From: Corynebacterium sp. | GTDB lineage: Bacteria > Actinomycetota > Actinomycetes > Mycobacteriales > Mycobacteriaceae | Direction: 5' to 3' | Length of the DNA stretch: 64,000 nucleotides | NCBI GenBank assembly: GCA_030530875.1 | Contig: JAUMUD010000002.1 | Span: 62,969 to 126,968 of the forward strand | In this document: positions 1 through 64,000 of the stretch, in pieces | How the letters are laid out: each line of letters opens with the position of its first letter | How positions within the stretch are numbered: the stretch's first letter is position 1 | Translations under genes and position numbers: made by a program | The notes under the pieces: generated by a model | Databases searched by the model: none | Told to the model about the DNA's origin: nothing | What the model saw: the letters and a program-made list of their open reading frames with translations, nothing else

Positions 1-447
1 GACATCAAAGAGGAAGTTCTTTACCAGCTCACGGTTGGCCTCGGTCTTATCAAGATCGGTGGCAGTGGTTGGACCATCAATCTGGGTGTGATTGGATGGG
101 TTTGGCTGGGCAGCGAGCTCAGCAAGGTTATCCCAGTGCTCAGCAATCTTGCCCTCATCATTGAAGCGGAAAATGTCGAAGGCGACCTGCTCACCGGCAC
201 CTGCAAAGTTGTACACGGTCTGGAGGAAGACAAAGTTGCCGTCCTCGAAGTGGCGGATATTCTTCACAGTGGTCTTTGTAGGTGCTGCAGCCAAGTAGTT
301 GACTGCGCCCACGAAGGCTTCAGCACCGGTGGCATAAGCGAGGTTGTGCTGGATGTAGTTAGGATCGAGCAGTTCGGCTGCGGCATTGGCATCGCCAGTG
401 GCGAAGGTATTGATAAGAGCGAGGGCCTTGTCGGAATTGGTGGTCAT
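1..447 (-). CDS. SnoaL/NTF2-like family protein (partial, runs off window start)
   Basis: Translated by hand, not in the ORF track: MTTNSDKALALINTFATGDANAAAELLDPNYIQHNL...VAFDIFRFNDEGKIAEHWD. YIQHN and KIAEHWD are typical NTF2/SnoaL motifs. GAAAGGA RBS upstream. Confidence 0.8.
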   Translation of the reverse strand, partial: MTTNSDKALALINTFATGDANAAAELLDPNYIQHNLAYATGAEAFVGAVNYLAAAPTKTTVKNIRHFEDGNFVFLQTVYNFAGAGEQVAFDIFRFNDEGKIAEHWDNLAELAAQPNPSNHTQIDGPTTATDLDKTEANRELVKNFLFDV

Positions 448-479
448 AATGAAATTTCCTTTCGGGTTTTCGGAGTTGA

Positions 480-1109
480 TTATTCGCTGACTACGGAGAT
501 ACGCTGCTGGTCATGCTTGCCGTTTACGGCCTCATCGATCATGGCCACTGCATAGTCGGCATAGCTGATGACACTCTCGCCACGGCTGTTAAGGGCGAGT
601 TCCTCGCCTGCGAGGATGTACTTGCCGGTGCGCTCACCTTCTGGCTGGAAGTCGCCGGCTGGGCTGATGTAGGTCCAGTGGACATCCTTGCGCTCACGAA
701 GCTCATCGAGCCCCTTAGCCATGGCCAGTGCCAGTGGCTTGAACATTTCTGGGAAATCTGGGGTATCAACAACGCGCATGGTGTGCTCAGGATTCACAAA
801 GAGAGAGCCTGCACCGCCAACAACGAGGAGGCGGGTTTCAGTGCCGGAGAGAATATCAGCGAGATGGGCAAGGGAGGTGCTGTGAAGTGGGAGGGTTTCT
901 TCAGTCCATGCACCAAAGGCGTCGATGACGACATCGAAGCCTGCGAGGTCTTCGGCGGTCAGGTCGAAGAGGTCCTTGATGATGGCCTGGGTGGCTTCGG
1001 TCTTGTTCTCGCCACGAACCACTGCGGTGACATCCAGGTTGCGGCTCAGAGCTTCCTTGACAATGAGCTGACCGGACTTGCCATTAGCGGAGATAACTGC
1101 AATCTTCAT
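480..1109 (-). CDS. NAD(P)-dependent oxidoreductase (YwnB/flavin reductase-like Rossmann fold)
   Basis: MKIAVISANGKSGQLIVKEA nucleotide-binding start, RLLVVGGAGSL, WTYISP, ISYADYAVAMIDE. Start at ATG 1109 after an AAGGAAAG RBS. Confidence 0.85.
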   Translation of the reverse strand: MKIAVISANGKSGQLIVKEALSRNLDVTAVVRGENKTEATQAIIKDLFDLTAEDLAGFDVVIDAFGAWTEETLPLHSTSLAHLADILSGTETRLLVVGGAGSLFVNPEHTMRVVDTPDFPEMFKPLALAMAKGLDELRERKDVHWTYISPAGDFQPEGERTGKYILAGEELALNSRGESVISYADYAVAMIDEAVNGKHDQQRISVVSE

Positions 1110-1413
1110 TTTCACTTTCCTTCTCTATTCGGTTTCTATTTGGTGTGAATTCTTGGTGAGTGGGGCTTGGTGCCTCGCTCATGAATTCAAAGATAACCAA
1201 GCACAAAAGCCCTGTAAAGAGCCCACTTTTTTGTGCTTAGGTAACCTCGCGGTAACAAATGGAGGGTTACCAGAAGGTGCCTTTTGAAGGAATACTGGGG
1301 TTTTAAATGAACGTCTTAGGCCGAAAAATTTTTTAAAAAATTTTTGCCGGAGTCCGGAAACTAGGGGTATTTTGGAGCCGTAAGTTTCTTTTTGACACTA
1401 TTGGGAGTTGGAA

Positions 1414-1733
1414 TTGGCGACAGAATTGCCCGCTTGCCCGGTGGAAACCACGCTGACCTTGATAAGTAATAAGTGGAAGGTGCTGATTCTACGGGATCTT
1501 TTGGTGGAAACTAAGCGCTTTAGTGAGCTAAAAAATTAGTGGGGAATGTCTCCCAAAAGGTTCTGACCTCGCAATTACGCGAAATGGAGGCCAATGGTCT
1601 CGTGGAACGTAAAGTATACGCTGAGGTGCCACCCCGTGTGGAGTACTCACTCACGGAATTAGGACGTAGCCTCAAGCCCATCTTGGATGCGATGCAGCAT
1701 TGGGGCGAAGACTATCAAGCTATGCACGAATAA
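1414..1733 (+). pseudogene. HxlR-family winged-helix regulator interrupted by a 1-nt frameshift in an A6 run
   Basis: TTG 1414 (GGGAG RBS) reads LATELPACPVETTLTLISNKWKVLILRDLLVETKRFSELKN* (TAG 1537-1539). The -1 frame continues VGNVSQKVLTSQLREMEANGLVERKVYAEVPPRVEYSLTELG, the second half of an HxlR domain. Confidence 0.75.
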
Positions 1734-1748
1734 AGACCAAGAATAAGG

Positions 1749-1775
1749 AAAAAGCCCCTTTAAGGGGCTATTTCT
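1749..1775. terminator. Bidirectional intrinsic terminator
   Basis: AGCCCCTT-T-AAGGGGCT hairpin flanked by A and T runs, between convergent genes. Confidence 0.7.
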
Positions 1776-3524
1776 TTACCATCGGCGCAAATACGCGATG
1801 CGGTCGCGCAGCTGCTGGGCGCTGCACATGGCTGTGGGTGGGCCACCGCACTGCTGGCGCACTTCCTTGTGGATCGCACCATGGGGGCGGCCGGTCCGTG
1901 AGGCGGTCACGGCAACAAGGGCATTGAGCTCCTTGCGCAGGGCCGGAATCTCGGCATCGCCGAAACCTGGCGGTGGGCCGGCAGGGGCGTTTTTGGCAGC
2001 CTCTTTGCGCTGACGCTCTTCTTCCTCACGCTTCTTGCGGTCCTCCTCGGCGCGGGCCTCGACCTGCTCAGCCTGGCGGCGTCGCAAAAGCTCACGCATC
2101 TGCTCGGCATTGAGCAAGCCCGGAAGACCCAGGTAGTCGGCTTCCTCATCGCTGCCGGCAAAGGCACCGGTGCCGTAGTTGCGGCCCTCATAGATAAGGG
2201 AATCAAGCTCAGCATCAGCACCCAGGGACTCATAGGACTTTTCCAAGGCATCAGGCTCAGTCTTTTTCTTATTGGCATCAGCCAAAAGCTCATCATCCCA
2301 ACCCTCCTTGGGGCGGTCAGGCTGACCGAGCACATGCTGACGCTGAGTCTCCATCTTGGAGGCCAGGTCCAAAAGCACCGGCACCGAGGGCAAAAAGACA
2401 CTGGCCGTTTCACCCTTGGCGCGCGCACGCACAAAGCGACCAATGGCCTGGGCGAAGAACAGCGGCGTGGAAGCCGAGGTGGCGTAGACGCCCACGGCTA
2501 GGCGGGGGACGTCGACACCCTCAGACACCATGCGCACCGCGACCATCCACTCATCGGTATTATTAGAGAATTTATCAATATTATCCGAGGCCTCAGGGTC
2601 ATCAGACAAAATCACCGAAACCGGCGTCGAGGACAGTCCCTGCAGAATCTTGGCATAGGCACGCGCCGTCTGCTTATCAGTGGCGATAACTAGGCCACCA
2701 GCATCGGGAATGGTCTTGCGCAGCTGCAAAAGGCGCGTGTGGGCAGCCTGCAGCACCGCAGGAATCCAGTCACCGCGCGGGTCCAGGGCCGTCTTCCACG
2801 CACGCGCAGTTTGCTCGGCATTGAGCGGCTCACCAAGGCGCGCCTCAAATTCCTCACCGGCAGAGGTACGCCAACGGGCCTGGCCCGAATAGGCCAGGAA
2901 GACCACGGGGCGCACGACCCCATCACGAAGCGCATCGGCATAACCATAGGAATGGTCCGCCTTGGAGCGAAGAAGACCATTATGGTCCTCCTCGTAGGTA
3001 ACAAAAGGAATGGCGGAATCATCCGAACGGAATGGAGTACCGGTCAGTGCGAGGCGTCGCTGCGCATCCCCATAGGCAATGCGCATACCATCACCCCAGC
3101 TGCGCGCGTCACCGCCGTGGTGAATCTCATCCATAATGACAAGACTGCGCTTGGTGGTTGCCAGCTGGTGGTGCTTATAGGGATGCATGGAGACCTGAGC
3201 ATAAGTCACCACTACCCCGTCATAATTAGGATTCAGCGCTGAGCTATTACTAAAGTGCGGGTCGAGCAACAAGCCCACACGCTTGGCAGACTCCGCCCAC
3301 TGCACCTTCAGGTGCTCAGTCGGCACCACAACAATGACACGGTCGACCGTTCGCCGCGCCATCAACTCAGTAGCAATACGCAGCGCGAAAGTGGTCTTAC
3401 CCGCACCAGGGGTCGCCACCGCCAAAAAGTCCTTGGGATTCGCCTCCAAATACTTCGTGAGCGCAGCCTTCTGCCACTCACGCAGCCCATCAAGCCCGCG
3501 CGATACTATTCGGGGATGTGTCAC
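1776..3524 (-). CDS. SF2 DEAD/DEAH-box helicase (Rv2917-like)
   Basis: LREWQ Q-motif, ATPGAGKT Walker A, DEIHH, LALTGTPFR, SEGVDVP, QAIGRFVR. Likely GTG start at 3524 overlapping the DUF3039 stop (GTGA). Confidence 0.9.
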   Translation of the reverse strand: MTHPRIVSRGLDGLREWQKAALTKYLEANPKDFLAVATPGAGKTTFALRIATELMARRTVDRVIVVVPTEHLKVQWAESAKRVGLLLDPHFSNSSALNPNYDGVVVTYAQVSMHPYKHHQLATTKRSLVIMDEIHHGGDARSWGDGMRIAYGDAQRRLALTGTPFRSDDSAIPFVTYEEDHNGLLRSKADHSYGYADALRDGVVRPVVFLAYSGQARWRTSAGEEFEARLGEPLNAEQTARAWKTALDPRGDWIPAVLQAAHTRLLQLRKTIPDAGGLVIATDKQTARAYAKILQGLSSTPVSVILSDDPEASDNIDKFSNNTDEWMVAVRMVSEGVDVPRLAVGVYATSASTPLFFAQAIGRFVRARAKGETASVFLPSVPVLLDLASKMETQRQHVLGQPDRPKEGWDDELLADANKKKTEPDALEKSYESLGADAELDSLIYEGRNYGTGAFAGSDEEADYLGLPGLLNAEQMRELLRRRQAEQVEARAEEDRKKREEEERQRKEAAKNAPAGPPPGFGDAEIPALRKELNALVAVTASRTGRPHGAIHKEVRQQCGGPPTAMCSAQQLRDRIAYLRRW

Positions 3525-3760
3525 CGGCGTCGCAGACCTCGGTAAATGCGCTCGCAATCAGGGCAGACTGGGCTGCCTGGCTTGGCCTGCTTGGTCACTG
3601 GGAAGGTCTCCCCACACAGCGCGACCACCATGCGGCCGGTCACCGCCGAGTCCACAATCTGGTCTTTTTTCACATAGTGGAAGAACTTCGGGGTGTCATC
3701 ATCGGTCGTATTCTGCTCCCGAATATCGGGGCGCTCTATGGTCTGGGTCGAATTGCTCAT
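3521..3760 (-). CDS. DUF3039 domain protein
   Basis: FFHYVKKDQIVDSAVTG..VVALCGETF...PVCPDCERIY. Conserved actinobacterial gene at this position. Confidence 0.9.
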   Translation of the reverse strand: MSNSTQTIERPDIREQNTTDDDTPKFFHYVKKDQIVDSAVTGRMVVALCGETFPVTKQAKPGSPVCPDCERIYRGLRRR

Positions 3761-3851
3761 GTATCTATAATGCCCCACTTTTTGGAATACCGCTATAGGT
3801 ACGGCGTTCTGGGTACTAGAATAGATTTCAGATCAATAAAAGGAGCTTTCA

Positions 3852-4220
3852 TTGTTCGGCCGTCGCCGTGATATTGCGCTAATTACGTCCAAGGAAAAGT
3901 CCGATGCGGATACCTACCGTCGTCGGATAATTATTTATAACTGCATGCAGTTTTCCCGCCCGCCGCTGCTCATCCTCGCAGGCCTGAGCTACCTGGTGTG
4001 GCATACTACGATTCTTAGCATTATTCTTTTTGTGCTCTGTGTGCCTATTTCCTGGATTAGTGTGGTGATTGCCAATGGCCATGGCCAGCCCCGCGATCCC
4101 CGCGAGCGCCAGGTCTACAAGCCCGCCGCCGCCCGCCAACAAGCCCAGTATGAACTGACCCATCAGCAGACCCCGCAACTTGAGAAGGAAACCCGTGACC
4201 AATCTGAGCCCCCTCTATGA
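3852..4220 (+). CDS. DUF3099 family membrane protein
   Basis: ALIT...RR..Y..MQF.RPPLLILA, two hydrophobic segments, PWISVVIAN-like motif. AGGAG RBS. Confidence 0.75.
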   Translation: MFGRRRDIALITSKEKSDADTYRRRIIIYNCMQFSRPPLLILAGLSYLVWHTTILSIILFVLCVPISWISVVIANGHGQPRDPRERQVYKPAAARQQAQYELTHQQTPQLEKETRDQSEPPL

Positions 4221-5688
4221 TCGCCTGCGCGAGCTGCGCTTCACCACCGCCGGCCTTGAGCTTTTGCTTGGCGACGCCCTCCCCGCTCTCTACCGCGCTG
4301 AGCCCGGTGCCCTTCGGTTCCGGCTTCAGAAATTTGAGCACCTGGACCAGCTGCTGGTTCGATCGCTTCTCTTGCGCGATAAATTGACTGGAGAAGAACT
4401 CACAGAACTTTTCGGCCACGAGGTCATTGAGATTCTCGAAGAGAAAAACTGGCTGGTGAACGGTCGAGTCGTGATTGATATTAGGCCACATGTCCTTGGC
4501 GGCAAGGAAAAGTGGGTCTTTTCGGATCAGGATGCCTCTATGACCGAGGTCACGCACCCTGAGGGCCATGTGCTGGGTGTGGGCCAGGCAAGTTTGTCGC
4601 TAATGCGCGCAGTACCCACCAGCCCTGTAATTTCCGTGCTGGATTTGGGCACAGGTTCAGGCATTCAGATTCTTGCCCAGTCAGGCTGCGCCAGGACCTA
4701 TGTGGGCACCGATATTGCCCCTCGTGCACGGGAGTTCGCTCTTGCCTCTATTGGCGCCGACCCCACAATCGCACCGCGCTTTGAATACCTCGAAGGCTCC
4801 TGGTTTGAGCCGGTGGCGGGCCGGAAATTCGACCGCATTATTGCCAATCCCCCATTTGTCGTTGGCACCGGCGAAGTAGGCCATGTCTACCGCGACTCGG
4901 GGCTAGCGTTGGATGGGGCGAGTGAGCTCGTCGTCACGCAGGCTGTGGAGCACCTGACACTGGGCGGCAAAGCGCACCTGCTGGGCGCCTGGGTGCATAA
5001 GTCCGGCGAGTCCTGGGCGGCGCGCGTGGCCCGGTGGTTGCCGGCAACCGGTGTGCGTGCGTGGATTATTCAGCGCGATTGGGCAGACCCTGCGCTCTAT
5101 GTGGGTACCTGGATGCGTGATGAGGGCATTGACCCACGCTCTGAACATGGGCAGGCACTGGCTGAGACCTGGTTGTCTTTCTTTGAGGGGAACGAGGTTG
5201 AGGGCATTGGCTTTGGTTTTATTCATCTGGAGCGCCTGGCTGATGATGCGCCGAGCGATGTGGTGGCGGAGGAATTACCGCAGGCCTTGGAGGATTTTGG
5301 GGCCGAGGTGGAGGAATATTTCCTGCGCGCCGGGTGGCTGGATAATAAGGACTACCAGGATATTTTGGAGGCCAATTATGTGCTTCGCCCTGGTACGGCC
5401 TATGAGGATGTGGCAGTAACGGCGCCTGAAATGGGCTTTAATACGGTGACCAGGCGTATTACCCGTATGGATGGCCCACAATATGTGCATGAAATTGATG
5501 AGGCGCTCTATTCCATCCTCTCAGGTTTGAATCCGCGTGGTTTGTGCCTGGGTGAGGTGGTTTCGCTCTTTGCCTATAGTCATGGGCTTGAGGACCAGGA
5601 GGATGTATTGTTACAACAGACTGCACGGGCGGTTGTGGACCTGGTGCGGCATGGCATTGTCCTTCCGGTTGAATTGGTAACCGGCTAA
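4195..5688 (+). CDS. Class I SAM-dependent methyltransferase
   Basis: VLDLGTGSGIQ motif I and IIANPPFVV motif IV. Syntenic upstream of dtd-sigB. GTG 4195 after AAGGA. Confidence 0.85.
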   Translation: MTNLSPLYDRLRELRFTTAGLELLLGDALPALYRAEPGALRFRLQKFEHLDQLLVRSLLLRDKLTGEELTELFGHEVIEILEEKNWLVNGRVVIDIRPHVLGGKEKWVFSDQDASMTEVTHPEGHVLGVGQASLSLMRAVPTSPVISVLDLGTGSGIQILAQSGCARTYVGTDIAPRAREFALASIGADPTIAPRFEYLEGSWFEPVAGRKFDRIIANPPFVVGTGEVGHVYRDSGLALDGASELVVTQAVEHLTLGGKAHLLGAWVHKSGESWAARVARWLPATGVRAWIIQRDWADPALYVGTWMRDEGIDPRSEHGQALAETWLSFFEGNEVEGIGFGFIHLERLADDAPSDVVAEELPQALEDFGAEVEEYFLRAGWLDNKDYQDILEANYVLRPGTAYEDVAVTAPEMGFNTVTRRITRMDGPQYVHEIDEALYSILSGLNPRGLCLGEVVSLFAYSHGLEDQEDVLLQQTARAVVDLVRHGIVLPVELVTG

Positions 5689-5822
5689 TCACGGGCCGGG
5701 GCTGAATAGCACTTGTGTGATTGCTGTAAACGGATGTTGCATAGCGCAATCGGGTGCGACCGCGATACTTGTATATTGAGGCCCTCACGTTGCACAATAG
5801 TAGATGTTAAGAAGGGAGTTCT

Positions 5823-6269
5823 ATGCGGGCAATCCTCACTCGTTGTGCCGAAGCTTCCGTCTCCGTGGACGGCAAAGTGGTTGGCGAAATTACGCGACCG
5901 GGCCTGTGCGCCCTGGTTGGTATAAGCCGTGAGGATATTGAGCAGGATACTGCGGCTCGTGTGGAACTTTTGGTGCGTAAGATTGCTGAACTTCGCATCC
6001 TTCCTGACGAACAGTCTGCTAGTGATGTCGATGCGCCGGTGCTTGTGATTAGTAATTTCACCCTGTACGGACGCACCGCTAAAGGGCGTCGCCCGAGTTG
6101 GTCAGATGCTGCCCCGTCAGAATTGGCGCAGCCAGTATTTGAGCAAATTATTAGTGGCCTAAAGGCAAGAAATCTCGAGGTTGCGACTGGGATTTTTGGT
6201 GCAGAAATGGACGTAAAAACTGTCAATTCTGGGCCAGTGACAGTCCTGGTTGAAGCGCCCGGGAACTAA
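5823..6269 (+). CDS. dtd: D-aminoacyl-tRNA deacylase
   Basis: [47 protein letters not shown]. Confidence 0.92.
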
Positions 6270-6288
6270 TACGAGTTCTTATTCGTTA
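6262..6288 (+). promoter_or_regulatory. ECF sigma (SigE/SigH-type) promoter of sigB
   Basis: GGAAC (6262-6266), 17 nt spacer, CGTTA (6284-6288). Matches the actinobacterial GGAAC-N17-CGTT consensus. sigB is a known SigE/SigH target. Confidence 0.75.
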
Positions 6289-6324
6289 TATAACTTGAGA
6301 GATCACTTACAGTAGGAGGCCAGA

Positions 6325-7326
6325 ATGACACAACAGTCAGAACAAGACTACAGCTCCGATGAGGTCTTTGAGGACCTAGATACCGGTAGTCGCCGCGGTC
6401 AAACTAATGACAATCCATCCGCCGACCTCGTTCGTGTCTATCTCAATGGTATTGGCAAGACCGCTCTGCTCTCCGCTGATGATGAAGTCGCTCTTGCCCA
6501 GACCATTGAGGTTGGCCTTTATGCCGAGTATTTGCTTGAGTTCTCCGAAGAACCGCTGACCCGCGCAAAGAAGCGCGACCTGAAGGTTTTGGTGAAGGAA
6601 GGCCGTCAGGCCCGCACCCATCTTCTTGAGGCTAACCTGCGTCTGGTTGTGTCCCTGGCTAAGCGCTATACCGGCCGCGGCATGCCACTTCTGGACCTCA
6701 TCCAGGAAGGCAACCTTGGTCTGATTCGTGCCATGGAGAAGTTCGACTATAAGAAGGGCTTCAAGTTCTCCACCTATGCTACGTGGTGGATTCGTCAGGC
6801 TATTACCCGCGGTATGGCCGACCAGTCCCGTACCATCCGCCTCCCGGTACACCTGGTTGAGCAGGTAAATAAGCTCTCCCGCATTAAGCGCGAGATGTAT
6901 CAGAACCTCGGCCGTGAAGCCACCAATGAGGAGCTCGCTGAAGAGTCCGGCATTGATGAGAATAAGATTGAGATGCTGCTCCGTCAGTCCCGCGACCCAG
7001 TTAGCCTGGATATGCCAGTTGGCGCCGATGAGGAAGCCCCACTGGGTGACTTCATTGAGGACTCTGAGGCCACCGATGCTGAGGCCGCCGTGGTTGCAAG
7101 CCTGCGCCACTCCGATATTCGCGCCGTGATCAATTCCCTTGAGCGCCGCGAGCAGGATGTGATTATTATGCGCTATGGTCTTGATGATGGCGTACCACGC
7201 ACCCTGGATCAGATTGGTCGCCGCTACGGTCTCTCCCGTGAGCGCGTCCGACAGATTGAGCGCGAGGTTATGTCGAAGCTTCGCGACGGTGAGCGTGCGG
7301 AGAAGCTCCGCGCCTACGCTGGCTAA
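6325..7326 (+). CDS. sigB: RNA polymerase sigma factor SigB
   Basis: [58 protein letters not shown]. Confidence 0.97.
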
Positions 7327-7391
7327 TTGGACCTACTTACCCATTCCACTCACTATTTATTGTTTTTCTTTTTGGAAAGGTATCAACTGCC

Positions 7392-8075
7392 GTGAAGGAC
7401 CTCGTAGATACAACAGAAATGTATCTTCGTACTATTTACGAACTTGAAGAGGAGGGAGTGACCCCTCTTCGTGCTCGCATCGCCGAGCGCCTTGAGCAGT
7501 CTGGCCCAACGGTGAGTCAGACCGTCGCACGTATGGAGCGTGACGGTCTGGTCGTTGTTTCCAAGGACCGCAGCTTGCGCATGACCGCCGCAGGTCGCGC
7601 GCTGGCCACCGCTGTTATGCGTAAGCACCGCCTGGCTGAGCTGCTGCTCACTGAGATGGTGCACCTGGATATTCACAAGGTTCATGCTGAGGCTTGCCGC
7701 TGGGAGCACGTTATGAGCGAAGAGGTGGAGCGCTGCCTGGTCAAGGTGCTTCCTGATGTCTCCCGCTCCCCTTTTGGTAACCCAATCCCTGGTCTTGCTG
7801 AACTCGGTGTGAGCAATGAGCCTAAGATTTCTGCTGGTGTGCGTCTAATTGACCTGCCACAGCATGAGCCAGTCAAGGTACGCATTATCCAGCTCAATGA
7901 GATCCTGCAGGTCGATGATGAGCAGTACCGCGCTCTGACCTCCGCTGGCATCACCATTGGTAGCGAGGTTACCGCTTCCTTCGAAAGCGGCGTAGCTACA
8001 CTGACCAATGGCGACACCACCGTTGAGCTCGCTGATGACCTCGCTCATGCGATCCGCGTAGAGCCAATGGAATAA
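7392..8075 (+). CDS. dtxR: Iron-dependent repressor DtxR/IdeR
   Basis: [58 protein letters not shown]. Confidence 0.97.
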
Positions 8076-8110
8076 TGCTGGCGCGTCATTCCATTCAAAT
8101 CCATTAAGAA

Positions 8111-8137
8111 AAAGGGAGCCAACAGGCTCTTTTTTTC
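8111..8137. terminator. Terminator after dtxR (bidirectional)
   Basis: AAAGGGAGCC-AACA-GGCTCTTTTTTT. Confidence 0.75.
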
Positions 8138-9260
8138 ATGTGAGGATTGGGAGCGATGGTCGGTAGCTAAGGCAGGATTTTGTGATGAGATCCTCGACTG
8201 CATTGGCCGTGGTCTGCAGCAGGTGCATATACTGCCCTTCACTCATTACCCCTAGCAGCAGCTGGGAGAGCGAATGGCCGGGAGACGTCTCCAGCGCGAC
8301 TCTCAGCGCTGCCAGTGCATGGCTTGGCTGGCTGAGCGTAATCATGGACAGTGCATAGAGGCTGAGCGCATTGGCGCGTCGGTACTGTTGAGCACGCCAG
8401 CGCGGATAATTCTTGGTATTCGGACCAGGAGTTACTACTGTATGCAGAGTCTCCGCGGCGGCGAGCATGAGTTTGGAAAAAGGTGCGGCAGTACCCTTCA
8501 TCAGCGCAAAGAGCATTATGAGGTCACGGCTTAGCACATCTTCCAGCATGCTGAGTGCACAAAGCAGCGCGCTTTTATCCTTGGCAATATCCTCTTGGCT
8601 CGCCTCATCAAGACGGGTTAGGTGGAAGCTCATGGAGAGCATGATTTCATCCCCGGCAAGACCGCGCTCAATATCCACCAGCTCACTGGTATTATCCGAG
8701 CTTGGATGCAGGGCTTTATCGCGGTCAAGGCTGCGGGCCTGGGCCTGCTTGCGCAAATTCCCACGAGCTTGGGCGGTGATTTCCGTGTTGACCCCACGGT
8801 AGAGGCACATGAAGGATTCACGGTTTTCCGCCGGCGGGCTCGAATGGGCAAGCACCGAGGCAAAAGGCTTACCGACAGTGCCCAGCGGACTCTGCGTGTC
8901 CAGGACATCATCGCAGACCGTGCCAGGCTTTAAGCTATCGGTGAACAAGAAGTGATCCACGCGGTCACGGACTCGACGGAAGAGATCTGGCTCGGCCGGT
9001 CCGACATTGATACCGATGAGGACGTCGGTAGGCTCATAGGGCAGGCGGTCGAGGAGCATTTCGGCCGCATCATGATCCTCCAAATCAACGCGCCCAATCG
9101 GGCCGATGATAGTGGTGCCCTCGCCGCGCTGGGCGATTTCGGGGCAGTCGCGGTCCACGAGGGAGACCGTGCACAGGACAAAGGAGCGCTCGGGATAGTA
9201 GCCGAGGATATGCGGCACTGTCGCGAGAATATTTGGAATGTTGTAGCTGTATGTGTTCAT
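8136..9260 (-). CDS. DUF4192 family protein
   Basis: N-terminal ILATVPHILGYYPERSFVL and RVDL, late RANALSLYA...ALAAL..AL...PGHSLSQLL. Syntenic position after dtxR(-galE). Confidence 0.7.
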   Translation of the reverse strand: MNTYSYNIPNILATVPHILGYYPERSFVLCTVSLVDRDCPEIAQRGEGTTIIGPIGRVDLEDHDAAEMLLDRLPYEPTDVLIGINVGPAEPDLFRRVRDRVDHFLFTDSLKPGTVCDDVLDTQSPLGTVGKPFASVLAHSSPPAENRESFMCLYRGVNTEITAQARGNLRKQAQARSLDRDKALHPSSDNTSELVDIERGLAGDEIMLSMSFHLTRLDEASQEDIAKDKSALLCALSMLEDVLSRDLIMLFALMKGTAAPFSKLMLAAAETLHTVVTPGPNTKNYPRWRAQQYRRANALSLYALSMITLSQPSHALAALRVALETSPGHSLSQLLLGVMSEGQYMHLLQTTANAVEDLITKSCLSYRPSLPILT

Positions 9261-9440
9261 GACTTCATCCTTGCAGCTTTTTCAAGCCGCTGGGATCGGG
9301 CCTGTGGATAAACCCCTCTATCCACAGGCGCGGAGCCAAAAATGGGGATTTGATAACGCTCAAAGCGATTTTGTGGTATAGGGAATTAATTTCTCTCCAC
9401 GTGCGTTAGACTTATATAAGTGACGAGAGAAAGGTAGATT

Positions 9441-10310
9441 ATGGCCCTTTATACATTGGCGTATCCACAACCAGAAGCTATTGCTCCTAATGTTGACCTG
9501 GTTATTTCCCTGATGGGATTTGCCGATGCGGGCCATGCCTTGGCGCTGGTCAATGATTATATTGCCTCCACAATGGAGCTAATTCCGCTGGCGGAATTCG
9601 ACTCGGATGAGCTTGTGGATTATCGTGGGCGACGGCCGCAGACGCGTGTGGAGCGCTCCTTTGTGGCTGATATTGATGAGGCCAACCCAACGCTCTTTTT
9701 ATGCCGCTCCGACCAGGGTGAGTTTTTGCTTCTGGCCGGCTATGAGCCTGATTTTAAGTGGAAGGCTTTTGCCCGTGCGGTGCGCGATTTGGTGCACTAT
9801 TACAAGGTCGGGCGTGTGATTACGCTCTATGCTGCCCCGTTCCCGGTGCCACATACCCGCCCGCAGCTGATTTCGGCGCATAGCACTGAGCCAGAGATTC
9901 TGGCGGCGCATACGACAATCCCAGGAGCGATTACTGTTCCTGGTGCAGCACAGCTCTATGTGGAGCATTTCTTGGTCAACACTGCTGCCTGTTCGGTAAC
10001 GGGTTTGAACGCCCAGGTGCCGCAGTATATTGCGGGGAGTGATTATCCGCGCGCAGCGGTGAGTTTGCTGGAGTCCATTAGCTCCATTACTGGTGTTGGG
10101 CCAAATTTGCAGGCGCTTCGGCAGGATGCTGATAAGGTCCTTGAGGCCCTGGATGATTTGGCGGACAATGGGGAGCTTGGTCAGGTCGTCCTTGACCTAG
10201 AAAACCGGTACGATCAGATGGTGGATGAGTTGTCGGCCTACCGGCTCTCAAAGGACGATATTGAAGCCGAGGTGGCGAAATTCCTCTCGGAACTTGATGG
10301 AGATGATTAA
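9441..10310 (+). CDS. PAC2 family (proteasome assembly chaperone-like) protein
   Basis: GFADAGHA, FDSDELVDYRGRRP, GYEPDFKW, PHTRP, VPQYI...YPRAA. Confidence 0.85.
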   Translation: MALYTLAYPQPEAIAPNVDLVISLMGFADAGHALALVNDYIASTMELIPLAEFDSDELVDYRGRRPQTRVERSFVADIDEANPTLFLCRSDQGEFLLLAGYEPDFKWKAFARAVRDLVHYYKVGRVITLYAAPFPVPHTRPQLISAHSTEPEILAAHTTIPGAITVPGAAQLYVEHFLVNTAACSVTGLNAQVPQYIAGSDYPRAAVSLLESISSITGVGPNLQALRQDADKVLEALDDLADNGELGQVVLDLENRYDQMVDELSAYRLSKDDIEAEVAKFLSELDGDD

Positions 10311-12845
10311 TTGATGACCCTTACCCAGATGCTTCCTGATTTGTCGGAGGTTCCCGAGAATTATTTTGATGAGTCCATTTGGGACTCTTTTACTCGGTGG
10401 GTAGGGGATCGTGGAATCTCGCTCTATCCGGCCCAGGAGGAGGCCTCGCTGGGTATCCTGGCCGGGGATAATGTCATTCTTTCAACTCCGACTGGTTCGG
10501 GTAAGTCCATGGTGGCTATTGCCGCCCACTTTATTGCCATGGCCCGTGGTCAGCGCTCCTTTTATACCGCGCCGATTAAGGCGCTGGTGAGTGAAAAGTT
10601 CTTCGCGCTCTGTGAGATTTTTGGCGCGGAATCTGTGGGCATGATGACCGGTGATGCCTCGGTCAATACCAAGGCACCGATTATCTGCGCCACCGCTGAG
10701 ATTGTGGCCAATATTGCACTAGCTGAGGGGCCGGATTCGCGCGTGGATCAGGTCGTAATGGACGAGTTCCACTACTACTCTGACCCGGAACGCGGCTGGG
10801 CCTGGCAGGTGCCACTACTGGAGCTGCCAAAGACCCAGTTCCTTCTCATGTCGGCGACCCTTGGTGATACGGAGTTTCTGCGCAAGGACCTGGAAGAACG
10901 CACGGGCCGTGATACTACCCTGGTCACTGGCGTGGAGCGTCCAGTCCCCCTTGAGTTCTCCTATGTGTATACACCTGTCGAGGAGACCCTGGATGATTTG
11001 GTCACCAAGGATCTAGCACCGGTCTATGTGGTGCATCCGTCGCAACGCCAAGCTGTGGAGCGCGCGACCGGTCTGCAAAATACCCCGCTGGCCAATAAGC
11101 TGCTAAGCCGTGAAGAAAAGGACCAGGTTGCCGAGGCAATTGGGGACTTTCGCTTTACCACTACTTTTGGTAAGACCCTGAGTCGCCTGCTGCGCAAGGG
11201 CATTGGCATTCACCATGCCGGCATGCTGCCAAAGTATCGCCGACTGGTGGAGCGCCTGGCACAAACTGGCCTGCTCAAGATTATTTGCGGCACGGATACG
11301 CTGGGCATTGGTATTAATGTGCCAATTCGCACCGTGCTGATTACAAGTCTGACCAAATTCGATGGCAGCGGTGAGCGTGTGCTGCGTAGCCGTGAGTTCC
11401 ATCAGATTGCGGGTCGTGCGGGTCGTGCGGGTTTTGATACCAAGGGCACGGTGGTCATTGAGGCGCCGGAGCATGAGATTGAGAATTTCCGCCTGCGTAA
11501 GCGTGCCGGTCAGGATGAGAAGAAGCTCAAGAAGCTGCGCATGAAGGCGGCACCGAAGGGGCGTCCGACCTGGACGGAAAAGACCTATGAGCGCCTGATT
11601 GAGGCCGAGCCGGAGAAGCTCACGAGCCAGTTTAAGTTCACCAACTCCATGCTGCTCAATATGTTGGCGCGCCCAAGTTCGGGGCCGGATGAGACCTATG
11701 AGAATATCAAGCATTTGCTGCGCACCAATCACAATACGCGTAGCCGTCAGAATAAAGATATCCTCACCGCCATTGAGCTTTACCGTGGCCTGGAGGCCTT
11801 GGGTATTGTCAAGGACCATGCCTTGGCTAATGGCCTGCCGGAGGATTTTGCTTTGAACCAGCCACTGGCGCCTTTTGCTGTGGCGGCGCTAGAGCTGCTG
11901 GATAAGGACTCCCCTTCCTTCTCGCTGGATGTGATTTCGGTGATTGAGGCGGTGCTGGAGCCACCGAACCAGATTCTGCGCGCACAGCAGAATAAAGCGC
12001 GGCAGGAGGAGCGCCAGGCGCTGCGTGACGAGGGCGTGGACTATAACGAGCAGCTACGCATTCTTGATGAGGTCACCTGGCCAAAGCCACTCAATGACCT
12101 GCTCACTGAGGCCCATGAGACCTATGCCAAGGGCCATCCGTGGGCCGGCGATTATGAGATTGACCCCAAGAGTGTGGTGCGTGAGATGGTCGAACGTGGC
12201 ATGACCTTCTCGGACTTTATCTCTGAGTACGGGCTCGCGCGCGCTGAGGGTGTGGTGCTTCGCTACCTCACTGAGGCCTGGCGCACGCTTAATCAGACGG
12301 TGCCGGATGAGTTCTTCACCGAGCAGCTGGAGGATATTGCTATTTGGCTGGGTGAGCTCATCCGCCAGGTCGACTCCTCGCTTCTTGATGAGTGGGCGCA
12401 GATGGCTGACCCGGATGCGCCGATTGACCAGGCCACTGTGGAGCGTGAGATTGCTTTCGGTGTGACTGACCCGGATGCGCTTTCGGCCAATAAGCGCGCC
12501 TTTGGCATTATGATTCGTAACCTCATGTTCCGCCTGGTGGACTTCTTCGCCTGGGAGAAGGAAGATGACCTGGCACAGGTACTCGACTATCTGGAAGAGC
12601 AGCCTGAGTGGGGTGCGGCCATGGATGAGTACTTCAATGAGTACGCGGATGTGGATTTGGGTCCTGATGCGCGTGGGCCAAAGTACTTTGAGATTCAGTC
12701 CCAAAATGCTGAGGAATGGGTCGTGCGTCAGATTATCAAAGACCCCAATGATGATTGTGGCTTTGCCATCGTCGGCACCGTGGATGTTCCAGCCTCCGAT
12801 TCCGCTGGTGAGGTGCGATTTAAAAAGATTTCCTTGGAGTACTAG
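10311..12845 (+). CDS. Ski2-like DEAD/DEAH-box helicase with DUF3516 C-terminus
   Basis: PTGSGKS, YTAPIKALVSEK, DEFHYY, MSATLG, HHAGMLPKYR, QIAGRAGRAG. Confidence 0.9.
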   Translation: MMTLTQMLPDLSEVPENYFDESIWDSFTRWVGDRGISLYPAQEEASLGILAGDNVILSTPTGSGKSMVAIAAHFIAMARGQRSFYTAPIKALVSEKFFALCEIFGAESVGMMTGDASVNTKAPIICATAEIVANIALAEGPDSRVDQVVMDEFHYYSDPERGWAWQVPLLELPKTQFLLMSATLGDTEFLRKDLEERTGRDTTLVTGVERPVPLEFSYVYTPVEETLDDLVTKDLAPVYVVHPSQRQAVERATGLQNTPLANKLLSREEKDQVAEAIGDFRFTTTFGKTLSRLLRKGIGIHHAGMLPKYRRLVERLAQTGLLKIICGTDTLGIGINVPIRTVLITSLTKFDGSGERVLRSREFHQIAGRAGRAGFDTKGTVVIEAPEHEIENFRLRKRAGQDEKKLKKLRMKAAPKGRPTWTEKTYERLIEAEPEKLTSQFKFTNSMLLNMLARPSSGPDETYENIKHLLRTNHNTRSRQNKDILTAIELYRGLEALGIVKDHALANGLPEDFALNQPLAPFAVAALELLDKDSPSFSLDVISVIEAVLEPPNQILRAQQNKARQEERQALRDEGVDYNEQLRILDEVTWPKPLNDLLTEAHETYAKGHPWAGDYEIDPKSVVREMVERGMTFSDFISEYGLARAEGVVLRYLTEAWRTLNQTVPDEFFTEQLEDIAIWLGELIRQVDSSLLDEWAQMADPDAPIDQATVEREIAFGVTDPDALSANKRAFGIMIRNLMFRLVDFFAWEKEDDLAQVLDYLEEQPEWGAAMDEYFNEYADVDLGPDARGPKYFEIQSQNAEEWVVRQIIKDPNDDCGFAIVGTVDVPASDSAGEVRFKKISLEY

Positions 12846-12907
12846 TTTTCAGGCTAACACTTTGATATAATCATGGTGATTATGCCCGTAAAACGATGGA
12901 GTCCATT

Positions 12908-13393
12908 ATGTCTGTTGTAGCAGCTCCTCTCAACGGAACTATCCTCGACCTTAAGGATGTTCCGGATCCAGTATTCGCTGCTGGGACTGTTGGTGATGGT
13001 CTTGCTATCAAACCCGCTGATAGCGCCACCCCAGTAACCGTTCTAGCACCAGTTAGTGGCACTGCCCTTCGCGTCATGCCACATGCTTTTGTCATTGCCG
13101 CACCTGAAGGCAATATTCTGGTTCACGTCGGAATCGACACTGTTCGTCTCCGCGGTGAGGGCTATGAGGTTCTTGCCACCCAGGGTGATGTCATCACGGC
13201 CGGCGACCCAGTTGTCCGCTTCGACCCTGAGGTAGTCAAGAACGCCGGCTACAGCCCACTGTGCGCCGTAGTTCTCATGGACTCCAAGAAGGGCGATATT
13301 ACTCAGCTCGCCGAGGGTGAGGTCAGGGCCGGGGATGAAATCTTCAAGATTACGACCCATGACCTTGAATTCTGCGCCGACTGCGATGACTAA
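12908..13393 (+). CDS. Stand-alone PTS EIIA component, glucose family (Crr-like)
   Basis: APLNGTILDLKDVPDPVFA..TVGDGLAI, PHAF, LVHVGIDTVRLRGEGY with the phospho-His retained. Confidence 0.88.
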   Translation: MSVVAAPLNGTILDLKDVPDPVFAAGTVGDGLAIKPADSATPVTVLAPVSGTALRVMPHAFVIAAPEGNILVHVGIDTVRLRGEGYEVLATQGDVITAGDPVVRFDPEVVKNAGYSPLCAVVLMDSKKGDITQLAEGEVRAGDEIFKITTHDLEFCADCDD

Positions 13394-13442
13394 AACAGTC
13401 CTTGGCTGAAGCCAACGCCCATTTTACTCATCGAAAAAGACG

Positions 13443-13478
13443 AAAAGGTGGCCTGGAAGTTCTCCAGGTCACCTTTTT
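13443..13478. terminator. Bidirectional terminator between EIIA gene and ahpD
   Basis: AAAAGGTGGCCTGGA...TCCAGGTCACCTTTT. Confidence 0.75.
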
Positions 13479-13494
13479 GGTGTTTGTAGGGTTA

Positions 13495-14019
13495 TTAGCG
13501 AGCGGACTCAGCCATGACTGCCTGAGCAACACCGGCGACGGTGGCGGCAATCTTCACAGCCTCGAAAATCTGCTCCTTGCTCAGGCCACCTTCGCGCACG
13601 ACCTTCTCGTGGGCGGCAGTGCAGCGCTCGCAACCATTAATGGTGGAAACTGCGAGGCTCCAGAGCTCAAAGTCGACCTTGTCCACACCTGGGTTGGCGA
13701 TGATATTCATGCGCAGACCCATTGGCACCTGAGCATAGTCGGCACCGAGGAACTCCTTGGCACGGTACGCCACATTGTTCATGCCCATGATGGAAGCAGC
13801 GCCCAGCGCAGCCTCAAAGGCGACCTCAGAGAGGTGGGTCTTTGCTTCATCAGCTAGCTCGGAGAAGACAGTCTCGTTGCGGGTAGCAGCGGCGGTAGCC
13901 AAGAAGGTACCCCAGAGCTGCTGCTCATTGAGCTGAGTGGTGCGAGACAGAGTACCAAGGTTCAGCTTGAGGTCCTTGGCGTACTCAGGAAGACCAGACT
14001 TGAGAGTATCGAGAGACAT
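13495..14019 (-). CDS. ahpD: Alkyl hydroperoxide reductase AhpD
   Basis: [40 protein letters not shown] (CxxC). Confidence 0.95.
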
Positions 14020-14027
14020 GCTATTCC

Positions 14028-14624
14028 TTAGTTAAGCTCGGACTGAAGAACAGCGAACTTGTCGATGTTCTTGGTTGGGTCATTCTTCTGCCAGTTACAT
14101 GCGCAGACCTCATTGGACTGCAGAGCGTCGAGCACACGCAGAACCTCATCAACATTACGGCCCACAGCATCTGGGGTCACGGAGACGAACTGGATGATGC
14201 CGTCTGGGTCGACAATGAAGGTAGCGCGGTCAGCAACACCATCAGCGTTTTCAACACCGAGGGCCTTGATGAGATCATGCTTGATGTCGGCAACCATTGG
14301 GAAAGGAATTTCCTTGAGCTCTGGGTGGGTTGCACGCCAGTTGAAGTGGGAGAACTCATTATCCACGGAGCCACCGATAATCTGGGTGTCGCGGTCAGCG
14401 AACTCCTCGTTCAGCTTGCCGAAAGCAGCAATCTCGGTTGGGCAGACGAAGGTGAAGTCCTTTGGATAGAAGAAGAAGACCTTCCACTTGCCGGCAAAGG
14501 AATTAGAATCAACGGTCTCGAAGTAATCCTCAGGCTGCTGAGCATTGACGGAACGAAGGTCACCACCCTTGAGAGCGGTCAGGGAAAATTCTGGGAACTT
14601 ATCGCCGATGGTAAGAAGTGCCAT
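14028..14624 (-). CDS. ahpC: Peroxiredoxin AhpC
   Basis: [36 protein letters not shown]. Confidence 0.96.
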
Positions 14625-14652
14625 GTTAAAACTCCTTGGAAGTTAAGAAATA

Positions 14653-14701
14653 GATAAGAATTTCTGACAGATGAATTATCTGCCCTAAGGCTTTTCTTAT
14701 C
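14653..14701. promoter_or_regulatory. Candidate OxyR operator in the ahpC-oxyR divergent region
   Basis: Outer inverted repeat GATAAGAA...TTCTTATC enclosing an inner CAGAT..ATCTG. Position is typical of a LysR operator; function inferred. Confidence 0.45.
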
Positions 14702-14778
14702 GCCTGAATCCCATTATGCACCCCCAAAAGAGAGTTGTCAAGAGGAAAATCTTTCGAATCTGGGGTATAGTAATAAGA

Positions 14779-15723
14779 ATGAGCAATAAAGACTACAAAC
14801 CAACCCTTGCGCAGCTGCGCACCTTCGTCACTATTGCCGACAACCGCCACTTTGGTACTGCCGCCCACAAGCTGGGCATTTCCCAGCCTTCCCTCTCCCA
14901 GGCCCTCGTTAGCCTCGAGAGCGGTCTTGGCGTGCAGCTCATTGAACGTTCAACCCGACGTGTTATTGTGACCGCGGCCGGCCTGGAGCTTCTCCCCTAC
15001 GCCCGTGCCGTCCTTGATGCCACTGAGCTCTTTAGCGCCCAGGCCCAAGGCACTGGCGGACATCTTACCGGCCCACTGACTGTGGGTATTATCCCTACCG
15101 TTGCCCCATATATCCTGCCTAATCTTCTGCAGATCCTCTTTAAGGATATGGCTGATTTGAGCCCTCGTATTGTTGAGGATCAGACCACACACTTGGTAGA
15201 AAAGCTCCGCGAGGGCCGCCTCGACGTGGCCGTGCTCGCGCTGCCTGAGGAGCATAATTCTCTTACCGAGATTCCGCTTTATACTGAGCGCTTTGTGCTT
15301 GCTGTTCCTGAGGGCCATAGGCTTGCTGGCCGCAATGACCTGCACCTGGATGCGCTCACTGACCTCGATCTTCTTTTGCTGGATGATGGCCACTGCTTGC
15401 GTGACCAGGTTCTGAGCATCTGCCGCTCCCCTGAATTTGAGCGAAACCCAGTGCATATTTCTGCAACCCGCGCGGCGTCGTTGGTTACTGTTTTGCAGTG
15501 CGTGGCAGCCGGCATGGGTGCTACCTTGATTCCGGAATCTGCTGTGCCGATTGAGGGCACGCGACCAGGTATTGCGCTCTGCCGCTTTGCCCCAGATGTG
15601 CAGGCAGAGCGCACCATTGGTCTGGCCTACCGCTCCTCTTCCAACCGCGCCGATACCTTCGCCGCTTTTGGTAGGGCCGTGGTACAGGCCGTCGAAAAGC
15701 TAGATGTAAAAATCGAGCTTTAA
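14779..15723 (+). CDS. oxyR: Hydrogen peroxide-sensing LysR regulator OxyR
   Basis: MSNKDYKPTLAQLRTFVTIA, SQPSLSQ, LLLDDGHCLRDQVLSIC redox Cys motif. Divergent from ahpC. Confidence 0.95.
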   Translation: MSNKDYKPTLAQLRTFVTIADNRHFGTAAHKLGISQPSLSQALVSLESGLGVQLIERSTRRVIVTAAGLELLPYARAVLDATELFSAQAQGTGGHLTGPLTVGIIPTVAPYILPNLLQILFKDMADLSPRIVEDQTTHLVEKLREGRLDVAVLALPEEHNSLTEIPLYTERFVLAVPEGHRLAGRNDLHLDALTDLDLLLLDDGHCLRDQVLSICRSPEFERNPVHISATRAASLVTVLQCVAAGMGATLIPESAVPIEGTRPGIALCRFAPDVQAERTIGLAYRSSSNRADTFAAFGRAVVQAVEKLDVKIEL

Positions 15724-16430
15724 ATAGCAGCTTTGCGGGTTGCGCGGTTTTCTTCCTGGCTTCGGATCATGCCATAGGCCACGGCCGAAGCGAGGAATGG
15801 GCCGAACATGATTGGGAAGATGATGCAGCCCACAGCACCCACAATGCCAATGAGGAAATAGAGGCCGAGCAAGGGGAAATAATGGCGGGCGGTGAGCTTT
15901 AAGGCTTCGCTGAATGCACGGCCCTCAATGGCACTATAGGGCAGGAAAAGGAAGAACGGCGAGATGATCAGTGAGAGCAGGCCGCCGACCCACGGGATGA
16001 AAGAGAGTACCGTGGTGATAAGCAGCACGAGGATACATGCGCCGAGAACGCGCAGGTACGGTATGCCATCAAAGAGGTCACCCCAGCCAACCTTGTCCTT
16101 AAAGAGGCTGTGATACGCCACGTTATAGACAAAAGGCATGAGCAGTACGCCCACAATCATGAAGGATATGGCGAAAATCATCAGCTGTGGATGATCGAGG
16201 TAGATCTGGTAGCCGCTGCTTGGGGGCTTATTGGGGTCCATGTTCTCAAAGATGCTAAAGAACATGCGCAGGAACTGGTAGAAGAAGAACCAGGCTGCAA
16301 TGGCCACAATAAGGCCGAGGACGGACCAGATTTTCCAGTGGCGGAAGGCGAGACGGAAGCCGGAGCCAAGGGATGCGCCGAGGCTGAATTCGCCGCCATT
16401 GGCGCGCATAATCTGGTTGATGGGAGTCAT
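15720..16430 (-). CDS. Hypothetical polytopic membrane protein (paralog B)
   Basis: About 5-6 hydrophobic segments; shares motifs with the adjacent ORF. Confidence 0.75.
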   Translation of the reverse strand: MTPINQIMRANGGEFSLGASLGSGFRLAFRHWKIWSVLGLIVAIAAWFFFYQFLRMFFSIFENMDPNKPPSSGYQIYLDHPQLMIFAISFMIVGVLLMPFVYNVAYHSLFKDKVGWGDLFDGIPYLRVLGACILVLLITTVLSFIPWVGGLLSLIISPFFLFLPYSAIEGRAFSEALKLTARHYFPLLGLYFLIGIVGAVGCIIFPIMFGPFLASAVAYGMIRSQEENRATRKAAI

Positions 16431-16445
16431 GATGACTACCTCCTT

Positions 16446-17153
16446 TTAGAGTTCTTCTTCGATGGACCTGGCCATGCCATAGGCAACTGCCGTGATAAGC
16501 AGGGGCACGAACATCAGAGGGAAGAGGGCTAAGAAAAGTTCATTGAGGATGCTGACAATAATGCTCACACCCACTAGTGGCAGGTAGAAGCGCCGGCCAA
16601 TGCTAAAGCTGCGCCCGAGGTCAATGCCTTCTACGGCCACAAATGGGAGGAAAAGGTAGAAGGGACGCAGGAAAATCTGCAGGATAATGGAGACCAAGGG
16701 GATGTAGGAAAGGATGGCTTCGAAAAGCAAATAGAGGAAAACACCCAGCAGCGTGCGCCAGTACGGCACCCCACGCACCAGGTCGGCCCATTCAATCTTG
16801 TGGAAGAAAAGGCCACGGTAGGCGGCATTGTAGATAAGCGGGGAGACAAAGAAGAGGCCGAGTAGGGCGACCAGTATCAAACCGAGAATCAAGGGATCGG
16901 TACTCAGGGTCTCCGTAAGGGCCCAGGCGAGCTGATCCTCGCTGGCGTTGCCGGGGAGATCACTAAGCAGCAGGCTGAGGACCATGGTGAAACCAGCCAT
17001 GACCATACAGGCCCCCATGACAATGCTAATAATGAGGCCGAGGAATACCCAGAGCTTCCAATGGCGGAAATTCAGAATGAAGCCATTCTTGAAGGCCACG
17101 CCGACACGGAAAGTGCCGCGTGATTCCTGCATAATTTGGGAGATGGGATTCAT
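16446..17153 (-). CDS. Hypothetical polytopic membrane protein (paralog A)
   Basis: ATG 17153 with AGGAG RBS; MNPISQIM...FRHWKLW; paralog of 15720-16430. Confidence 0.75.
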   Translation of the reverse strand: MNPISQIMQESRGTFRVGVAFKNGFILNFRHWKLWVFLGLIISIVMGACMVMAGFTMVLSLLLSDLPGNASEDQLAWALTETLSTDPLILGLILVALLGLFFVSPLIYNAAYRGLFFHKIEWADLVRGVPYWRTLLGVFLYLLFEAILSYIPLVSIILQIFLRPFYLFLPFVAVEGIDLGRSFSIGRRFYLPLVGVSIIVSILNELFLALFPLMFVPLLITAVAYGMARSIEEEL

Positions 17154-17230
17154 GAAAATCCTCCTACAATCAATAGCAACTCTAATCAAAGCTTAGCACA
17201 TAGAGGGTGCTAAGGGAATGAACTAAAATT

Positions 17231-20200
17231 ATGACGATGCAAAAACACAAGACAAAGCACAATACTCGTACTCTCTCCCCTGAGGCCAAGAAGCTCATGC
17301 GTGAGCTCGATGGCGTGAAGATCAAGGAGCGGCCGAATTTTCGGCGCCGAATTAGGGGTGCCAATAGTGCTGCCGCTTTTAGTGCCATCCAGGCGGACCT
17401 GGCTAAGGCTAAGGCGCGGGTGGAGGCGATTCATATCCCTGCCATTGAGTACCCGGAACTTCCGGTGAGTGCCCGGCGCGATGAGATTATGGCGTCGATA
17501 CGCGATAACCAAGTTGTGATTATTGCTGGTGAAACTGGTAGTGGCAAGACTACGCAGATTCCTAAGATGTGTTTGGATTTGGGGCGTGGGCGCTTTGGCA
17601 TGATTGGGCATACGCAGCCGCGTAGGCTGGCGGCGCGTAGTGTGGCGGAGCGCATTGCCGAGGAGCTTGGTCAGGAGATTGGCCAGTCGGTGGGTTATGC
17701 GATTCGCTTTGATGACCGGGTGGGCCCGAATACGGCGGTGAAGCTGATGACGGACGGTATTATTCTGGCGGAGCTTGCACGTGACCCGCTGTTGCTGGCC
17801 TATGACACGCTCATTATTGATGAGGCCCATGAGCGCAGTCTCAATATTGACTTTTTGCTGGGTTATATTAAGCAGCTTTTGCCGCAGCGCCCGGATTTGA
17901 AGGTGATTATTACTTCGGCGACTATTGACCCGGAGCGTTTTGCTGAGCATTTTGATGGCGCCCCAATTATTGAGGTCTCGGGTCGTACCTATCCTGTGGA
18001 GGTGCGTTATCGCCCGGTGGAGGAGATTACCGAGTCTAATGATTTGAATGATGCGGTCCTTGCTGCCCTTGAGGAGTTGATGGCGGAGGGCGATGGGGAT
18101 ATTCTGTGCTTCTTTGCCACTGAGCGTGAGATTCGCGATATGTTGGAGCTTATTGAGGCGCAGAATTGGCGCAATACCCATGCGGTGCCGCTTTTTGGTC
18201 GCCTGTCTAATGAGGAGCAGCATCGTATCTTTAGTCCCCATGCGGGTAGGCGCATTGTGCTCTCTACGAATATTGCGGAGACTTCGCTGACGGTGCCGGG
18301 TATTCACTATGTGGTGGATACGGGCTTGGCGCGTATTTCTCGTTATTCGGTGCGCACGAAGGTGCAGCGTCTTCCAATTGAGCCTGTTTCCCAGGCTTCG
18401 GCCAATCAGCGCTCGGGTCGTTGTGGCCGTATTGCTGATGGTGTGGCTATTCGTCTGTATTCGGAGCAGGATTTTCTCTCGCGCCCGGAGTTCACTGACC
18501 CGGAGATTCTTCGTACTAACCTGGCTTCGGTGATTCTTCAGATGGAGAGTCTTGGTCTTGGGGATATTCCTTTTGTTCAGGCCCCGGAGCCAAAGGCCTT
18601 GCGTGATGGTAAGAATCTTCTCTATGAGTTGCAGGCGCTTCGCCATGAGGCGGATTTGCGTCAGCCTATTCGCCGTAAGGTGGGTAAGCCTTCTGCCCTG
18701 CTTAGTCCTATTGGGCGCACGCTGGCCAAGATTCCGGTCGACCCGCGTCTTGGCCGTATGCTTGTGGCCGCTAATCACAATGGTGTGCTTTCTCAGACTC
18801 TGGTGATTGTGGCTGCGCTCTCTATCCAGGATGTGCGTGAGCGTCCCCTGGAATTCCAAGCCCAGGCTGACCAGCAGCATGCCCGCTTCAAGGACACCAC
18901 CTCTGATTTCCTCTCTTACCTCAAACTCTGGGAGTATATCCGTACTACCCGCAAGGAGCTCTCGGGTAATCAGTTCCGTAAGCGCATGAAGGCGGAGTAT
19001 CTGCACTATGTGCGTATCCGCGAGTGGATGGACTTGGTCACCCAGCTGCGTGAGGTCTGCCAGGAGCTTGACTGGAATACTAGCCGCCCGGCGGCGAACA
19101 CCACGGAAGCGGACCGTATTCACCAGGCGTTACTCACGGGCCTTTTGGGCAATATTGGTGCGCGTATCCGTGAGACCCAGCAGTTCCAGGGTGCGCGTGG
19201 CACGCAGCTCATGATTTTCCCTGGCAGTGCGCTGGCCAAGAAGCCACCGCAGTTTATTATGGCCGCGCAGATTGTGGAAACTACCCGTCTGTGGGCCCGC
19301 GATGTGGCGCAGATTGACCCGGCGTGGCTTGAGGATATTGCCGGCGATCTGTTGCGCCGCTCCTATTCTGAGCCGCATTGGTCCGCCAAGCGCCAGGCTG
19401 CCATGTGCTATGAGCGCTGTCAACTCTATGGTGTGACCATCTATGCCGATCGCCTCACCGCCTACCAGAAGGTGGACCCTGAGGCCGCCCGCGATATGTT
19501 TATCCGCAATGCCTTGGTGCAGGGCGAGTGGTCGACCCACCATAACTTCTTCCACCAGAACCAAAAGGCGCTTGCCCGCGCCCAGGAAGTTGAGGAAAAG
19601 GCTCGCCGCCGCGATCTTCTTATTGATGATGAGCGCCTCTATAGCTTCTATGATGCGCGTATCCCGAAGAATGTCACCAGTGGCGCGCATTTCAATTCTT
19701 GGTTTAAGAAGCAGGACCCGCATTGCCTGGACTTTGATCCCGAAAAGCTCCTCCATGAGGATGCGAAGGACATTTCCACCACGGACTTCCCGGATACCTG
19801 GGGTGACTATGAGCTTTCCTATGTCTTTGACCCCACCGACCCTAATGATGGTATTAGCATGCGGATTCCTGTCCCGCTCATTGCCGCTGTGGACCCGGCG
19901 GGCACGGATTGGTTGGTGCCGGGCATGCGCCAGGAGCTCGTCACGGAACTGATTCGTACGCTTCCTAAGGCTTTGCGACGCCTCGTCGTCCCGGCCCCTG
20001 ACTGGGCTGCGAAAGTCACCCCTGAGCTCAATGCCCTCAATAGCACCCATGAGCCAATTACCACGGCTCTGGCTAAGCTGCTGCCACGGGGCATTGATGA
20101 TACGGACTTTAACCCGGCGAAGCTGCCACCGCACCTGCGCATGAATTTCTTGGCTATTGATAAGCGCGGCAAGGTCATTGACCAGGACCGTGACCTGGCT

Positions 20201-21073
20201 AAGCTGCAAAGGCGCCATGCGCACCATGGTGGTCAGGAAATGGGTGCCTGGGATAAGGACCTTGGTGGTGAATTCACCCGCACGGTCGATGGTAAGGAGG
20301 TGCGCACCTTCCCCGCCTTGACAATTATTAAAAACAAGCAGGGTAAGCAGGAAGTGCGGGTGAAGGCCATGCCGACCAAGCAGCAGGCGGAGGCTGCCAT
20401 GCTGCGGTCCACGGTGGCCATGCTTGGTGCTAATATCACGGTCAAGACTAACCCAATGGTCAAGGGACTTCCCTTGAATCAGCGCGTGGCGCTCGACCAC
20501 TATCCGCATGGTGGCCTTGAAGGTCTCATTAATGATGCGCGCATTGCTGCTATTCGTGATGCCATGTTTGCCCATGGTGGACCAGCCACCAGCCCGGAGG
20601 GCTATGCGGAGCTCGAAAAGACCATCACCCCTGAGATTCCAGGACGCGTACGCCAGATTATTGTGGCTGTTGCTCCTGGTATTGAGGCCTGGGTGCGAGT
20701 CAATGCTGAGCTCAATAAGTGGACTGGTGAGGCCATTGATGATATGAAAAAGCAGCTCCAGACCGTCCTGCCACCCAATGCCATCTCCATCTTTGGTGCG
20801 GAGCGCTTAAAGCACCTGCCACGATTTATGGAGGCCATTAATATCCGCATGGATGATATGGGCCGCGACCCGGATAAGGACGCGGACCGTCAGGATGAGG
20901 TCAACCGCCTTGAGGACATGCTTCCAAAGGAAGTTATGGCAACTAAGGAGGGCAAGGAGATTCTGTGGATGCTGCAGGAATTCCGAGTCTCACTCTTTGC
21001 CCAGCGCCTGGGTACGAGTGGGCCGGTCTCTGCTCGAAGAATCGAAAAGGCGATCCACAAATTAGGGCTTTAG
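17231..21073 (+). CDS. hrpA: ATP-dependent RNA helicase HrpA
   Basis: [49 protein letters not shown], and the DUF3418-type end [13 protein letters not shown]. Confidence 0.96.
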
Positions 21074-21528
21074 AACTCGCCCTTATTTTTACGACGCATG
21101 CTTCTGATTTCACGTTCGAAGTCAGAAGCATCCTCGAAGCCCTTATAGACCGAGGCAAAGCGTAGGTAGGCGACTTCGTCGAGACGCCTCAATGGCTCAA
21201 GGATGGCTAGACCAATCTCATTGGCATTGACCTGTGAGGAGCCCTTGGTGCGTACGGAATTTTCCACCTCTTGGGCAAGGCGCTTCAAAGCATCATCGCT
21301 CACATCGCGGCCCTGGCAGGCGCGACGAACACCATTAATGACTTTTTCACGGGAGAATTCTTCTGTCACGCCATTGCGCTTGACCACGAGCAGCACGCAG
21401 CGCTCCATGGTTGTGAAACGGCCACCGCAGGACTCACATTCGCGCCTGCGGCGAATGGTGGTACCACGGTCAGTGACGCGGGAATCAATAACGCGGGAGG
21501 CTGAATGCTGACAGAAGGGACAATGCAT
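21070..21528 (-). CDS. nrdR: Transcriptional repressor NrdR
   Basis: [32 protein letters not shown]-cone, [12 protein letters not shown]. Confidence 0.96.
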
Positions 21529-21661
21529 GAGCACCATTATATAGACAACCGTAGAAGCGCAGAGAAAATTTTTCTCTTCTATGGTTTACGGGGGTGAGGT
21601 TTTTCGGTACACTAGGGTTTTAGTACAGTTGTTTGAAGCACTAGTGAACGGAAGAATTGCA

Positions 21662-22345
21662 ATGCCACCCCGCAAAAAGAGAATTACCAAACCTGCTGAC
21701 CTCTCCACCCGTCAGCAGCAGATTCTGGCTGTGATCCAGAATTCGGTCAGCCTTCGTGGCTACCCTCCTACCATCCGTGAGATTGGTAAGGCCACTGGCC
21801 TTACCTCCACTTCCTCGGTGGCCTACCAGCTTGAAGTTCTTGAGAAGCATGGCTTCCTCAAGCGCGGTGAGCGTGGTGCTCGCGCCTATGCCGTGAAGGA
21901 AGATAAGGAACTGCACAAGGTCCTCAAGGAACTCACGGAAGACCCTGCTGACTATGACTTTAGCGCCAATTATGTTCCCGTGGTTGGCACCATAGCAGCT
22001 GGCACGCCAATTACCGCCAAGCAGAATATTCAGGATTATTTCGCCATGCCGAAGTCCATGGTGAAGGATGAAAATAGCTTCGCTTTGAAGGTGAAGGGTG
22101 ACTCCATGATTAACGCAGGAATCATGGATGGCGACTGGGTTGTCGTTCAGCCACAACATACTGCGGAAAATAAAGAGATTGTCGCCGCTCTCATTGATGG
22201 TGAGGCCACCGTGAAGTATTGGGATACCAATGAGGCGGATAAGGGGCAAATCTGGCTTCAGCCCGCCAATGAGAATTACGAACCTATTGATGGCAATAAC
22301 GCCATTATTCTCGGCAAAGTAGTCTCCTTGCTCCGCAAGTACTAG
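21662..22345 (+). CDS. lexA: SOS repressor LexA
   Basis: GYPPTIREIG, STSSVAYQL, GTIAAG (A-G cleavage site), VKGDSM (Ser), EATVK (Lys), GKVVSLLR. Confidence 0.95.
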   Translation: MPPRKKRITKPADLSTRQQQILAVIQNSVSLRGYPPTIREIGKATGLTSTSSVAYQLEVLEKHGFLKRGERGARAYAVKEDKELHKVLKELTEDPADYDFSANYVPVVGTIAAGTPITAKQNIQDYFAMPKSMVKDENSFALKVKGDSMINAGIMDGDWVVVQPQHTAENKEIVAALIDGEATVKYWDTNEADKGQIWLQPANENYEPIDGNNAIILGKVVSLLRKY

Positions 22346-22378
22346 TCTGGGCGCTACTACCCCGCAGCTTCTTCCATT

Positions 22379-22407
22379 TGGCCACAGTTCGCTGTGGCCA
22401 TTTTCTT
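22379..22407 (+). terminator. Terminator after lexA
   Basis: TGGCCACAG-TTCG-CTGTGGCCA-TTTTCTTT. Confidence 0.75.
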
Positions 22408-22908
22408 TGGGCTCACCCCCGAAATTCCGCGCAAAGTTTTCTTAGATTTGAGTGGTCCATTTCAGAAATTCTTATAAGATTTAAGGTTTCCTTAAGGAAT
22501 GAATCAAACAAGTGAGGCTTCAGGAACCCGAAACCATCGAACAACTTCGGTTCATTTTTAGGACAACAGCTGAGAAATGTTAGGAACATCACACTCGTAT
22601 TTAAAAAATTTTTCTTGAAAAATACAGACTTTTGAGACAAGGCGCTTTCTTGGTCTTTATTTTATCAATGCAGGTTAATGGGTGTTTTATGTGGATAACC
22701 TGAATCGATCAAGGAAAATTTTTATGTATAGAGTGAGTAACACCCATAACATTAACAACATTTCTATCATGACCTGCCGTTTCCAGGTTGACTTACTGGC
22801 TCCAACTCTTTAAGCTTTTTCTTAGTTAGAAACTCTAGCGGCGGTACTGCATGCAGTGCCACCACTTCTTAAATACTATTCAGAAACACAAGTTAAGAAA
22901 GGCACGCG

Positions 22909-23994
22909 ATGCGTAGTACACGACGTTTAATGTTGCATGGCCGCAAGGCCGTGGTCGCCGGTGCTCTTTGCTTGAGCGTAGCTGGCTCACTTAGCGCAAT
23001 CCCAGCAGCACATGCGGATACCACCACGACTACAGAAACCCAAGAGACTGATTATCAGCGAGATGTGAGGATCTTCAAGAACATCTACACTTCTGCTCAG
23101 AACCGTATTAAGGCTAATACCAAGCTGACTACGAGTGAGCAGGAAGACTGGCTGAAGTATCTGTCTGACGAGGCTAAGACCGCCTGTGCTCCAGCTCTGA
23201 TGACAGAGGATCTCGACCAGGCTGCACGCAATGAGCTCTCCCAGCAATGCCGCACCAAGGTCAATGCTGTTGATGCACTGATTCAGGCTAGTGCTGGCCT
23301 CTCTACTGAGAAGAATGCAGCCAAGGATGAGATTAACTCCCTGGCATATCTGACCGAAAAGCAGAAGGCTGATTATGACAGCGAGATCACCACTGCTGCT
23401 AAGAAGGTCGACCAGGATCAGCTCGTTTCCACCTCTGTTCCAGTGGACCTGAGCGATGTCCAGGTTGGTGTTATCTCTAATATTATGGAGAGCGCTCGCA
23501 CTGCCAACCTTGATGGCCTGAAGAACCTCTTCACCCAGTATGTCAGCTCTTATAGCACCCTCACCGATGCGGAGCGCAACGGCTACATCAACTGGGTTGG
23601 CATTATCACTGATAACACCGCTTCCACCATCAGCACCATTGAGGAGCGCTTTGCTGATGCAGCCCGCGCATACTTGGCCAGTGCTCAGAATGCCACTAAT
23701 ATCTCTGTGGCAATGACCAACATTGACAATATCCTCAAGACTGACAACCCTGGTACTGATAAGATCACCGAGATCAATGATGTTGTCACCCTGGCTGCAC
23801 CACTGAATCCATATTCCCGCGACCTTGAGTCTGGCCGTGGTACCCCACTGGATGAGGTTCCAGGTGAGGCCAGCACCAGCAGCAAGATTCCAACCTGGCT
23901 CTGGTACGTCATCGGTGCTGCGGGTATTGGTCTCATCGGTGCGATTGCTGGCGCCATTGGCTCCGCACTCCACCTGCTGCCAAACCAGCAATAA
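22909..23994 (+). CDS. Secreted surface protein with GA-module-like helical repeats and C-terminal membrane anchor
   Basis: Signal peptide ending AHA, repeats such as AAKDEINSLAYLTEKQKADYDSEI, hydrophobic C-terminus WYVIGAAGIGLIGAIAGAIG. GAAAGG RBS. Confidence 0.7.
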   Translation: MRSTRRLMLHGRKAVVAGALCLSVAGSLSAIPAAHADTTTTTETQETDYQRDVRIFKNIYTSAQNRIKANTKLTTSEQEDWLKYLSDEAKTACAPALMTEDLDQAARNELSQQCRTKVNAVDALIQASAGLSTEKNAAKDEINSLAYLTEKQKADYDSEITTAAKKVDQDQLVSTSVPVDLSDVQVGVISNIMESARTANLDGLKNLFTQYVSSYSTLTDAERNGYINWVGIITDNTASTISTIEERFADAARAYLASAQNATNISVAMTNIDNILKTDNPGTDKITEINDVVTLAAPLNPYSRDLESGRGTPLDEVPGEASTSSKIPTWLWYVIGAAGIGLIGAIAGAIGSALHLLPNQQ

Positions 23995-24049
23995 GCTATA
24001 GTTTCTATCTTTTCTAGTGTGCTGCTAGATTAGCTCAATTGAGCACCAT

Positions 24050-24082
24050 AGAGGCCCCGGTTATATCCTAGCCGGGGCCTCT
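24050..24082. terminator. GC-rich hairpin after the surface protein gene
   Basis: AGAGGCCCCGG...CCGGGGCCTCT, 11 bp stem; no clear U tract. Confidence 0.5.
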
Positions 24083-24218
24083 ACCCCTATTCGGGGGTAA
24101 AAATCGGCTTTGGAAAACACAAATGTGGAAAACTATGATAGAAAATACATAGTTATTCTTTTGATAAATTTGGTTTTTCATTGCTGGTATAGCAATTTTC
24201 TAGGAAGGGGCGCTAAGC

Positions 24219-25016
24219 ATGTATGCCGAAGAACGTCGCCGTCAAATTGCTTCTTTGGCCGCTGTTGCCGGTCGAGTTAATGTCACAGAACTCGCTGACC
24301 GCTTTGAGGTGACAGCGGAGACCATTCGCCGTGACTTGGCCATCCTCGACCACGAGGGTTCCGTTCAACGCGTCCACGGCGGCGCTGTCGCCTCCCAGAA
24401 CTTCCAAACGACCGAATATACCCTCGATGTGCGCGCACGCTCCGCACAGGCCGCTAAGCGCGCCATTGCCCGCACTGCCCTTCAGTTCCTCCCCGAACCA
24501 GGCTCCTCCATCTTCTTTGACTCGGGCACAACACTTGGCGCACTGGGCGATCTTTTCACCAAGCTCCCAACGGCCCAGCAGTATTCGGTAACCACCAATT
24601 CCCTGCCCATTAGTCTGGCCATGTCCTCTGCTGGCCTCAATAGCGTGCAACTACTCGGTGGCAATGTGCGTGCCATTACTCAAGCAGTGGTTGGGGATAC
24701 TGCGCTGCGTACCTTGGCTTTGATTCGTGCTGATGTGGCCTTTGTTGGCACTAACGCACTGACTGTGGATCATGGTCTGTCCACTGCGGACGCGCAAGAA
24801 GCCGCTGTTAAGCGCGCAATGATTATGAATGCCCGCAAGGTGATTGTGCTGTGTGACTCCTCCAAGCTGGGCTGCGATTATCTGGTGAGCTTCTCCACCA
24901 TTGGGGATATTGATGTGCTCATTACAGATTCCAATGCCCCATCAATCTTCATTGAGCAGCTGCGTCTCCACGGCATTGATGTAGTCATTGCCGATACCGG
25001 GAATTCGAAGAATTAA
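24219..25016 (+). CDS. sugR: DeoR-type global sugar regulator SugR
   Basis: MYAEERRRQIASL, VTAETIRRDL, RVHGGAV. Syntenic with ptsI. Confidence 0.92.
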   Translation: MYAEERRRQIASLAAVAGRVNVTELADRFEVTAETIRRDLAILDHEGSVQRVHGGAVASQNFQTTEYTLDVRARSAQAAKRAIARTALQFLPEPGSSIFFDSGTTLGALGDLFTKLPTAQQYSVTTNSLPISLAMSSAGLNSVQLLGGNVRAITQAVVGDTALRTLALIRADVAFVGTNALTVDHGLSTADAQEAAVKRAMIMNARKVIVLCDSSKLGCDYLVSFSTIGDIDVLITDSNAPSIFIEQLRLHGIDVVIADTGNSKN

Positions 25017-25083
25017 ATTTATGGCTGCCTTCGGGCCGCTTTTCTTTTCCTTGTATTTCCTTTTTTGAGGTAACGAAAAACAG

Positions 25084-25111
25084 AAAAAGGACGCTGCCGA
25101 AGCAGCGCCCT
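25084..25111 (-). terminator. Terminator of ptsI
   Basis: AGGACGCTGC-CGAA-GCAGCGCCCT, with a T tract on the minus strand. Confidence 0.6.
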
Positions 25112-25133
25112 TGGAGCGGAAAGTATTCCGGAA

Positions 25134-26828
25134 TTAGCCGTTGATGACCTTGCGTACAGCGTTGCGGGCCTCAGTAGCACCCTCAGCATTGAGAGCAGCC
25201 TCAGCGGCCTTCTGGCAGGTCTCGAAGTCAACAGCGGAGAGCTGTGCACCAACACCAGCAATAGCGGTGGAAGCAGCAGACAGGGAGTTGACGCCAAGAC
25301 CGGTAAGAACGCAAGCGAGCAGTGGATCGGCAGCAGCCTCACCGCAAACACCGACAGCAGCGTCGTACTTCTTACCATTGTCACAGGTCATCTTGATGAG
25401 ACGCAGGACAGCTGGCTGCCATGGGTCGGTCAGGTAAGCGAGCTGTGGGCTCATACGGTCAGCAGCCATGGTGTACTGGGTCAGGTCATTGGTACCAATG
25501 GAGACGAAGTCCAGGTGAGGCATGATCTTATCAGCCATCAGAGCGGCAGCAGGAACCTCAATCATGGCGCCGGCGGTCAGGCCGCGCTCCTTACAAAGAC
25601 CAGCGAACCAAGCAGCCTCACGAGCGGTAGCAACCATAGGAGCCATCACCCAGGTAGGAGCACCCTTAGCCTCACGGCCGAGGTCATTAGCAGCCTTAGC
25701 AATAGCGTCGAGCTGACGGGTCAGAAGTGGCTCATTGGCACGAGCAACACGCAGACCACGAACACCCAGAGCTGGGTTCATCTCATCGGCCATGGAAGCG
25801 AAGGCAACTGGCTTATCGGAACCAGCGTCGAGGGAACGAACAACAACCTTAGACTCAGGGAACTGCTCGAGGACCTTCTTGTAGACCTCAGCCTGCTCGT
25901 CCACAGATGGCTCCTCAGTAGCAGAAAGGAAGCACATCTCAGTACGGAAGAGACCAATACCCTCAGCCTGGGTACCAGCAGCAAGGCGGGCAGCATTGCC
26001 GTCCTGGACATTAGCCAGGAGCTGGACGCGGTGGCCATCCTTGGTCTGAGCTGGGCCACGCCACTGAGCAACGCGCTCAGCAACGAGACGGTAATCGGAA
26101 ACAGCGCGCTCAGCGAGCTCTGGGTCAGCGCCCAGGGTGACGGTACCGAGGGAGCCGTCGACAAGCACCTTCTCGCCAGCCTTGATGTCCTTGATCTTGG
26201 CGCCAACAGCAACGATGCATGGGAGGTTGAGCTGGCGAGCAAGAATAGCGGTGTGGCTGGTTGGGCCACCGAGCTCGGTCACGAGCGCACGGAAGTGCTT
26301 TGGATCGAGGGATGCGGTGTCGGCTGGGCTGAGGTCATCAGCAAAAAGAACTACCTCACCGGTAACAGATGGAAGACCTGGCTCTGGCTCGCCGCGAAGC
26401 TCGGCAATAACACGGTCGCGGATATCGCGAAGGTCGGTGACGCGCTCTGCCATCACACCACCAGCAGCCTCAAACATGGAGATGAACTTGGTGGTAGCAG
26501 CAACAACAGCATAGTCAGCTGGGTGGCCGGAAGAAATGTTCTTCTTCACAGCCTTGCGCCAACCACGGTCACGCAGCATACCAGCGGTAGCATTCAGAAT
26601 TTCCTTGGCGTGGCCATCGGCAGCAGCAGAACGAGCTGCAAGATTTTCAGCAACCTTATTAGCGGCCTCTTCGAACTTTTCGAATTCAGCATCGCGGAGA
26701 TCTTCAGCAACAACAGCACCGGCACTTGGCAGTTCTGGACGTGGAGAAATCCAGATAGCTTCTGCATAGCTGATGCCTGGCACCACTGCGGTGCCCTTAA
26801 TGACGGTGTCATGGGTCACGTTACTCAA
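25134..26828 (-). CDS. ptsI: PTS enzyme I
   Basis: GGPTSHTAILAR (phospho-His), GIGLFRTE, GAMIEVPAAA, SIGTNDLTQY, VGVCGE. Confidence 0.97.
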   Translation of the reverse strand: MSNVTHDTVIKGTAVVPGISYAEAIWISPRPELPSAGAVVAEDLRDAEFEKFEEAANKVAENLAARSAAADGHAKEILNATAGMLRDRGWRKAVKKNISSGHPADYAVVAATTKFISMFEAAGGVMAERVTDLRDIRDRVIAELRGEPEPGLPSVTGEVVLFADDLSPADTASLDPKHFRALVTELGGPTSHTAILARQLNLPCIVAVGAKIKDIKAGEKVLVDGSLGTVTLGADPELAERAVSDYRLVAERVAQWRGPAQTKDGHRVQLLANVQDGNAARLAAGTQAEGIGLFRTEMCFLSATEEPSVDEQAEVYKKVLEQFPESKVVVRSLDAGSDKPVAFASMADEMNPALGVRGLRVARANEPLLTRQLDAIAKAANDLGREAKGAPTWVMAPMVATAREAAWFAGLCKERGLTAGAMIEVPAAALMADKIMPHLDFVSIGTNDLTQYTMAADRMSPQLAYLTDPWQPAVLRLIKMTCDNGKKYDAAVGVCGEAAADPLLACVLTGLGVNSLSAASTAIAGVGAQLSAVDFETCQKAAEAALNAEGATEARNAVRKVING

Positions 26829-26978
26829 TTTGGAATACCTTCCTCACTAGTGTTTCCAGACCAATCTACCACTTTTTTAGGAATAGGCTCGGATACTAAA
26901 AGGGGGGTGTGTTGGAAAACACATAAAGAAATGTTGGAAAACCCACATTTAACCTTTGTTTGTGTGGTTTAATTGATC

Positions 26979-27782
26979 ATGACGGACAAAACAGAACCAA
27001 AGGAGGTGAGTATGCTCACAGCACACGACCGTCGGAAGGAGATTGTCTCCCTCATTATCACCAATGGCCATACCGGAGTTTCCGAACTCTCGGAGCGTTT
27101 TGACGTCGCTGCCGAAACAATCCGACGGGATCTGAAAGCCCTCGAGGCTGAAGGACTCGTGAGTCGTGTTCATGGTGGCGCTGTTCCACAAAATGGTCTG
27201 CCGGACCTTCCATTCCGCGAATCCGAGCAAGCCAATATTGCAGAGAAGACAGATATTGCCGCATTGGCCGTCGATCTGCTCCCTCAAGGACCAGCGAGCA
27301 TCTTCCTCGATTCGGGCACTACCACTGCCCGTTTCGCTGAGGAACTGGTGCGCCGTTATCAGGGCCAGCCATGGACCATTGTGACCAATTCCCTGCCAGC
27401 AGCCATGATTTTGGCTGATGGGAATATCCCAGGGGTCAATATCCTGGGCGGCACAATGAAGAACATCACTCGTGCTGTGATCGGTAATCAGGTGGTTGAG
27501 GCTATCGGGAACCTGCGGGCGGATTTCGCCTTTATGGGTACCAATGGCATCACCGAGGCCCATGGCCTTTCCACCCCTGATACTGCCGAGGCTAGCGTGA
27601 AGCGAGCCATGATTGAGGCCGCACAGACCACAGTTGTCCTGTGTGATTCTTCGAAATTTGGCCGTGAATTCCTCGTTACTTTCAGCGACCTCGATGCCGT
27701 AGACATTGTCGTCACCGACAGTCACGTGGAGCAGAAATTCTGCGATCTTCTTAATAATTACGACATCAAGGTGGTCAATTAA
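26979..27782 (+). CDS. fruR: DeoR-type fructose regulator FruR
   Basis: DeoR HTH AAETIRRDL, RVHGGAV; heads the fruK-fruA operon. Confidence 0.88.
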   Translation: MTDKTEPKEVSMLTAHDRRKEIVSLIITNGHTGVSELSERFDVAAETIRRDLKALEAEGLVSRVHGGAVPQNGLPDLPFRESEQANIAEKTDIAALAVDLLPQGPASIFLDSGTTTARFAEELVRRYQGQPWTIVTNSLPAAMILADGNIPGVNILGGTMKNITRAVIGNQVVEAIGNLRADFAFMGTNGITEAHGLSTPDTAEASVKRAMIEAAQTTVVLCDSSKFGREFLVTFSDLDAVDIVVTDSHVEQKFCDLLNNYDIKVVN

Positions 27783-28748
27783 ATGATTGTGACTCTAACC
27801 CCCAATCCGAGTATTGATCAGACCCTGTCTCTCGGCGAAGAGCTTGAGCGTGGCACTGTTCAGCGCCTGCAGCAGGTTACCTCGGTAGCCGGCGGCAAGG
27901 GTGTTAACGTGAGCCATGTTGCTCATTTGGCCGGTGTGAAAACTCTGGCCCTCTTCCCTTCCGCAGGTAACGACCCATTCCTCGGGCTCTTCAAAGATGT
28001 GGAAATTCCATATCACGCAACCCCACATGATGGCCCTGTTCGTACCAATATCACCATTACTGAGCCTGATGGCACTACCACCAAGCTCAATGGTCCAGGT
28101 CATGAGCTCAGCCCTGCAACTGCAGAAGCACTTATGGAGGATCTCCTCCGCTATGCTGAGGGCGCAAGCTGGGTAGTTCTTGCTGGTTCCTTGCCTCCAG
28201 GGCTTCCTGCTGACTGGTACGCTCAGGCTCTTAAGGCTCTACGCGCAAAGTTCCCTGAACTTCCTGTTGCTGTAGATACCTCTGATGCTCCGCTCATTGA
28301 GCTGGGCAAGCACCTCGATGAGGTTGGTCCTACCATCATGAAGCCAAATGGTCTGGAATTGGGCCAGCTGGTCGGTGTGGATGGTCTCCACCTTGAGGAA
28401 GAAGCGGAAAAGGGCAATTATGCACCTGTTATTGAGGCAGCCAAGCCGCTGATGGAAAAGCAGGTCGATGAATTGCTCGTCACCCTGGGTGGTGCCGGCG
28501 CTGTCCTTATTACTAAGGAGGGTTCCTGGATTGCCAACCCTGCACCAATCACCGTGGTTTCCACTGTGGGTGCTGGTGACTGCACGCTGGCTGGTTATGT
28601 TCTTGCCCGTTCCCGTGGCATGGACCATGCTGATGCTCTTGCGCAGGCAGTGGGCTACGGCTCCGCTGCTGCAAGCCTTCCGGGGACAACCATCCCCACC
28701 CCTGATATTATCAACGCGGCTGGCGCTACCGTGCGCAGCCTGGCATAA
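27783..28748 (+). CDS. fruK: 1-phosphofructokinase (PfkB family)
   Basis: MIVTLTPNPSIDQT, GGKGVNVS, MKPNGLEL, STVGAGDC. Confidence 0.93.
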   Translation: MIVTLTPNPSIDQTLSLGEELERGTVQRLQQVTSVAGGKGVNVSHVAHLAGVKTLALFPSAGNDPFLGLFKDVEIPYHATPHDGPVRTNITITEPDGTTTKLNGPGHELSPATAEALMEDLLRYAEGASWVVLAGSLPPGLPADWYAQALKALRAKFPELPVAVDTSDAPLIELGKHLDEVGPTIMKPNGLELGQLVGVDGLHLEEEAEKGNYAPVIEAAKPLMEKQVDELLVTLGGAGAVLITKEGSWIANPAPITVVSTVGAGDCTLAGYVLARSRGMDHADALAQAVGYGSAAASLPGTTIPTPDIINAAGATVRSLA

Positions 28749-28759
28749 GGGAGTTTCCC

Positions 28760-30760
28760 ATGAGTACTGATGTCATTACCCCAGAGCTCGTTGCTCTTGA
28801 CGTCGATTTTGGCACGACGCCACAAGAAGTCATTCCTCAGCTGGCACAGATCCTGGTAAATGCCGGTCGTGCTACTGATGGTGAACAGCTGGCCAAGGAT
28901 GCTTTGGCCCGTGAGGCTAAGTCCGGTACTGGTGTTCCTGGCGGCATTGCTATCCCTCACTGCCGCTCTGAAGCCATTACAATCCCAACCCTGGGTTTTG
29001 CTCGCCTGTCCAACATGGCTAATTTCTCCGCCCCTGATGGCGATGCGGATATTGTCTTCCTGATTGGTGCCCCTGCCGGTGGTGGCAAGGAACACCTCAA
29101 GATCCTCTCCAAGCTGGCCCGTGCGCTGGTGAAGAAGGACTTTGTTGAGAGCCTGCGCAATGCAGCTACCAAGGAAGAGGTTGTGGAGCTGGTTCTTGGT
29201 GTGGTTAACGCCAAGCCAACCGCTGCTAATCCAACCGCCAAGGCTGCTGAGGGTGTCAAGGCCGTCAATATTGTTGCTGTGACTGCCTGCCCAACGGGTA
29301 TTGCTCACACCTACATGGCTGCTGATGCTCTGACCCAGGCTGCTCAGGAAATGGACAATGTCAATCTTTCCGTTGAGCCTCAGGGTTCCGGCAAGGTTGT
29401 TCCACTTGATGACGAGATTATTAAGAATGCGGACGCCGTAATCTTCGCTACCGATGTGGGAGTGCGTAATAAGGAGCGTTTTGCTGGCAAGCCAGTAATT
29501 GAGTCTGCTGTTCGTCGCGGTATTGACGAACCACGCCAGATGCTGGAAGAGGCTATTGCTGCTGCTTCTAACCCTAATGCTCACCGCGTTCCTGCCGGTG
29601 GCGGCTCGGAAAACACCAACCCTGAGGCTGAGGGTTCCTCCCTTGGTTGGGGCAAGCGCATCCAGCAGGCTGTGATGACTGGTGTTTCCTACATGGTGCC
29701 ATTCGTTGCTGCTGGTGGTCTTCTCCTGGCCCTGGGCTTCCTCTTCGGTGGCTATGACATGGCCAATGGCTACAAGGACATCGTCGCGGATTACTCCCTG
29801 ACTAACCTGCCTGGCCATGTGGTTGGCGATATGACCTTCGACCGTTCTGGCTTCCTGCTCTACTTTGGTGCTGTGCTCTTTGCCATTGGTCAAGCGGCCA
29901 TGGGCTTCGTGGTTGCCGCACTTTCCGGCTATATCTCCTTCGCTCTTGCTGGTCGCCCTGGTATCGCACCGGGCTTCGTTGGTGGTGCAATCTCTGTGAC
30001 CATTGGCGCTGGCTTCATTGGTGGTCTGGTCACCGGTATTATTGCCGGTCTCATCTGCATGTGGATCTCTAACTGGGCAGTACCTCGTATCGTTCAGTCT
30101 CTGATGCCTGTGGTTATCATTCCACTGCTTGGTTCGCTGATTACCGGCCTCCTGATGTACCTGCTGCTCGGTCGCCCACTGGCTGCCATTATGAATGGTC
30201 TGCAGGATTGGCTGAGCTCCATGAGCGGCTCCTCCGCTATCCTGCTCGGCATTATCCTTGGTCTGATGATGTGCTTCGACCTCGGTGGTCCAGTGAACAA
30301 GGCTGCATACCTCTTCGGTACCGCATCCCTCTCCAATGGCGGTGAGGCTGATATGAAGATCATGGCTGCTGTTATGGCTGCCGGTATGGTCCCACCAATC
30401 GCCCTCTCCATTGCCACCTTCATGCGCAAGAACCTCTTCACCCCTGCTGAGCAGGAAAATGGTAAGAGCTCCTGGCTGCTGGGTCTCGCCTTCATCTCTG
30501 AGGGTGCTATCCCATTCGCCGCTGCTGACCCACTGCGTGTCATCCCTGCCACCATGGCCGGTGGCGCTGTGACTGGCGCACTCTGCATGGCCCTGAACGT
30601 CGGCTCCCGTGCTCCTCACGGTGGTCTCTTCGTCTTCTTCGCAATTAGCCCATTCTGGGGCTTCCTGCTGGCCATCATTATCGGTGTTATTGTCGCCGCC
30701 TTCCTGGTCGTCCTTCTTAAGACCGTCTGGAAGCGCGATAAGGCACCAGCCGCTGCCTAA
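28760..30760 (+). CDS. ptsF: PTS fructose-specific EIIABC
   Basis: IIA GIAIPHCRS, IIB VTACPTGIAHTYMAA, IIC DLGGPVNKAAY, FISEGAIPFAAADP. Confidence 0.95.
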   Translation: MSTDVITPELVALDVDFGTTPQEVIPQLAQILVNAGRATDGEQLAKDALAREAKSGTGVPGGIAIPHCRSEAITIPTLGFARLSNMANFSAPDGDADIVFLIGAPAGGGKEHLKILSKLARALVKKDFVESLRNAATKEEVVELVLGVVNAKPTAANPTAKAAEGVKAVNIVAVTACPTGIAHTYMAADALTQAAQEMDNVNLSVEPQGSGKVVPLDDEIIKNADAVIFATDVGVRNKERFAGKPVIESAVRRGIDEPRQMLEEAIAAASNPNAHRVPAGGGSENTNPEAEGSSLGWGKRIQQAVMTGVSYMVPFVAAGGLLLALGFLFGGYDMANGYKDIVADYSLTNLPGHVVGDMTFDRSGFLLYFGAVLFAIGQAAMGFVVAALSGYISFALAGRPGIAPGFVGGAISVTIGAGFIGGLVTGIIAGLICMWISNWAVPRIVQSLMPVVIIPLLGSLITGLLMYLLLGRPLAAIMNGLQDWLSSMSGSSAILLGIILGLMMCFDLGGPVNKAAYLFGTASLSNGGEADMKIMAAVMAAGMVPPIALSIATFMRKNLFTPAEQENGKSSWLLGLAFISEGAIPFAAADPLRVIPATMAGGAVTGALCMALNVGSRAPHGGLFVFFAISPFWGFLLAIIIGVIVAAFLVVLLKTVWKRDKAPAAA

Positions 30761-30881
30761 AATAGCAGCTCACCCCATACTCAACTGGCGATAGTGGCCA
30801 CCCCGTGGTACTATAGTCGGTTGAGTATTAAGGGTTCACCCTTACTCTGCCCCTAAATTCAATTAATGAAAGGACCATTTC

Positions 30882-31151
30882 ATGGCTTCCAAGACTGTTA
30901 CCGTCGGCTCCACCGTTGGTCTCCACGCTCGTCCAGCCACCATCATCGCTGAGGCTGCTGGCGAGTACGATGAGGACATCTTCCTCACCCTCGTTGGCTC
31001 TGACGATGACGAAGAGACTGAGGCTGCCTCCTCCCTTATGATCATGGCTATGGGTGCTTCCCACGGCGACCAGATCACCGTCACCTCCGAGAACGCTGAG
31101 GCTGTTGAGAAGATCGCAGCTCTCATCGAGAAGAATCTCGACGAGGAGTAA
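30882..31151 (+). CDS. ptsH: Phosphocarrier protein HPr
   Basis: MASKTVTVGSTVGLHARPA (His15), AASSLMIM. Confidence 0.96.
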   Translation: MASKTVTVGSTVGLHARPATIIAEAAGEYDEDIFLTLVGSDDDEETEAASSLMIMAMGASHGDQITVTSENAEAVEKIAALIEKNLDEE

Positions 31152-31171
31152 TTCCAAGCATTTACTGCTTC

Positions 31172-31196
31172 AACCGGGCTTCGGCCCGGTTTTTTT
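31172..31196 (+). terminator. Terminator after ptsH
   Basis: AACCGGGC-TTCG-GCCCGGTT-TTTTT. Confidence 0.85.
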
Positions 31197-31323
31197 ATTC
31201 CCCAAGTCTTTTCGAAACTGCGTAACGGCCGTGCACTTAAGGCCCGCACAAAAGCCAAGCCCGCTACAGTACTTCCTCGTTCCAAAGTGAGATACACCAC
31301 AGTAGGGCAAAATTTTTTCTTTA

Positions 31324-31355
31324 TTAGTAAACTTTTTAGTAAAATCTTTAGTTAA
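31324..31355. promoter_or_regulatory. Candidate GalR operator upstream of permease/alpha-galactosidase
   Basis: Three TTAGTAAA-like repeats (TTAGTAAA, TTTTAGTAAAA, TTTAGTTAA); the same motif occurs upstream of galK. Confidence 0.6.
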
Positions 31356-31421
31356 GCAATTGGTTTTAATTTAGTTGCTGAAGCCTCTTTCTTCTTTTCT
31401 TATTACTAAGGAGTTAGCCCC

Positions 31422-33356
31422 ATGAGTACAACCACGGGCATTGCGACCGGCCAACATACGGGCGCAAATATGAAGGCGCGAATCTCTTATTCCATTGGCG
31501 CCTTTGGTAATGACGTCTTCTATGCCACGCTGTCGACGTACTTCATCATCTTCGTCACCTCCCACCTCTTTAATACCGGTGACACTGCTCATAACAACCG
31601 CATGGTTCTCTATGTCACGCAGATTATTGCGGCCGTGCGTATCCTTGAGCTAATCCTTGACCCATTCATCGGCAATCTGATTGATAACACCCGTACTCGC
31701 TGGGGCAAGTTCAAGCCGTGGATTGTGGTCGGCGGCATTGTTGGTTCCATCGCGCTGCTGGTGCTCTTCACCAACCTTGGTGGTCTTAATGAGAGCCACC
31801 CGGTTCTTTACCTGATTGTCTTCGCGATTATCTACATCATCATGGACATGTTCTATTCCTTCAAGGACATTTCCTTCTGGTCCATGGTGCCAGCCCTAAG
31901 CTTCAGCTCTGAGGAACGTGAAAAGACCGCTACCATGGCCCGTATTGGTTCCACCATTGGTGGCAACCTGGTCGGCGTTGTGGTTATGCCACTGGTGCTC
32001 TTCTTCTCCCTCAATAAGCACGATGGTGTGGGCGATAACCGTGGTTGGTTCATGTTCGCATTGATTGTGGCCCTGGTTGGTATCTTCACTGCCCTGGTTG
32101 TGGCCTTCGGCACCAAGGAAATTGACCATGAGATGCGCAAGAATACCCACAAGACTACCCTCAGGGGTGTATTCAAGGCGCTGATTAAGAATGACCAGCT
32201 CATGGCCATCTCGCTCTCCTATGTGCTCTACTGCACCGGCGCCACCATCATCAACGCCTCCCAGCTTTACTACTTCACCTACATTCTTGGTAATGCTGCT
32301 CAGTTCTCCATTCTGGGCACCATCAATATGCTCGTAGGCCTGATTTCGGTCTCCCTCTTCCCGAAGCTGGCTAGCAAGTTTAACCGCCGCAACCTCTTCT
32401 TCTACTGCATTGCAGTCATGGTTCTTGGTGTTGTGGTCTTCTTCTTCGCTGGCAAGTCCCTTGCCCTGGTCCTCATCGCTGCTGAGCTCTTCTTCATCCC
32501 TCAGCCACTGGTCTTCCTGGTTGTCCTCATGACCATCACTGACTGCGTGGAATATGGCCAGCTCAAGCTCGGCCACCGCGATGAATCCCTCACCCTCTCT
32601 GTCCGTCCAATGCTGGATAAGTTCGCTGGCGCTATCGGCAACCTCGTTATCGGTGCCGCTGCTGTGGCTGCTGGCATGACCACCGGCGCTACCGCTGAGA
32701 CTGTGACCAGCTCCGGTATCTGGTCCTTCAAGATCTACATCTTCCTCATCCCAGTCATCCTCATCCTGCTGGGTACCTTGGTATTCTTCTTCCGCGTGAA
32801 GCTCACCGAGGAACGCCATGCTGAAATTGTGGAAGAGCTTGAGCGCACCTGGGGTAAGGAAACTGCCTCCGAGGCTAGTGTTGCTGTGAGAACCAAGAAG
32901 CAGGAAATCCGCACCCCAATCCTTGGTTATCTCCACCCACTGAGCGATGTGAAGGATCCTGCCTTTGCGGCCGGTAAGCTTGGCCAGGGCTTTGCAATTA
33001 AGCCTCTCAATGGCAAGGTCTATGCCCCATTCTCTGGCACTGTCAAGGTCCTCTTCCCAACCAACCACGCCATTGGTATTGAGTCTGATGACGGTGTAGT
33101 TCTCCTCATCCACATTGGTCTTGGTACCACGAAGCTTAAGGGCGAAGGCTTTAGCACCTTTGTCGCCCAAGGTCAGCGTGTGGAAGCCGGCCAGAAGCTC
33201 ATCAAGTTTGATGAGGACTTCATTGAGGAAAGTGGCTTGGATAATACGGTCATTATGACTGTCACCAATGCCGATCAGTTCAGCACCATTCATATTGAGG
33301 GTGAGCCAGGTCGCCTGGTCACCATCGAGGATAATGTCTTGGAATTGGAGCGCTAA
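31422..33356 (+). CDS. lacS: LacS/RafP-type GPH-family galactoside:cation symporter with C-terminal EIIA-like domain
   Basis: ISYSIGAFGNDVFY, DPFIGNLIDNTRTRWGKFKPW, GHRDESLTLSVRP, then a IIA domain DPAFAAG.LGQGFAI, NHAIG, LIHIGLGT. Confidence 0.88.
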   Translation: MSTTTGIATGQHTGANMKARISYSIGAFGNDVFYATLSTYFIIFVTSHLFNTGDTAHNNRMVLYVTQIIAAVRILELILDPFIGNLIDNTRTRWGKFKPWIVVGGIVGSIALLVLFTNLGGLNESHPVLYLIVFAIIYIIMDMFYSFKDISFWSMVPALSFSSEEREKTATMARIGSTIGGNLVGVVVMPLVLFFSLNKHDGVGDNRGWFMFALIVALVGIFTALVVAFGTKEIDHEMRKNTHKTTLRGVFKALIKNDQLMAISLSYVLYCTGATIINASQLYYFTYILGNAAQFSILGTINMLVGLISVSLFPKLASKFNRRNLFFYCIAVMVLGVVVFFFAGKSLALVLIAAELFFIPQPLVFLVVLMTITDCVEYGQLKLGHRDESLTLSVRPMLDKFAGAIGNLVIGAAAVAAGMTTGATAETVTSSGIWSFKIYIFLIPVILILLGTLVFFFRVKLTEERHAEIVEELERTWGKETASEASVAVRTKKQEIRTPILGYLHPLSDVKDPAFAAGKLGQGFAIKPLNGKVYAPFSGTVKVLFPTNHAIGIESDDGVVLLIHIGLGTTKLKGEGFSTFVAQGQRVEAGQKLIKFDEDFIEESGLDNTVIMTVTNADQFSTIHIEGEPGRLVTIEDNVLELER

Positions 33357-35648
33357 ATGATTAGTGTACGTACAAGCTCTGCTGGAACCCCACAGTTCCA
33401 CCTGCACAATGAGCAGATCAGCTATATCTTTGGTCTCGCCGAAGACGGCAAGCTGCTCCACTACTACTTCGGTGCAGCTGTTCCTGATGCTGACTACCAG
33501 CACTTGGTGGAATATATCCCCTATCCTGTTTCCACCCTGCGACGTGAGGCCGATAGGCTCTACAGCCTGGCACGATGCATGCAGGAGCTACCGGAATATG
33601 GCGCCACAGATTTCCGCCACCCTGCTATTCAGGTGCGCCAGGAAAATGGTTCAACCTTGACCGATTTCATCTATGAGTCCCATGAGATTGTGCCGGGTAA
33701 GCCAAAGCTTGAGGGCCTTCCAGCAAGTTATGTGGAAGATGAGTCAGAAGCTGAAACCCTGATAGTGCATCTCGTCGATACGCTAAGTGGGGCAAAGGTC
33801 GCGCTGCTCTACAGCATTTATGCTGATAGGCCAGTGATTGCACGCAGTGCCATTGTGGAAAATCATGGGGCACAGACCCTGCACCTGGAAAATCTTGCTT
33901 CCTTTAATCTGGATTTGCCCGACCATAATTATGAGTGGGTACAGCTCAGTGGAGCTTGGGGTCGTGAACGCTATATTAAGCGCCGCTCTCTGGAGGCTGG
34001 AATTACCGCAGTGGATTCTACCCAGGGTTATTCCTCCCACCAGCAGAATCCCTTTGTGGCTCTGGTTCGCCCGGAGACCACGGAACATTCCGGTACGGCC
34101 ATTGGTCTAAGCTTCCTCTATTCGGGTAATTTCTTGGCTCAGGCTGAGGTGGATCCATGGAATGTAACCCGCCTGCAAATGGGCATTAACCCCTTTGGTT
34201 TTGACTGGGAGCTTAAGCCCGGCGCGCGCTTTACTGCCCCGGAAGCGGTACTGACCTATTCGGATGAGGGTCTCAATGGAATGAGTCAGGCTCTACATTC
34301 CTTGCTGCGTAACCGTGTGGCTCGTGGCCCATGGCGGAATAAGGAGCGCCCGATTCTCATTAATAACTGGGAAGCCACCTACTTCGACTTTACGGAGGAC
34401 AAGCTGGTTTCTATTGCCAAAACTGCCAAGGACGTGGGTGTTGAGCTCTTCGTTCTGGATGATGGCTGGTTTGGTCAGCGTACGAGTGATACTGCTGGTT
34501 TGGGCGATTGGTATACCAATACGGATCGCCTGCCGGGTGGTATTGGCTCCTTGGCGGCGAAGATTCGTGACCTGGGTATGAAATTTGGTCTGTGGTTTGA
34601 GCCGGAAATGGTGAATCGGGATAGTGATATGTTCCGTAATCACCCTGAATGGACCATTCAGACCCCTGGGCGTCCGCTGCGTCATGGTCGCCATCAGTTT
34701 GTGCTCAACTACGCTATCCCTGCTGTTGTGGATAACATTTTTGAGCAGATGTGCGCCATTATTGATGAGGCGAAGCTGGATTATATTAAGTGGGATATGA
34801 ATCGCCCGCTGACCGATGTTTTCTGTGCTGAGCTTCCGGCCAGCCAGCAGGGTGAGGTCTTCCACCGCTTTGTGCTTGGGCTTTATGACCTGTATGAGCG
34901 TCTCCTTGAGCGTTATCCTAATTTGCTCATTGAGTCCTGTGCTTCTGGTGGTGGCCGTTTTGATGCGGGCCTGCTCTACTATGCCCCTCAGGCTTGGACC
35001 AGTGATGATACGGATGCCATTGAGCGTATGAAGATTCAGTATGGTACGAGTCTTGCTTACCCAATTTCTAGCATGGGTGCCCATGTTTCTATTGTTCCGA
35101 ACCATCAGACCCGCCGTATCTCACCTTTGGCTACCCGTGCCCATGTGGCCTATTTCGGTGCCTTTGGCTATGAGCTTGACCTCAATGACCTTAGCCAGGA
35201 TGAGATCAATCAGGTTAAGGAGCAGATTGCTTTTTATAAGCAGTACCGCCACCTTATTCATGAGGGTACTTTCTATCGCCTGAAGTCGCCTTTTGAGAGC
35301 GGTCAGGAAGTGGCGTGGATGGTCGTGGATAAGAACAAGGAACAAGCAGTGGTTGCGCACTTTACGGTGCTCAATAAGGTCAATGCGGCCTTTAATCGCC
35401 TGCTGCTTAAGGGCCTTGACCCCAACGCCACCTATACCCTGCAGGAAGCACCGGATAATGCCCTGCGCAACCCGCAGGAAAATGGCGTGACCTATCCGAA
35501 TGTGCCAACTTATTCCGGCGCGGCGCTGATGAATATGGGCATTAGCACCATGGACTCCTCCTGCGGTGAGATGCTCCCACAAAACCGTGACAGGGACCTT
35601 CCAAGTACTGATTTCCAATCGCGGATCTGGGTACTGAAAAAGAAGTAA
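33357..35648 (+). CDS. aga: Alpha-galactosidase, GH36
   Basis: LINNWEATYFDF, LFVLDDGWFG, KFGLWFEPEMV, YIKWDMNR, SCASGGGRFD, WTSDDTDA. Confidence 0.95.
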   Translation: MISVRTSSAGTPQFHLHNEQISYIFGLAEDGKLLHYYFGAAVPDADYQHLVEYIPYPVSTLRREADRLYSLARCMQELPEYGATDFRHPAIQVRQENGSTLTDFIYESHEIVPGKPKLEGLPASYVEDESEAETLIVHLVDTLSGAKVALLYSIYADRPVIARSAIVENHGAQTLHLENLASFNLDLPDHNYEWVQLSGAWGRERYIKRRSLEAGITAVDSTQGYSSHQQNPFVALVRPETTEHSGTAIGLSFLYSGNFLAQAEVDPWNVTRLQMGINPFGFDWELKPGARFTAPEAVLTYSDEGLNGMSQALHSLLRNRVARGPWRNKERPILINNWEATYFDFTEDKLVSIAKTAKDVGVELFVLDDGWFGQRTSDTAGLGDWYTNTDRLPGGIGSLAAKIRDLGMKFGLWFEPEMVNRDSDMFRNHPEWTIQTPGRPLRHGRHQFVLNYAIPAVVDNIFEQMCAIIDEAKLDYIKWDMNRPLTDVFCAELPASQQGEVFHRFVLGLYDLYERLLERYPNLLIESCASGGGRFDAGLLYYAPQAWTSDDTDAIERMKIQYGTSLAYPISSMGAHVSIVPNHQTRRISPLATRAHVAYFGAFGYELDLNDLSQDEINQVKEQIAFYKQYRHLIHEGTFYRLKSPFESGQEVAWMVVDKNKEQAVVAHFTVLNKVNAAFNRLLLKGLDPNATYTLQEAPDNALRNPQENGVTYPNVPTYSGAALMNMGISTMDSSCGEMLPQNRDRDLPSTDFQSRIWVLKKK

Positions 35649-35656
35649 GTAAGATT

Positions 35657-35687
35657 AGGGCTGGGTGGAATATACCAGCCCTTTTTT
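35657..35687 (+). terminator. Terminator after aga
   Basis: AGGGCTGG...CCAGCCCT-TTTTT. Confidence 0.75.
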
Positions 35688-35724
35688 GCTTGTATAATCA
35701 CGCCAGTGAAGGAAGAGGTATCAC

Positions 35725-36723
35725 GTGCCAACTATTAAAGATATTGCGGCCAAGGCAAAGGTGTCTGTGGCAACTGTCTCTCGTGTGCTCAATAATGATG
35801 AGACCATGTCGGCCACGCAGGAAACCCGCGATAAGATTTTTGCCATCGCTGATGAGCTGGGTTATACCAAACATAAGCGGAATAATCAGGTGACTAATCG
35901 CTCACTGGCCATTATTCAGTGGTTCAGTGAAGCTGAGGAAACCGATGACCTGTACTACTACTCCATCCGTATCGGCATTGAGCGTAAAGCCCAGGAACTT
36001 GGCTATGAGATTATCCGCATCTTCAACAATGACCCCATCGACCCAATTGAAAAGGTCGATGCCGTCATCGCCGTGGGTAAATACAGCTCTGCCCAAATCC
36101 TCCATTTCAGCCGCCTCAATCCTGTCATCTTCTTTGTGGATAGCGACACGCTGGAACAAGGCTTTACCTGCATCACCACGGACTTTAGCCATGCTGTGGT
36201 TGAAGTCCTCGACCACTTCATCCACAAAGGCCACCGCCATATTGGCATGATTACTGGCAGTGAGCGCACTAGCGACCAAACCGAAGAACTTGAAGACCCC
36301 CGCATTCAGACCTTCACCTACTACCTGGAACAGCGCGGCCTCTTCAACGCTAACTATGTCTACACCGGCGTATTCTCCACCCAAAGTGGCTACGAACTTA
36401 TGAAGGAAGCCCTGGAAGAACACGGGGACGACCTCCCCGATGCGTTCTTTATTGCCAGCGATGCCCTCGCCGTCGGTGCCCTGCGCGCCCTGCAGGAAGC
36501 CGGCAAGAATGTGCCCGAAGATGTCAGCATCATTTCCTTCAATGACACAGCCATTGCGAAACAGGTCTTCCCACCTCTGTCTTCCGTATCCGTCTTTACA
36601 GAAGAAATGGGTGCCCGCGCAGTCTCCGAAGCACACGCCTACCTCGAGCACGCCATCCCTGATGTCCCCTACCTCATTCGCCTCGGAACCCACCTTACCC
36701 TGCGTAAATCTAGCAAGAACTAA
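35725..36723 (+). CDS. galR: LacI-family galactose repressor GalR
   Basis: TIKDIAAKAKVSVATVSRVLN HTH, DLYYYSIRIGIE (streptococcal GalR-like), sugar-binding domain. TATAAT upstream. Confidence 0.88.
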   Translation: MPTIKDIAAKAKVSVATVSRVLNNDETMSATQETRDKIFAIADELGYTKHKRNNQVTNRSLAIIQWFSEAEETDDLYYYSIRIGIERKAQELGYEIIRIFNNDPIDPIEKVDAVIAVGKYSSAQILHFSRLNPVIFFVDSDTLEQGFTCITTDFSHAVVEVLDHFIHKGHRHIGMITGSERTSDQTEELEDPRIQTFTYYLEQRGLFNANYVYTGVFSTQSGYELMKEALEEHGDDLPDAFFIASDALAVGALRALQEAGKNVPEDVSIISFNDTAIAKQVFPPLSSVSVFTEEMGARAVSEAHAYLEHAIPDVPYLIRLGTHLTLRKSSKN

Positions 36724-36725
36724 AC

Positions 36726-36770
36726 TTTAGTAAAATTTTACTTGAAAAGTTTACTAAAATATTTTATGCT
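36726..36770 (+). promoter_or_regulatory. galK promoter and overlapping GalR operator
   Basis: -35 TTGAAA (36742-36747), 17 nt spacer, -10 TATGCT (36765-36770). Perfect palindrome AGTAAAATTTTACT (36729-36742) plus TTTACTAAA (36750-36758). Confidence 0.75.
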
Positions 36771-36776
36771 TGAGCT

Positions 36777-37943
36777 ATGAATACCACACAGCTCCATAGT
36801 TCTTTTGCTTCTATCTTTGGCTACGAACCCGAAGCCTCTTTCTTCTCCCCTGGCCGAATCAACCTCATCGGCGAGTACACCGACTTCAACGGTGGCCATG
36901 TCTTCCCTGCTGCTATCAGCTTGGGCACCTGGGGTGCTGCTAAGGCCAGGGAGGATAATCTCCTCCGCTTCTACTCGGCGAACTTTAGCGATGATGGCAT
37001 CATCGAAGTTGACCTTGCTGACCTAAGTTTTAAGACGGAACATGGCTGGGCCAACTACGCCAAGGGCGTTCTTCTCTTCCTGCAGGAAGCAGGCCATAAG
37101 CTTCCTCATGGCTTTGACCTCTTCATTGAGGGCACCATCCCTAATGGTGCGGGCCTCTCCTCCTCTGCCTCCCTGGAATTGCTCATTGGCATTGTGGCCG
37201 AAAAGCTCTTTGACCTGAAACTTGAGCGCCTTGACCTGATTAAAATTGGCAAGCTCACGGAAAATAAGTACATTGGCGTGAACTCCGGCATTATGGACCA
37301 GTTCGCCATTGGCATGGGTGCGGAAAAGCGCGCCATCTACCTGGATACCAATACCTTGGAATATGAGCTGGTTCCTCTGGACCTCGGCGATAATGTCATT
37401 GTCATTATGAACACCAATAAGCGCCGTGAACTGGCCGATTCCAAGTACAATGAGCGCCGCGCGGAATGTGAAAGCGCACTGGCTGATCTGCAAAAGGGCA
37501 TCAATATTGCCACCCTCGGTGACCTCGATGAAGCCACCCTCGATCAGTATGCCTATCTCATTAACGGCCATAACTGCCTCAAGCGTGCCCGCCATGCCGT
37601 GTGGGAAAACCGCCGCGTGGAACGCGCCACCACTGCCCTTCGTGCTGGTGAACTGGCCGAATTTGGCCGCCTGGTCAATGCCTCCCATGTATCCCTTGAG
37701 CATGACTTTGAAGTCACAGGCAAGGAACTGGACACCCTGGTCCACGCCGCCTGGGCGCAGGATGGTGTGGTTGGTGCCCGCATGACTGGTGCCGGTTTCG
37801 GCGGCTGCGCCATTGCCATTGTCAACAAGGATAAGGTTGAAGCATTCACCAAGGCCGTCACCGAGATCTACACCAAAGAGATCGGCTACGCCCCAAGCTT
37901 CTACCCGGCCGAAATTGCCGATGGTGCACGCGCACTGGACTGA
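36777..37943 (+). CDS. galK: Galactokinase
   Basis: [45 protein letters not shown]. The signature reads GEYTDFN instead of GEHTDYN. Confidence 0.95.
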
Positions 37944-38003
37944 CACACGCACCAAATAACACACACAACACCTCACACCCCATAGTCATTCCAAGGATCA
38001 AGC

Positions 38004-39491
38004 ATGAAACGTGTTGATGCACTGGCCAGCGCTATTATCGCGCAGAGCGACTATACCGAGCTGGATCGAATCTACCTCCGTAACCGCCTCTTCGCCCTCA
38101 TCGGTGAGGACACTGGCAATGCGGAAACCCAGGAAACTGAACTCATCCCATTGGTCCATGAGCTTGGCCCCGATGAGATTCTCACCAGTGCCGTGATGGA
38201 CTTCATCACCCCACCACCGCACGTGGTCAATGCCCAGTTCTGGAATGACTATGCGGTTGATCCGCAGAAAGCAATCAGCAATTTCTACTCTCTCAATTGC
38301 CGCAATGACTACATCAAGCTTGGAGATATTGCGCGCAATATTGAGTTCACCGCCCCATCCGACTACGGCGATATTGAAATCACTATCAATCTCTCCAAGC
38401 CGGAAAAAGACCCCAAGGCCATCGCTGCTGCTAAGAACGCACCTCAAAGCGACTACCCTCTCTGCCAGCTGTGCATGGAAAACGAGGGCTACGCTGGCCG
38501 TGTCAACCACCCGGCCCGTGCCCAGCACCGCATCATTCGCGTCGAGCTCGACGATGAAAACAAGAAAAATAGCAAAACTAACACCACCTGGAAGCACACA
38601 TGGGGCTTCCAGTATTCCCCCTATGCTTATTTCAATGAGCACTGCATTTTCCTCGATGCTGAACACAGCCCGATGGAAATCACCACGCAGACTTTCCGCG
38701 AGCTCCTGCAGCTAGTTGATCTTTTCCCCGGCTACTTCGCGGGCTCCAATTCTGATCTTCCGATTGTGGGTGGTTCCATTCTTAGCCATAACCACTATCA
38801 GGGTGGCCGCCACATATTCCCAATGGATAAGGCCAGTACGGAGTACGAATTCACACTCAAGGGTGTGAAGGCCGAAATCCTTAAGTGGCCAATGAGTGTT
38901 ATCCGGCTCCGCAGCGATGATCCGCACGCACTAATAGAAGCTGCTGAGCACGTTGCGGAAAGTTGGAAGACTCATAGCGATGAAACCGTCGATGTCATCG
39001 CAAACAGCAATGGCACCCGCCACCATACGGTCACGCCTATTGCCCGCAAGGATGGCGATGCGTATATCCTCAACCTGGTTCTTCGTGATAATCACACCAG
39101 CGAAGAGCACCCTGATGGTGTCTTCCATCCACACAAGGATGTGCAGCATATTAAGAAGGAAAATATTGGTCTCATTGAGGTCATGGGCCTGGCTATTCTG
39201 CCACCGCGCCTCAAGGAAGAGATGGCTGCAGTCGAGCGCTATCTGCAGGACACCACTGCGGATGAGCAGGCAGCAATTCGCACCAGTGGCATTGCTGAAT
39301 ACCACCTTGAATGGGCGAGAAATATCAAAGCCGCAAACCCCCAGCGTGCTATAATTGACACATCTGCGCTGGTAAAAGAAGAAATCGGCCACGTATTTGT
39401 CCGAGTTCTTGAAGATGCCGGCGTTTTTAAGTGCGATGAGCAAGGCCGCGCAGCCTTCCACCGCTTCCTCAACCTGATTGGAGAATCATAA
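38004..39491 (+). CDS. galT: Galactose-1-phosphate uridylyltransferase, Firmicute (class II) type
   Basis: [76 protein letters not shown]. Confidence 0.95.
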
Positions 39492-40483
39492 TGGCTATCC
39501 TCGTCCTGGGTGGTGCCGGATATATCGGCTCCCATATGGTGGATTATCTCGTTAATAAGACGGATGAGGAGGTCATTGTTGTCGATAACCTGGTCACCGG
39601 GCACCGTGCCGCCGTGCACCCTGATGCCACCTTCTATGAGGGCGATGTGGCCGACCAGGACTTCATGCGTGGAGTCTTCAAGGCGCATGATATTGATGCG
39701 GTCATTCACTTCGCGGCCTACAGCCTTGTGGCTGAGTCCATGGAAAAGCCACTGAAGTATTTTGATAATAATACTGCCGGTATGGTGAAGCTTCTTGAGG
39801 TCATGAATGAGGCCGGTGTGAAGAATATTGTCTTCTCCTCCACGGCTGCTACATATGGTATTCCGGAAGAGATGCCAATCCGTGAGACCACCCCACAGAA
39901 GCCAATTAACCCTTATGGTGAGTCCAAGCTCATGATGGAGACCATCATGAAGTGGGCTGATAAGGCCTATGGGATTCACTATGTGCCACTGCGTTACTTC
40001 AATGTGGCTGGTGCTAAGCCGGACGGTTCCATTGGTGAGGACCACAATCCGGAAACCCACCTGCTGCCAATTGTTCTTCAGGTGGCTGCAGGCAAGCGCG
40101 AAAAGATCTTCATTTTCGGCAATGACTACAACACCCCGGATGGCACCAATGTGCGCGACTATGTGCACCCATTTGACCTTGCCAGCGCCCATATGAAGGC
40201 CGTGGAATACCTGCGTAAGGGTAACCCTTCCACCGCCTTTAACCTTGGTTCGGCCAATGGCTTCTCCAATTTGGAAATTGTGGAGGCTGCCCGCAAGGTG
40301 ACCGGCCACCCAATCCCTGCTGAGCTCTCCGATCGCCGCCCTGGCGACCCAGATACCCTCATTGCCTGCTCTGATAAGGCCCGTGAGGTGCTCGGTTGGA
40401 CCCCTGAGTTCGACACCATGGAGAAAATTATCGCCACTGCTTGGGCATGGCATTCCAGCCACCCAGACGGCTTTAATGACTAA
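39491..40483 (+). CDS. galE: UDP-glucose 4-epimerase
   Basis: [34 protein letters not shown] (YxxxK), [19 protein letters not shown] overlap with galT. Confidence 0.96.
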
Positions 40484-40499
40484 TAAGCACAGAAAGGTC

Positions 40500-40532
40500 G
40501 AACCCGAGGACTCGAAGTCTTCGGGTTCTTTT
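40500..40532. terminator. Terminator after galE (bidirectional)
   Basis: GAACCCGAGGACT-CGA-AGTCTTCGGGTTC-TTTT. Confidence 0.8.
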
Positions 40533-40543
40533 AGTCTTCCACT

Positions 40544-40966
40544 CTATGCGTAATCCGGCTTGCTGTGAAGCATACTCAAAAAGCGCTGCTCAATATCGGG
40601 TCGGTTTGGAATGAGCTGCTGGAAGATATGCAATAGATGTTGGCCATAGACGGCGGTGATGCCAGCATCGGCAACCCAGATATAGACATCCTCCCAGAGG
40701 TCAATGGCGGCATCGTACCACTCGCCAAAGAGATCCACGGCATCCATGCCTTCGATGGGAAGGGCGCGCCAGGCTTTGGTGGGAATGCCTGCCTGGGCAA
40801 GAGCCGTATTGAGCTCATTGGAGTAGTGCACCACATGATCCAAATGCTGCTTGGTGGCAGCATCAAAGGCCCGCGCATTATCGCGGGCGAGGAGAGTCTG
40901 CACTTGGGCGTTATAAGCCTTGAGGGAGCCCGCAAGGAGCTTCATGAGAGCTTTGTGATCCGACAT
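40544..40966 (-). CDS. Hypothetical all-helical protein, possibly ferritin-like four-helix bundle
   Basis: 140 aa ORF, 19 nt downstream of the previous minus-strand gene; amphipathic helices. Fold is inference only. Confidence 0.6.
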   Translation of the reverse strand: MSDHKALMKLLAGSLKAYNAQVQTLLARDNARAFDAATKQHLDHVVHYSNELNTALAQAGIPTKAWRALPIEGMDAVDLFGEWYDAAIDLWEDVYIWVADAGITAVYGQHLLHIFQQLIPNRPDIEQRFLSMLHSKPDYA

Positions 40967-40985
40967 AGCTCAAGTGTAAACGCTT

Positions 40986-41465
40986 TTAGAGCTCGAAGTA
41001 TTCGGGCAGCTTTGCTGTGCCCCCAAGATGGAAGAGGCGAATGAGCGGGCGGGTGCGCAGCGCACGGGTATCAGTTACGGCCGCATCATAGAAGCGGTGC
41101 GTGAGTAGCACGCGGGCCTGGGCTTCGGCGAGAGGTGCCGGAATATTTTTATCCAAGGCGGTGCTAGAGGCGGTGAGGCCAGGAACGGAATCGAGAAGTT
41201 CGCGTTCCTTTTGGATGCGGGCATCAAAGTTTTGGTATTCCAGGCCCACTGCTTCCGCAGCACGAGCCTTGGAGGCAAGTTCCGGGTGGAGTGTAGCAAT
41301 TACTGCCCCGCGGCGATTCAGTGCGGCCTCAAGGGAGGCGCGGGCAGCATCCGTGCGAATATGCAGGCGATGAAGACGCTGGGCAGTAAAATACGCCCAC
41401 AGGATAATGACCACTGCCAGGGCCACAGCGAGCACAATCCATAAGACAGCAGCGGTGGGTAGCAT
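40986..41465 (-). CDS. Membrane-anchored LemA-like protein (resembles N-terminal domain of Rv2609c)
   Basis: N-terminal TM, then TAQRLHRLHIRTDAARASLEAALNRR, RFYDAAVTDTRALR, LGGTAKLPEYFE. Confidence 0.7.
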   Translation of the reverse strand: MLPTAAVLWIVLAVALAVVIILWAYFTAQRLHRLHIRTDAARASLEAALNRRGAVIATLHPELASKARAAEAVGLEYQNFDARIQKERELLDSVPGLTASSTALDKNIPAPLAEAQARVLLTHRFYDAAVTDTRALRTRPLIRLFHLGGTAKLPEYFEL

Positions 41466-41499
41466 AAGAGTCCTTATCCGTGGGCGTTAGAGTGGTGAG

Positions 41500-42774
41500 T
41501 TACTTGCGACCCTCACCAACAGTTTCGAAGAGCTTCTTCATGATTGGGTAAATGATAATCACACCAATACTACCCCATGCAATGCCCTGAAGCTGAAGGG
41601 AGCCAACATTGAGGGTGAGGTTACCGATGCCGGCAATAAGAGCAACGGCAGCGGCAGTAAGGTTCACTGGATTGGTGAAGTCCACCTTATTTTCCTGCCA
41701 GATGCGAATACCCAGCATACCAATCAGGCCGTAGAGCACGATAGTGGCGCCACCGAGCACGCCATTAGGAATAGTAAGAACCAGCGCACCAAACTTAGGC
41801 ACAAAGGCAAGCAGAATAGCGCAGGCAGCAGCAACCCAATAGGCCGCGGTGGAATAGACCTTGGTAGCAGCCATCACACCAATATTTTCAGCATAGGTGG
41901 TGGTACCGGAACCACCGAAACCACCGGCGAGGGTGGTAGCGAGGCCGTCGGCAAGCAGAGCGTCGCCGGCGAGATCATCAAGGTTGCGCTTGGTCATATT
42001 AGACACAGCCTTAACGTGGCCAACATTTTCCGCAATGAGAACAATAATGACAGGAATGGTAATGAATACCACGTTGAGGTGCATGGATGGGTGGTGGAAC
42101 TGTGGGAGACCAATCCAGGCAGCGGAGTTAATGGTTTCGCGGGTGCCCTCAGGAACATTGCCGGTCAGAGCAGCGAAAATCCAGCCCACAATCACACCGA
42201 TAAGAATGGAGAGGCGGTTAATCATGCCGCGACCAATCACGGTGCAGAGAATAATCACAAGAAGGGTGACACCAGCAACCAGTGGCTGCTTTTGGAAATC
42301 AGAGGTGGCCGCACCAGCAAGGTTAAGACCAATGAAAGCAACAATGGCACCGGAAACCACGGGTGGCAGAACCGCATCAAGGACGCGTCGGCCAGCAATT
42401 TTAACAATAATACCGACAATCAAAAGCGCAATACCGGCAGCCAACACACCACCGACCTGAGCATTAATACCCTGCGCCTGAGAGGCCGTGAGAGGCGCAA
42501 TGAAGGCGAAGGAGGAGCCCAGATAGGAGGGGAGGCGGTTGCGGGTAATGAGCAGGAAGAGAATCGTGCCGATACCGGAGAACAGCAGCGTGGTATTAAC
42601 CGGGAATCCGGTCAAGGTAGGCACAAGAAGGGTCGCACCAAACATTGCTACAACATGCTGTAGACCAATGCCAATGGTGCGACCCCAACTCAGTCGTTCT
42701 TCTGGTGCAACAACGGCACCAGGTTTAATGTGTTTGCCGTCACCGTGGACGGTCCATCCCCAAGAATTACTCAT
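41500..42774 (-). CDS. uraA: Uracil/xanthine permease (NCS2 family)
   Basis: QHVVAMFGAT, PSYLGSSFAFI, AENVGHVKAV, TTYAENIGV. Confidence 0.92.
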   Translation of the reverse strand: MSNSWGWTVHGDGKHIKPGAVVAPEERLSWGRTIGIGLQHVVAMFGATLLVPTLTGFPVNTTLLFSGIGTILFLLITRNRLPSYLGSSFAFIAPLTASQAQGINAQVGGVLAAGIALLIVGIIVKIAGRRVLDAVLPPVVSGAIVAFIGLNLAGAATSDFQKQPLVAGVTLLVIILCTVIGRGMINRLSILIGVIVGWIFAALTGNVPEGTRETINSAAWIGLPQFHHPSMHLNVVFITIPVIIVLIAENVGHVKAVSNMTKRNLDDLAGDALLADGLATTLAGGFGGSGTTTYAENIGVMAATKVYSTAAYWVAAACAILLAFVPKFGALVLTIPNGVLGGATIVLYGLIGMLGIRIWQENKVDFTNPVNLTAAAVALIAGIGNLTLNVGSLQLQGIAWGSIGVIIIYPIMKKLFETVGEGRK

Positions 42775-42785
42775 GACCCCCAATA

Positions 42786-44210
42786 CTATTGAGAAGTCAT
42801 GCCTTCATGCAAATAAGATTGGTATTTCTGCGCAAGTTCCTGTGGAAGACGAATATCAAGTACAGTGCCTTCATTTATATGTTCTTCTTTGAGCACAGTG
42901 CCCTTCTCATGAAGCTCCGCAACGATACGTCCTTCAGAATAAGGAATGAGCAACTGCACGTGGGCATCGCGCTCATTGAGGAAGAGTTCGACGCGCGCCT
43001 CAAGTTCCTCAATGCCTTCGCCGGTTTTAGCAGAGACAAAGACCACATCATCTAAGTAGTGCCTGAGTTCTGCTAGTACCAGTTCATCGGCGGCATCCAC
43101 CTTATTCACCACAATAATTTCGGCCGGTGCTTCCGCCTTGGTTTCGCGAACAATATCGGTAATGACATTATTCACGGCCTCGATCTGCTTGAGCGGGAAT
43201 GGGTCGGAGCCATCCACCACGTGGAGCACCAGGTCGGCCTCAATGACCTCCTCCAGGGTGGAACGGAAGGCTTCCACAAGCTGGGTAGGCAGGTGGCGCA
43301 CAAAACCGACGGTATCAGTGAAGGTCACTGCCCTGCCGTCCTTGAGGTTCACGCGGCGGGTGGTTGGGTCCAGGGTGGCGAAGAGGGCGTCCTCAACCAG
43401 CACACCAGCACCGGTCATGGCATTAATCAAGGAGGACTTGCCAGCATTGGTATAGCCGGCAATGGCGACCTGGGCAATGGCGGATTCTTTACGCTGGGAG
43501 CGCTTAACCTCACGGGCAGTCTTCATATGGGCAATTTCCTTGCGGAGCTTTGCCATATCGGAGCGAAGACGGCGCCTATCAGCCTCAATCTTGGTTTCAC
43601 CAGGACCACGAAGACCCACACCACCATTGGAACCGGCACGACCACCGGCCTGACGGGACAGCGCACCGCCCCAACCACGCACGCGGGTAATGAGGTATTC
43701 CATCTGTGCCAGGGAGACCTGGGCCTTACCTTCCTTGGACTTGGCATGCTGGGCAAAGATATCAAGGATGAGCATGGTGCGGTCAATCACCTTAACATCC
43801 AGCGCCTTTTCCAGGGCAATCATCTGGCCGGGGCTAAGCTCACCATCGCAGACCACAGTATCGGCGCCGGTGGCCTGCACAATATCTTTGAGCTCCTGGA
43901 CCTTACCGGAACCAATATAGGTACCAGCATCAGGCTTATCGCGCTTCTGGTAGAGAGTCTCCAGCACCTCGGAACCGGCAGTTTCGGCCAGTGCTCGGAG
44001 CTCGGTCAGATTGGCTTCAATCTCCGCCACGGTACCGCTGGTCCACACACCAACGAGGATAACTTTCTCCAGGCGGAGCTTACGATACTCAACATCATAG
44101 CCATCGGACTGTTCAGTATCGTGGATATTTAAACGACGAAGTCGGGAGCGCGACTCGAGGTCGAGCTCACCGACTGTTGGTTCGTGTACGTATAATTCGC
44201 GTTCAGTCAT
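42786..44210 (-). CDS. hflX: Ribosome-splitting GTPase HflX
   Basis: GPGETKIEADRR, GYTNAGKSS (G1), LFATLD, DTVGF, NKVD. Confidence 0.96.
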   Translation of the reverse strand: MTERELYVHEPTVGELDLESRSRLRRLNIHDTEQSDGYDVEYRKLRLEKVILVGVWTSGTVAEIEANLTELRALAETAGSEVLETLYQKRDKPDAGTYIGSGKVQELKDIVQATGADTVVCDGELSPGQMIALEKALDVKVIDRTMLILDIFAQHAKSKEGKAQVSLAQMEYLITRVRGWGGALSRQAGGRAGSNGGVGLRGPGETKIEADRRRLRSDMAKLRKEIAHMKTAREVKRSQRKESAIAQVAIAGYTNAGKSSLINAMTGAGVLVEDALFATLDPTTRRVNLKDGRAVTFTDTVGFVRHLPTQLVEAFRSTLEEVIEADLVLHVVDGSDPFPLKQIEAVNNVITDIVRETKAEAPAEIIVVNKVDAADELVLAELRHYLDDVVFVSAKTGEGIEELEARVELFLNERDAHVQLLIPYSEGRIVAELHEKGTVLKEEHINEGTVLDIRLPQELAQKYQSYLHEGMTSQ

Positions 44211-44544
44211 TACTGACTAGTGTAGGGTGAAGCGACAACACCTTCAAGCCGCGTCCCAGCGGGGCCGCAGCCGGATTGTGAATACTTGCATTTTCATCGC
44301 GATGATCACAATCAGAGGCGCAACTACCACAGGCCCCCGCGCAGACACTTTCCACGCGGGCATCCAGCTTACCCAGGCGCGCAAGGTGCTCAAGGACTAT
44401 AGCCACGGTGCCGTCGCTAAGCCCAGTGCGGGCGGCGATCATGTCTTTGGTATTGGCACCATTGGCGATAGCCTCAAGGACTGCAGCCATGGGGCGCGAG
44501 GAGCGTTCGGGGTGCTCAGGGGTGCGGTTTTTGCGAAAAAACAT
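44203..44544 (-). CDS. FeoC-like winged-helix protein with Cys cluster
   Basis: Starts 2 nt after the feoB stop. HTH-like IAARTGLSDGTVAIVLEHLARLGKL, then CAGACGSCASDC. Confidence 0.7.
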   Translation of the reverse strand: MFFRKNRTPEHPERSSRPMAAVLEAIANGANTKDMIAARTGLSDGTVAIVLEHLARLGKLDARVESVCAGACGSCASDCDHRDENASIHNPAAAPLGRGLKVLSLHPTLVSND

Positions 44545-44546
44545 GA

Positions 44547-46499
44547 TTAGAACCAAATCTTGAGAACATTGAAGACAATAACGGCAAGAACCCAGGCGAT
44601 GCCCAACTGAATAATCACACCCATAGCTGTCCACTTGCCGCCAATCTCACGGCGCTGGGCACCGAGGGTGGCCACGCACGGGGTGTAGGCGAGCAGGAAG
44701 ATCATGAAAGCCCAGACAGCGGCAATGGTGTGATCATTGGAAGCTGCGGCGAAATCCTGACGGACATTCTGGGCCAGTGGGCTCTCAGCCTGGGTCGTGG
44801 AATCATCATCGGTCACATCATCCACAGCATAGGTCTGTGCCCAGGAGGAAATCACGGCCTCCTTGGCCACAAAGCCGGTAATCAGGGTGCCGGTCAGCGT
44901 GCCCTTGCCAAAACCTGCTGGCTCGAAGACTGGGGCGATGGTTTCAGAAATGCGACCGTAGACGGAATCCTCAAATGGCATATCCTCATCGGCGAAGCCA
45001 TAGCCGCTAACCACTGGGACGGACTGAAGGATGAAGACTGCGGCCACGGTGACAACAATGATGCCACCGGCGGTCTGCAGGAAGCCCTTGAGGCGAACCC
45101 ACATAACGGAGAGCGCAAGGCGTGGGCCAGGAACCTGGTAGATAGGAAGGTCAATAACCAGTGGCTCAAAGCCAGCGTGACGCCACAGGGTGGCGCGCAT
45201 GAGCAGACCGGCAATAATGACCATGGCCACGGAAATCACATACATGGCAAAGACCACGGTACCGGCGTGTCCTGGGAAGAAGGTGGCCGAAAGCATCACG
45301 AACACGGTCAGACGGGCCGAGCAGGAAGTAAATGGAATCAGAAGGGCTGTGAGCAGACGGTGCTGTGGCTTGCCCAGCACACGGGTCGAGGAAATAGCTG
45401 GCACATTGCAGCCAAAGCCCACAATCAGTGGGATAAAGGCCTTACCAGGAAGACCGATGGTCTTCATCAGACGATCAGTCACCACTGCCGCGCGGGCCAT
45501 ATAGCCGGAATCCTCCAGGAAGGCCAGGCACAGGAACATCAGCGCCATCAGTGGGGCGAAGGTCAAAACCGTACCCACACCGCCAATGAGGCCATCAACA
45601 ATCAGACCCTTCAAAATGGCATGGTCACCAATCAGACCAGCCACAAAATCTGAAATTGGGCCGCTAAAGAGATTATCCAACCCATCCTGGAATGGCTTAG
45701 CCACAGTGGTCGTAATCTGGAAGACAATCCACATCACAAATAGGAAGAGAAAAGGACCAAGCACTGGATGCAGTGCGAAACGGTCAATCTTCTCTGTGAG
45801 GGTGGCCTTTGGCGGCTCCACATGATGTACGGAGGCCTCAATGCCACGCTCAACCCAGTCAAAGCGGGAATCAGCAATGGCCACATCATCATTGGCTTGC
45901 TCCCCGTGGGCGCGGGCACGACGGCGGCGTGGCTCGGTGCCAAGCTGCTCAATCACAGTCTCACCCACAACCTTGAGGTTACTGCGGTGACGTGGGTCAA
46001 CAATCACAACAGGGGCGTTGATGAAGGCCGAAAGTGCCTCAGCATCAATTTCCTTGCCCTGGCTGCGCGCCACATCGGCCTTGGTAATCACCACAACCAT
46101 GCGGAAGCGGCTCTCGGCCAACTGCGCAACCATGTAGAGCGAGCGGCTAATCGAGGCCGCATCGACCGCGACCATGACCAGGTCCGGGCGCTCTTCTACC
46201 CCACAATCAATCACAAGATCGCGGGTGAGCTGCTCATCCGGGCTCACTGGGTCCAGGGAATAAGCACCTGGGAAGTCAATGACGTCAAATTCACGCTCCC
46301 CAACATTCCATGCACCGCGGGACACGGCCACGGTGGTGCCTGGCCAGTTACCCATGGCTGCCTTTGCGCCGGTCAGACCATTAAAAAGCGTGGATTTACC
46401 AGCATTTGGCGCGCCAACCAGGGCAATAACTGGGGAACCCGGCTTCGCCTGCTTGGTTTTAGTTTCGCAATGACAGGTTGTCGTCGCTGCCTTGGCCAT
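44547..46499 (-). CDS. feoB: Ferrous iron transporter FeoB
   Basis: GAPNAGKSTLFN, GNWPGTTV, DFPGAYSL, LEDSGYMARAA, GFGCNVPA, PFTSCSAR, LAYTPCVAT. Confidence 0.96.
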   Translation of the reverse strand: MAKAATTTCHCETKTKQAKPGSPVIALVGAPNAGKSTLFNGLTGAKAAMGNWPGTTVAVSRGAWNVGEREFDVIDFPGAYSLDPVSPDEQLTRDLVIDCGVEERPDLVMVAVDAASISRSLYMVAQLAESRFRMVVVITKADVARSQGKEIDAEALSAFINAPVVIVDPRHRSNLKVVGETVIEQLGTEPRRRRARAHGEQANDDVAIADSRFDWVERGIEASVHHVEPPKATLTEKIDRFALHPVLGPFLFLFVMWIVFQITTTVAKPFQDGLDNLFSGPISDFVAGLIGDHAILKGLIVDGLIGGVGTVLTFAPLMALMFLCLAFLEDSGYMARAAVVTDRLMKTIGLPGKAFIPLIVGFGCNVPAISSTRVLGKPQHRLLTALLIPFTSCSARLTVFVMLSATFFPGHAGTVVFAMYVISVAMVIIAGLLMRATLWRHAGFEPLVIDLPIYQVPGPRLALSVMWVRLKGFLQTAGGIIVVTVAAVFILQSVPVVSGYGFADEDMPFEDSVYGRISETIAPVFEPAGFGKGTLTGTLITGFVAKEAVISSWAQTYAVDDVTDDDSTTQAESPLAQNVRQDFAAASNDHTIAAVWAFMIFLLAYTPCVATLGAQRREIGGKWTAMGVIIQLGIAWVLAVIVFNVLKIWF

Positions 46500-46756
46500 T
46501 AGTGTGCACCTTCCTTCACTTCAACGAAAATGAGCTTTGCTGTTTTCTTATCCACGGCGTAGCGGGTCTGGTCAATCTTGACTACACGGCCACCAGCACT
46601 GGTGCGCATAATCGTGGTGACCTCACTACCCACACGCAAGCCCAATTCACGAAGACGTCGGTTCATCTCTGGGCTAAAGGCGTGCTCTTGCACGGCGGTA
46701 ATCACGCCGAACTGCCCCTTTGGCAAGTCGGCGAGGGCAATCTCTGATGAGACCAT
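46499..46756 (-). CDS. feoA: Ferrous iron transport protein FeoA
   Basis: LADLPKGQFGVI, RRLRELGLRVGSEVT, RYAVDK. TAATG overlap with feoB. Alternative in-frame start at 46834. Confidence 0.88.
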   Translation of the reverse strand: MVSSEIALADLPKGQFGVITAVQEHAFSPEMNRRLRELGLRVGSEVTTIMRTSAGGRVVKIDQTRYAVDKKTAKLIFVEVKEGAH

Positions 46757-46863
46757 GGGTACTGCTCCAAAAGCTAAAAATCCAAATAGGAAAATATAAA
46801 CAAATACATAGCCCCTGTCGGCTATGTGCACCATAGTACTCCCTAAGTTTGCATATATTTACC

Positions 46864-46882
46864 TAATCATTGGCTACACTAA
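46864..46882. promoter_or_regulatory. Candidate DtxR box upstream of feoA
   Basis: TAATCATTGGCTACACTAA, about 13/19 match to TWAGGTWAGSCTWACCTWA, upstream of an iron-uptake operon. Confidence 0.5.
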
Positions 46883-47102
46883 GTTATGCAACCACACTAC
46901 CAGCACAATCACCCCAAACTATTCGATAAATTTCCAAGAAAAAACTTCAAAAAGCACACCTCAATGCCCCAATTATGCGAATTTTGCGACCCGAAAATCA
47001 CAACTTTTTGCATAAACACGCCACAGCGCACCACACGTACACCACCCCAATACGCCTTTAGGTGGATACCAATTTTCCGCAAACCGATTAATATATAAAA
47101 CT

Positions 47103-47825
47103 ATGAGTTCCGAATCTGATCTTCGTAGTATCGGCATGGACTACCCTTCCTGGCAGGAAGCTGTCGATGCCGCGATTGCCTCCAATAGGCTTGCTGTCGT
47201 GGGCGAACTTGGCGCCGGCCAGCTCGTTCAGTTCCGCGATCCTAGTGGCGCGCAAATCATCATTGTTGCCGCTGAACCTTATGCGGTTTTTGCTGGTTTC
47301 TTCCCTACTGGCAACCTTCAGGCGGTTACCGCCCATATCCACATGATTGACCGCATCCGCGGCCGCCTGGATATCCTTGATGGTCAAGGCAATGTCATTG
47401 ACTCCATTGAGGCCAATATTGCTCAGGGTCCACTGCTCGCCGATGAGAAGTACCAGCAAGTCTACCTCACCCTTCTCGCCCATGAAGACCCACAGGGCGA
47501 TCACAAGGTCGTTGTGGAATCCGCCCGCTATGCCACCAATCAGACCTCCGGTCAGCGCTACCGCATCATTGAGGTCTCTGAACCTGACCTCTACACTGTG
47601 GTTCTCCCGGATGGCGATCTCCCAATGCAGGGCGATGAGCTCACCCTCTCCGGTACCCTCTCCGGCGTAGTCGTCCCGCCACCAAGCTGTGGCGACGGCG
47701 GCGGTTGCGGCTGCGGTGGCGGTGGCTGTGGCGGCCACGGCCATGCCGAAGAAGCCGAGGCCAAGGATGAAGAAAAGCCTGCCGGCGGCTGTGGCGGCGG
47801 CTGCGGTGGTTGCGGCGGCCACTAA
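47103..47825 (+). CDS. Conserved corynebacterial hypothetical protein with Gly/Cys/His-rich C-terminal tail
   Basis: DLRSIGMDYPSWQEAVDAAI...QFRDPSGA resembles the ORF usually found between hflX and dapF. Tail CGDGGGCGCGGGGCGGHGH...GGCGGGCGGCGGH. Confidence 0.75.
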   Translation: MSSESDLRSIGMDYPSWQEAVDAAIASNRLAVVGELGAGQLVQFRDPSGAQIIIVAAEPYAVFAGFFPTGNLQAVTAHIHMIDRIRGRLDILDGQGNVIDSIEANIAQGPLLADEKYQQVYLTLLAHEDPQGDHKVVVESARYATNQTSGQRYRIIEVSEPDLYTVVLPDGDLPMQGDELTLSGTLSGVVVPPPSCGDGGGCGCGGGGCGGHGHAEEAEAKDEEKPAGGCGGGCGGCGGH

Positions 47826-47846
47826 AGCGCCAAGCGCCCACATTTT

Positions 47847-47898
47847 AACTCCCCACGAGGACTAGCTTCCCACGAAGAATGGTTCCTCATGGGGAGTT
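47847..47898. terminator. Hairpin between convergent genes
   Basis: AACTCCCCACGAGGA...TCCTCATGGGGAGTT, large loop. Confidence 0.55.
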
Positions 47899-47907
47899 TT
47901 GTTATCT

Positions 47908-48795
47908 CTACCCCGCCAATATCTCTTCACGCAGGATTCGTAGGAATTCTACGGCCAGAGGGCTGAGACTGCCGTGGCTTTTCCACATGAGACTGGCGCG
48001 TAATTCCACCCGTGGCTCACAAGGAATAAAGCGCAGCGCGGGGTCCATATTGGGAAGATTCTCCAGCGCCAGGGCAATGCCAAGACCCGCATGAATTAGG
48101 GCATAGACATTGCCAATGAGGTTATACTGCGCGGCAATAGTGAAGTCCTCAATGGGCTTATGCAGCCATCCAATGAGGCCACCGTGCTGTTCCACTTCCT
48201 GTGAAGAGATAATAAGCGGATAGTCTTCCAGGTCCTTACTTTTAATCGCCCTTTTCTTTGCAAGAGGGTGATTGGCTGGGATAATGACTCCCCACCGGTC
48301 GCTATGATTCACATCCAGATTCTGATAGCGCTGCGCATTTGTCGCCCCAAGCATGAAGCCAAAGTCGAGGGTGCCATTATCCAGCCCCTCATAGATCTGT
48401 GAGGCATTAGCACTTATTATGTGGCAGCGCACCGCGGGATGAAGCACGCGCATTCGCGTAACTGCGCGGGCAATTATGTCAAAACCTGCGCTTTCACCAG
48501 CACCAATGCTAAGTACCCCAGCAAGACTTTCCTCAGCAGCACGAAAATCTTCGAGAGTTCTATCCACCAGGCCCGCAATATCAATAGCCCTGCGATAAAG
48601 TTGTCTTCCTTGGGTTGTCAGTTCTAGGCCCTTGGCCCGATTACCACGGATAAAGAGTTCCACGCCCAGTTCTTTTTCAAGTTCTTTAATCTGCCGGGAA
48701 AGAGCCGGCTGACTAATTCCAAGAGTCCAGGCCGCGTCAATGAAGCTCCCCTCGGAACACACAGCAAGAAAGCCGCGCAGCTGCTTAATCTCCAT
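47908..48795 (-). CDS. LysR-family transcriptional regulator
   Basis: MEIKQLRGFLAVCSEGSFIDAA..ISQPALSRQIKELEKELGVELF. GGGAGG RBS. Confidence 0.93.
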   Translation of the reverse strand: MEIKQLRGFLAVCSEGSFIDAAWTLGISQPALSRQIKELEKELGVELFIRGNRAKGLELTTQGRQLYRRAIDIAGLVDRTLEDFRAAEESLAGVLSIGAGESAGFDIIARAVTRMRVLHPAVRCHIISANASQIYEGLDNGTLDFGFMLGATNAQRYQNLDVNHSDRWGVIIPANHPLAKKRAIKSKDLEDYPLIISSQEVEQHGGLIGWLHKPIEDFTIAAQYNLIGNVYALIHAGLGIALALENLPNMDPALRFIPCEPRVELRASLMWKSHGSLSPLAVEFLRILREEILAG

Positions 48796-48899
48796 GGCAA
48801 CCTCCCAAAGAAGACCCATCATTTACATAACTTATTTGCATGTAATCATATACCAGTTTCTTCTTTGATATAAGCGCTGGCCGCTGCAAGAATGAAGCC

Positions 48900-49493
48900 A
48901 TGACTTCCAATAATGAACTATTTGAAAAAGCAGCCAAGCTGGAAACAGTGAAGGAAATTGTCCCTGGCTCTGAGGACTCTATCCTCATTACTAATCTTGC
49001 TGAGCGTGCCATTGAAATCATGATGCGCTTCAATAATGAGTATCGCGATCCCCAAGGACGCCGTGAACTCTTGGAAGAAATGACCGGCAAGAAGATTGAT
49101 GAAACAGTGCTGGTCTTTCCACCTTTTAATGCCGATTGTGGCGCCAATATCCACCTTGGTAAAAATGTCTTTATTAATTCCGGCTGCAAGTTTCAAGACA
49201 CCGGCGGAATTTATATCGGCGATGGCTGCGCCATTGGCCACAATGTCGCAATTGCCACGCTTAACCATGATTTTGATCCGGCACAACGCGGCACCCTTCA
49301 CCCGGCAACAGTGCGTCTTGGTCGCAATGTCTGGGTTGGTTCCAATGCCACAATCCTGCCCGGCGTAACTGTCGGCGATGGCGCCATTATTGCTGCCGGC
49401 GCGGTAGTAACCAAGGATGTTCCGCCAATGGCCATTGTGGGCGGTGTCCCGGCCAAGGTCATCAAGATGATCGATGGCGCCCCTGAAAATTAA
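48900..49493 (+). CDS. Sugar O-acetyltransferase (maltose/galactoside acetyltransferase family)
   Basis: [23 protein letters not shown], hexapeptide repeats, [33 protein letters not shown]. Confidence 0.92.
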
Positions 49494-49517
49494 TTTCCTC
49501 GCAGATTAGGAGCTCCC

Positions 49518-50096
49518 ATGCAATACATCACCGGCATCCTACTGAGCCTCGCTGCAGCTCTCGGTTTTGGCGCATGCACACCACAACATCAAAGCCCCAC
49601 CACAGAATCCACCCAAACTCAGGCAGCAACCAGCGCAGATGCGACGAGCACCGCAATTGCAGCGCCGGTAAGCACGCCACCCGCAGCAACCCCACCGGAA
49701 AGCACAACGCCAGCAAGCATTCCTTCCCCAATTCAGGAGACTTCAATGGCAGCAAATCCACGTATTACTCTCAACGGTCAGGTCTTTAATTTCCACCCTA
49801 CTGAGAATGCGGCTGTAGAGGATCTTCGCAGCCTTGGCAATATTAGCCTCACTATGAGTGAGTTCAATGGCAATGAGTTCTATAGCCGACTTCCCCGCAG
49901 TCTTCCGACAAATAACAGCGTCCCCGAGCAAATTAATGCCGGTGATGTGATGCTGTGGACTGGTAATACTCTTGTCATTTTCTATGAGACTTTTACTACC
50001 CGCTATTCCTACACCCGCCTTGGGCACATTGATAACCCTGATGCTATTCGTGCCCTGGCTAACCAAGGATCGCTGCAGGCTGAGCTTACTTGGTAA
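49518..50096 (+). CDS. Cyclophilin-like-fold lipoprotein
   Basis: Lipobox-like LGFGAC, Thr/Pro-rich linker, domain with LTMSEFNGNEFY, AGDVMLWTGNTLVIFYE, YSYTRLGHI. Confidence 0.78.
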   Translation: MQYITGILLSLAAALGFGACTPQHQSPTTESTQTQAATSADATSTAIAAPVSTPPAATPPESTTPASIPSPIQETSMAANPRITLNGQVFNFHPTENAAVEDLRSLGNISLTMSEFNGNEFYSRLPRSLPTNNSVPEQINAGDVMLWTGNTLVIFYETFTTRYSYTRLGHIDNPDAIRALANQGSLQAELTW

Positions 50097-50145
50097 GTAA
50101 TTTTAATTATTCCCCAATGAAGCATATGTAGAATCCACTACACCA

Positions 50146-50171
50146 CTGGGAAGAGCTTCGGTTCTTCCCAG
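50146..50171 (+). terminator. Hairpin after cyclophilin-like gene
   Basis: CTGGGAAGAGC-TTCG-GTTCTTCCCAG. Confidence 0.6.
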
Positions 50172-50295
50172 CATCCCCTAAGAGTTGTACGCTCACAGTG
50201 AATTTTGCTCTGAATCTACAGCAGTTTTTTATGTGAGTGTGTAGACTTTTAGGAAAGATTGAACTAAAGATACGCAATAAGTTTGGAATTTTCGC

Positions 50296-50616
50296 ATGAC
50301 CCTCCCAAGTTTGTTCACTGTCACCGCACTGGTAGCAACTCTGGTCTTTGGCCCACATGGCGCCACCGAGTCCACCCCAGCGCAGACTAACTATAAGGTC
50401 GTGACGGTGGATGGTGTCGAGAAGATCGAGAAGGTCAGTGATGAGGAAGCCACGCAGTCCAGTACTTCCACATCCACTACCCCACAGAATTCCACCGCAT
50501 CCACGGCACAGCCAACCTCAATTGCTGCAAGCAGCATTCAGGTTGTAAATGACGAAGCCGAGTTCGAGGCCACTGAGCCAAGTTCCAGCTGCTGCCCACC
50601 AAGCGACCTGAGCTAA
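50296..50616 (+). CDS. Small secreted Ser/Thr-rich hypothetical protein
   Basis: Hydrophobic N-terminus, S/T-rich acidic body, followed by a strong hairpin. Confidence 0.55.
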   Translation: MTLPSLFTVTALVATLVFGPHGATESTPAQTNYKVVTVDGVEKIEKVSDEEATQSSTSTSTTPQNSTASTAQPTSIAASSIQVVNDEAEFEATEPSSSCCPPSDLS

Positions 50617-50634
50617 AAGATTTTTGAACTACGC

Positions 50635-50674
50635 CAAAGGCCTGAATCCAGTATCGACTGGATTCAGGCCTTTG
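50635..50674. terminator. Perfect 18 bp hairpin, bidirectional terminator
   Basis: CAAAGGCCTGAATCCAGT-ATCG-ACTGGATTCAGGCCTTTG. Confidence 0.8.
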
Positions 50675-50707
50675 TTTGGTTTTGGTATTGTGACTTTGCT
50701 TTTGTGA

Positions 50708-51550
50708 TTAGTTCGTGAAGAACTCACCCTTGGCCACAATGGCAGATGGGCCACGCAGGCTTGAGCCCTCTTCAGTGATGACCACGTGGATGGTGCCGCC
50801 AGGGACATGGACATCCACTTCACCAGTGGCTTGACCGGCATCAGCAAGGGCAGCAACGGCGCTAGCCACAGTGCCAGTGCCACAGGAGCGGGTTTCACCA
50901 GCACCACGCTCATGGACGCGCATGTGCACAGCACCGTCCTTGAGTGGGGTGAGAATTTCGGTATTCACACCGGCCGGGAAGAATTCAGTATCAAAGCCGA
51001 TTGGGTTACCCACAGGCAGGCGGCCGAGGGATTCTTCGGTGAGACCAGGAACCACGCAGGCCAGGTGCGGATTACCCATGCTGACGCCAAGACCAGCAAA
51101 GCGCTGCTCACCAATAATGACGGTGGAAACACCTAGGACTTCCGGCTGGCCCATATCCACTTCCACATCGGCGGCAAAGTCATCGAAGCTATGCACAATA
51201 ACAGGACGCAGCCCGGCGCGAGTGCCGACCACCAGACGTGGTGCTTGTGGCAGGCCGTAGGTGCGGGCGACAAAGTGAGCGAAGACGCGTACGCCATTGC
51301 CACACATTTCAGCAGTGGTGCCATCAGCATTGCGGTAGTCCATGAACCACTCGCACTCCCCTGCGGTTTCGTGGTAGCCGAGTGTGGCGGCAGTTTCGGC
51401 ATTGAGCACGCGAAGAATACCATCGGCACCGATGCCGGCACGGCGATCGCACAGTGCCCGGATTAGTTCGGGGCTCAGGTCAATCTGACCGTTAGGGTCG
51501 TCGAGGATGATGAAGTCATTTTCGGTGCCGTGGCCTTTATAAAACTGCAT
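50708..51550 (-). CDS. dapF: Diaminopimelate epimerase
   Basis: [41 protein letters not shown]. Confidence 0.96.
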
Positions 51551-52458
51551 TATTGTCCTTTTTGTGTTTCGAGAATTTCTAGAGTTTGAGCCAGTGTATC
51601 ACCCGTGGCATCAATCCAGTGAGTGCGGGGGTCGCGCTTAAACCAGGCTTTTTGGCGCCGCACATATCGGCGGGTGCCAAAGATGGTCTGTTCAATGGCC
51701 TCATCAAGGGTGATTTCACCATCAAGATAGTCGAGGACTTGGGCGTAGCCAATGGCGCGGCCAGCAGTGGACTCCTTGATTAGTCCGTGGGTCTTGAGGT
51801 GCTCGACTTCCTCCACGAAGCCTTGCTCAAACATGAGCTTGGTGCGCAGTTCAATGCGTGGGTTAAGCCAGTCGGATTCAGTACCAAGACCAATGATGGT
51901 TGTGCCCCAGCGGGCAGGCGCATTAATTGGTGGTTGGGAGGCGACGAAGGGCTTTCCGGTGAGTTCAATGACTTCTAGGGCACGCACGATACGGCGTGGG
52001 TCTTTGGTTTCAATAATTGCTGCGGCGGCCGGGTCAATGGCGGCGAGTTCCTCATGGAGCTTTTCCACACCGACTTCGTCTTGGCGGGCCATCCACTTAG
52101 CACGCACTTCAGGGTCAGTGGGTGGGAATTGCCAGTCATCAACGAGTGATTGGATATAGAGCATGGATCCACCGACCAAAATGGCTTCTTTACCCCGTGA
52201 AAGAATGTCATTAACATCCGCCACGGCTTCCTGCTGATAGCGCGCCACACTGGCCGTGGCAGTCACATCGAGAACATCGAGCTGGTGGTGAGGAATGCCA
52301 CGGCGTTCCTCCGGGCGGAGCTTTGCTGTACCAATGTCCATCCCTTTGTAGAGCTGCATGGAGTCCACATTGACAATTTCGGCGTCGAGTTTTTCGGCGA
52401 GGTCAAGGCTCAGGGCCGATTTACCACTGGCTGTGGGGCCGATAATTGCCACGGGCAT
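51550..52458 (-). CDS. miaA: tRNA dimethylallyltransferase
   Basis: [42 protein letters not shown]. Confidence 0.96.
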
Positions 52459-52547
52459 TGGGGATTTTCACTCCTTTGGCGAAATCATTGTCTTTACAGG
52501 TCTCTAGCTACTAGAATATAGAAGAATTCGAAATGAAGGGATGATCT

Positions 52548-53810
52548 ATGTCTGCTCCTAAGCCAGGCCCAATGAAGCCAGGCCCAACAAAGCCTGCTGC
52601 TACCACTCGACCAGCGCTCAAGGATCCTTCGAGCTTTGGTCGTATTGATGCTGATGGCACCGTATACCGTACTGATGGCGGTAAGGATGTTGCTATTGGT
52701 TCGTGGCACGCAGGTAGCGTTGAGGAAGGTATGGCCCTCTACACTAAGCGCTTCCGTGATCTCTACTCTGAGGTGCAGCTTCTCATTAACCGCCTAGCCC
52801 ACCACCCTGAGGCTGGCGCTGCTACCCATGAGCGTCTTTCTGAGATTGAATCCACCCTTGATAATGCACCAATTATTGGTGATATGGCTGCTCTTCGTGC
52901 CCTGCTGGCCAAGGGTCATGGTGCCGCTGATGCCGGTACCGCCAAGGCTCAGGAGCTCAAGGCCAGCTATGCTAAGCGCAAACAGGAAATTGTGACCCAG
53001 GTTGAGGCTCTGGCCCAGAAGGCTGAGTGGCGTAAGACTGGTGATAAGATTTCTGGTCTTTTCGATGAATGGCGTTCTATCCCTCGTCTTGAGGGTCCTG
53101 TGGAGAAGGAGCTCTGGCGCCGCATGGAGGCCGCCCGCGATGTCTTCCGTAAGCGCCGTGGTCAGCACTTCTCTCAGTTGGATAAGCAGCGTGCTGCTGC
53201 TAAGAAGATCAAGCTCGACATTATTGAGCGTGCTGAGGCTCTGAAGAATTCCACCGAGTGGGCGGAGACCTCCCGTGCTTACCGTGACTTGATGGATGAG
53301 TGGCGTGCCGCTGGTCGTGCAGGCAAGGCCCATGATGATGACCTCTGGGCTAAGTTCCGTGCTGCCCAGGATGTCTTCTTCCAGGCTCGTGCGGCCAAGG
53401 ATGAAGCCATTGAGGCTCAGTACCAGGAGAACTCCGCTAAGAAGCGTGCTCTGATTGAGGAGTACTCCAAGCTCATCGATCCTTCCGCTGGTCTTGATAA
53501 GGCTAAGGAGCTTCTCCATGAACTCCATGAGAAGTGGGAAGAAATCGGCTATGTGGCTTCCGCTGACCGCAAGGATATTGAGGCTGCTATCCGCGAGATT
53601 GAAAAGCGCGTGGAAAAGGCGGAGGAGCGTGAATGGCGTCGTACTGACCCTGAGGCTCTTGCTCGAATTGAGCAGTTCCTCAACCGCGCCAAGGAATTTG
53701 CCGCTGCCGCTGAGGCTGAGGCCAATCCAAAGAAGAAGGCTGAGCTTGAATCCCAGGCTAAGCAGTGGTCCGAATGGGCTGAGGCTGCTAAGAGTGCGAT
53801 TGAGGAGTAA
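52548..53810 (+). CDS. DUF349 repeat protein
   Basis: FGRIDADGTVY, IGSWHAG, repeated W..F..A.D.FF helical units. Confidence 0.88.
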   Translation: MSAPKPGPMKPGPTKPAATTRPALKDPSSFGRIDADGTVYRTDGGKDVAIGSWHAGSVEEGMALYTKRFRDLYSEVQLLINRLAHHPEAGAATHERLSEIESTLDNAPIIGDMAALRALLAKGHGAADAGTAKAQELKASYAKRKQEIVTQVEALAQKAEWRKTGDKISGLFDEWRSIPRLEGPVEKELWRRMEAARDVFRKRRGQHFSQLDKQRAAAKKIKLDIIERAEALKNSTEWAETSRAYRDLMDEWRAAGRAGKAHDDDLWAKFRAAQDVFFQARAAKDEAIEAQYQENSAKKRALIEEYSKLIDPSAGLDKAKELLHELHEKWEEIGYVASADRKDIEAAIREIEKRVEKAEEREWRRTDPEALARIEQFLNRAKEFAAAAEAEANPKKKAELESQAKQWSEWAEAAKSAIEE

Positions 53811-53827
53811 TCGCCTCTTGGCATAAG

Positions 53828-53860
53828 AAAACCGCCGGTACCTTTTGGTACTGGCGGTTT
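53828..53860. terminator. Bidirectional terminator
   Basis: AAACCGCCGGTACC-TTTT-GGTACTGGCGGTTT. Confidence 0.75.
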
Positions 53861-53906
53861 CGCGTTATAGGACTCAAAGCGCCGTGGCTTTGGGCTCCTT
53901 TAGCCT

Positions 53907-54545
53907 TTAGTCGTGCTTGCGATTACGGCGACGGCGGTGGTCACCATCATCATAAGTGCCGGCCTCCCTGGCAGCACGCTCAGCCATGAGGCGGAGCTGC
54001 GCATCGGCCACTGGGTCAGGGGTCGCATTGCGGGAGGCATCCACACGAGCATCGGCCAGGGCCTGCTGCTCACTGGTGCGGCGGATGATAAGACCGGTAT
54101 AGCCCCAGACGGCAAGGAAGACCGCAATGGCGCTAAGAACCAGACCGATGGAAATGCCACCACCATTAGCATTGGTGTGCGTCTGACGCATCCACATAGC
54201 AAAGAGGGTGTAGAAGAGCCCCACGCCACTGAAGCACCAGCCAATTAGTGTACACACGGAATTGCGGGTCAACAGCACCAGAATATTGAAGACCACAAGA
54301 CCAAGGAAGGTCAGGTACATCTGAACATATTCGGGCATGGTGGTCAGATGGGCGGTAGCCGTGGAATTATGCAGCAGCACATCGAAGCCCTTCACTGCAC
54401 CGGAGTGAGGCAAGAAGAGGGCAACAATATAAAGAACCAGGGCAATAATCAGCGTGCCACGGCTAGGACCGAGGTCCACAATGCGCCCGGCGCGACGTTC
54501 CTGCTTATCCAGGCTCTCCGCGGAATTTGGGGAAACAGTACTCAT
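53907..54545 (-). CDS. Rv2732c-family membrane protein
   Basis: LFLPHSGAVKGFDVL, AMWMRQT, four TM segments; downstream of miaB as in mycobacteria. Confidence 0.8.
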   Translation of the reverse strand: MSTVSPNSAESLDKQERRAGRIVDLGPSRGTLIIALVLYIVALFLPHSGAVKGFDVLLHNSTATAHLTTMPEYVQMYLTFLGLVVFNILVLLTRNSVCTLIGWCFSGVGLFYTLFAMWMRQTHTNANGGGISIGLVLSAIAVFLAVWGYTGLIIRRTSEQQALADARVDASRNATPDPVADAQLRLMAERAAREAGTYDDGDHRRRRNRKHD

Positions 54546-54637
54546 AGCACCTACCAGCCTACTCCTGATGGGTTGATTTTGTGTTGGGCACATTTTAGTG
54601 TGTGCCTTTTGATGAACTTCTTTAATGCGCCTGTGCT

Positions 54638-56125
54638 TTAGCCGCGCACCTTGAGGGTCGGCATGCCCAGTCCCACACCCTTGGTGGTTGGCTGCTGGCC
54701 GGCCTCATAGAGGTCACCCGCACGGGTCTTCTTGTGGTTGGTGACCTCAGAGTCCGCAATCAGGAAGTGTGGTGCGGAGTCGGTAATGGTCACGGTCACA
54801 TAGTCGCCAGGGCGGACACCCTCGGTGGCTGAGAAGTGCACCAGGCGACCATCGCGGGCACGACCGGAAAGACGGTGGGTACGGTCATTCTTACGGCCGC
54901 CGTCACTTTGAACCAGAAGTTCCTGCGTGGTGCCAACAAGCTTGGCATTTTCTTCCTCACAGATGCGCTCCTGAAGGGCAAGGAGGCGGTCATAGCGGTC
55001 CTGAACCACGGCCTTTGGCACCTGGCTTTCATATTCGGCAGCAGGGGTACCAGGACGTGGGCTGTACTGGAAGGTAAAGGCGGAGCTAAAGCGGGCCTTT
55101 TCCACCACATCGAGGGTCTGCTGGAAGTCTTCCTCAGTTTCACCAGGGAAGCCGACAATAATATCGGTGGTGATGGCCGCATTAGGGATCTTTTCGCGCA
55201 CCTCATCAAGAATCTTCAAGAATTTCTTGGTGCGGTAGCTGCGGCGCATTTCCTTGAGCACCTTGTCAGAGCCGGACTGCAGTGGCATATGCAGCTGAGG
55301 GCAGACATTAGGAGTCTCAGCCATGGCATCAATGACATCCGAGGTGAACTCGGCAGGGTGAGGGCTGGTAAAGCGAACACGCTCAAGGCCTTCAATATTG
55401 CCGCAGGCGCGCAGCAGCTTGGAGAAAGCCGAGCGGTCACGCTCAGCCTCAGGGTCAGCAAAGTTCACACCATAGGCATTCACATTCTGACCAAGCAGGG
55501 TGACCTCAGAGATACCCTGGTCAACCAGGGCCTGAACCTCAGCCAGAATATCGCCTGGACGGCGGTCAATCTCAGGGCCACGGAGGCTAGGAACAATACA
55601 GAAAGTACAGGTATTATTGCAGCCCACAGACACAGAGACCCAACCGGCATAGGCGGATTCACGCTTAGCAGGCAGCACGGATGGGAACTGCTCCAGAGCA
55701 TCGACAATTTCCACCTCAGCCTTGTGGTTATGGGCGGCACGCTCCAAAAGCACAGGCAGGGAGCCCATATTATGGGTACCAAAAACCACATCCACCCATG
55801 GGGCCTTCTTAATAACTACCTCTTTATCCTTCTGCGCAAGGCAGCCACCCACAGCAATCTGCAAATCAGGGTGGGTCTCCTTCACTGCACGCAGCTGGCC
55901 AAGGGTGCCATAGAGGCGCATATCGGCATTTTCACGCACGGCACAGGTATTGAAAACAATGAGGTCAGGAATCTCATCGCCAACAGTATCGGGGTCGACC
56001 TGGTCACCAGCAAATGGCACATAGCCGGCCTCTTCCAGAAGACCGGAGAGACGCTCAGAGTCATGCACATTCATCTGGCAGCCGAAGGTACGCACTTCAT
56101 AGGTTTTAGATGGGCTAGTTAACAC
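54638..56125 (-). CDS. miaB: tRNA methylthiotransferase MiaB
   Basis: [26 protein letters not shown], radical [15 protein letters not shown] domain. Confidence 0.97.
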
Positions 56126-56200
56126 GGAATATCATTCTAATACACACCTGTCTGATCATTGCCTGTTGATAAATAGAAAGTAATTCTTTATAGTTTATCT

Positions 56201-56953
56201 ATGGCTGAATCGAAACTAACCCCAATGATCAAGATTGAGGGAGTCAACAAGTACTATGGCTCCTACCACGCTCTCCGCAATATTAATGTTGAAGTTCCTA
56301 AAGGCCAAGTAGTGGTCATGCTGGGTCCATCGGGTTCCGGTAAGTCCACCCTGTGTCGCACCATTAACCGCCTGGAAACTATCGATGAAGGCATTATCAC
56401 CATCGACGGCCACGAGCTTCCAGACGAAGGCAAGCGCCTCGCCCAGCTCCGCGCCGAAGTCGGTATGTGCTTCCAGAGCTTCAACCTCTTCCCACACCTG
56501 ACCATTAAGGATAATGTCACCCTTGCCCCACGCAAGGTCCGCAAGCAGTCCAAGGAGCAGGCAGAAAAGCGCGCCATGGAGCTTCTTGATCGGGTTGGTA
56601 TCGCTGCCCACGCCGATAAGTACCCTGCCCAGCTCTCTGGTGGTCAGCAGCAGCGTGTGGCTATCGCTCGTGCTCTTGCCATGGACCCTAAGGTCATGCT
56701 TTTCGACGAGCCAACCTCGGCTCTTGACCCAGAAATGGTTAATGAGGTGCTCGATGTTATGACCTCCCTGGCTAAGGAAGGCATGACCATGATCTGTGTG
56801 ACCCACGAGATGGGCTTCGCCCGCAAAGCCGCTGACCGTATTCTCTTTATGGCTGAGGGCTCCATTCTGGAAGACACCGATCCAGAGAGCTTCTTTACTA
56901 ACCCACAGACTGATCGCGCCAAGGACTTCCTGGGCAAGATCCTGGGCCACTAG
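56201..56953 (+). CDS. gluA: Glutamate ABC transporter ATP-binding protein
   Basis: [34 protein letters not shown]. Confidence 0.93.
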
Positions 56954-56962
56954 GAGTTCGCC

Positions 56963-57850
56963 ATGTCTTTCCGTTCAAAGATGAAAACAGCCGCGGTGCT
57001 GGCGGCCACTGGTCTTGTGGCCGTATTTGCTACCGCCTGTGGTTCCACGGAACCTCGCAGTGTCCTTAGCTCCATTCAGGCTGGCCGAGTAATTCTTGGT
57101 ACCAAGTATGACCAGCCAGGTCTGGGTCTTCGTAACCCAGATAAGACCATGACTGGTTTGGATGTGGATGTGGCCACCTATGTGGTTAATAAGATTGCTG
57201 ATGATAATGGCTGGGCACACCCACAGATCACCTGGCGCGAGACTCCTTCTTCTCAGCGTGAAACGCTGATTAAGAATGGTGAGGTCGATATGATTACTGC
57301 GACCTACTCCATCACCAAGTCTCGTACCAATGCGGTGAACTTCGCTGGCCCATATCTCCTTACTCACCAGGCCCTCCTGGTCCGCAAGGATGATGACAGC
57401 CTCAAGAGCCTGCAGGACCTCAATAATGGTCGAAAGCTCTGCTCGGTGACCGGTTCTACCCCAGCGCAGAAGGTCAAGGCTAGCCTGCCTGGCGTTCAGC
57501 TCCAGGAATATGATTCCTATTCTTCCTGTGTGGAGGCCCTCCACCAGAAGAAGGTTGATGCCATGACCACTGACGCCACCATTCTTTATGGCTTCGCTCA
57601 GCTCTATGAAGGCGAGTTCAATGTCGTGCCAATGAATAAGGATGATGGCAAGCCATTCACCAATGAGTACTACGGCATTGGTCTTGCCAAGGGCGATCAG
57701 GCTTCCACCGACGCTATTAATAAGGCACTGACAGAAATGTATGCCGATGGCAGCTTCCAGAAGATCCTCAAGGATAATCTCGGCGAAGATTATGAGGCCA
57801 ATGTTGTGTCCCAGGGTAATCCTGGTGACCTGTCCTTCCTGAATAGCTAG
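56963..57850 (+). CDS. gluB: Glutamate ABC transporter substrate-binding lipoprotein
   Basis: Lipobox FATAC, GTKYDQPGLG, QRETLIKNGEVD, CSVTGST. Confidence 0.92.
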   Translation: MSFRSKMKTAAVLAATGLVAVFATACGSTEPRSVLSSIQAGRVILGTKYDQPGLGLRNPDKTMTGLDVDVATYVVNKIADDNGWAHPQITWRETPSSQRETLIKNGEVDMITATYSITKSRTNAVNFAGPYLLTHQALLVRKDDDSLKSLQDLNNGRKLCSVTGSTPAQKVKASLPGVQLQEYDSYSSCVEALHQKKVDAMTTDATILYGFAQLYEGEFNVVPMNKDDGKPFTNEYYGIGLAKGDQASTDAINKALTEMYADGSFQKILKDNLGEDYEANVVSQGNPGDLSFLNS

Positions 57851-57867
57851 CGAGTAGGAGAACCACC

Positions 57868-58551
57868 ATGACTACACTATGGGACCAATTATCCCCGTCC
57901 ATTGTGCCGGCATATTGGATGACCATTAAGCTGACTATTCTTTCGGCTATTGGCTCCTTTATCTTCGGCGCCGTCCTCACCGCCATGCGCGTGAGTCCAA
58001 TTGCCATCCTGCGTGGTATCGCCTCGGCATATATCACCGTGGCGCGAAATACCCCACTGACCCTCATCGTCCTTTTCTGCTCCATCGGCCTCTACCAGAA
58101 TCTTGGTCTGGCCCTTGCCCCAGAAAATGACCACTTTATTGCGAATAATAACTTTGCCCTCGCGGTTCTTGGTTTTATTCTCTACACCTCCGCCTTCGTG
58201 GCCGAGTCCCTTCGTGCCGGCATTAATACCGTCCACTTCGGTCAAGCTGAGGCAGCCCGTTCCCTGGGTCTGAGCTTCGGTCAGATCTTCATCAATATCA
58301 TCTTCCCACAGGCTGTTCGCGCCGCTGTGGTTCCTCTGGGCAATACCCTCATTGCTCTTTTGAAGAACACCACCATCGCCTCCGTGATTGGTGTGGCGGA
58401 AGCATCGCTGCTGATGAAGTCTGCCATTGAGAATCACTCCGATCAGATCTTCCTAATCTTCTTTATCTTCGCAGTTGGCTTCATGATCTTCACCCTCCCA
58501 TTGGGTCTGCTCGTAAGCCACTTCTCTAAGAAAATGGCGGTGAAGGGCTAA
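57868..58551 (+). CDS. gluC: Glutamate ABC transporter permease
   Basis: [28 protein letters not shown] (EAA loop). Confidence 0.92.
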
Positions 58552-59489
58552 TGAGCGCACGTGCAACAGTACTCTATGACACTCCCGGCCCACGCGGTCG
58601 GAAAATCAACCGAATCCTCACAATTTGCACCTTTATCATTGCACTTATTGTGATACTGTGGGTTGGCCATGTGCTGCACAATAATGGTCAGCTCACTGCC
58701 GACAAGTGGAACCCATTTATTAAATCCACCACCTGGACCACCTATATCCTTCCAGGTCTCTGGGGCACCATTAAGGCCGCTATTGTCTCCATCATCTTGG
58801 CCTTGATTGTGGGCACCGCCCTTGGTCTTGGTCGCCTCTCCCCTAACTGGTTCGTCCGTGGCGTCTGCGGCATTATCGTTGAGTTCTTCCGCGCTATCCC
58901 AGTGCTGATCCTCATGATCTTCGCCTACCAGCTCTTCGCTAAGTACGCCATCTTCCCATCCCTGCACCTCGCCTTCGCAGCCGTGGTCTTCGGTCTGACC
59001 ATGTACAACGGCTCCGTTATTGCTGAGGTTCTCCGCTCCGGTATCAATGGCCTTCCAAAGGGCCAGGTTGAGGCCGCGCAGGCTCTGGGTCTGGGCCACT
59101 GGCAGACCATTTGGCACATCCTGCTCCCACAGGCTGTGGCCGCCATGCTGCCGGCCATCATCTCCCAGATGGTTATTGCCCTCAAGGACTCCGCCCTGGG
59201 CTACCAGATTGGCTACATCGAGGTTGTTCGCTCCGGTATTCAGTCCGCAGCCTACTACCGCAACTTCTTTGCAGCCCTCGTGGTGATTGCCATCATCATG
59301 ATTATCATCAACTATGTTCTTACCGTTGTTGCTAGCCGTATTGAGCGTCAGCTCCGTGCCGGCCGTGCTCGTAAGAACCTGCTGGCTGCAGTCCCTGAGC
59401 AGAAGGACCAGGGTCTGGATACTAAGGACCATGTCAACGTGGACTGGCGCGACCCAAGCCACCGCGATCTTCGTTCCACTGCGGAGTAA
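58551..59489 (+). CDS. gluD: Glutamate ABC transporter permease
   Basis: [36 protein letters not shown]. Confidence 0.92.
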
Positions 59490-59519
59490 TTCGAGTAATT
59501 ACCAACACCTCGATTCAGC

Positions 59520-59553
59520 AAAAGGCGACCAGTCCACTAACTGGTCGCCTTTT
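59520..59553. terminator. Bidirectional terminator gluD/recX
   Basis: AAAAGGCGACCAGT-CCACTA-ACTGGTCGCCTTTT. Confidence 0.85.
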
Positions 59554-59617
59554 TGCATGTCTCATAGGGTTGGTCCGGGATGGGGCGTGTCGACGAGGGC
59601 TTAGCGGACTCCCTCCC

Positions 59618-60154
59618 TTAGAGACCGAAGTCTTCTGGCTCTTCCCCACCCTTCGGGAACCTGGCTGCGAGAGCTTCCTTAGCCACGGACATGCTCATGC
59701 CTGGATTAAAACCACGACGGCCAAGCATACCGAGAATACGGCTGAGATACTTCTGGTATTCCATATAGTCAGCCGGTGGGTTCTTGAAGGAGCGCACTTT
59801 CTTCTCCGCAATGAGAGCCGCACGGGCACGCTCAGATTCATCAGTGACTTGCTCGAGAGCAGAGCGGCGCAGTTCCTCATTGATTCCCTTGAGCCGAAGC
59901 TCTTGGTTAAGCACTGCCCTGCTTTTGCCCTTCATCTCATGGCGCTGCCGCACCCACTCAAAGGCAAAGTCAACATCATTGACGTAGTTATAGCGCTTCA
60001 TAGTGGCAATAACTTCATCAATTTCCTCCGGTGGGAATTTGCCCTCACGGAGACGGTCACGAAGTTCTTTCTCGCTACGGCGACGGACCTCAAGTAAGCG
60101 GAGAGCCCGCTCCTGGCAACTAAGCCGGGAACGGGCCTTGTCCTTTTTAGGCAT
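59618..60154 (-). CDS. recX: Recombination regulator RecX
   Basis: [39 protein letters not shown]. Start overlaps the recA end. Confidence 0.92.
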
Positions 60155-61250
60155 CGAGGTCATCGTCGAATTCTTCGTCGAGGTCATCGCCCGGAACCAG
60201 GTCGATTTGCTCATCGCTCAGGTCCTCAGCGTTGGCATACTTGCCCACCTTGGCCTCACGGAAGATGCGGTCCTCAATGGCATCAGCCAACTCGGGATTT
60301 TCCTTGAGGTAGGTACGGACCTTCTCACGGCCCTGGCCGAGCTGGTCACCCTCGAAGGTGAACCAAGAACCGGACTTCTTGATAACACCCATCTCTACAC
60401 CAAGGTCAATGATGGAGCCTTCACGGGAAATACCCTCACCATAGAGGATGTCGAACTCGGCAACCTTGAATGGTGGGGCGACCTTGTTCTTCACAATCTT
60501 GATCTTGGTGCGGTTACCAATGGTGTCCTGACCATCCTTAAGGGCCTGGATGCGGCGAATATCGCAGCGCACAGAGGCATAGAACTTCAGGGCCTTACCA
60601 CCAGTGGTGGTTTCAGGGGAGCCGAACATCACGCCAATCTTGTCACGCAGCTGGTTAATGAAGATGGCCGTGGTACCGGACTGGTTAAGAGCACCGGTCA
60701 TCTTACGCAGAGCCTGGCTCATCAGACGGGCCTGGAGGCCCACGTGGCTATCACCCATATCACCCTCAATTTCAGCCTTTGGGGTAAGGGCGGCCACGGA
60801 GTCAATAACGATGATGTCAATGGCGCCGGAGCGGATAAGCATATCGGCAATTTCCAGTGCCTGCTCACCAGTATCTGGCTGGGAGACGAGCAAGTCATCG
60901 GTATTCACGCCGAGCTTGCGGGCATATTCAGGATCCAATGCGTGCTCAGCATCGATGAAGGCTGCAGTACCGCCAGCCTTCTGAGCCTCAGCAATAGCAT
61001 GGAGAGCAACAGTGGTCTTACCACTGGATTCAGGACCATAAATCTCAACAACACGGCCCTTAGGGAAACCGCCAATGCCAAGGGCAATGTCAATCGCCGT
61101 GTTGCCGGAAGAGATGGCTTGGATAGGAGGACGCGTGTCATCACCGAGACGCATAATCGCACCCTTGCCAAAGTCCTTCTCGATCTTGGCCAGTGCGGTT
61201 GCGAGAGCATCCTCACGGGAGTTCTTGGTGCTGGTCTTCTTAGCAGCCAT
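60147..61250 (-). CDS. recA: Recombinase RecA (no intein)
   Basis: [48 protein letters not shown]. Confidence 0.98.
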
Positions 61251-61361
61251 GGGCACTACCTTTCACTTAAGCGTGGGAGAACTTCTCCCTACCCTTATTA
61301 GACGAATTAGCCTAAAAAATTCCGAAATAACTACGTAACAGCCTACAAGCCGATCGGGACA

Positions 61362-61538
61362 TTAATTCTTGAAGTCTTGTTCCAAGGCTTCCCAAATATC
61401 CCGAACACGAGTATCAGTCGACAATAATTCTAACGCAGTTTTACCATATTTTTCTAGAACATGGGTACTAACTATCCATTTGCCGTAATCACGGCCAAAT
61501 TTCTCTTCCACTGCCTCGTAAAATTCGGACAGAACCAC
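61362..61538 (-). CDS. DUF3046 family small protein
   Basis: Below the ORF-track cutoff, translated by hand: GTG start with GGAGG RBS, MVLSEFYEAVEEKFGRDYGKWIVSTHVLEKYGKTALELLSTDTRVRDIWEALEQDFKN. Usual position upstream of recA. Confidence 0.8.
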   Translation of the reverse strand: MVLSEFYEAVEEKFGRDYGKWIVSTHVLEKYGKTALELLSTDTRVRDIWEALEQDFKN

Positions 61539-61577
61539 TGGTATGTTACCTCCGGTTGTGTAGTGCCATAGACAGAG

Positions 61578-61599
61578 AAAAACCCCGCCGAAGCGGGGT
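61578..61599 (-). terminator. Terminator of pspA
   Basis: ACCCCGC-CGAA-GCGGGGT, with TTTTT on the minus strand. Confidence 0.65.
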
Positions 61600-61612
61600 C
61601 CGCCATACTGGC

Positions 61613-62356
61613 TTACTGCTCAATCTCGCCCTGCTTCTTAGCCTCAAGTTCAGCGCGCATCTGAGAGAGCATGTCATTGGCTTCAATGGCATTTGCATCA
61701 ATAGCAATCTGGTCCATTCGCACATTGATGTCATTGGAAGCCAGCTCGCTAGCACCCAGTGCCTTGGCGTAGCGGGCCTCAATCTTATTGCGAACAGAAT
61801 CCAGGCTTGGAACATCCTCGTCCACGATGGAGTTCATGCTGGAGATATTCTTGGCCACCTGCTCCTGCATCTTGGCCTGCTCAAGCTGCGTCAGAAGCTT
61901 GGTACGTTCAGCAACCTGGCTATTGAGGCGAGCAGCATTGCTCTCCACGGCAGCCTTAGCCTGCTCGGCCTGCTGAGCTGCAGCGGTGTAGAGTTCCTTG
62001 AGGTTAGCAATCTCAGTCTGAGTGCTCTTAAGCTGAACAGCCATGGCCTGCAGGGTCTTTTCCAGAGCCTGAGCCTCGCTGGTATTACCAGCATTCTGAG
62101 CAGCCATCTGCTGCTCCAGGCCCTTACGGATGCTTGCCTCGAGGCGCTTGGCCTCGGCATCCTTACGGCTAAGCTGCATCTCCAGCTGGCGCACATTACC
62201 AATCACGGAAGCAGCCTGATCAGTAAGGTTCTTGTGTCGCTTAGTAGCTTCAGCAATAGCCTGCTCAATCTGAACCTTTGGGTCAGCATGCTCATCAATC
62301 TTGGAGCTAAAGAGAGCAGACAGATACTTGAATGCCTTGGAAATAGGGTTAGCCAT
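61613..62356 (-). CDS. pspA: PspA/IM30 family protein
   Basis: MANPISKAFKY, ADPKVQIEQAI, coiled coil, KIEARYAKALG. Confidence 0.92.
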   Translation of the reverse strand: MANPISKAFKYLSALFSSKIDEHADPKVQIEQAIAEATKRHKNLTDQAASVIGNVRQLEMQLSRKDAEAKRLEASIRKGLEQQMAAQNAGNTSEAQALEKTLQAMAVQLKSTQTEIANLKELYTAAAQQAEQAKAAVESNAARLNSQVAERTKLLTQLEQAKMQEQVAKNISSMNSIVDEDVPSLDSVRNKIEARYAKALGASELASNDINVRMDQIAIDANAIEANDMLSQMRAELEAKKQGEIEQ

Positions 62357-62442
62357 AATAAAAACTCTTTTCTTTCAAACAGGCGGGAAGCATAATGCAG
62401 GCACAAGAAGTAGAGCCACCGCCGGTGGCTCCCACCCTTACC

Positions 62443-62745
62443 TTAAACGGCAACCTCAGTTGCAGCCATAGAACTAGCAGCTGTAATGAGAACCTCGGAT
62501 ACCGAAGTACCCAAAGCACGGCACACAGCAGCAAGCAGCTCGGAAGAAACTTCCTTGCGGCCACGCTCAAGCTCGGAGAGATAACCAGGAGAGACTCGGG
62601 ACTGCTCCGCGAGCTCACGCAGGGTCACACCATTTTCCGAACGCAGGGAGCGCAGGGCTGCACCCAAAGCTTCACGCAGGAGAGGCTCAGGTACCCGCTT
62701 CTGGGCGGCGGGCGTTTCAATTACTGTAGTGTATTTCATCATCAC
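62443..62745 (-). CDS. clgR: XRE-family activator ClgR
   Basis: EPLLREALGAALR, VSPGYLSELERGRKEVSSELLAAVC. Confidence 0.92.
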   Translation of the reverse strand: MMMKYTTVIETPAAQKRVPEPLLREALGAALRSLRSENGVTLRELAEQSRVSPGYLSELERGRKEVSSELLAAVCRALGTSVSEVLITAASSMAATEVAV

Positions 62746-62751
62746 CTCTTA

Positions 62752-62779
62752 TAACGAACGAGCGCCGGTTTTTGTTCCC
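62752..62779 (-). promoter_or_regulatory. ECF sigma (SigE/SigH-type) promoter of clgR
   Basis: Minus strand GGGAAC-N17-CGTTA, same architecture as the sigB promoter. Confidence 0.75.
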
Positions 62780-62800
62780 GATTAATACCTGTATCTTACA

Positions 62801-63328
62801 CTAAATTCCAGAAATCCTTGCTAACAGCAGGTCATAGCCCTGGATGCAGGATAGTAACCTCAATCCCTGACGACCAAAATCAGCAGGAGTGCTTCCATCG
62901 TAGCGGTCAAAGGTGACATTAATAGCTTCTACTCCAGAGGGACCTGCACACCCGAGCCAAATTTCTCCCACTGGATGCCCATCCTGCAAATCAGGTCCGG
63001 CGACGCCAGTAAAACTCAGCGCAAAATCACTCTCAGTACGCGCTCTCGCGCCAGAAGCCATCTCTTTTGCACATTGCTCGGTAATTGGGTCTAGCCCCTC
63101 TGTCACACCAACTAGAGCGTATTTAAGCTCAGTAGCGTAGGTGACAAAACCTCCTCGGAGCACCTTCGAAGCCCCTGGCACGCTGGCAAGAGTTGAGGCA
63201 GCAAGGCCAGCAGTCAGAGATTCACAGGTAGCAAGGCTAAACCCAGCATCAGTCATAGAACTAATAACAGAGGCAGCCTTAGCGTGAGCTTCACGCTCCA
63301 AATCATCAAGGAGATTAGGCAACTCCAC
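62801..63328 (-). CDS. cinA: CinA C-terminal domain protein (NMN deamidase-like)
   Basis: ATCESLTAG, PGASKVLRGGFVTYA, SFTGVAGP. Confidence 0.9.
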   Translation of the reverse strand: MELPNLLDDLEREAHAKAASVISSMTDAGFSLATCESLTAGLAASTLASVPGASKVLRGGFVTYATELKYALVGVTEGLDPITEQCAKEMASGARARTESDFALSFTGVAGPDLQDGHPVGEIWLGCAGPSGVEAINVTFDRYDGSTPADFGRQGLRLLSCIQGYDLLLARISGI

Positions 63329-63866
63329 TATTAACCTTCCGGAAGTCCAGAATGTACTGCACGCCAGTAACCACGGTAATTACTACGGCAACCAGCATGA
63401 CAATCAGCGGCAGAATCCACAGATTCGGTGGGAAAAGATACAGTGCCACAGCCACACTCTGCAGAGCGGTCTTAATCTTGCCACCCTTGGAAGCAGGCAC
63501 AACCCTACCCTGCCTTAGGACAATCATGCGCCAGAAAGTAATACCAAGCTCGCGAACAACAATCACAACAGTGATCCAAACAGGCAAGCTAAAGCTAATA
63601 TTAAGCACGACAAGAGCTGTAATCATCAGCGCCTTATCGGCAATTGGGTCGGCGATCTTTCCGAAATCCGTGATCAGGTTCTTTGCACGCGCAATATCTC
63701 CGTCCAGCTTATCTGTAATCATCAAAGCAATGAAGCAGATAAAAGGCCACCATGTCACACTATGGGCAAGTGCGAGCCAGGCAAAGACCGGAACGAACAC
63801 AATGCGCAAACAGGTCAAGAAATTCGGAAGGTTAAAATTACTAGCTTGCCTCACACCAAAATACAT
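63315..63866 (-). CDS. pgsA: CDP-diacylglycerol--glycerol-3-phosphate phosphatidyltransferase
   Basis: NLPNFLTCLRI, TDKLDGDIAR, FGKIADPIADK, ASKGGKIKT. Start could also be GTG 63854. Confidence 0.93.
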   Translation of the reverse strand: MYFGVRQASNFNLPNFLTCLRIVFVPVFAWLALAHSVTWWPFICFIALMITDKLDGDIARAKNLITDFGKIADPIADKALMITALVVLNISFSLPVWITVVIVVRELGITFWRMIVLRQGRVVPASKGGKIKTALQSVAVALYLFPPNLWILPLIVMLVAVVITVVTGVQYILDFRKVNSGVA

Positions 63867-63890
63867 TACCCTGGCGTACAATAAAATGTC

Positions 63891-64000
63891 ATGAAGACCT
63901 ACGCAATTGAGTATGAATATAATCCAGAAAACCCATTGATTGCTGAAATCCGCCCAGCCCACCGCGAATTTCTCGCAGGTCTTAAGACCAAGGGCATGCT
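63891..64000 (+). CDS. YciI family protein (partial)
   Basis: MKTYAIEYEY...IAEIRPAHREFLAGL (RPxHxxFL motif); runs off the window end. Confidence 0.75.
   Translation, partial: MKTYAIEYEYNPENPLIAEIRPAHREFLAGLKTKGM

What the first reader, a model, noticed from the sequence alone, without database searches (positions are those of the whole stretch)
8075..8140. galE is missing from the conserved dtxR-galE operon; possible xenologous replacement
In C. glutamicum and C. diphtheriae galE directly follows dtxR. Here dtxR ends at a terminator and DUF4192 follows at once. The only galE in the window (39491-40483) looks streptococcal and lies in a GalR-controlled catabolic operon. Corynebacteria need UDP-galactose for arabinogalactan, so a cell-wall function may now depend on an acquired, sugar-regulated gene.
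Basis: partly seen in the sequence, partly recalled or inferred. Interest (0 to 1): 0.55.

Follow-up and report, generated by a model that had tools for sequence, protein, structure and literature searches.

The report
Foreign galE replaces lost native gene
This Corynebacterium and its sister species have lost the usual galE gene next to dtxR, and the only UDP-glucose 4-epimerase left is an anciently acquired streptococcal-type copy inside a galactoside-utilisation operon, so the sugar donor for their cell-wall galactan probably now comes from a foreign gene; it is a clean example of a known kind of gene replacement.

Summary
dtxR (7392-8075) ends 60 bp before the converging DUF4192 gene, with a hairpin plus T-run between them and no galE. 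Of 24 sampled genomes of the genus, 20 have galE directly after dtxR, 2 have it 7.3 kb away, and 2 have lost it.

The assembly is 93.9% complete. Its only protein over the GalE cut-off is window 39491-40483. tblastn finds no remnant of the native, "type 2" or GalE1-like epimerases.

This GalE is 82-85% identical to streptococcal GalE and 46-51% to native corynebacterial GalE. In a tree it nests inside Streptococcus. Only 2 of 321 species genomes of the genus carry it: this one and a collinear sister that shows the same loss.

The gene closes a 9.2-kb lacS-aga-galR-galKTE insert between ptsH and uraA. The insert's GC3 equals the host's, and it is under purifying selection. Streptococcal-type operator boxes survive before lacS and galK. 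glf is present, so UDP-galactose is needed.

Xenologous displacement is well supported. Dependence of the cell wall on a sugar-regulated promoter is inferred, not shown. One paper reports a C. glutamicum galE knockout, which weakens the essentiality assumption.

The parts
6325..7326 (+). sigB, upstream neighbour of dtxR in the conserved sigB-dtxR-galE cluster
   Evidence: NF005920 602 bits; 87-91% identical in relatives
7392..8075 (+). dtxR (iron-dependent repressor)
   Evidence: NF053665 274 bits; Pfam DtxR SH3, Fe_dep_repr_C and Fe_dep_repress
8076..8135 (.). 60-bp junction where native galE lies in most relatives. It holds the hairpin 8116-8129 with an A-run and a T-run (a possible bidirectional terminator) and no galE remnant.
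   Evidence: sequence; hairpin flagged; tblastn finds no remnant
8136..9260 (-). DUF4192 gene converging on dtxR
   Evidence: PF13830 73 bits; same position in relatives, after galE
30882..31151 (+). ptsH (HPr), the last native gene on the left of the insert; its terminator is at about 31173-31197
   Evidence: PF00381; synteny with G006 and G020; sequence
31323..31355 (+). three tandem operator-like boxes (ATTAGTAAA, TTTAGTAAA, TTTAGTTAA) upstream of lacS
   Evidence: same motif as the streptococcal galR-galK intergenic repeats
31422..33356 (+). lacS/rafP-type GPH galactoside permease with a C-terminal EIIA domain
   Evidence: TIGR00792 497 bits, PF13347 and PF00358
33357..35648 (+). GH36 alpha-galactosidase (aga)
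   Evidence: PF02065 524 bits, with GH36 N- and C-terminal domains
35725..36723 (+). LacI-family regulator galR. It runs in the same direction as galK, unlike streptococci where it is divergent. A TATAAT lies at about 35693-35698 upstream.
   Evidence: PF00356 and PF13377; 53-60% identical to streptococcal GalR on the opposite strand; sequence
36724..36776 (+). galR-galK intergenic operator and promoter. Boxes TTTAGTAAA (36726-36734) and its inverted copy TTTACTAAA (36750-36758); palindrome AGTAAAATTTTACT (36729-36742); TTGAAA-17-TATGCT (36742-36770) ends 6 nt before the galK ATG.
   Evidence: about 93% conserved against the sister, although dS is about 0.7-1.7 in the flanking genes; shared with streptococci
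36777..37943 (+). galK (galactokinase)
   Evidence: NF003705 635 bits; 71-73% identical to streptococcal GalK
38004..39491 (+). galT, long Firmicute-type hexose-1-P uridylyltransferase
   Evidence: NF003631 711 bits, TIGR01239 641 bits; 53-59% identical to streptococcal GalT
39347..39355 (+). TGCTATAAT inside the galT 3' end, 135 nt before galE; a weak candidate for an internal promoter
   Evidence: one of 2 matches in the window against 1.1 expected; the sister has TGCTAAGAT; not significant on its own
39491..40483 (+). galE, the only GalE-family gene found in the assembly. It is streptococcal-type; its start overlaps the galT stop (TAATG), with GGAG 9 nt upstream.
   Evidence: TIGR01179 430 bits; 82-85% identical to Streptococcus; tree; [17 protein letters not shown] and YGESK motifs aligned to 2C20; sequence
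40500..40528 (+). strong terminator after galE (13-bp stem plus T-run); right end of the insert
   Evidence: sequence
41500..42783 (-). uraA-type permease, the first conserved native gene on the right of the insert
   Evidence: PF00860; in G006 ptsH and uraA are 1.4 kb apart

Best explanation
This is a xenologous gene displacement. An ancestor of this species and its sister acquired a streptococcal-type galactoside/Leloir module (lacS-aga-galR-galK-galT-galE) between ptsH and uraA. The native galE that follows dtxR in most corynebacteria was then lost (the order of gain and loss is inferred). The acquired GalE is intact and is the only UDP-glucose 4-epimerase detectable, so it most likely supplies UDP-galactopyranose to Glf for cell-wall galactan as well as serving galactose catabolism.

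Its transcription probably comes mainly from the galK promoter, which is overlapped by streptococcal-type GalR boxes. Three possible sources of basal expression exist: leakiness of that promoter, read-through from the galR promoter (no terminator separates galR from galK), and an unproven internal promoter in galT.

Shown: the loss, the foreign origin, the age of the transfer, the purifying selection, the conserved operator and the presence of glf. Inferred: the cell-wall role, essentiality and the regulatory mode.
For: Loss: dtxR is followed after 60 bp by the converging DUF4192 gene. 20 of 24 congeners have dtxR-galE adjacent.

Sole copy: only one TIGR01179 hit lies over the cut-off in the assembly. 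The next hit is RmlB, which is followed by rmlC. The other SDRs are identified as RmlD, CmrA, DprE2, NmrA-like and generic. tblastn with native, type-2 and GalE1-like epimerases gives nothing else.

Independent confirmation: the sister genome G239 (91% complete) is collinear, also lacks galE after dtxR, and also has only the island GalE.

Foreign origin: 82-85% identity to Streptococcus GalE against 46-51% to native corynebacterial GalE. The window plus G239 clade (SH-aLRT 99) sits inside a Streptococcus/Lactobacillales clade (100), separated by a long branch from Mycobacteriales GalE. GalK, GalT and GalR also match streptococci best, in the order galK-galT-galE. Only 2 of 321 species of the genus carry this type.

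Insert borders: ptsH and uraA are neighbours in G006.

Ancient and maintained: GC3 is 0.55-0.67, equal to the genome's 0.60 +/- 0.05, against 0.29-0.32 in streptococcal galE. dN/dS is 0.045-0.09, with dS 0.7-1.7 against the sister, like core genes.

Regulation: TTTAGTAAA boxes occur exactly only upstream of lacS and galK. They are identical to the streptococcal galR-galK repeats and conserved in the sister.

Need for UDP-Gal: glf is over its cut-off in G000 and G239. DprE2, mycolate reductase and RmlB/C/D are present.

Enzyme intact: the NAD and S/Y-x3-K motifs align to B. anthracis GalE 2C20.
Against: The assembly is a draft (67 contigs, 93.9% complete), so a copy in a gap cannot be strictly excluded, although the sister draft also lacks one.

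No expression or essentiality data exist for this organism. A paper reports constructing a C. glutamicum galE knockout strain (PMC13478042). This suggests galE is not always indispensable in the genus, or that other epimerases can substitute.

At least three high-quality congeners (G008, G223, G248) have no GalE over the cut-off at all. G008 keeps only a GalE1/RmlB-like SDR.

The sign of GalR control is uncertain. GalR is described as an activator in S. thermophilus (PMC6090898) and, from memory, as a repressor in S. mutans. The internal promoter candidate is not statistically supported and is not fully conserved.
Confidence: 0.8

Rival explanations
1. A native (actinobacterial) galE, or another GalE-like epimerase, exists but lies in the roughly 6% of the genome that was not assembled. 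The island galE would then be merely an extra catabolic copy.
For: The assembly has 67 contigs and 93.9% completeness. Some congeners carry two or three GalE-family genes.
Against: The native locus itself is intact and contiguous in a 134-kb contig with no galE. The independently assembled sister genome shows the same single GalE. No fragments are found by tblastn at E<=10.
Confidence: 0.07
2. The island galE is purely catabolic. UDP-galactose for the wall comes from an unrecognised, non-GalE-family epimerase, or from GalK/GalT acting on host-derived galactose, so the gene is dispensable for the envelope.
For: A C. glutamicum galE knockout strain was reported as obtained. G008, G223 and G248 lack any GalE over the cut-off yet G008 keeps glf. 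GalK plus GalT can make UDP-Gal from galactose without GalE (established Leloir biochemistry).
Against: No candidate was found. All Epimerase-family hits in the genome are assigned to other functions, and the GalE1-like gene that G008 retains is absent here. galE is among the most conserved island genes (90% against the sister, dN/dS 0.073).
Confidence: 0.12
3. The transfer went the other way, or came from a third donor: the Corynebacterium lineage or some other taxon gave this GalE type to streptococci.
For: The island's composition is now indistinguishable from the host's, so composition gives no direction.
Against: The type is found in 2 of 321 Corynebacterium species but throughout Streptococcus. 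The two corynebacterial sequences are nested within, not basal to, the streptococcal clade. The operator repeats and the galKTE order are those of streptococci.
Confidence: 0.01

Closest known systems
sigB-dtxR-galE gene cluster of Corynebacterium diphtheriae and C. glutamicum (Oram, Jacobson & Holmes 2006, J Bacteriol 188:2959, as cited in PMC5784534; the paper itself was not readable here)
   Same: The flanking order is the same: sigB-dtxR ... DUF4192(-)-PAC2-helicase. dtxR is 60-70% identical to congeners.
   Different: galE is missing from the cluster. dtxR is followed directly by a hairpin and the converging DUF4192 gene.
Streptococcal Leloir operon galR | galK-galT-galE (S. mutans, S. 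thermophilus/salivarius, S. equinus group; operator described in PMC6090898 after Vaughan et al. 2001)
   Same: The gene order galK-galT-galE is shared, as are the TTTAGTAAA(A) operator repeats next to the galK promoter. Identities are GalE 82-85%, GalK 71-73%, GalT 53-59% and GalR 53-60%.
   Different: Host is a mycolic-acid actinobacterium. galR runs in the same direction as galK instead of divergently. The second operator box is inverted and lies inside the promoter spacer. The galK leader is lost (the -10 ends 6 nt before the ATG). GC3 has risen from about 0.3 to about 0.6. The module is fused to a lacS-aga module carrying its own boxes.
Mycobacterial GalE1 (Rv3634c / MSMEG_6142) feeding Glf-GlfT1-GlfT2 galactan synthesis (PMC5389812; PMC10951656)
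   Same: The presumed role is the same: UDP-Glc to UDP-Galp for wall galactan. glf is present here.
   Different: It is a different GalE subfamily. A GalE1-like SDR (about 160-180 bits on TIGR01179) exists in some corynebacteria (G008, G005 and others) but not in this genome.
Xenologous / non-orthologous gene displacement as a general phenomenon (established concept; from my own knowledge)
   Same: A housekeeping function passes to a horizontally acquired homologue and the ancestral gene is lost.
   Different: Here the replacement crosses phyla, supplies an essential-envelope precursor, and arrives embedded in a regulated catabolic operon whose donor operator is retained.

Membership tests
UDP-glucose 4-epimerase GalE (TIGR01179) | Whole-protein score above the curated cut-off (262.3 bits) | tested here: met
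   430.4 bits; 429.9 in the genome scan
UDP-glucose 4-epimerase GalE (TIGR01179) | N-terminal GxxGxxG NAD-binding motif and the catalytic Ser/Thr ... Tyr-x3-Lys triad of extended SDRs | tested here: met
   [17 protein letters not shown] and YGESK align with the same residues of B. anthracis GalE 2C20 (E 1e-113)
UDP-glucose 4-epimerase GalE (TIGR01179) | Measured UDP-Glc/UDP-Gal interconversion | not testable with these tools
   needs an enzyme assay
Streptococcal galR/galKTE Leloir operon | Contiguous galK-galT-galE with proteins closest to streptococcal ones | tested here: met
Streptococcal galR/galKTE Leloir operon | A/T-rich GalR operator repeats (TTTAGTAAAA) at the galK promoter | tested here: met
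   exact boxes at 36726-36734 and 36750-36758 (inverted), identical to the S. ratti, S. orisratti and S. equinus intergenic repeats
Streptococcal galR/galKTE Leloir operon | galR divergently transcribed from galK | tested here: not met
   galR is on the same strand, upstream of galK
Corynebacterial sigB-dtxR-galE cluster | galE immediately downstream of dtxR | tested here: not met
   60-bp gap, then the converging DUF4192 gene. Present in 20 of 24 sampled congeners.
Recently acquired genomic island | Deviant base composition or codon usage | tested here: not met
   island GC3 0.55-0.67 against genome 0.60 +/- 0.05
Recently acquired genomic island | Insertion between genes that are adjacent in relatives | tested here: met
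   ptsH and uraA are 1.4 kb apart in G006 and 10.3 kb apart here
Recently acquired genomic island | Integrase, transposase, flanking tRNA or direct repeats | tested here: inconclusive
   No mobility gene among the ORFs scanned from 24 to 44 kb. Repeats and tRNAs were not specifically searched.
Arabinogalactan-containing (mycolata) envelope needing UDP-Gal | UDP-galactopyranose mutase Glf present | tested here: met
   TIGR00031 345 bits at G000:C38; also in G239, G008 and G009

The most novel reading that the evidence does not exclude
Supply of an essential cell-wall precursor in a mycolic-acid bacterium has been handed entirely to a cross-phylum xenolog that is still wired to its donor's GalR operator. 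If so, either envelope galactan synthesis is coupled to galactoside availability in the host niche, or the streptococcal regulatory circuit has been re-tuned to give constitutive basal galE. That re-tuning could have used the galR inversion (allowing read-through), a leaderless galK promoter, or an internal promoter. The genus shows at least three independent losses of the dtxR-linked galE, each with a different back-up epimerase. That would make galE a natural experiment in replacing an envelope gene.
Probability: 0.3. Interest if true: 0.6.

Novelty: new member of a known kind. Interest (0 to 1): 0.4.

Why it matters
GalE feeds Glf/GlfT galactan synthesis, a validated drug-target pathway in the Mycobacteriales. 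This case shows that the gene can be swapped for a Firmicute homologue. It also shows that the dtxR-linked copy has been lost independently several times in Corynebacterium, each time leaving a different epimerase. That bears on how essential and how replaceable this step is, and on how a housekeeping need is met from inside a regulated catabolic operon. It also warns annotators that a 'catabolic' galE may be the only housekeeping one. It is still one more example of xenologous displacement, not a new mechanism.

Tried and rejected
(1) I looked for a second GalE with TIGR01179, PF01370 and tblastn using three corynebacterial epimerase types. Only RmlB and unrelated SDRs turned up.

(2) I looked for galE remnants in the dtxR-DUF4192 gap of this genome and its sister. 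There are none, and the two gaps do not even align; each has its own hairpin.

(3) I tested whether the island is compositionally foreign. It is not, so 'recent island' is rejected.

(4) I tested TGNTATAAT as an internal galE promoter. There are 2 matches in the window against 1.1 expected, and the site is altered in the sister, so the result is inconclusive.

(5) I tried to read Oram et al. 2006 (PMC1447015). It is not held.

(6) I searched for 'cg2104' to find essentiality data. The search returned only human CpG probe IDs.

(7) A literature search for a prior description of a streptococcal galE in Corynebacterium found nothing relevant.

(8) A shared loss with G008 or G009 is rejected. A four-protein tree puts G000+G239 next to G013, and puts G009 with G006/G020 (SH-aLRT 98), all of which keep dtxR-galE. 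That tree has only 8 taxa.

(9) The genome G031 (unpublished) was counted only as one of 41 genomes in the tallies.

Full report
**1. The observation**

The window is G000:C62:62969-126968, from a 2.19-Mb draft of 67 contigs that is 93.9% complete. ORF listing and family scans give this order:
- sigB, 6325-7326
- dtxR, 7392-8075 (NF053665; Pfam DtxR SH3 plus both iron-repressor domains)
- a 60-bp gap
- DUF4192, 8136-9260, on the minus strand
- PAC2, 9441-10310
- a DEAD/DUF3516 helicase, 10311-12845

The gap holds AAAAAGG-GAGCC-AACA-GGCTC-TTTTTTT. The scan flags the hairpin at 8116-8129. It is short, and such sites are not enriched in this region, so calling it a terminator rests on where it sits between two converging stop codons. 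There is no galE here.

**2. How conserved is dtxR-galE?**

I compared the coordinates of GalE (TIGR01179) and DtxR hits in 24 genomes of the genus.
- In 20 genomes galE lies directly downstream of dtxR, with gaps of about 10-170 bp.
- In G018 and G021 it lies 7.3 kb downstream.
- In G008 and G009 it is absent from the locus.

tblastn on fetched loci shows the ancestral order sigB-dtxR-galE-DUF4192(-)-PAC2-helicase. G008 and G009, like this genome, have dtxR facing DUF4192 directly.

Genus-wide:
- 315 of 321 species genomes have a GalE over the cut-off.
- About 25 of them have only a lower-scoring type (best E 1e-82 to 1e-96). G009's copy of this type lies far from dtxR. Adjacency was not checked for the others.
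- Six genomes have none, three of them high quality (G008, G223, G248).

So the link is the rule, but loss recurs. A small tree of SigB+DtxR+PAC2+helicase places G000+G239 beside G013, and G009 with G006/G020 (SH-aLRT 98). All of these neighbours keep galE, so the losses are independent (8 taxa only).

**3. Is there another GalE in this genome?**

TIGR01179 finds one hit over the cut-off, the window gene at 430 bits. The next hit, 87 bits on contig C39, is RmlB (TIGR01181 357 bits) followed by rmlC. The other PF01370 hits are RmlD, mycolate reductase, DprE2, an NmrA-like NAD(P)-binding protein and generic SDRs. I ran tblastn against the whole assembly at E<=10 with three queries: a native dtxR-linked GalE (G006), G009's type-2 GalE and G008's GalE1/RmlB-like protein. 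It returned only the window galE and rmlB.

**4. The sister genome**

Only one other genome of 321 in the genus carries the same GalE type: G239 (91% complete). It matches the record 'MAG: Corynebacterium sp. isolate S11A_Sa_2_sub'. It is collinear with the window from before sigB to beyond feoB. Its dtxR is followed by a different hairpin and then DUF4192. It has the same insert, and the island gene is again its only GalE over the cut-off. Two independent drafts agree, so an assembly gap is an unlikely explanation.

**5. Origin of the gene**

The window GalE is 90% identical to the sister's and 82-85% identical to GalE of S. macedonicus, infantarius, salivarius, sobrinus, henryi and others. 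It is only 46-51% identical to native corynebacterial GalE.

In a maximum-likelihood tree (LG+C20, quick search), window+G239 form a pair (SH-aLRT 99). That pair sits inside a Streptococcus/Ligilactobacillus clade (100), with S. sanguinis and S. cristatus branching outside. A long branch separates this clade from the Mycobacteriales GalE clade.

The best non-corynebacterial matches of the neighbouring genes are also streptococcal, in the order galK-galT-galE: GalK 71-73%, GalT 53-59%, GalR 53-60%. In streptococci galR is divergent; here it runs in the same direction as galK.

**6. The insert**

The native genes fruR-pfkB-ptsF-ptsH (to 31151) and uraA-hflX (from 41500, minus strand) flank the insert. 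In G006, ptsH and uraA are 1.4 kb apart. In G020 a different 12-kb segment lies between them.

The insert spans about 31.3-40.5 kb and encodes:
- a LacS/RafP-type GPH permease with an EIIA tail
- a GH36 alpha-galactosidase
- GalR, GalK, GalT and GalE

I re-derived its borders and origin independently.

**7. Age and selection**

Island GC3 is 0.55-0.67, against 0.60 +/- 0.05 for 885 long ORFs of the genome. Streptococcal galE has GC3 0.29-0.32. Against the sister, island genes show dS 0.7-1.7 and dN/dS 0.045-0.09 (galE 0.073), the same range as core genes. The transfer is therefore old, predates the split of the two species, and all six genes are maintained by selection.

**8. Regulation (mostly inference)**

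- Exact TTTAGTAAA boxes occur at only two places in the 64-kb window. With one mismatch there are 14 matches against 5.5 expected, and 0 of 100 shuffles reach 14.
- One place is a triple tandem at 31323-31355, upstream of lacS.
- The other is in the 53-nt galR-galK spacer: a box at 36726-36734 and its inverted copy at 36750-36758.
- The same repeats sit next to the galK -35 in S. ratti, S. orisratti, S. equinus and others. They correspond to the GalR operator described for S. thermophilus (PMC6090898).
- The spacer is about 93% identical in the sister although synonymous sites are near saturation. This argues for function.
- A TTGAAA-17-TATGCT promoter-like site ends 6 nt before the galK ATG (the sister has TATTAT). 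This suggests a leaderless or very short-leader mRNA.
- One box lies inside the promoter spacer, which fits repression better than activation, but the sign of control is not established.
- galT and galE overlap (TAATG) with a GGAG upstream. A strong terminator follows galE. No terminator separates galR from galK.
- A perfect TGCTATAAT lies in galT, 135 nt before galE. It is one of 2 such sites in the window against 1.1 expected, and the sister has TGCTAAGAT, so it is weak.

**9. Need for UDP-galactose**

glf is present over its cut-off here and in G239, G008 and G009. DprE2, mycolate reductase and the rhamnose-linker genes are also present. In mycobacteria, GalE1 -> Glf -> GlfT1/2 builds the galactan (PMC10951656; PMC5389812).

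The window GalE has the NAD motif and the catalytic S/Y-x3-K residues of solved GalE 2C20. It is therefore the only visible source of UDP-Gal when no galactose is supplied. GalK plus GalT could supply UDP-Gal from external galactose.

**10. Caveats**

- No expression or genetic data exist for this organism.
- One paper lists a C. glutamicum galE knockout among the strains it obtained and gives no wall phenotype (PMC13478042).
- Some congeners lack any canonical GalE.
- Essentiality of galE in this genus should therefore not be assumed.

**11. Verdict**

The functional corollary, that the cell wall depends on an acquired sugar-regulated gene, is plausible but untested. It is a new instance of a known evolutionary process and is of moderate interest.

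Noticed in passing
window 8136-9260 (-) and 9441-10310 (+): The DUF4192 protein is only about 35% identical between this genome and its sister, and PAC2 is 67%, while the flanking SigB, helicase and DtxR are 97%, 89% and 84%. DUF4192 is evolving unusually fast, or has been replaced, right beside the deletion point.
   Followed up: partly
window 22909-23994 (+), in the GC trough at about 21-24 kb (GC 0.48): A low-GC ORF has only a weak GA-module hit and is 27% identical to the sister's counterpart. It sits between lexA (21581-22345) and sugR (24219-25016) and looks like a variable surface-protein-like gene.
   Followed up: no
G008 (L013), G009 (L014), G223, G248: Other Corynebacterium species have independently lost the dtxR-linked galE. 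G009 keeps only a distant 'type 2' GalE (291 bits) 1.1 Mb away. G008 keeps only a GalE1/RmlB-like SDR (164 bits), yet has glf.
   Followed up: partly
G018 (L015) and G021: About 7.3 kb is inserted between dtxR and galE in two congeners. I did not examine its content.
   Followed up: no
G020 (L116/L117), between ptsH and uraA: The ptsH-uraA junction that holds the gal insert here holds a different segment of about 12 kb in G020 and 1.4 kb in G006. This junction appears to be a recurrent insertion site.
   Followed up: no
L026 (Oribacterium sp. MAG, CAVAFU010000002.1): A Lachnospiraceae MAG carries a galR/galKTE locus whose GalE is nearly identical to S. equinus-group GalE and groups with it in the tree. 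This is either a recent transfer or a mis-binned streptococcal contig.
   Followed up: no
window 35660-35724: The aga-galR spacer has a terminator (GGGCTGG...CCAGCCC-T6) and a perfect TATAAT before galR. The sister has an extra insert of about 80 bp and a different -10 (TATACT), so galR expression signals differ between the two species.
   Followed up: partly
window 40544-41465 (-): Two small ORFs (140 and 159 aa) lie between the galE terminator and uraA and have no Pfam hit. The second is 87% conserved in the sister; the first was not matched there.
   Followed up: no

Follow-up and report, generated by a model that had tools for sequence, protein, structure and literature searches.

Gene content of the locus

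The window analysed here is a 64-kb stretch of the Corynebacterium sp. contig JAUMUD010000002.1 (assembly GCA_030530875.1), and all coordinates are positions within it. Six plus-strand genes lie at 31422-40483: lacS, the GH36 gene aga, galR, galK, a class II galT, and galE. A preliminary description of this DNA had proposed six genes of these kinds on this strand, which the open reading frames and the NCBIfam and Pfam matches bear out; the peptides it quoted were all found, including DLYYYSIR in GalR, and, as it stated, neither galM nor a beta-galactosidase gene is present in the cluster.

lacS (31422..33356, plus strand) encodes a protein of 644 residues that matches the GPH:cation symporter model TIGR00792 (497 bits, cut-off 231) and carries a C-terminal PTS EIIA_1 domain (PF00358) at residues 495-619. 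LacS is assigned on these domains as a LacS/RafP-type GPH galactoside permease with a fused PTS IIA-Glc-like domain, an architecture common to permeases of lactic acid bacteria (LAB) such as S. thermophilus LacS and P. pentosaceus RafP/LacS. Alignment to B. subtilis IIA-Glc (1AX3) indicates that both IIA histidines are kept. Unlike those LAB genes, lacS is here paired with an alpha-galactosidase gene rather than lacZ and, in Corynebacterium, follows directly on the host ptsH.

aga (33357..35648, plus strand, 763 residues) starts one base past the lacS stop codon. Its product carries three GH36 Pfam domains (Glyco_hydro_36N, Melibiase, and 36C) and is assigned as a GH36 alpha-galactosidase of the melibiase/raffinase type. 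The same three-domain architecture is found in AgaA/AgaB and in the MelA enzymes of Lactobacillus acidophilus and L. brevis (2XN0, 3MI6), with which Aga also shares the aspartate motifs of the nucleophile and the acid/base. Geobacillus stearothermophilus AgaA/AgaB (4FNQ, 4FNR) give a full-length alignment (E = 6e-249) in which the KWDMNR and SCxSGGGRFD motifs are retained. Identity to the AgaA/AgaB/MelA group is only moderate, however, and at the C terminus about 65 residues of Aga extend past the alignment, which ends at residue 696 of 763. Downstream of aga, a plus-strand stem-loop (GGGCTGG...CCAGCCC) followed by TTTTTT at 35658..35687, read by eye and not listed by the automatic terminator scan, probably terminates the lacS-aga unit.

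galR (35725..36723, plus strand, 332 residues) encodes a LacI-family protein (PF00356 and PF13377) with a conserved recognition helix. galK (36777..37943, plus strand, 388 residues) encodes a galactokinase scoring 635 bits against NF003705 (cut-off 385). In both corynebacterial GalKs described below, GEYTDF replaces the canonical sugar-binding signature GEHTDY found in the streptococcal Leloir operon; given these His-to-Tyr and Tyr-to-Phe changes, substrate or efficiency may differ from those of a canonical galactokinase. galT (38004..39491, plus strand, 495 residues; PF01087 and PF02744) encodes a galactose-1-phosphate uridylyltransferase whose top NCBIfam matches are without exception to class II models (galT_2, TIGR01239, at 641 bits just below the cut-off of 650), and which conserves the SHNHYQGG active-site motif. 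Finally, galE (39491..40483, plus strand, 330 residues) encodes a UDP-glucose 4-epimerase (TIGR01179, 430 bits, cut-off 262) with conserved GGAGYIGSH and YGESK motifs, its start codon overlapping the galT stop by one base. A strong intrinsic terminator at 40500..40528 (plus strand; a 13-bp stem with seven G-C pairs, then a T-run) closes galK-galT-galE and marks the right end of the island. The genes likely form three transcription units, lacS-aga, galR, and galK-galT-galE, with a stem-loop after each.

Genomic context

The host is identified as a Corynebacterium by the identity of HflX and the synteny of the flanks. HflX is 96% identical to its counterpart in the Corynebacterium sp. metagenome-assembled genome (MAG) GCA_030530985.1 and 81-83% identical to those of C. 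gerontici, C. pelargi, C. kutscheri, C. ulcerans, and C. diphtheriae, and the flanking genes keep the classic order of those species, ptsI-fruR-fruK-fruA-ptsH ... uraA-hflX. On the left lies ptsH, encoding HPr (30882..31151, plus strand; PTS-HPr is called at the equal position in the MAG and relatives). DNA homology to relatives (blastn, loci L083-L086) stops at 31152-31155. The intrinsic terminator of ptsH (31172..31191, plus strand), detected by the terminator scan, has a stem-loop identical in the sister MAG and is the last shared element before the island-specific upstream region. On the right, a minus-strand gene for a host hypothetical protein of 159 residues (40986-41465), whose homologues of 155 and 153 residues adjoin uraA in the MAG and in relative L092, respectively, is followed by uraA (41500-42783, minus strand; NF007995 and PF00860); blastn homology restarts at about 41540-41614. 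The ptsH and uraA borders are those given by the preliminary description.

A presence/absence comparison at ptsH-uraA, which that description had suggested, found the site empty in C. gerontici, C. pseudopelargi, and C. kutscheri, three relatives whose ptsH and uraA adjoin each other. In C. ulcerans and in L092 the gap carries other, differing inserts. Within about 10 kb of the island there is no gene for a transposase, an integrase, or a tRNA, in line with the earlier statement that mobility genes are absent from its flanks, and no flanking repeats or repeat scars were found around it.

Between the galE terminator and the right flank, a minus-strand open reading frame of 140 codons (40544..40966) has no Pfam, NCBIfam, or PHROG match and no tblastn match in the sister MAG, making it specific to the window. 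Its start region and that of galK are 81% complementary (inverted repeat I3). No function is assigned to it, and its membership of the island is uncertain.

Origin of the gal genes

GalE is 80-85% identical to streptococcal GalE, and 75-85% in a second comparison, which falls inside the 76-99% range among streptococci themselves, and GalK is 69-74% identical to streptococcal GalK. Identity to the streptococcal proteins is 53-60% for GalT, for which Streptococcus supplies the best non-corynebacterial matches, and 50-60% for GalR. The preliminary description had these proteins closely following streptococcal sequences, which is fair for GalE and GalK and generous for GalT and GalR. The Firmicute affinity that it proposed to check by phylogeny is recovered: in bootstrapped neighbour-joining trees, with taxa picked as best matches and Ligilactobacillus as sole outgroup, all four proteins nest inside Streptococcus. 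Bootstrap support is 100% for placement of the gal proteins in Streptococcus as against Ligilactobacillus; sister positions reach 65-79% only and differ gene by gene.

The block shares its four genes, its galK-galT-galE order, and a class II GalT with the streptococcal Leloir operon (S. mutans, S. thermophilus/salivarius, S. sanguinis, and the S. equinus group). It differs in lacking galM, in its host, an actinobacterium, and in third-position GC (GC3) raised to host level. In sampled streptococci with galR beside galK, galR is divergent, whereas in the island it is co-directional and upstream.

Promoters and operators

The galK promoter/operator occupies the galR-galK spacer (36724..36776, plus strand), which is 21% GC, in agreement with the earlier remark that the operators had stayed AT-rich. 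On the plus strand it contains the perfect palindrome AGTAAAATTTTACT (36729-36742), a -35-like TTGAAA (36742-36747), the box TTTACTAAAA (36750-36759), and a -10-like TATGCT (36765-36770). The spacer matches the MAG at 51 of 56 bases, against 73-86% identity for coding DNA. The same box layout recurs in galK promoter regions of S. sanguinis, S. porci, and salivarius-like streptococci, and, as in the streptococcal Leloir operon, TTAGTAAA/TTTACTAA boxes surround the -35 region of galK. These similarities, together with the trees, place the origin of galR-galK-galT-galE and its operator DNA within the genus Streptococcus.

Tandem GalR-operator-like TTAGTAAA boxes are also present upstream of lacS (31324..31356, plus strand; repeat family D11, inverted repeat I1), with the 12-nt spacing seen in the galK promoters of S. 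ratti and S. orisratti. Four of the five TTAGTAAA octamers in the window, where 1.2 would be expected, fall in the two island promoter regions. No GalR-like boxes are present upstream of lacS in the MAG.

Origin of lacS and aga

The nearest full-length relative of LacS is a Pediococcus pentosaceus protein (56% identity). Aga is 61-63% identical to enzymes of Enterococcus, Loigolactobacillus, oral Streptococcus, and Paenibacillus, and every named organism among its best 120 database matches belongs to Bacillota. Such matches assign the lacS-aga block to a LAB/Bacilli source but do not narrow it further. Of the Streptococcus/LAB-type island first described, the streptococcal label thus holds for the gal genes, while lacS and aga are of LAB/Bacilli type and not specifically streptococcal.

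The order lacS-aga-galR-galK-galT-galE was not found in any sampled Firmicute, and the island is therefore a mosaic. The closest Aga homologues, moreover, adjoin genes for an AraC-type regulator and an ordinary MFS transporter rather than lacS or gal genes, so arrival in one transfer is no more than a candidate history. A tentative alternative, with a real but lesser claim, is that the gal block came from Streptococcus and lacS-aga separately from other LAB (Lactobacillaceae/Enterococcaceae type), the two being joined within corynebacteria at a ptsH-uraA hot spot. It would account for the scatter of the best Aga relatives and their AraC/MFS neighbours, the stem-loop between aga and galR, the different inserts at ptsH-uraA in C. 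ulcerans and L092, and the lack of close matches in 79 streptococcal gal loci, where the best identity for LacS is 50-56%, confined to Ligilactobacillus, and that for Aga does not pass 45%. However, both species have the two blocks together, and these have diverged to a similar degree; the TTAGTAAA boxes in both promoter regions of the window genome fit a single regulon. An unsampled donor with the full layout is also plausible, because LAB link alpha-galactosidase genes with gal genes: Lactococcus raffinolactis has aga-galK-galT with galR, and Lactiplantibacillus plantarum has melA-rafP beside gal genes. Compared by description rather than by sequence, these superclusters resemble the island in that Leloir genes controlled by a LacI-type GalR are functionally linked to a LacS/RafP-type permease and a GH36 alpha-galactosidase; they differ from it in gene order and content.

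Distribution and domestication

Across 185,579 species representatives and a collection of 5.8 billion proteins, only one other corynebacterial genome with the cluster was found: the MAG GCA_030530985.1, a different species, with the six genes at the equal locus. Because the genome scan used peptide patterns from the window's own GalT, it could have passed over corynebacterial copies that are very divergent. With two carriers and an empty site in relatives, the cluster is not widespread in the genus. Island proteins are 76-92% identical between the two species (GalT 76%, GalE 90%, LacS 92%), similar to the flanks (86-96%). Silent-site divergence is greater in aga, galR, galK, and galT than in the island ends and flanks.

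GC3 is 0.55-0.67 in the island and 0.51-0.71 in the host, compared with 0.29-0.51 in streptococcal donors, confirming that codons are host-adapted. The island genes are under purifying selection, with dN/dS of 0.045-0.09 (0.055 for galK). Together with the second species at the same locus, these values support the old, domesticated transfer that had been suggested.

Streptococcal contamination, a chimeric assembly, or a binning error might be suspected from the cross-phylum identity of GalE (up to 85%) and from one of the two carriers being a MAG. Such an artefact is effectively refuted: GC3 and codon preferences equal the host's and are strongly unlike those of streptococcal genes, host genes adjoin the island at either end in two independently assembled genomes of different species, an identical GalT occurs on a Logan contig, and for GalT and Aga database proteins from all other genomes stay within 60-63% identity. 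A cluster ancestral to Actinomycetota or Corynebacterium and repeatedly lost, or a transfer from Corynebacterium to Firmicutes, is very unlikely and contradicted by the evidence. Host-like composition would fit either history, as would a Bifidobacterium angulatum GalT (54%) that scores nearly as well as streptococcal ones, but that protein is itself nested among streptococci. The corynebacterial pair likewise nests within streptococcal diversity and is not basal to it; carriers number two among corynebacterial genomes but hundreds among streptococcal species, the site is cleanly empty in three relatives, and the AT-rich operator/promoter DNA is streptococcal in style.

We therefore consider it very probable that the locus is a 9.2-kb catabolic island serving the use of galactose and of alpha-galactosides of the melibiose/raffinose type, acquired horizontally from Lactobacillales by a common ancestor of two or more Corynebacterium species and since fully domesticated.

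Missing native galE and a possible role of the island copy

The native galE that usually follows dtxR is missing at the sigB-dtxR locus of the window (sigB, 6325-7326; dtxR, 7392-8075); 60 bp past dtxR lie a minus-strand DUF4192 gene and then a PAC2 gene.

A doubtful alternative is that the island is kept mainly for galE, which would replace the native gene in supplying UDP-galactose for the arabinogalactan cell wall, with sugar catabolism secondary. A passage in PMC4105308, citing Oram et al. 2006, gives sigB-dtxR-galE as contiguous in C. diphtheriae, which the window does not match; the galE-less layout at dtxR is repeated in an independent Logan contig, no second galE is present in the 64-kb window, and GalE is the island protein best conserved relative to streptococci (85%), with its high identity between the two species pointing the same way. 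Against this, a native galE may lie elsewhere, because the visible genome is 64 kb only, and third place in a galactose-regulated operon would be odd for an essential housekeeping gene. dN/dS is equally low in all six genes, suggesting that the pathway as a whole is under selection.

Proposed pathway

Under the preferred reading of a domesticated sugar-utilisation island, LacS would bring in galactosides or galactose through either exchange or cation symport. The IIA domain at its C terminus may be phosphorylated by the host HPr, encoded immediately upstream, in which case transport would be tied to PTS status. Cytoplasmic Aga is proposed to release galactose, which GalK, class II GalT, and GalE would convert to glucose-1-phosphate via the Leloir route. 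GalR is predicted to bind the AT-rich TTAGTAAA/TTTACTAA boxes overlapping the galK promoter and, in the window genome, those of the lacS promoter too, which would make expression galactose-responsive. The island is a clean yet fairly ordinary example of an old gene transfer between phyla.

Gene content and predicted functions of the island

The island consists of six consecutive plus-strand open reading frames (window 31422-40483): lacS, aga, galR, galK, galT, and galE. lacS (31422-33356) encodes a GPH:cation symporter (TIGR00792, 497 bits against a cut-off of 231) with a C-terminal PTS EIIA_1 domain, matched at residues 495-619 by both TIGR00830 and PF00358. Both histidines of the IIA part (PTNHAIG and LIHIGLG) align to B. 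subtilis IIA-Glc, and LacS belongs to the LacS (carrier-plus-IIA) subfamily of GPH transporters. aga (33357-35648) encodes a GH36 alpha-galactosidase, in which PF16875 (N-terminal), PF02065 (Melibiase), and PF16874 (C-terminal) all score above their cut-offs. Residues 8-696 of the 763 in Aga align with Geobacillus AgaB/AgaA, and an alignment to 4FNQ found the motifs KWDMNR and SCASGGGRFD to be kept; we take the aspartate pair in KWD and SCxxGGGRxD to be the nucleophile and acid/base of GH36.

galR (35725-36723) encodes a LacI-family regulator (PF00356 and PF13377). galK (36777-37943) encodes a probable galactokinase (NF003705, 635 bits, cut-off 385) in which PNGAGLSSS (ATP-binding) and GIMDQ are conserved. 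galT (38004-39491) encodes a probable class II galactose-1-phosphate uridylyltransferase. Its two Pfam domains score above threshold and the active-site motif SHNHYQGG is conserved, with a score of 641 bits for TIGR01239 (galT_2) that lies under the cut-off of 650.15, as do the scores for the other class II models under theirs. The last base of the galT stop codon is the start of galE (39491-40483), whose product is a UDP-glucose 4-epimerase of the SDR type (TIGR01179, 430 bits, cut-off 262), with the NAD motif GGAGYIGSH and the catalytic YGESK. The catalytic features of Aga, GalT, GalE, and the LacS IIA domain are thus intact. All peptides quoted in the preliminary description were found in the island proteins, and galM and beta-galactosidase genes are indeed missing from the cluster. 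Stem-loops located by a terminator scan after ptsH (31172-31191) and galE (40500-40528), and one read by eye after aga (35658-35687), suggest three transcription units: lacS-aga, galR, and galK-galT-galE.

The gene content, the intact motifs, the selection acting on the genes and the conserved operator described below are consistent with a catabolic route. LacS would take up galactose and alpha-galactosides of the melibiose/raffinose type, the latter being hydrolysed in the cytoplasm by Aga. GalK, GalT, and GalE would then convert galactose into glucose-1-phosphate for entry into glycolysis, with GalR rendering expression galactose-dependent. HPr, encoded directly upstream of the island, may phosphorylate the IIA domain of LacS and so tune transport; S. 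thermophilus LacS is tuned by HPr phosphorylation of its IIA domain. The window also contains a stand-alone 165-aa ORF (12896-13393), downstream of a gene for a Hel308-like helicase; it encodes a PTS EIIA-Glc-like protein that shares 38% identity with the IIA domain of LacS.

The host chromosome and the insertion site

The island is flanked by ordinary corynebacterial core genes: sigB, dtxR, oxyR, hrpA, lexA, a DeoR regulator gene, ptsI, fruR, fruK, fruA, and ptsH on the left, and uraA, hflX, dapF, miaA, and a miaB-like gene on the right. The HflX protein matches that of a Corynebacterium metagenome-assembled genome (MAG) at 96% identity, and shares 81-83% identity with those of C. gerontici, C. 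pseudopelargi, C. pelargi, C. kutscheri, C. mustelae, C. ulcerans, and C. diphtheriae. These values place the host in Corynebacterium, with no named species close to it.

The locus is an empty site in C. gerontici, C. pseudopelargi, and C. kutscheri: there ptsH and uraA converge on each other with only 75-190 bp and no gene between them. Nucleotide comparison shows that DNA homology to the relatives, C. ulcerans included, ends at 31152-31155, the end of ptsH, and restarts at approximately 41540-41614, at the 3' end of uraA (41500-42783, minus strand). C. ulcerans carries a different three-gene insert between ptsH and uraA, and in a further lineage (L092, HflX 88%) another gene again lies beyond the small hypothetical ORF adjoining uraA (159 aa; 40986-41465, minus strand, in the window). 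The ptsH-uraA gap is therefore a variable spot. L092 was considered as a possibly closer third island lineage and rejected, the gene beyond its small hypothetical ORF being unrelated. In agreement with the reported lack of mobility genes, a profile search of the flanking ORFs detected neither integrase nor transposase domains. Searches for tRNA genes found none, searches for boundary repeats or integration scars found nothing beyond short repeats at chance level, and no Rfam family was found in the window.

A 140-aa ORF (40544-40966, minus strand) lies at the right edge of the island, between the galE terminator and the host 159-aa ORF. It is absent from the second island-carrying genome and searches of Pfam, NCBIfam, and PHROGs gave no match. 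Its start codon and the bases before it, 26 nt in all (up to 40989), show 81% complementarity to the corresponding 26 nt of galK (36754-36779); both stretches read ...CTTGAGCTATG, which may reflect a duplicated 5' region or chance.

Distribution of the island

A search with GalT against approximately 5.8 billion proteins gave only two matches above 60% identity, namely the query protein itself and one at 76% labelled 'MAG: Corynebacterium sp.'. When 185,579 species, each represented by one genome, were scanned with peptide patterns taken from this GalT, a single corynebacterial locus was likewise recovered, in the same MAG, S11A_Sa_2_sub (GCA_030530985.1); the remaining top loci belong to Streptococcus, a few Ligilactobacillus, and one contig labelled Oribacterium. 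The MAG carries the six genes in identical order and place (fruK-fruA-ptsH-[island]-155-aa ORF-uraA-hflX-feoB). Its flanking genes share 82-89% DNA and 86-96% protein identity with those of the window, and the per-gene divergence indicates that the two genomes represent different species. The island proteins have diverged to a similar extent as the flanks (LacS 92%, Aga 90%, GalK 89%, GalE 90%, GalR 80%, and GalT 76% identity). The simplest reading is a single acquisition preceding the split of the two species.

Only one other corynebacterial carrier was found, and no description of a Corynebacterium alpha-galactosidase/Leloir/lacS cluster was found in the searchable literature; one preprint considered as a prior description concerned S. 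infantarius only. A search of sequencing runs for the island and for the host core listed none that might bear on the gut or oral niche proposed earlier, which stays conjectural. This patchy distribution, together with the empty site in relatives, marks the island as horizontally acquired.

Amelioration and selection

Third-position GC content (GC3) is 0.55-0.67 in the island genes and 0.51-0.71 in the flanking host genes, compared with 0.29-0.33 and 0.43-0.51 in the homologous genes of S. equinus and S. sanguinis, respectively. Codon fractions are also indistinguishable from those of the flanks, bearing out the earlier impression of host-adapted codons, and deviant composition or codon usage was looked for in the island genes and found to be absent. 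Only the galR-galK spacer (21% GC) and the region upstream of lacS remain AT-rich. That the island has the composition of its host fits complete amelioration.

Between the two corynebacterial copies, dN/dS is 0.045-0.092 for lacS, aga, galK, galT, and galE, compared with 0.055-0.125 for flanking core genes; dS is saturated for galR, which consequently yields no ratio. At least these five genes are thus under purifying selection in both species. Synonymous divergence between the copies is uneven. For lacS and galE, dS is approximately 0.72-0.77, like the flanks (0.48-0.76), rising to 1.2-1.7 for aga, galK, and galT and to saturation for galR (window 33357-39491 compared with L002, the MAG contig). 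GalT and GalR are also the most diverged island proteins between the copies (76% and 80% identity). The unevenness may result from recombination with another island allele, or from relaxed or adaptive change.

Regulatory DNA

The galR-galK spacer is 53 bp long and contains a perfect palindrome, AGTAAAATTTTACT (36729-36742), followed by a -35-like TTGAAA; after these come the second box, TTTACTAAAA (36750-36759), and a -10-like TATGCT. The spacer is identical in the MAG at 51 of 56 positions, against an identity of no more than 73-82% in the coding DNA next to it. S. sanguinis, S. porci, and salivarius-like loci have these boxes before galK too, arranged in the same way around the -35, and a tandem version precedes galK in S. 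ratti, S. orisratti, and S. equinus. The operators have therefore stayed AT-rich, as had been proposed, and kept their streptococcal layout. A LacI-family GalR with predicted operator boxes at the galK promoter suggests a GalR regulon of the streptococcal type, and indicates that regulator and operator were probably transferred and retained together. GalR is a repressor in S. mutans and an activator in S. thermophilus.

In the window, the region upstream of lacS likewise has two or three TTAGTAAA boxes in tandem (31324-31356). Their spacing is unlike that of the galK site and they were detected only by half-site counting; the fixed-spacing operator pattern TTTTACTNNAAAAGTTTACTAA matched the galK site only. 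The 64-kb window has five TTAGTAAA octamers, where 1.2 would be expected, and four of them fall within the lacS and galK promoter regions. GalR-type boxes are absent upstream of lacS in the MAG, so the two species may regulate lacS-aga differently. Sequences upstream of lacS in the window and in the MAG (3013-3266 of L002) are unalignable beyond the shared ptsH terminator and ribosome-binding site.

Ancestry of the island

Comparison with 79 Firmicute gal loci gave identities to streptococcal proteins of 80-85% for GalE, 69-74% for GalK, 53-59% for GalT, and 50-60% for GalR. In distance-based neighbour-joining trees (100 bootstraps), built on taxa chosen beforehand because they were the best hits, each window protein pairs with its MAG counterpart at 100% bootstrap support, and all four gal proteins fall inside the Streptococcus radiation, the Streptococcus plus Corynebacterium clade being separated from Ligilactobacillus with 100% support. 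The sister species is unstable, with support of 65-79% and a partner that changes from gene to gene. The identity of GalE to streptococcal GalE (0.75-0.85) falls within that found among streptococci (0.76-0.99), and the identities of GalK and GalT to streptococci are slightly under the range found among streptococci. Contamination or a chimeric assembly was considered as a source of the island and rejected, given the host codon usage, the two independent assemblies and the low identity to any Firmicute.

The affinities of LacS and Aga are different. The best matches of Aga (61-63%) are from Enterococcus, Loigolactobacillus coryniformis, Streptococcus sp. oral taxon 056, S. sanguinis, Paenibacillus, and Amphibacillus, and the named proteins in its best 120 matches are all from Bacillota, with none from Actinomycetota. 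Among 50%-identity representatives, the nearest full-length relative of LacS is a Pediococcus pentosaceus protein (56%), the next being at 39%. The streptococcal affinity suggested earlier holds for GalE, GalK, GalT, and GalR, which nest in Streptococcus; LacS and Aga are of a broader LAB/Bacilli type, the named top matches of both being from Bacillota. The three closest named Aga homologues adjoin an AraC-type regulator and a plain MFS transporter rather than lacS or gal genes, and a donor with the island layout was not found in these three contexts. Further, galR is divergent from galK in streptococci but co-directional in the island. Together, the lacS and aga affinities, the neighbour contexts and the galR orientation point to an island that is Lactobacillales-derived but mosaic, having been put together either in a donor that was not sampled or, in two steps, in the recipient itself. 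Its affinity lies outside the host lineage, as would be expected of an acquired island.

Two other loci stood out in these comparisons. The GalT of Bifidobacterium angulatum (P0107), present on 43 contigs and sharing 54% identity with the query, is placed by the neighbour-joining tree among the streptococcal GalTs, so there may have been more than one transfer of class II galT into Actinomycetota. The gal cluster of the contig labelled Oribacterium sp. MAG (L005) groups tightly with those of S. orisratti and S. ratti, a placement that points to mis-binning or to a recent transfer.

galE and the GalK signature

sigB, dtxR, and galE are contiguous in C. diphtheriae, according to a statement in PMC4105308 that cites Oram et al. 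2006. Here, sigB (6325-7326) and dtxR (7392-8075) are followed, after 60 bp, by a minus-strand DUF4192 ORF (8136-9260) and then a PAC2 gene. No galE follows dtxR and no second galE is present within the 64-kb window; the independent Logan contig L093 has the same arrangement. The streptococcal-type galE may therefore have replaced the native gene. Corynebacterial arabinogalactan requires UDP-galactose. We tentatively raise the possibility, which we think rather doubtful at present, that the island galE displaced the native galE and supplies UDP-galactose for arabinogalactan, locking the island in place, and that changes in GalK may mark a shift in specificity or kinetics.

These changes lie at GalK residues 26-37 (window 36852-36887), where both corynebacterial copies read GEYTDF (His to Tyr and Tyr to Phe), and every streptococcal and Ligilactobacillus GalK displayed has the GEHTDY of the canonical galactose-binding signature GRxNLIGEHTDY. 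The signature histidine matches a galactokinase residue that contacts the sugar, and the equivalent change in human galactokinase, H44Y, is a disease allele. Since both species retain the change and dN/dS is 0.055, GalK is likely to be functional, though possibly altered.

Other lineage-specific blocks in the window

A predicted 361-aa surface protein (22346-23994), with a signal peptide, a weak match to a GA (albumin-binding) module (31 bits), and a C-terminal membrane anchor, is encoded between lexA and the sugR-like DeoR gene, and its gene is preceded by a 563-bp stretch of 40% GC. GA modules are typical of Firmicutes. In C. gerontici, C. pseudopelargi, and C. kutscheri nothing separates lexA from the DeoR gene, so this is another lineage-specific insertion. 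Between hflX and dapF, a block at 44126-50745 has no DNA homology in four named relatives. It holds, among others, a small ORF, feoB (44547-46499), feoA, a 251-aa ORF, and a LysR regulator gene (47908-48822), and is shared with the MAG at least up to the LysR gene (FeoB 86% and LysR 66% identity).

Biological significance

All component families of the island are known, and acquisition of sugar operons by transfer is commonplace. The island nevertheless offers a clean case of cross-phylum transfer, from Bacillota to Actinomycetota: the enzymes appear to have arrived together with the regulator and its AT-rich operator DNA, the coding DNA since recoded to host codons and the regulatory DNA frozen. 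The predicted phenotype, growth on melibiose, raffinose, and galactose, would be rare in the genus; to our knowledge, C. glutamicum grows on none of the three. As a naturally host-adapted gene set, the island could help to engineer corynebacteria for the use of soy and molasses alpha-galactosides. If the native galE is truly gone, this would be a xenologous replacement in an essential cell-wall pathway, and a gene that originated in Firmicutes would now serve an envelope pathway on which actinobacteria depend.
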